Shown one piece after another: positions 1 through 20,000 of a stretch of DNA of 20,000 nucleotides. The translations under genes were made by a program, and so were the position numbers. Origin of the DNA: Rhizaria sp. SCN 62-66 (lineage: Eukaryota); the NCBI GenBank assembly GCA_001724265.1, contig MEDY01000118.1, positions 54,768-74,767 on the forward strand. Reading direction: 5' to 3'. The notes under the pieces were generated by a model, which worked only from the letters and a program-made list of their open reading frames with translations, was not told the DNA's origin and made no database searches. Each line of letters starts with the position of its first letter. Position 1 is the stretch's first letter.

Positions 1-1395
1 GGCGTGGAGCGACGCGAAGGGCTCCTTGATGGGGTGCGCCACGAGCAGGCCGGCGTCGTCGCAAAGCCCGTGGTAGTTACGGACCAGGTCGAGCGAGAGC
101 GAGACGGACGCGGCGACCTCGGCGTCGGTCGGCACGGGGCTGTGCGCGAGGTACGCCAGTAGGTCGAGTGCGTGGTCCAGCCGCGCCTGGCAGTCGCTGC
201 TGCTCACCGTCGCCAGGTCGAAGAGGTCGTGCAGCAGCGTGCGGCCGGCGCGTTCGCCCATGGCGCACGGGTCCGTCACGAGAGCCGCGGCGGACAGCAC
301 GGTCGCCGCAGAGCCGCCAGCGCCAGCGCTGTTACTGCTGTTGTTGCTGCTAAGAGATGCGATGAGCGCAGCGAGGGCCGCCAGGTCGCCGCGACGCGCG
401 GCCGACAGGAGCGAAAGGTAGATGACGACGCCCGCAGCCTCAGCGGCGGTGCGCGGCGCGCGGAAGGCAGCTGTAGCCACAGGTACGGGATCCCGCAGCG
501 CGAGCTCGCGCGCGGCGTCCTTGTCGTGTGAGCGGTAGGCCGCGATGAGGTTGCGCAGCGTCCAGCGGAAGAGCAGGCCCGCGAGCATGGCGAAAACGAT
601 AAAGCGCCACCAGTTGTCGCCGATTGAGAGCGTGGAGAACGAGTAACGCGGGCGGATAAGCGCACGTTGGAGGATGTTGCGGCGCATGTGGAGCGAGATG
701 AAACGGCGCACACGCTTGAGGGCGGCACGGAAGCGGACGTAGTTGTGGTACACTTTGGAGGGCTTCTTGACGCGGAGAATAGTCTTGTAGCCCGCCTGGC
801 GCTCGGTAGAGTAGTCAAACGTAGAGCCCTTGGCCTTGCTCTCCTCTTCGTCCTCTTCCTCTTCCTCTTCGTCGGCCTCGTCCTCCTTTGCGTCCTGCTT
901 ATTGGCGTCCTTGTTGTCCTTGTCCTTGTGGGCAGCATCATCGCCCTGCTTCTGCTGCTGCTGGAGACGGCGCGAGGACGAGTGAAAGCTAGCAGCCGCC
1001 ACCGAGACTGCGGCGGCAACTGCGGCGCGCGCAGCAGGATTGTGCTAGAGATTGCAAGGCAGAGACGCAATGTATCATAGAGAAAAAATAAAGTGAGTCG
1101 GGGTAAGGTGAGCAAGAGTGACAAGAGGATACAGCAGGCCAATATTATCGCAAATAGCGACGAGTACAAAGTATGACAAAGAACACAAGTATTAACGTCG
1201 AAATATTCCTCTTATATAACGTACAGAGAAAGGCATAGTGCCAGGGGGATGGGGGCCCATGACAACAGGCCTGACGGCGCAGGGCTTCGCACTAGGTACG
1301 CGGCAAACCTCTGCCGCACCCGCACGAAGCGCGGACACAGATGCATATTTAGACGCAGACAGAACCGCGCGCTGGAAAGCACGGGCATTATGCAT
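1..1395 (-). CDS. Uncharacterised, probably mitochondrion-targeted single-pass membrane protein with a possible ankyrin-like repeat; 2 exons visible, runs off the left window edge
   Basis: Exon 1 is 1395..1225 (MHNARAFQRAVLSASKYASVSALRAG...MPFS). A phase-0 intron spans 1224..1045. Exon 2 is 1044..1 and open with no stop (HNPAARAAVAAAVSVAAASFHSSSRRLQ...EEEEEEDEEE...WWRFIVFAMLAGLLFRWTL...LLSAARRGDLAALAALI...GRTLLHDLF...). At least 405 aa. The N-terminus is R/S/A-rich and acid-poor, ending in FHSSSRRL, which is presequence-like. There is one hydrophobic helix. Confidence 0.8.
1045..1224 (-). other. Spliceosomal intron (180 nt)
   Basis: GTACGT...pyrimidine-rich tract...CTCTAG; AT-rich; removal joins TTC TCT|CAC AAT in frame. 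Confidence 0.85.
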
Positions 1396-1851
1396 GATGT
1401 CTAAACAACCAATGTATATCGCGAGACACAAGCTCAAAGTCACTTGCTCATCACCATCAGTCCGCTCGGCCGACAGCGACCGCCGCCAGTCCAGCGAGCA
1501 TGACTGTGAGCTTGGGTCGTCATTGCTGCAAAAAGTGTGTCTATCTCGCTCGTATCATCGTCGAATTGGATAAACTTTTGATATGATGGTTTTCAGTTTA
1601 GCTCTTTTATTCTTGGCTTTTTATTAGTGTTAATTTGCTTATTAACTTTCTTGAATCGCCTTTGTGTTGACACTGCCCGTTACCACCTTCCTTCATCCAC
1701 ACCTCACGCCAACCACGACATCGCTCTATATTGCAGCATCAGCGCCTCGCCTAGACGACAAACGCACACCGCGATATTTTTGTATCCAGCCTCTAGCTCT
1801 GGTTGTCTCACATACGAGTCCTCTCCCTCATCGCTGTACTTTCGACAAGCC
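1396..1851. promoter_or_regulatory. Divergent intergenic region, probable bidirectional promoter plus 5' UTRs
   Basis: 456 nt between head-to-head ATGs (1395 minus, 1852 plus), with a T-rich core around 1570-1660. Inferred from gene geometry only; no specific element recognised. Confidence 0.45.
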
Positions 1852-2944
1852 ATGTCGGACTACGCCGAAAAACAAAAGTACGCCCCACATTCGTCGAAAC
1901 TTATCGTTCAAATCTAATAATGAATGAAATTTATTGCAATGTCTTGCATATTCAAATTATAAATATGCGATATCTCACATACAAGTTGATATCTCTTTGT
2001 TCTGTCTTGAAATCACTTGCTTCGTGCAGATGGTTCGAAGCCACCTTCAACCGGCCGCTGTCGTCCCCGCTTGACCTGTACCGCATGGCGCGCCTGCAGT
2101 ACGCTGCCGGCGCCTGGGAACTCACCGTGCAGTGCCTTGAACACTACTTTGGTACGCCATACTCTCTTTAGTCGGTTACAACCTCGCCCATGTCAATTGT
2201 ATCCGACGAACTACTCACAAACATCGTTCGCTGCTTCTCTGTCACTCTCTTGCAGCTTTAACGCCGCCCCCCTTCGACGTGGCTCCATTACACCTGCTGG
2301 CCCACGCGCAGCGCCGCCTTGCGCGCTTTACCCCGGCGCTTGAGTGCTTTACCGCCCTCGCTACCGGCTCCAACAACAACACGAACATCGCCAGCATGGA
2401 CCACAACAGCGCACTTGTAAGCGAGCTGAGCTGCGAGGCGGGCGGGTTCGACCTCGCGTGGCAGATGGCCGTGGAGACGGCGCTTGAGGCGGCTTGTGTG
2501 GCAGCCGCAGAGAAGACGGGCGGCCTGACTTCTGCTCAGAGCGGCTTGACTTCGGCGTCGGCGGAGGCGACGGAAAGGAATGCGGTGGTTGCATACATGG
2601 CAAAGCAGCCAAAATACGGCACGGGCGCTGACAGCGGCAGCGACGACGATGATGATGACGACGATGACGAGGCAGATGTATGTACGCCGCGCGTCGGTGT
2701 AAGGGGCTGCCCGGTCCCGGGTACTTACCCCGGCTGGGTCTGGACCGGCATCAACATGAATGCAAACGTGTGGCCACTCGTCGCGGACAAGCGGGCGCGA
2801 ACAGTAGCCGGCAGTAGTAGCAACGCCGACACTAACGCAGCCATTGTTAACAGTGTCAGGGCAGCTGGAGCGCAGCAGAAGCCGCGGGCGTTGCTGCCTC
2901 ATCAGGCGTCGCACTTACATAAGCCGCCTCCTGCGCAAAGTTAA
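1852..2944 (+). CDS. TPR-like helical repeat protein, 278 aa, 3 exons
   Basis: Exons 1852..1877, 2030..2151 and 2256..2944 total 837 nt (279 codons including TAA). Translation: MSDYAEKQKWFEATFNRPLSSPLDLYRMARLQYAAGAWELTVQCLEHYFALTPPPFDVAPLHLLAHAQRRLARFTPALECF...GFDLAWQMAVETALE..., then a poly-Asp tract. Two tandem ~34-36 aa units show TPR spacing. Confidence 0.8.
1878..2029 (+). other. Spliceosomal intron (152 nt)
   Basis: GTACGC...TTGCTTCGTGCAG; phase 2, AA|A TGG TTC restores Lys-Trp-Phe. Confidence 0.85.
2152..2255 (+). other. Spliceosomal intron (104 nt)
   Basis: GTACGC...CTCTCTTGCAG; phase 1, G|CT TTA joins into the frame of ORF 2279..2944. Confidence 0.9.
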
Positions 2945-3225
2945 AGCATATTGTCTTGCTGAAAATCTCTGTCTAGAACTCATGAGTTCTACTTTATATC
3001 TAGCTTTTGTAACACGATGAAATCGTGACACACAATCCGCAGTTGCATTGTTTGTCATGTCGATAAAGTCATCGCGTCCACCGATTACATTAGAACCACA
3101 AAGCATTGAGCATATGTCCTTAGTTGCAGGCAAAAATCAACACAATAAGTTCTGTATTACATCTACATAGGATACTCAAATAAACAACCAAAAATCGATT
3201 CGAATCACCGTCACAACTCACATGC

Positions 3226-6200
3226 TTATTTGCTCCCACTGGCCGTAGCGCCCAGCGCAGCCGCCGCGACGTTTGCGGCGGCCGTAGCCTGAGCCAGCCC
3301 GGCCGTGAGCAGCGTCGCCGCGAGCCGCAGGTGCGGGTGCCGCTGGCTGAGCGCGCGCCGCACCTCGGCGGTCTCCGCGTCGGCGGGCATGCGCAGCCCC
3401 GCGACCGCGGCGGCCTCGAGGGTCGCCAACACGCGCCGCAGCCGCTCCCACCAGGCCCGGCGCGCCGCGGCCGCCGCGGCCAGCGCGGACGGCGTCAGCG
3501 CGAGCGCGGCTGGGCCCGGCTGGCCCTGGCTCTGCGCGCCGCTGCCGCCGCCGCCGCCGCTGTTCGCGCTGCTGCTCGCGGCGGACACGGAGAGAGCGAG
3601 CGCGCCGGGAGGCATGGTGGCCACGGCAGCGGCGGCCGCGAGCGCCGCTGCGACCGCGCCAGAAACGGCAGTGGAGGAGCCGCTGCCGGAGCTGGAGCTG
3701 TTGAGGGGGATCGCCGATGTGGCAGTGGCCGTGGCGGTGGCAACGACGTCAACGCCGGCGTCGCCGGAGGTCAGGTAGTCGCCGAGGGCGCGGCCGAGGA
3801 TGCGCAGCGGCGACGAGGAGGAGGACGGCGACGACGACGACGATGACTGCGACTGAGACAGAGCAAGGCTCGTGCTATTGCTAGAGCTGCTGATGTTCGT
3901 GGGGGGCTGGCGGGAGGGCGAGCAAATGAGGAAGTGCAGCAAGTCTAAGGGGTCCAGCGCGAGGGCGCTTAGACTGCTGCTGCTCGTGTGGGCGCTCACG
4001 GCAGTCGTGCTCGCACCAGAGCTGACGACAGCGCCGGTCGCCGTCATGCCGACGCTCACACTCGCAGCGCTGCTGTTGTCGCCAGCGCTCGCGCTCAGCA
4101 GGACTGCTGTGTCAGCCTTGAGCGCGTTCACTGCCACCTTGACGATGTGCTCGACGACGGAGCCGGGGCCGCAAATGAGGCCCACATTCACGGGACTGCT
4201 GCCACTGAGAGCGTTGTTGTGCTCGGCAACAGCGCTGTTGGCGCTGCTCGCGCTCGTGCTCGTGTCGGCAGCAGCGAGCAGCTCGCGAACGCCCTTGAGC
4301 GTCTTGTACCCCAGCACGAACGCGTTGTTCGCAGCCGCGCTCGCACTCGCACTGCTCGCATTGCCGCGATTTGTGCTGGTGCTGCTGCTGCTGCTCGACG
4401 AAAGCGCCATCGCGCGGATCTGCGCGCGCGACATGAGCACGTCGAGCACGGTGGCCTCAACAGCGCCCAGCAGCAGCAGCAGCCGCGCGCGTCCGCCCGC
4501 CGCAGTGGGCGACAACAGACACACTGCGCGCGCCGTCGCGGCCGCCGTGGCGCGGGCGAGTCCCAGCAGTCGCGTGGCCAGGTGCGTCTGCAGCACCACT
4601 GGCAGGCGCGCGGGCCGGTACAACGGCAGCAGCGCGTGGACGAGGTGCATGCATTGCGAGCGCAGCAGCCATAGGAAGCGAGGCACCACCGCGTCCTCCG
4701 CGGAGTCGCCGCCGCTGCCTCCGTCGACCGCACCACCGGCTGGCAACGGCCCCGTAAGGCTGCTGGCACTGTGGACGTTACTACCGCTGCTGTCGCCGTA
4801 GACGTAGTGGTACGAGTCGAGGTGGATGAGCGCGACGGTGTTCTTGAGCGTGGCCGCAGCGCCCTTGACGAGGCAGCCCAGCCCCGCGGCCATTATGCCG
4901 CCGGCGCCGGCCCGCGCGGCCTCGAGCGTGGCCGCCGCGCGCGGCGACAGCGTGGGGTGCCGCGCAGCCAGCGCCGCGGGCGACAGCGCGCCGTCGACCT
5001 GCGCCGCGAGACAGAAGACGAGCGCGTTGCGGCGCTGGGCGTCGGAAGCGCCCCACACCAGCACCGACTCCTGTTCGGGCTCGGGGTCGTGGTCGTAGTT
5101 GTCGTCAGCGTCGCGCTTCTTACTGTTGATGTTGCTATTGTTATAGAGCTGCTGCTGCTGGGGCGACAGAGGGGCGAACGGCAGCGGCGCGGCGCCGATG
5201 GGCACCCAAGAGTAGCGCCCGCCCCCGCCGACGTTGCCGGTGACCGCGGCGACCGCGGCCTGCTGCAGCCCCGCGGCCTGCGCCGCCGCGGCCGCCGCCG
5301 TCGCCGCCATCGCCGCGGTGCTGGCCGTCGCGGTCACGTTGGCCGCCGCGGTCGTAGAGCCGGGATTCGCGCGCGCCACACCCGCCGCCGCCGCCGCCGC
5401 GGCCGCCGCGGTGTTGGCCGCAGGGGCCGTGGTCAGCAGGGCCTGCATGCGGCGCAGCCAGCGGTTACCGCGGTCCGCGGGCGCCGCGCCCACCCAGGGC
5501 GGCAGCACAAGCTGCAGCGCGGCCGTCGCGGCCGCGGGCGGCGTCCCGGGGGCCGGCGCCGTGGCGGCGACAACGGCGGCCGCGGGGCCCAGCACGTACG
5601 GATCGTTGCGGAGACACAGCAGCCCCTCGCAGCGCACGGAGAATAGGAACAGAGCCTTAGCAATCGACTGGCACACCAGCAGGTGCAGCGCGGGGCCGCC
5701 AAGCAGAGGCACGTCGAAGTACGATGCGGACGCAGCAGCAGCAGCGGCGGCGACGGCAGCGGCGGCGGCAGCGGCGGAGGCAGAGGCGCTGTTGGTGGTG
5801 TCGCGACCGGCCGGATCCGTAAGTGCGGTTGACGTCGGCATAGAACTCGCGTTTGCAGTACCATTGGCAGCCGGGTTGGCAGTGTTTGTACTGCTGTTGC
5901 TGGGCGGCGCGGTGGTGATGGCGCGGATGAGCGGGGTGAGCAGCAGCCCGTCGACGTCGCTCTCCTCGGCCGGCGTCAGCGGCCCGCCGTCGACGCTGCA
6001 CAGCGAGGCCACCATGGTGCCCGTGAGCTCGGTGAGGACCGAGGCGACAGAGGCCTCGCTGGGCACGGCCTCGCCCAACGAGTCCCAGTGCACAGTGCGG
6101 ATGGAGCGGCCGCTCGCGCCACTGCAAGGAGACAACGGACCAAGCAAAAGAGAGAAGACAATGAGATGTGAGATAATACAATAATGTAATAACCATGAAC

Positions 6201-9021
6201 AAAAATAAAATATTACCGCAAAGCGAGAGTATTAAGAATAAGTAAGTTCGTACCGTTCGTTGGAAGTGGCTGGTCCTGCCCTGGCAGCTGCATCGGCCGC
6301 CGTGGTCGCCTCGTCATTGGCGGCGTCAAACACGCCCATAACGAGCTTGTTCGCAGTCGCCAGTGTGTTGGCCGCGTAGACAGTCCGCGCCTCGCCGACC
6401 GCGCCCGACAGCAAGATCGACAGCAGCTCCTCGCGCAGGGCCTGGACCGAAAAACCCGCGGAAAACGCATTTTTCTTGCCCCGACCAGCGTCTGTGCCGG
6501 TGGACGCAAGCGCGAAGGCGTGCGGGGGCACTGGCAGCGCGAGCGCGGAGGCCACAAAGGCGTCGCAGGCGGCGATGAAGCGGGGAAAGTCGCCCAGCCA
6601 GGCCGTGCGCAGGAACTTGAGATTCTTGGGGACCACGGGCGCAGGCTTGCCGTGCGGGTTGTAGCCGCTGATGCCGCTGTTGTCGGCCGCGGGGGCGGGG
6701 GCGGAGACGGGGGCGCCGGAGAGGACGAGGGCCACTGTGTCGTTGAGCGAGTGCGCCCAGCGCAGCAGCAAGTCAGCGACGAACCAGCCGGAGCCGGAGC
6801 CGGGCGCGTCGCCCGCGCCGGCATTGGTGTTACTGCAGCCAGCGGCGCCGGTGGTGTAGATTGCGAGCAGCGGTGTCGTCGTCGCAGCGGCAGCGCTGTC
6901 GCCGCCGTCGCCGCCCACGCCGCCCGCGGCGCCCGCGGTGGCGCTGGCCGCGTCCGCGCGCAGGGGCGCCACAGCGGCGGAGCCCACGGTCGCCTGCAGC
7001 GCCGCGACCTGCAGCAGCCCTCGCCGCCACTCGCGCAGCCCGCGGCCGAAGGTCGCCCACACGGCGGAGCGCAGCGTTCCGCTGCCGGCAGGCGCGGCGG
7101 CAGCGGCGGCAGCGGCCGCGGCCGTGGCTGCGGAGGCGGCGGCCGCAGCGGCGGCGGCGGGCGCGGCGGCGGCGTTCGCTGCCGCTAGCGCAGTCGCGGC
7201 AGCCGCGGTGGCCGCCTCGGCCGCGGCAGCGGCCTCGCGCGCGACCGCCTCGGTCACGGCCACGCCCTCGGGCTCGGTGCCATCGCCCGCGGCCGCCGCA
7301 GCAGCCGCCGCCTCCATCGCGGCCGCCGCGCGCTCGGCCCGCGTCCGCGCCGCGGCGGCGTTAAGCTCCATGGCCTCGGCGCGCGACGCGGCGGCCGCGG
7401 CGGCCTCGGCGACGGCCTCGCTGCGCAGCGCCGCGGCCTCAGCGGCCTCCGCAGCCTCGGCGGCCGCGTCGCTGGCCTCGGCGGCCGCGGCCTGCAGCAG
7501 CGACTGCTCGGCCACAATCGCCGTGGGGTCAGCGATGCGCGCCAGCGCGGCGAGCAAACCGCTGTGCGCGCGCGCGCGGGCGTCGGTGACGGCGCAGTAG
7601 AGCTCGGCCGCCCCGCTGAACGTGCTCGGCGGCTGCGGCGGCTGCAACGCCTGCTTGCCGCTCGCCGTGACGACCACGACGGCAGACTTCTCCTCGGCCT
7701 CGGCAGAGCTGCTCCGGTTGCCATGGCGTTGCTGCAGCTGCTGCTGCTTTGCAGCATGCGCCTCGGCAGCCGCGCCGTCGAGCGCGCCCAGCGCAGTGAG
7801 CGCAGCGGTCAACATTTCGTTGTCGAAGAGCTCCAGCGCGCGCACAGCGAGTGTCCGCGCGTGGCGGGCGACGACAGCGCGCGACTTAGTGATGAAGGCT
7901 TCGTCGGGGGCCACGACGGCGACGCGGCGCAGCGCAGGCGTGCGCGCCAGCGTGCACAGCCCCTGTCGCAGCGCCAGGGCGGCGGCCAGCAGGTCCGCGG
8001 CCGTCACGGTCGCGGGGCCGGCCGCCGCGGCGACCGCGCCGCTGGCGGGGCCGCTGCCGCTGCCGTTGCTCGCGGCGGCCGCGGCTGCAGCGGCGGCCGC
8101 GGCGGCGGCGTTGCGGCTGCGGGAGAGCGCGGCGCGCACCTGTGCGGCCGAGGCGGAGACGGCGGTGCAGCCCTGTAGCAGGCGCTGCGTGGCGACAAGG
8201 TTGCGGTAGCGGCGGGCGAGCGCGGCCAGCGCGGCGTGCGGCGCGCGCACAGTTGCGGCCAGCGCCGTCACGCGCGCCGCCGCGGCCGAGAGCGCGGCGC
8301 GGGCCGCCGTAAAGCGCGCGTGGATGTCCGACAGCTCGGCGGCGTGCGACAACAGCGGTGCGTGGTGGCGGGAGGACTGGGCGCGGATGACGGCGTCGAG
8401 CTGGGAGAGCAGGGAGCGGAGCTCACTCAGCTGCACGGGCAGCGGCGGCAGGGCGCTCGCGCTCGCGGCGTCGCCAGTTGACGAGGGGATGCAGATAAGG
8501 CGGGCTTGTTCGGCGCTCAGGGTAGCGAGGCGGCGCAAAAAGTCTACAGTTTGGGAAGTGAGCAAGTGAGCAAGTGAGATTCAGAGAGACTACAACTGTT
8601 GTGTTTGGTGCTATGATATGTCCTCGAACGTACCAGGGTTGGAGCAAGAGGCGATGGCCTCAAGAACATCTGCAGAAACTGCTGTCGTATGCGCAGCAGC
8701 ACCAGAAGTCGCTGTGTTAAAGCCGGGCTCACTGTCAGACAAGGCAGAGCGAGCGTGGCTCTTACTGCTGCTGCTGCTGCTGCTGCTCCTGCTCCTGCTG
8801 GCGCTGTGGCTTATGTTTGCGTGGCCGCTATTGCTGTGAGTGACGGCGGAGTTGGCGTAGTCGTCGCCGTCGTCGTGGTCGTTGTCGTACTCCGCCTCCT
8901 CTGCTGCAGAGACGCTGCGAGCGCTGGTGGCCGCAGGTGTCCTTGAGCTAGAGCTCGGGGCAACACCGGTGCGGCTTGGGAGCGGCCCAGCTACTGTCTG
9001 GGGACCGACCGAGAGAGACAT
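3226..9021 (-). CDS. COG5: Conserved oligomeric Golgi complex subunit 5, about 1857 aa, 3 exons, with many low-complexity insertions
   Basis: Exons 9021..8634, 8543..6254 and 6121..3226 total 5574 nt (1858 codons). Collinear COG5-like blocks: QLSELRSLLSQLDAVIRAQSSRHHAPLLSHA, VRAPHAALAALARRYRNLVATQRLL, LRRVAVVAPDEAFITKSRAVV, FLRTAWLGDFPRF, SIAKALFLFSVRCEGLL, SDAQRRNALV, VALIHLDSY, VCLLSPTAAGGRARL, YKTLKGVRELL, LLHFL. Recognised from memory of the family. Confidence 0.88.
6122..6253 (-). other. Spliceosomal intron (132 nt), COG5 intron 2
   Basis: GTACGA...GTCTCCTTGCAG; phase 2, CG|T GGC joins ORF 6232..8565 to ORF 3226..6147; very AT-rich. Confidence 0.92.
8544..8633 (-). other. Spliceosomal intron (90 nt), COG5 intron 1
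   Basis: GTACGT...three CTCAC branch-like copies in a CTCACTTG tandem repeat...ACTGTAG; phase 1, G|AC TTT gives NPDFLRR. Confidence 0.88.
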
Positions 9022-9585
9022 TCTGGTGTCGCCTTCGGAAGAAGCTCAATCAGAAGCAGAAATCACTGGTTTACAATGCTGCCACGATGGCGGAAACTGG
9101 GTAGCAAAATAAGCGCTGTCTCTGCAAAGAGTGACAATGCTGCGTTGATCTGCGGTGGAAGGGAAAGTGGAGGGCAAATCTTCACGCGGGAAACAAGAAA
9201 TAATCATGGTAATGAAGTGCCAATTAAAAATTGTAATTGCATATAAGGTCTTAAACGCTGTTGTAAGCCTAAAAGTCATATTAACGTTCAATACATCGCA
9301 ATATACTCTCTTTCATTTAGCCTACTCAGCAACTTGCCCTATGACACCAGCCACGTTTTGTGTCACCTGTCGCAACTTACACAAACATGACTGCAAATCA
9401 CTGAAATTGGCACATTTCAATGCAGTTCTTCAATATACTGATTTTTTTGTATGTTTATATAGGAAAAGATTGTTTATTTATGTAAAGTCACGGATATCCC
9501 TACGCAGCAGTCGAAGGCGCTCTTATATCCCTGGCCCTCCTCACTCACATTCTCTACACGCCACAGAGTCTTGATGCAAACTAAA

Positions 9586-11348
9586 TCACTTGCGGACCAC
9601 GCCACCAACGGGCGCGGGTGCCTGGCTGGGGTCCGCAAAGATCTGGTGCTTCTCGCCCAGCTTCTTGCGCTCCAGCACTGCGTCAAGCGCGGCTGTGAGG
9701 TCGACGGAGCGCTTGAAGGCCAGCGCGAGGCACTGGTTGAGCTGGTCCTTGGTAATAGAGCAGCCGCCGGACTTCTGCAGCGCGCAGACCTCCTTGGCCG
9801 AGTTCATCGCGACGGTGATGGTGGCGTCGCACGTCAGGTCCTCGGACAGGGAAGGGTCCAGCACGATCACGCCGGCGTCTGAAACAACAACAAAACATGA
9901 TACGCGGACACATTACACAGTGTGATGATTAAAGTGAGACATAGCACAGCGTAGTATATAGTACGACTAACATAAATGTGACAAACAAAAATAATCGGAA
10001 GAAAAGTATTGGTCATGTCCGAACATCATAAATTTGTCCGAGTCAGATATGTCGTTGTTTCGCTTGGCTTCAAGACGTACCCTCGAAGACGGCAAAAGTG
10101 TTCGAGATGGGCGTGTGGTGCAGCGCCAGTGGCACGGGTTGCTGCTCGGCGGGCGGGTGCACGGTCACCGTGGTGCCCACCACGGTCACGTCGGGGCGCC
10201 GGAAGGACTTGAGGGACGCCATCGCCGCCAGCACACAGCAGTCGGTCATGTTGCCTGAGGTGGGGAGACACGAGTGAACAACGACAAAGTTAGCAAAAGA
10301 AAGGAAACATAATAGGTTCGTGAGATGGTTTTGTGGTGCCAGGTTAGAATTGTGTGTTGGTGGTGACATCACAGTGTTTGAATCGAATTTAAATATCAAT
10401 GTCAACCATTTGCGAGCAGCTGCGTACCTTCGAAGTTGGAGACGCGGATGTCGACGCGAATGGCCCAGACCTTGCTGCCCGCGAGCACGCAGAGGGTCTC
10501 AGTGTCGAGTGCGCCGGCGTCCTTGACGCATCGCTCGACCTGGGGGAGTGGGGGAAGAAACGGAACAGAGTGAAGGCACAGAGAGGAAACAAAATCAGTA
10601 TGAGTGATAGTGATCCGCCACAAATCACACAGTAACGAAAAAAATAGGTGAAGCGGTTTGCAATAGTATATCGTGCGTACCATCCTGCCGACCTCGACGC
10701 TCTTGGGCGTGGGGCGGTTAGCCTCGAAGTAGGGGCTGGCCATGGGGGAGAAGTCGACGGAGAAGGTCAGCAGGCCCTCCTCGGGGCGGTCGGGGGACGG
10801 CTCCACGAGCTCGGCAGTGACCGCCGATGTCACGCTCGTGCCGCCCATCTGTATTGCGCAGTGGTTAAATCAACATAACAAGATGACAAATAAGTAGGAG
10901 TGAGGTTGGATGAGATCTAGAGATAAGAATAGTGTGGTTGCGATCGCGTGGGTTTGGACGATGTTCTCACGATGAGGGTCTAGGGGAACGTACCGTAACC
11001 TCAGCGTCGCCAGCGTTGGTGCCAAGAGTAATAGTGGCGCGGCGGGAAGCGTTGGCGCCACGGCCGTCAACACGGAGACCTGTTTGAAGCAAGGGCACAA
11101 GCAATAGTGGAAGTGGGAAAAAGCGGGACCGTGAGTCGGGACAGCGAACGGTAGAAGCGACACAGTGACAGATAGTGACGCATTTAGGACGCAAAAACGT
11201 GCTGACATGTAAACTAGATTGTTTTACGCCAGATGATTGTGTCTAAAGTCTACAGATCCAAGATTAGTGACGTACCGGAACGGAGTGCGGCGGTGATGAA
11301 CTCGCGCTCGTTGGTCGACACGGGCCGCTCCTTGTGCAACGTAGACAT
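9586..11348 (-). CDS. RRP45: Exosome complex component RRP45 (EXOSC9), RNase PH-like ring subunit, 301 aa, 6 exons
   Basis: Exons 11348..11276, 11079..10994, 10848..10681, 10539..10428, 10254..10081 and 9878..9586 total 906 nt (302 codons). Motifs: STNEREFITAALRSGLRVDGR, PSPDRPEEGLLTFSVDFSPMASPYFE, ALDTETLCVLAGSKVWAIRVD, GNMTDCCVLAAMASLKSFRRPDVT, PVPLALHHTPISNTF, VLDPSLSE, EVCALQKSGG. FRRPDV and PL-LHH-P favour RRP45 over RRP42/43. Confidence 0.95.
9879..10080 (-). other. Spliceosomal intron (202 nt), RRP45 intron 5
   Basis: GTACGT...TTGTTGTTTCAG; phase 1. Confidence 0.93.
10255..10427 (-). other. Spliceosomal intron (173 nt), RRP45 intron 4
   Basis: GTACGC...CTAAC...CCCCACCTCAG; phase 1, restores FEGNMTD. 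Confidence 0.93.
10540..10680 (-). other. Spliceosomal intron (141 nt), RRP45 intron 3
   Basis: GTACGC...CACTCCCCCAG; phase 0. It is stop-free and a multiple of 3, so the ORF track reads through it; removal restores GRMVERCVKD. Confidence 0.9.
10849..10993 (-). other. Spliceosomal intron (145 nt), RRP45 intron 2
   Basis: GTACGT...GCAATACAG; phase 0, restores AEVTMGGTSV. Confidence 0.92.
11080..11275 (-). other. Spliceosomal intron (196 nt), RRP45 intron 1
   Basis: GTACGT...GCTTCAAACAG; phase 1, restores LRSGLRVDGR. Confidence 0.93.
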
Positions 11349-11395
11349 CTGCGAAATAAACACAATAGAAAATGTAAAAAGATTAGCGATTAGAG
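11349..11395 (-). promoter_or_regulatory. 3' splice acceptor-like element directly abutting the RRP45 ATG
   Basis: The minus strand reads CTAATCGCTAATCTTTTTACATTTTCTATTGTGTTTATTTCGCAG|ATG: two CTAAT branch-like motifs, a long U-rich tract, then CAG. Confidence 0.65.
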
Positions 11396-11615
11396 TAGTG
11401 CAATTCGCTCAGCATAAAACGTGTCTTGTGTTGATAGACGGAAGACTGGCGGTGCTTGGAACATTGTCCTGAGACGACTTGTCTCTCCGCCACTTGCCAC
11501 TCCGAGACTCGTTACAACCACAAACGTGCTTTAAGAATATAACACATCGATATGACGGCGACGCTGGATGCTTCAACGTATCAACATTGAGAATATTATA
11601 TAGAGTAAATAATAT

Positions 11616-11621
11616 TTTATT
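11616..11621 (-). terminator. Candidate AATAAA polyadenylation signal of the RING-protein gene
   Basis: AATAAA on the minus strand about 140 nt after the TAA at 11759. The surrounding patch is very AT-rich, so it may be chance. Confidence 0.4.
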
Positions 11622-11758
11622 AATATGTCATATATTTTTGTAAATCCGCTATATGTCATTCCAAATCCTCATTATAAGCGACGGAGTGTTCATCATCGCT
11701 TCTTGTTGACATGCTCTGCAGCGGACAGACGCGAAACCGTTTCACTCACTAAAACGCG

Positions 11759-13878
11759 TTATAGCTCGGGGAACCCGTCCCCGCCCCGCCCCTTACCCTT
11801 CTTGCCGGCCGCACCCGCCCACGCGCCCCGCAGCGCACCGGCGCCAGAGCCAGCGCCGCTGTTAGTGTTGGCATTCGCGCCAGATCTAGACTGCGACTGC
11901 GCCTGTGCCTGCGGCTGCGGCTGCGAGGGCTGAGAGATCTCGAGCGACGCGCGCAGAGCGGCCGCGAGCTGCCAGTCGTCCTCGTCGTCGCCGTGGCCGC
12001 CCGCGTTGCCGCTGTAGCTCCCGTAGCCGGTGTTGGCGCCAGTGCTGGCGCCGCCGCCGCTCCGGATGCTGCTCGGCTTCGCGCCGCGGGCCGCCGCAGC
12101 CGCGGTCGCGGGAGAGGGCTGCCCCCTGCTGTTGCCGCTTGCACTTGCACCGCCAGCGGCAGAGCCGCTGTTGCTGGTGTTAGCGCTGTTGCCTGCGGCT
12201 GGGATCGCAGTCGACGCGTAGCCCTTGCGCACCGACACGTGCCCGCTGCCGCTGGCGTTTAGGGCAGCAACGCCAGCGTTGCCGCCGGAGCCGCCGCCGA
12301 CAACGCTGGCGACCATCGCCCCGGTCTGGTTCGCGAAAAATGCTGACCCGCCGGAGAACGAGCCTCCGCCAGCGTTGCCGTCATTCCAGCCGCCCCAATC
12401 GCCTCCGTAGCCCCCATGGCCGTGGCCGTGGCCGTGTCGGCCGCGGCCGCCGCCGCCGTGGTAGCTCGAGTTCATGGCGGCCTCGCGGTGGGCGTCGGCC
12501 ACAAAGCGGGCCTGCTTGGCCGAGTCGCCGTGCTCGCGCGCGCGCACAGAGGCCTCGGCCTCGGACACGGCGGCGGCGCGCGCGCGGGCCGCGAGGGCCA
12601 GGTAGCGCACCACGGCCGGCGGCAGCAAGCGCAGGGCGAGCGCCAGGGCGATGGCTGTCGAGTCGGGAAGACGGCGCAGAACCGAAAAAAGCGAGTGTGA
12701 GGAGCAAGACACCGCCGGCTGCTGCTGTGCAAGCGAACTGTCAGTGCTATTACTGATGCTGCAAGCACTGCTGTCGGAAACAACATCGGAGGATTGCGTC
12801 GTCGGAGTCATCGTCGTTGTTGCCACGAAAGCTGCGCCTCCCCAGCAACCGGCCCTGGCGCGCCGAACAAGCGCGGCCCGCGCGGCGTGCGCAACGAGCG
12901 GCTGCAGACACGGCAGCACGACGCTGGCCCTGGCGCACAGCGGCGCCGTCGCCAGCCCGTAGGCGCCGGAGCCGATGCCCTGTGCGCCGCCCTCGGGCGC
13001 GCGCAGCGGGGCCGAGAGCGAGCGCAGCCAGGGATCGAGCCCCGCGGCCGAGGTCGAGACGGACAGGGGCGCCAGCAGCAGCGACGACGGCAGCAGCACG
13101 GGCGAGAACGGCGCAGCGCCAGCCGCATTCACAGTGCCAGTCGCTGTCGCAGAACCGTCAGTCGCGACGCTGGCGCCATACGCGGCCTCGGCTTGCAGCA
13201 GCGCGTAACAAGTCTCCAGCGCGGCCACAGCGGGCGTAGCCAGCACTACGGGCTCCAGCGGCGACGCGCCCGCGCAAACCCAGCCCGCCGCGCCGAAGCC
13301 CGGGGCGGAGAGGCCGGCGGCGGTGAACGCGGTCGCGGGCGCGGGGGCGCGGGCCGCGGCAGGGGTCGCAGTGATGGCGCGAGATTTGCCGCTGCCGTGA
13401 CCGGTCTTGATCGCATTCGTCGCGGCAGCCATGGCCGAGAGCAGCAGCGCGTCTGCGCCAGTGTCAACAGCGACAGAGTCAGCACCAGCAGCGACGCTCG
13501 CGCCCGCGCCGCCTGAGGCCGCGTCGCCGCCGCCCCAGTGGCCGACAAGCGTGAGCGCGGCCTCGACGAACGCGCCCTCCTCCTCGGCGGGCAGCAGCTC
13601 GGGCTCGAGACTGTCTGCGTACGCCGACGGCAGCGCGGCCAGCAGCGCGATGCCCGCGGCCGTCACGGTCGTCGGCAACGGGCTGCTCCCGGCCCCGGTC
13701 GCGGCCGCAGTCGCGACGCTGCCGCTGCCGCTGCTCGCGCTGCTGAGGCTGGGGGAGAGACCGAGCGAGGGGAACGAGGGCTGCTGCTGCTGCTGCTGCT
13801 GCGAGCCGCGGCCCGCGGCAGCCAGGCGGGCGGCCATGCTCACTGCACCGCCAGCGCCAATGTTCCCGCTCAGACTGC

Positions 13879-13913
<35 letters not shown>

Positions 13914-16900
13914 TTGCTGCTGACGCTCGTAGCAGCAGAGGAGACGGAGACCGACCCCAGGCCGCCGGGCCTGCAGCGCATGGCCGACTCCACCGCCGCG
14001 GTGATCTTGGTGGCCGCGGCGTCGCGCCGGGCCGTGCGGGCGGCGCGCTGAGCGGCGGCGTCCGCGGCCGCCGCCGCGGCGGCCAGGCGAAGCGCGCGCG
14101 CGTGCGGCGCGGCGGCGGCCGCCGCGGCCGAGGGCGGCGCCAGGGTCAGGCGCGGCAGCAGCGCGGGCGGCAGGGCCGAGGCAGCGGCGGCAGCGGCAGC
14201 GACAGCGATATCCATTGTATCGTTCGCGGCGACAGAGTGACCGTCGGCAGCAGAGGCCGAGTGCGAGTGACTGTGAGCTGAGGTGACCAGAGAGTCGCCC
14301 ACCAGCAGCGTCCCGTGCCTGTGCCCACTGCGGTGCCCGCCGCTGTGACCGTGGGCAGCGGCGGAGGAGGATGCGGCGGGCGCAAGCCTGTGGGCGACCG
14401 TCGGCCAGCGGGGGCTGGTGAGTGCGGCGGCCACCGACACGACGCACGCGGCGCCCGTGTCTCCGCCCGCGACCGCACTCAAGACGCTGGCGGTGCGGGG
14501 AACATGCGCAGCAACGGGGGCGGCTGGTGCGCTAGAACGAGAAACAGCGGCAGGATAGGGGTTCGGGTAAGGGAGGTCTAGAGCGACTGAGGGGGTGACG
14601 GTGAGCAGAGGCAGGTCGATCGCCTTCAACACATATTGCGACTGCGACAGCGGGCGTTGCTGCTGTTGCTTGCCTCTAGGATTGCTACCAGTGATCGCAG
14701 ACTTAACAGCCACGGCAGAGGCAATGGTAACAGCAGCGGCGGTGGCAGCGGCAGCGGCAGCGGCGGCGGTGGCGGCGGCAGCGACTGCGGCTGCCCACGC
14801 CTGCGCCCCCACGGCGCGGACGGTACTGACGGCCGGGGTGTCGTCCGTCGCTGCAGAGCTGGCGCTGAGAGTCGCCAAAGCGGCGTCGCAGGCCGCGAGG
14901 ACGACAGACAGCACCTTATCAGCCTCCGCCGCAGCCGCAGCCGCGGCAGCGGGAGCAGCCTCGGCCTCTGCGTCAGCCACCGCCGCCGCCACCACAGCCT
15001 CCGCAGCCGCGGTCACGGCCGCCAGCGCGGGTGCGTGCGAGTGCGACTGCGAGCCGACTGGTGTGAGGATAAGGCTCTCCTCAGGGGACCAGCGGGGCGT
15101 CACCGCCGCGGCCTCGGCACACAGGGCCAGCAGCGGGGCGCGCGCGGCCGCTACAGCGGCGACAGAGGAGATAGTGCTTGCGATTATGGTGTGGTCCGCA
15201 AACGCAGCAGAGACTGAAGACGCGAGAGCCTTGACTGCGCCTACCGTCTCTGCAACATTCGCAGAGTTGAACTCGTTCTCTGTGCTCAGCAGCGAGTGGA
15301 GCGCAGTGACAGCGTCAGTCGCGGCCTTCGCCAGCTCCGGGCGAAGTCCCCCCTTAGACTGGCCAGCGCACGTAGGCACGTTCGCCGTGCTCCGAGCAGG
15401 CGACGCCGCCGCCGCAGTTGCCATCATCGCCGTCGCCGCCGCCGCAGCCTTGGCCGCCACCTCAACCGCGCCCATCACCTTGTCCTTGCTGGCTCCCCCA
15501 CTCGAGGCAGCCGCGGTGGCGGCGTCAGAGGCGGCGTCGGCGAGAGCAGATGTGAGCGGCGTCAGCGTCGTGGAGGAAAGGGAAGTCAAGCCGCCAGAGG
15601 CCTGTCGCGCCGACCGGGCGAGCGCGGCGGCGGCCGCGGCGGCAACGCGCGACGGAGGCAGTGATAGCGCAAGAGACTGCGGCAGCTGCTCTGTGTTGAC
15701 ATGGCTGCTGCTCGATAGAGCCGGAAAGCGCGGCTGCGAGGGCCAGAACATCGAGCTCGCAAACCCACTCAACGCCATCTGCCGACTCACATCGCACGCG
15801 CTCACGCGCACGCTCACGCTCGGGGCTGCAGCCACATCAGCGCCCTCCGCACTGTTGCTCAGAGAGTGGCCCAGATCGGCGCACGTGACCATGGGCAGCA
15901 GGGGCGCGCGCGCGGGCAGCGCCGGGCCGAGCGCGGGCAGCGCGCGCGAGAAGAGCAGCGGCCGGCCGACGGGCGCGGCGCCGGGCAGCCCGGAGGCCAC
16001 GGCGGCCGTCGCCAGCGACCGCGTCAGCGACGCCAGCGGCGACGCGGTGGCGGCGCCGTCCGCAGTGGCAGCGTGCTTGAGCGCTGCGGGGCCTGCAACG
16101 AGGGCCATCAGAGTCGCCGCACTGCTTGCATCAGTTGAGCTCAAGGAGCAAGCAATAGCAGTAGAGCTCCCTCCAGCACCAGCGCCAGCGCCAGCGCCAG
16201 CACCATGATGCTGACACTTACTGACAGCAGTCGTGATCTGGCCTCTGCCACAGGCATCACCGCCGTCGCCGTCGCCGTCGCCGTGGTAGTCCAGCGCGGC
16301 GTCGCCGTCCGCGACCGTGAGCGTGACCGGCCGGAGGTCGCCCACGGTCACCACCTCGGCGCAGAGCGGGCAGTCGGCCGCCGGCAGCGTCTCAAGCCGC
16401 AGCGGCGCCAGCGGGGTCGACAGCAACCGCGCCAGCCGCGGCAGACCCAGCGACAGCGGGCTCGCGTCGGGCGCGTCGCGCAACACGCCGACACCGCTAC
16501 TGCCACTGTTGCTGTTAACACCGCGCGCAGGCACTGCGACGATACCGCCGGCGCCGCTGGCCGCGCCCCCCGTGGCTGCGGAGGCCCAGGCGCGGCTGGC
16601 GCGCTCCTGCCGCGCCGCCTCGGCCGCCACGGCCCGCCGCCGGTGCGCGCCCGCGGGCGTGCCCTCGGCCAAACTCGCACTGGCGCTCGCGCTCGCGCTC
16701 GCGCTTGAGGTGTTTGCGGGCGTGCTGGGGACGGCGGCGCGCGAGAGCAGCTGGAGCGCGCACGGCAGGCAGTACACGTGGCCGCGCGGGGTCGCCACGG
16801 GCGCGCGCGGCGGCGACAGCAGGCAGAGCGGGCAGCGCGGCAGCGCGGCGGGGGCCGGCACGGGCAGCGTCAGCGCGCGCACGGCGTGCCAGGGCGGGGT

Positions 16901-18656
16901 GAGGTCCAGCGGCACGGGCAACGCAGGCATCAGCAGCAGCAGCGTCAGGTAGTGGCGCAGGCGGGACAGCAGCGCCACTGACGGCAAAAACGACGACGAT
17001 GACTGCGCAGTTGCTGTCGACGTCGAGATCAGGGGGAACTGCATCGGACGCAACACCGACCGCAGCACACCGCCAGTCTGCGCAGAGCCGCTGCGAGCGT
17101 GACTGGCGCCAACCGCGGTCACCAGCGCGGCCTCGAGCGCCGTGGCCGCGGTGGCCTTAAGCCCGCCGCGGTGCTCGCAGTCGCTCGCGGCGGCCAGCGA
17201 CGCCGCCGCGGCAGCCGCCAGCGCAGCCGCGGCAGCCGCAAAGAGCCGGGTCTCGCCGACGCCGCTGGACTGCAGCTGCAACTGCGACTGGGACAGAGCC
17301 TGCGGCTGCGCGTGCGAGTGCGGGCGCGACAGGCTCGGGGTAGAGCTCATGTGGGGGCTGGCACAGTTGCTGTTCAGTGAAAACGACGCGCCCGGGCCGA
17401 AGGTGGAGCCGCCGCACGCTGCCGTGGCCGCAGCAGCGGCCGCCCAGTCCGGCAGCCCGCTCGCCGCACTGGCACCGCTGGCGCTGGCGCTGGCGGCGGC
17501 GGCGGCCGAGAGGTCGGGCGGGGAGAAACAGGGGTCGAGCAAGTACGGCGTCGTGATGGCGGCGGCGCGGGCGAAAGCACCGGCCTCCGCAGCGGCCGCA
17601 GCCGCAGCGCTATTGCCGCCAGCAACCGCGGTCGCAGCGGAAGCAGCAGCGGAGGCGGAGAGCGCGTAGGTGTGGAAGAACCCGCAGTGGGTAAGCAGCG
17701 GCAGCGTTTGCGCCAGCAGCCGAACGGCGGCGACGCCGGGGCCGGCCGCGTCAACCAGACTCGGGCTCGGGCTGCTCGCAGCGCTCTCAGACTCGGTCTT
17801 CGAGTGGCTGTGAGCGCCGACGGACTGACTGTGGGCAAAGGCGGCCGCGAGGGCCGCGCCCATGGGCGCGACGGCCGCGGCAGGCAGCAGCGAGCCGACG
17901 GAGGGCGCGGCGCCCAGGAGCGCGGGGAAAGCAGTCTCAGCGGTCGCGGCGGTCGCGGCCGCGGTCGCAGCGGCGGCGGCAGCGGCGGCAGTGACGTCGG
18001 CCTCGCTTGCACTCGCGCTCGTCGTTTTGACGCTCGTGGTCGAGCCAGTGATCGCGTTCTCTGTCGAGAGCGCGGCGGCGGCGACGGCGGCAGCGACGCG
18101 GGCGGGCGCGTCGGCCGCGGTCAGCAAGCCGGCCAGCGCACCCACGGTCACCCTCGCGCCGCCGAAGGCCAGCGACGCGCCCTTAGATCCTGCGCACTTA
18201 GACTGACCACTCTGCTGCTGCTGCTTGCTCTTCTTGCCCCCAGCAGTGGCGGCACCGCCGTCACTGGCGGCACTGCTGTTGCTGCTGGCGAGCGCCGCGG
18301 CGGCGGGCTCCCACGCGAGCGCGAGCGCGGCGGCGGCCCACCGCAGACGCGCCTCAGCCACGGCCTCTGCCAGCAGCGCCAGCAGCAGGCGCGCGCGCGC
18401 GTCGGCCAGCGCCAGCGCCAGCACGGCCACCGCCGACACCGAGGGATCGCGCCCGCGCCACTGCGCCGCGCGCGACTGCGGCAATGGGGGCGGCGCGGAC
18501 GGGGACTGCAACTGGGACTGTGAGATCCAAGCGAGGGCGGCGGGGACGGAGGTCAGGGGCTGCGGGCAGTCTAAGGGGGGCAGCAGTGCCGGCGCGGTCT
18601 TGAAGTACTTGGCCATGGCAGCCGCGCTACTGATGCTTGACTGCGACTGAGACTGA

Positions 18657-18687
<31 letters not shown>

Positions 18688-20000
18688 ACTGGGACTGGGA
18701 CTGAGACTGACACACGAGGCGCTTGGGCGGCGCGGCGCTGATCAGTGCGACGACCGCAGACAGCACTGGGGCCAGCGCGGCCTCTGCCGCGGCCTCTGCA
18801 GCAGACTCGACCTCGGCTTCAGTGACAACATCGTCCGCATCTGAGCCGATGATGTTCTTATCAGTCTTGGCCTCGCTCTCTTCGCTGTGAGCAATCGCAT
18901 TCTTGTTACTCTTGGAGCTAGCCTTCTTGCAAGCACTGTTTATGGTCTTGATGATGGGCAAGGGAGCTTCTAAGGGTGGCGCCTCATGTAAGTGATTCCC
19001 AAGCACAACGCCTAAGTAGTCCCCCTCCGAATCCAAGTACCCCGGAGACGCCTGCTTACTCAAAGACGCCGAAACCTCGCTCGCGCTTGCGCGTGCGTTT
19101 GCATCGCGCGCCGCAGCTGCGGGCGAGGCCACGACGCTCGCGAGCGCAGCCAAGGCTTCGGCGTCGCCCCGCAGCCCCCGCAGACCGGCCAGCCTGAGCG
19201 CCACAGCCGTGGCCGCCACCGCCGCCGCCACCGCCCCGGCGCCAGCGCCCGGAGCCGAGGACGTGGCCGTGGCGGCGGAGCCGGCGGCGGGGCCGGCGGG
19301 GCCGAGGGGGCCGACAGGGCCCAGCCAGGAGGGCTGAGCACCGCCGCTGCTGTTGCTGCCCCAGAGGGGAGCTGGGGTCGGCGCAGGCGCGGCCGCAGCC
19401 CCAGCGGCAGCGCTGGCGTGGGAGCCGCCGCTGGCGCTGGCGCTGAGAGGAACGCGGGCGAGCGCGGCCGCATTGCTGTTGCTGTCGAGGCTGGCGCCCG
19501 CTGTGACTGTTGTCGGCTCAAGCGATTGTGGATGTGGCTGCGCAAGAGCAGGACACAGAGAAGCGCCAAATTCTGATGCAGGGGGCACGACAATCGCGAC
19601 GTTAGCGTCGGTCGCAGCGTTGCGGTCAGAAAGAGAGCTCGAGCTCGAGCTCGAACTTGATGTCGTCGAGTCACCCGCGTTGCGCGTATCAGCGCTGCCG
19701 ACAGCGGCAGCCGCAGTTTCTGCCGCGAGCCACAGTTGCGCGCCCCAAACGACCCCCGCGGCCGTCGCGGTCGCCGCGCAGCCGGCCCCGCCGCCTGCGC
19801 CGCCCCCGCTCGCAGCGCCGCTGCCCGCGCCGCCGGGGCCCTCGTGCACGCCCAGCAGCACGGCGGCGACGGCGGCGGCGGCGGGCGCGGCCGCGTGCGC
19901 CGCAACCCACTCGGTGTCGATCGCGACGCACGCACGCACCGGCAGCGCGAACGACGCCGCGGCCGCCGCGGCGGACTCGGAGGCTGCGGCGGCCGCGGCC
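11759..20000 (-). CDS. Giant (>2740 aa) Ala-rich RING-finger protein, RNF10/Mag2-like E3 ubiquitin ligase, with C-terminal UIM; 5' end lies outside the window
   Basis: One stop-free frame runs from the right edge to TAA at 11761..11759; the GTG start at 19939 is an artefact because the frame is open upstream. It contains PPWHAVRAL...CPLCLLSPPRAPVATPRGHVYCLPCALQLL...CPLCAEVVTVGDLRPV, an RNF10-type RING with its upstream W motif and downstream DL-x-x-V. A later weakly RNF10-like block is VLRRLPDSTAIALAL. The UIM is DDEDDWQLAAALRASLE and the basic tail is GKKGKGRGG. The CDS is secure; orthology is only moderately supported. Confidence 0.75.
13875..13921 (-). repeat. Coding trinucleotide repeat (AGC/AAC)n giving a Ser/Asn tract
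   Basis: The plus strand is a CTG/TTG run, encoding SSNNSSNSNSNSSSSS. Similar runs lie near 8765-8799 and 13781-13801. Confidence 0.85.
18639..18710 (-). repeat. Coding hexanucleotide microsatellite, 12 units, encoding (Gln-Ser)12
   Basis: The plus strand shows tandem GACTGA/GACTGG units; the translation is [26 protein letters not shown]. Confidence 0.95.

Follow-up and report, generated by a model that had tools for sequence, protein, structure and literature searches.

Ten introns with a uniform GTACG donor in an uncultured, GC-rich protist: probably lineage-specific splice signals and the possible state of U1 and U6

Introduction

Do the snRNAs of an organism follow when its splice-site consensus changes? 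Such joint change is an open question. In the text of the literature consulted, three lineages with C at position +4 of the 5′ splice site are described; U1 has changed in one of them and is standard in the other two. In the account of Roy & Bowser (2022, bioRxiv 10.1101/2022.06.08.495308), Thecamonas trahens and five Mamiellales prefer C at +4 and have a standard U1 arm, the candidate U1 arm of Mastigamoeba balamuthi is ACGUAC, 69 Saccharomycotina preferring +4 U are reported with no U1 change, and the constancy of U1 in lineages with a +4 pyrimidine is termed a mystery. The question is raised again by the window analyzed here, a 20-kb stretch of contig DNA in which a sequence-only reading had placed ten introns that all begin with GTACG. 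The organism is an uncultured, GC-rich protist from wastewater-type metagenomes.

Gene Content and Intron Density

The window (GC 0.668) was found to contain five genes:

1–1260, minus strand: gene A, at least 360 aa, two exons and one intron, truncated by the window start
1852–2944, plus strand: gene B, 278-aa orphan protein, three exons and two introns
3229–9021, minus strand: gene C, 1856-aa alanine-rich protein, three exons and two introns
9589–11348, minus strand: gene D, Rrp45-like exosome subunit (RNase PH fold) of 300 aa, six exons and five introns
11762–19999, minus strand: gene E, single intronless ORF of >2746 aa (>8.2 kb), truncated by the window end

Gene D had 81 relatives in the protein database, and its Pfam domains RNase_PH (E 8e-7) and RNase_PH_C (E 5e-17) were each detected on single exons. 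In a tree of Rrp45 the organism grouped with cercozoan-labelled sequences and not with amoebozoans; the nearest named relatives are cercozoans, which weakly suggests such a placement. For gene C, the start of exon 2 gave a weak COG5_N-like match under the Pfam cutoff, and exon 3 gave no match among 1.84 billion protein representatives. Collection scans for further DNA of the organism returned nothing beyond an identical 2744-bp contig, and an Rfam search of the 20-kb window detected no snRNA genes, U1 and U6 included.

Coding sequence totals 16,629 nt, which gives the ten introns a density of 0.60 per kb, or about two per gene, two of the five genes being truncated by the window ends. The introns are 90–202 nt long (mean 151.5 nt). 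Intron density is intermediate, not poor; the term intron-rich used in the sequence-only reading is arguable at this density and with gene E intronless over 8.2 kb. Gene E contains one unspliced sense-strand GTACG, at 13622.

Support for the Introns

The ten introns, with the basis for each, are as follows; alternatives are GT..AG pairs that keep the frame:

1045–1224, minus strand: intron A1, 180 nt, donor GTACGT, acceptor TAG, GC 0.39; CTCAC at 1112–1108 and 1097–1093; frame restoration joining a 12-codon first exon (1260–1225) to the long ORF at 1044–1; three alternatives
1878–2029, plus strand: intron B1, 152 nt, GTACGC, CAG, GC 0.34; CTCAC at 1974–1978; frame restoration, phase 2; three alternatives
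2152–2255, plus strand: intron B2, 104 nt, GTACGC, CAG; CTCAC at 2214–2218; frame restoration, phase 1
6122–6253, minus strand: intron C2, 132 nt, GTACGA, CAG, GC 0.34; CTCAC at 6172–6168; island of 3n length, holding an in-frame stop and separating two long ORFs of the same frame; two alternatives, both with the same donor
8544–8633, minus strand: intron C1, 90 nt, GTACGT, TAG, GC 0.44; three CTCAC copies 8 nt apart at 8578–8558; 3n-length island with an in-frame stop; two alternatives
9879–10080, minus strand: intron D5, 202 nt, GTACGT, CAG; CTCAC at 9938–9934; junction colinear with relatives
10255–10427, minus strand: intron D4, 173 nt, GTACGC, CAG; CTCAC at 10324–10320, also CTAAC 35 nt before the 3′ splice site; junction colinear with relatives
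10540–10680, minus strand: intron D3, 141 nt, GTACGC, CAG; no CTCAC, with CTCAT, CTGAT and TTCAC; junction colinear with relatives, among them P0001 (77% identity across 239 columns)
10849–10993, minus strand: intron D2, 145 nt, GTACGT, CAG; CTCAC at 10904–10900; junction colinear with P0003, P0004, P0006, P0008, and P0045
11080–11275, minus strand: intron D1, 196 nt, GTACGT, CAG; CTCAC at 11135–11131; junction colinear with the same five relatives

Removal of the introns by coordinates gave stop-free coding sequences with a length that is a multiple of three in all ten cases, so that the earlier statement that frame restoration supports each intron was borne out. The five introns of gene D are confirmed, since the spliced 300-aa protein was colinear without a gap at all five junctions with eight protein-database relatives. 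For A1, B1, B2, C1, and C2 no relatives were found against which the junctions could be aligned (gene B, being an orphan, offers no homology check), and these five introns are predicted solely from the restored frame. They are AT-rich islands holding stops, with a GC of 0.34–0.48 vs. 0.62–0.73 for coding sequence. Within ±30 nt, each intron had 1–9 frame-keeping, stop-free GT..AG pairs; in B2 and in D5, no pair other than the GTACG one qualified.

A form lacking one of the ten introns was also seen in the contigs examined from library X10, which is marked 'RNA? (probably DNA)'. In a 195-nt contig (record 6) the D4 interval 10255–10427 is exactly absent, 10253 being joined to 10427 with 173 nt skipped; this junction is ambiguous by 1 nt because C flanks both sides. 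PolyA-RNA contigs of X6 retained parts of D4 and D1 in unspliced form.

Donor and Acceptor Motifs

All ten introns are bounded by GT and AG, and positions +1 to +5 read GTACG in 10/10, in the gene models of four genes. When the donors were re-read at the positions first proposed, every one was recovered. GTACGT is the commonest hexamer (5/10; donors at 1224, 8633, 10080, 10993, and 11275), followed by GTACGC (4/10; 1878, 2152, 10427, and 10680) and GTACGA (1/10; 6253). Thus, A at +3, C at +4, and G at +5 are each fixed, position +6 is T5/C4/A1, and position -1 is G in 8/10. The acceptors are CAG in eight introns and TAG in two. The introns are spread over three genes on the minus strand (A, C, and D) and one on the plus strand (B), in agreement with the earlier description of four unrelated genes on both strands. 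Across the whole window GTACG occurs 24 times vs. 28.8 expected, i.e., without overall enrichment; the signal is one of placement and not of abundance, because 10 of the 24 copies are sense-strand donors.

With GT-AG ends, a YTNAY-type branch motif (CTCAC in nine of them), and a restored frame, the ten introns show features of U2-type (major) introns. U12-type (minor) introns have an extended donor consensus of the RTATCCTT type. It is not seen here: all ten donors read GTACG[TCA].

One donor motif shared by the large majority of introns, here 10/10 in the window, is what is seen in lineages with homogenised signals. At one-sided 95% confidence, the share of GTACG among the organism's donors has a lower bound of 0.74 (0.05^(1/10), n = 10, one window). 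The run could instead be due to luck or a regional effect, as with the atypical chromosomes of Mamiellales, with donors elsewhere in the genome being GTANG- or GTRAG-like and mixed at +4. The sample is only ten introns in 20 kb, and region-specific splice signals are described for Ostreococcus and Micromonas. However, the probability of 10/10 would be 0.006 at a true share of 0.6 and 0.03 at 0.7, the sample draws on four unrelated genes and both strands, and a second homogeneous signal (see next paragraph) agrees. We therefore consider a local outlier unlikely and infer that the GTACG bias probably extends genome-wide; the motif itself is described from ten introns in a single 20-kb window.

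Branch Motif and Intron Bodies

The motif CTCAC was found in nine of the ten introns, a number reached by 0/2000 shuffles, with 12 sense copies vs. one antisense copy. The predicted branch A lies 15–66 nt, mostly 38–66 nt, before the 3′ splice site. This contradicts the earlier impression that branch sites are loose, and corresponds to the homogeneous branch motif of lineages with transformed signals.

The intron bodies, in contrast to the motifs, were dissimilar, as previously noted: the best pairwise local alignment score was 22, within the shuffled-set maxima of 14–23. As the bodies are unalike and sit in four genes that are unrelated and occupy both strands, the shared motifs are signals and not the result of common descent. 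Descent of all ten introns from a recently spread introner-like element, by which GTACG and CTCAC would be inherited and not selected, is extremely improbable. Both motifs are indeed shared and the mean pairwise local score is 13.2 vs. 10.7 for shuffled sequences, but even the best pair falls inside the shuffled range, lengths vary from 90 to 202 nt, and no common body sequence was found.

Pairing with U1 and U6

When the donors were paired in silico with the standard 8-nt U1 arm, the ten computed duplexes averaged -3.9 kcal/mol; a canonical donor reached -9.3 and one of the yeast type -5.5. This weak duplex counts against standard snRNAs. The strict invariance of +4 C is explained neither by standard U1 pairing nor by the standard U6 ACAGA box.

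A U1 that co-evolved to the arm ACGUAC would place G opposite +4 C and pair with GUACGU by full Watson-Crick pairing, moving the computed donor duplex from -3.9 to -9.4 kcal/mol; the fixation of +3 A, +4 C, and +5 G fits such pairing. The identical variant is the candidate U1 arm of M. balamuthi, whose genome style is also similar to the window as reported (about 2.5–3.4 introns per gene, GC 60.7%, mean intron 137 bp; PMC8136499; 10.1101/2022.06.08.495308), and Entamoeba is described as a second case of co-evolved U1. The compensatory-U1 idea is legitimate and follows an exact precedent. On the other hand, a standard U1 is published for two of the three +4 C lineages, and the outer pair is not kept here, +6 being T in only 5/10. 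The arm would also need an independent origin, given that the Rrp45 sequence groups with cercozoan-labelled sequences and not with amoebozoans. We regard a co-evolved U1 as possible but doubtful; in a protist that is probably not amoebozoan it could tentatively be a second, independent origin of the Mastigamoeba-type U1, alongside which a matching U2 change for CUCAC, with C replacing the usual purine beside the branch A, might be found.

A change in U6 instead of U1, ACGGAGA for ACAGAGA, is very improbable. Position +4 faces the central A of the ACAGA box (PMC10581693), and a G there would pair with C, but the ACAGA box is described as kept even in Entamoeba with its transformed donors. The earlier background on +4, U6 m6A, METTL16, and SNRNP27K agrees with Parker et al. 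(2023, PMC10581693), where the switches described at +4 are between A and U only. Ostreococcus, for comparison, has GTGCGTG donors and GACTGACG branch sites, and strong consensus signals have been tied to low intron number (Irimia & Roy 2008, PMC2483917).

The sequence-only reading had further held that a fixed +4 C predicts compensatory snRNA change (U1 ACGUAC and/or U6 ACGGA) or loss of METTL16/SNRNP27K. Both outcomes are published, ACGUAC in Mastigamoeba and standard U1 in Thecamonas and Mamiellales, and from the standard arms described for the latter two it follows that a fixed +4 C alone does not predict compensation. We know of no natural U6 with the ACGGAGA change.

The explanation that we prefer, with a probability of roughly 0.5, is that these are ordinary U2-type GT-AG spliceosomal introns with homogeneous, lineage-specific signals, read by standard U1 and U6 arms. 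The core signals would have been homogenised in the lineage (G|GUACGY 5′ splice site, CUCAC branch motif, YAG acceptor) while U1 and U6 retained their standard arms; +4 C would be a tolerated mismatch, as in Thecamonas and Mamiellales, and donor specificity would rest on the other pairs (-1 G, +1 to +3, and +5) plus protein factors. Given a genome-wide bias, precedent makes standard snRNAs somewhat the favoured outcome. The density of about two introns per gene, near that of Mastigamoeba with its changed U1, counts against it.

Comparison with Known Systems

Thecamonas and Mamiellales have GC-rich genomes, like the window. They are described as having a strong lineage-wide preference for C at +4, and Ostreococcus with a homogeneous branch motif (GACTGACG), where the window has CTCAC; Mamiellales donors, however, are GYGCGY or GTGCGTG, with G at +3 instead of A. 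Mastigamoeba, as reported, has a +4 C that looks invariant and an intermediate intron density; its genome is GC-rich, its introns are about 140 nt long, and its candidate U1 arm is the exact complement of GUACGU. Its donors are GUGCGC (+3 G) compared to GUACGY in the window, and it is an amoebozoan, whereas the Rrp45 of the window falls among cercozoan-labelled sequences.

Saccharomyces cerevisiae (GUAUGU/UACUAAC) resembles the window in its near-invariant motifs and a +4 pyrimidine mismatching standard U1. The central A of the U6 ACAGA box is a possible partner for the yeast +4 U, which it is not for +4 C, and yeast is much poorer in introns; its +4 U preference is associated with METTL16 and SNRNP27K loss (Parker et al. 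2023, PMC10581693). Entamoeba likewise has a transformed, near-universal protist donor (GUUUGU), and its co-evolved U1 (AACAAAC) is the clearest case of an snRNA following a splice site. The motif differs in having U at +3 and +4, and Entamoeba is described as AT-rich and intron-poor with a constrained branch-acceptor distance, compared to 15–66 nt here. In the running text of the literature consulted, as distinct from the logos in figures and supplements (including that of Thecamonas), GTACG was not found as a genome-wide donor consensus.

Implications

Metagenome contigs of this kind are affected in practice: prokaryote-style gene calling runs through the introns, as in P0052, the database's own call at the gene D locus, which reads through intron D3, and such genes would probably be modelled wrongly by eukaryote gene finders that had learned GTRAGT donors.

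The organism joins the known protists with lineage-specific splice signals. A fourth +4 C lineage would be useful since GUACGY complements the sole known variant arm perfectly, and it adds a second unusual homogeneous signal, CUCAC, together with a moderate intron load. If its U1 does carry ACGUAC, splice signals and snRNA would here have co-evolved across a whole genome at about two introns per gene.

Ten GTACG donors and the genes that carry them

Ten GTACG donors, as observed in the sequence-only reading, were confirmed in the window sequence together with the sixth letter of each (10/10). The frame restoration it described also held: the joined exons of genes A, B, C and D were stop-free and of lengths divisible by three.

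Gene models in the window
Gene A, 1260–1, minus strand, cut by the window
Gene B, 1852–2944, plus strand
Gene C, 9021–3229, minus strand, 1856 aa
Gene D, 11348–9589, minus strand, 300 aa, Rrp45-like exosome subunit
Gene E, 19999–11762, minus strand, a single ORF (>2746 aa), truncated by the window

Introns (named by gene), donors and CTCAC copies
A1, minus strand; GTACGT at 1224; CTCAC at 1112–1108 and 1097–1093
B1, plus strand; GTACGC at 1878; CTCAC at 1974–1978
B2, plus strand; GTACGC at 2152; CTCAC at 2214–2218
C1, minus strand; GTACGT at 8633; three CTCAC copies at 8-nt spacing, 8578–8558
C2, minus strand; GTACGA at 6253; CTCAC at 6172–6168
D1, minus strand; GTACGT at 11275; CTCAC at 11135–11131
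D2, minus strand; GTACGT at 10993; CTCAC at 10904–10900
D3, minus strand; GTACGC at 10680; no CTCAC
D4, minus strand; GTACGC at 10427; CTCAC at 10324–10320
D5, minus strand; GTACGT at 10080; CTCAC at 9938–9934

Positions +1 to +5 read GTACG in all ten introns, with G at −1 in 8/10 and T, C or A at +6 (five, four and one introns); on these donor sequences, U12-type introns were rejected as an explanation. The acceptors were CAG (8) or TAG (2), intron lengths 90–202 nt (mean 151.5) and intron GC content 0.34–0.48. As a guard against a motif-driven choice of introns, all frame-keeping, stop-free GT..AG pairs within ±30 nt of the boundaries were listed. There were 1–9 such pairs per intron, and B2 and D5 had none besides the GTACG pair.

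Across the whole window the pentamer showed no enrichment (24 copies compared to 28.8 ± 6.1 in shuffles), and 10 of the 24 copies were exact sense-strand exon-intron boundaries. Exons of genes B, C and E contain five more copies in sense orientation that stay unspliced, which shows that the pentamer by itself is insufficient for a donor. Avoidance of GTACG in exons was not significant (5 sense copies, 8.9 expected by synonymous shuffling; P = 0.058). The plus-strand copy at 1296, in the spacer between genes A and B, was excluded as an intron because of the GC-rich sequence following it. This AT-richer spacer (1261–1851, approximately 590 bp) is common to the divergent genes A and B and resembles a bidirectional promoter.

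A clear family was found for gene D only, with Pfam RNase_PH and RNase_PH_C each matching single exons and relatives carrying the database name exosome component RRP45; genes A, B, C and E had no Pfam match above cutoffs. The stop codons (TAA, TAA, TGA, and TAA) gave no sign of a non-standard code. The gene E ORF (11762–19999, minus strand) is alanine-rich and intronless, runs past the window end and contains many short coding repeats, e.g., a GACTGG/GACTGA run at about 18640–18710.

A uniform branch motif

The branch sites had been described as loose in the sequence-only reading, and this proved wrong. CTCAC was present in 12 copies in 9/10 introns, with one copy in the antisense of the introns, and neither the copy count nor the number of introns hit was reached in any of 2000 shuffles. 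The presumed branch A is located 15–66 nt before the 3′ splice site (38–66 nt in 8 of the 9 CTCAC-bearing introns), which is unusually long. CTCAC agrees with the loose YTNAY rule, with a C adjoining the branch A where the yeast branch consensus has an A, and is likely to be the branch site of these introns.

The intron bodies were otherwise dissimilar, as had been noted before, with a best pairwise local score of 22 compared to shuffled maxima of 14–23. An introner family was thereby rejected, and the common GTACG and CTCAC are signals rather than copies of one element.

Intron density was intermediate: 10 introns over a coding length of 16,629 nt correspond to 0.60 per kb, and the five genes, two of which are truncated by the window, average 2 each; gene E had no intron in 8.2 kb. 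This density is close to that of Cafeteria (1.7–1.9 per gene) and somewhat lower than the 2.5–3.4 per gene reported for Mastigamoeba. The label "intron-rich" given to this gene set is thus arguable.

Support for individual junctions

The spliced gene D protein aligned without gaps at 5/5 junctions to eight relatives (P0001, P0002, P0003, P0004, P0006, P0008, P0010, and P0045 in the protein database), P0001 showing 77% identity over 239 columns. Alternative GT..AG pairs at these junctions would add or remove 2–7 residues. Evidence for A1, B1, B2, C1, and C2 consisted of frame and composition only. In a word-index search of 5.8 billion entries the sole match for gene B was its own protein, and a search of gene C exon 3 (3229–6120, 963 aa) against 1.84 billion cluster representatives gave no match at E ≤ 0.001. 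Genes B (2258–2941) and C (exon 3) apparently encode lineage-restricted or fast-evolving low-complexity proteins.

Evidence from RNA runs consisted of assembled contigs, in which uncovered stretches are uninformative; most of the joints among those listed fell in GC-rich repeats with sides of <30 nt and were ignored. One 195-nt contig from run X10 matched 10168–10253 and 10427–10535, an exact skip of 173 nt corresponding to intron D4 with a one-letter ambiguity. This library is labelled cDNA, yet marked as probably DNA, so the contig represents either spliced RNA or a copy precisely lacking the intron, each compatible with D4 having these ends. Contigs from the polyA RNA metatranscriptome X6 ran unspliced through parts of D4 (10267–10432) and D1 (10985–11202), which could be due to intron retention or DNA carry-over. 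Contigs from run X4 were DNA-like, contiguous across introns and spacers, with at least 25 listed differences from the window, six of them in introns (1188, 1189, 1208, 1950, 1963, and 11214). None fell within any GTACG or CTCAC, but as only about 0.4 were expected there, this comparison has no power.

Source and relatives

The public runs carrying the window were metagenomes from bioreactors, wastewater, activated sludge and microbial fuel cells, and the window is thus a contig of an uncultured eukaryote. Three DNA runs (X1–X3) contained 95–98% of its sampled words. The sole match in a scan of metagenome contigs was L001 (2744 bp), identical to 8227–10970; scans of genome contigs and viral contigs showed no relative. 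GC content was 66.8% (coding stretches 0.62–0.73), with AT-richer introns and spacers.

Among 81 Rrp45-like matches in the protein database, the closest were metagenome proteins (P0001 with 67% identity to the last exon; P0002 with 57% and others with 51–53% to P0001). The best named matches were chlorarachniophytes, Bigelowiella and Cercozoa sp. M6MM (42–45%), with Mortierellomycota barely lower (43–44%). A quick maximum-likelihood tree was built from 39 rows, the window protein and 38 of the 81 matches; the 43 left out were near-duplicate fungal rows, most of the Rrp42-like ones and fragments shorter than about 200 aa, among them P0052, which derives from the window itself. The window protein grouped with every cercozoan-labelled row in a clade of 21 rows (SH-aLRT 98), and fungi and animals fell outside it. 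Since the protist matches were cercozoan-labelled only, the tree weakly suggests a non-opisthokont, possibly a member of Rhizaria. The protein atlas gave the family of gene D and no lineage.

P0052 is a 148-aa database call at 10405–10869 (minus strand) that reads through intron D3, recorded from 6 contigs (longest 71,388 bp); it illustrates how prokaryote-style gene calling, when applied to metagenome contigs of eukaryotes, merges exon, intron and exon into one chimeric protein. P0001 and P0002 are called as uninterrupted ORFs across the D3–D5 positions, P0002 starting right after the D2 position, and represent either transcripts or relatives without introns D3–D5. P0028, a eukaryote-type RRP45 (408 aa, 43% identical to P0001), is labelled at NCBI as a Dehalococcoidales bacterium MAG and probably stems from a eukaryotic contig mis-binned into a bacterial genome.

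Donor pairing with U1 and U6

Of the six intron positions in GUACGU, five pair with a standard U1 arm and one, +4, is mismatched. Yeast GUAUGU has the same geometry, with its mismatch at +4.

Nearest-neighbour duplex energies of donors and U1 arms
Ten window donors, standard arm: −3.9 kcal/mol (mean)
Ten window donors, ACGUAC-type arm: −9.4 kcal/mol (mean)
Yeast-type donor, standard arm: −5.5 kcal/mol
Canonical donor, standard arm: −9.3 kcal/mol

These energies give the gain that compensation would bring and are no proof of its occurrence. An Rfam search of the window at E ≤ 1 gave no snRNA and two sub-threshold miRNA-like matches only; a tRNA search gave none.

The ten sites most likely belong, as donors, to major-type introns of a lineage with core signals that have grown uniform, and we put the probability that the GTACG bias is genome-wide at roughly 0.8. 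Low intron number has been tied to strong donor consensus, and for Ostreococcus the reported donors are GTGCGTG and the reported branch sites GACTGACG; the same authors raise the question of whether the snRNAs changed to match (Irimia and Roy, 2008, PMC2483917). According to the available text of Roy and Bowser (2022, bioRxiv 10.1101/2022.06.08.495308), Entamoeba combines GUUUGU donors and a matching changed U1 arm with a retained U6 ACAGA, a U1 candidate of Mastigamoeba balamuthi has an ACGUAC arm, and the standard U1 arm occurs with preferred +4 C in Thecamonas trahens and five Mamiellales and with preferred +4 U in 69 Saccharomycotina. The sequence-only reading, which predicts compensatory changes in U1 (ACGUAC) and/or U6 (ACGGA) or a loss of METTL16/SNRNP27K, is a reasonable prediction with a precedent. 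Given a genome-wide bias, we nevertheless lean slightly towards standard snRNAs, since two of the three +4 C lineages described are uncompensated. A U1 with a G-bearing arm would then be a tentative, rather unlikely alternative, and a changed U6 box appears very improbable, as ACAGA is retained even in Entamoeba. The passages seen of Parker et al. (2023, PMC10581693) link a +4 A/U switch to METTL16 and SNRNP27K and are without +4 C. A full-text literature search, with logos in figures and supplements beyond its reach, found no GTACG as a named genome-wide donor consensus, and nothing on donors was found for Rhogostoma, Rhizaria or CTCAC. Cafeteria failed as a lead, GTACG occurring there solely in a primer.

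The window is a further case of a known class, that of lineage-specific, homogenised splice signals with a +4 pyrimidine. The donor found here is perfectly complementary to the single variant U1 arm known (ACGUAC, from the U1 candidate of Mastigamoeba balamuthi), and the GTACG donors co-occur with an unusual uniform branch motif at moderate intron load.
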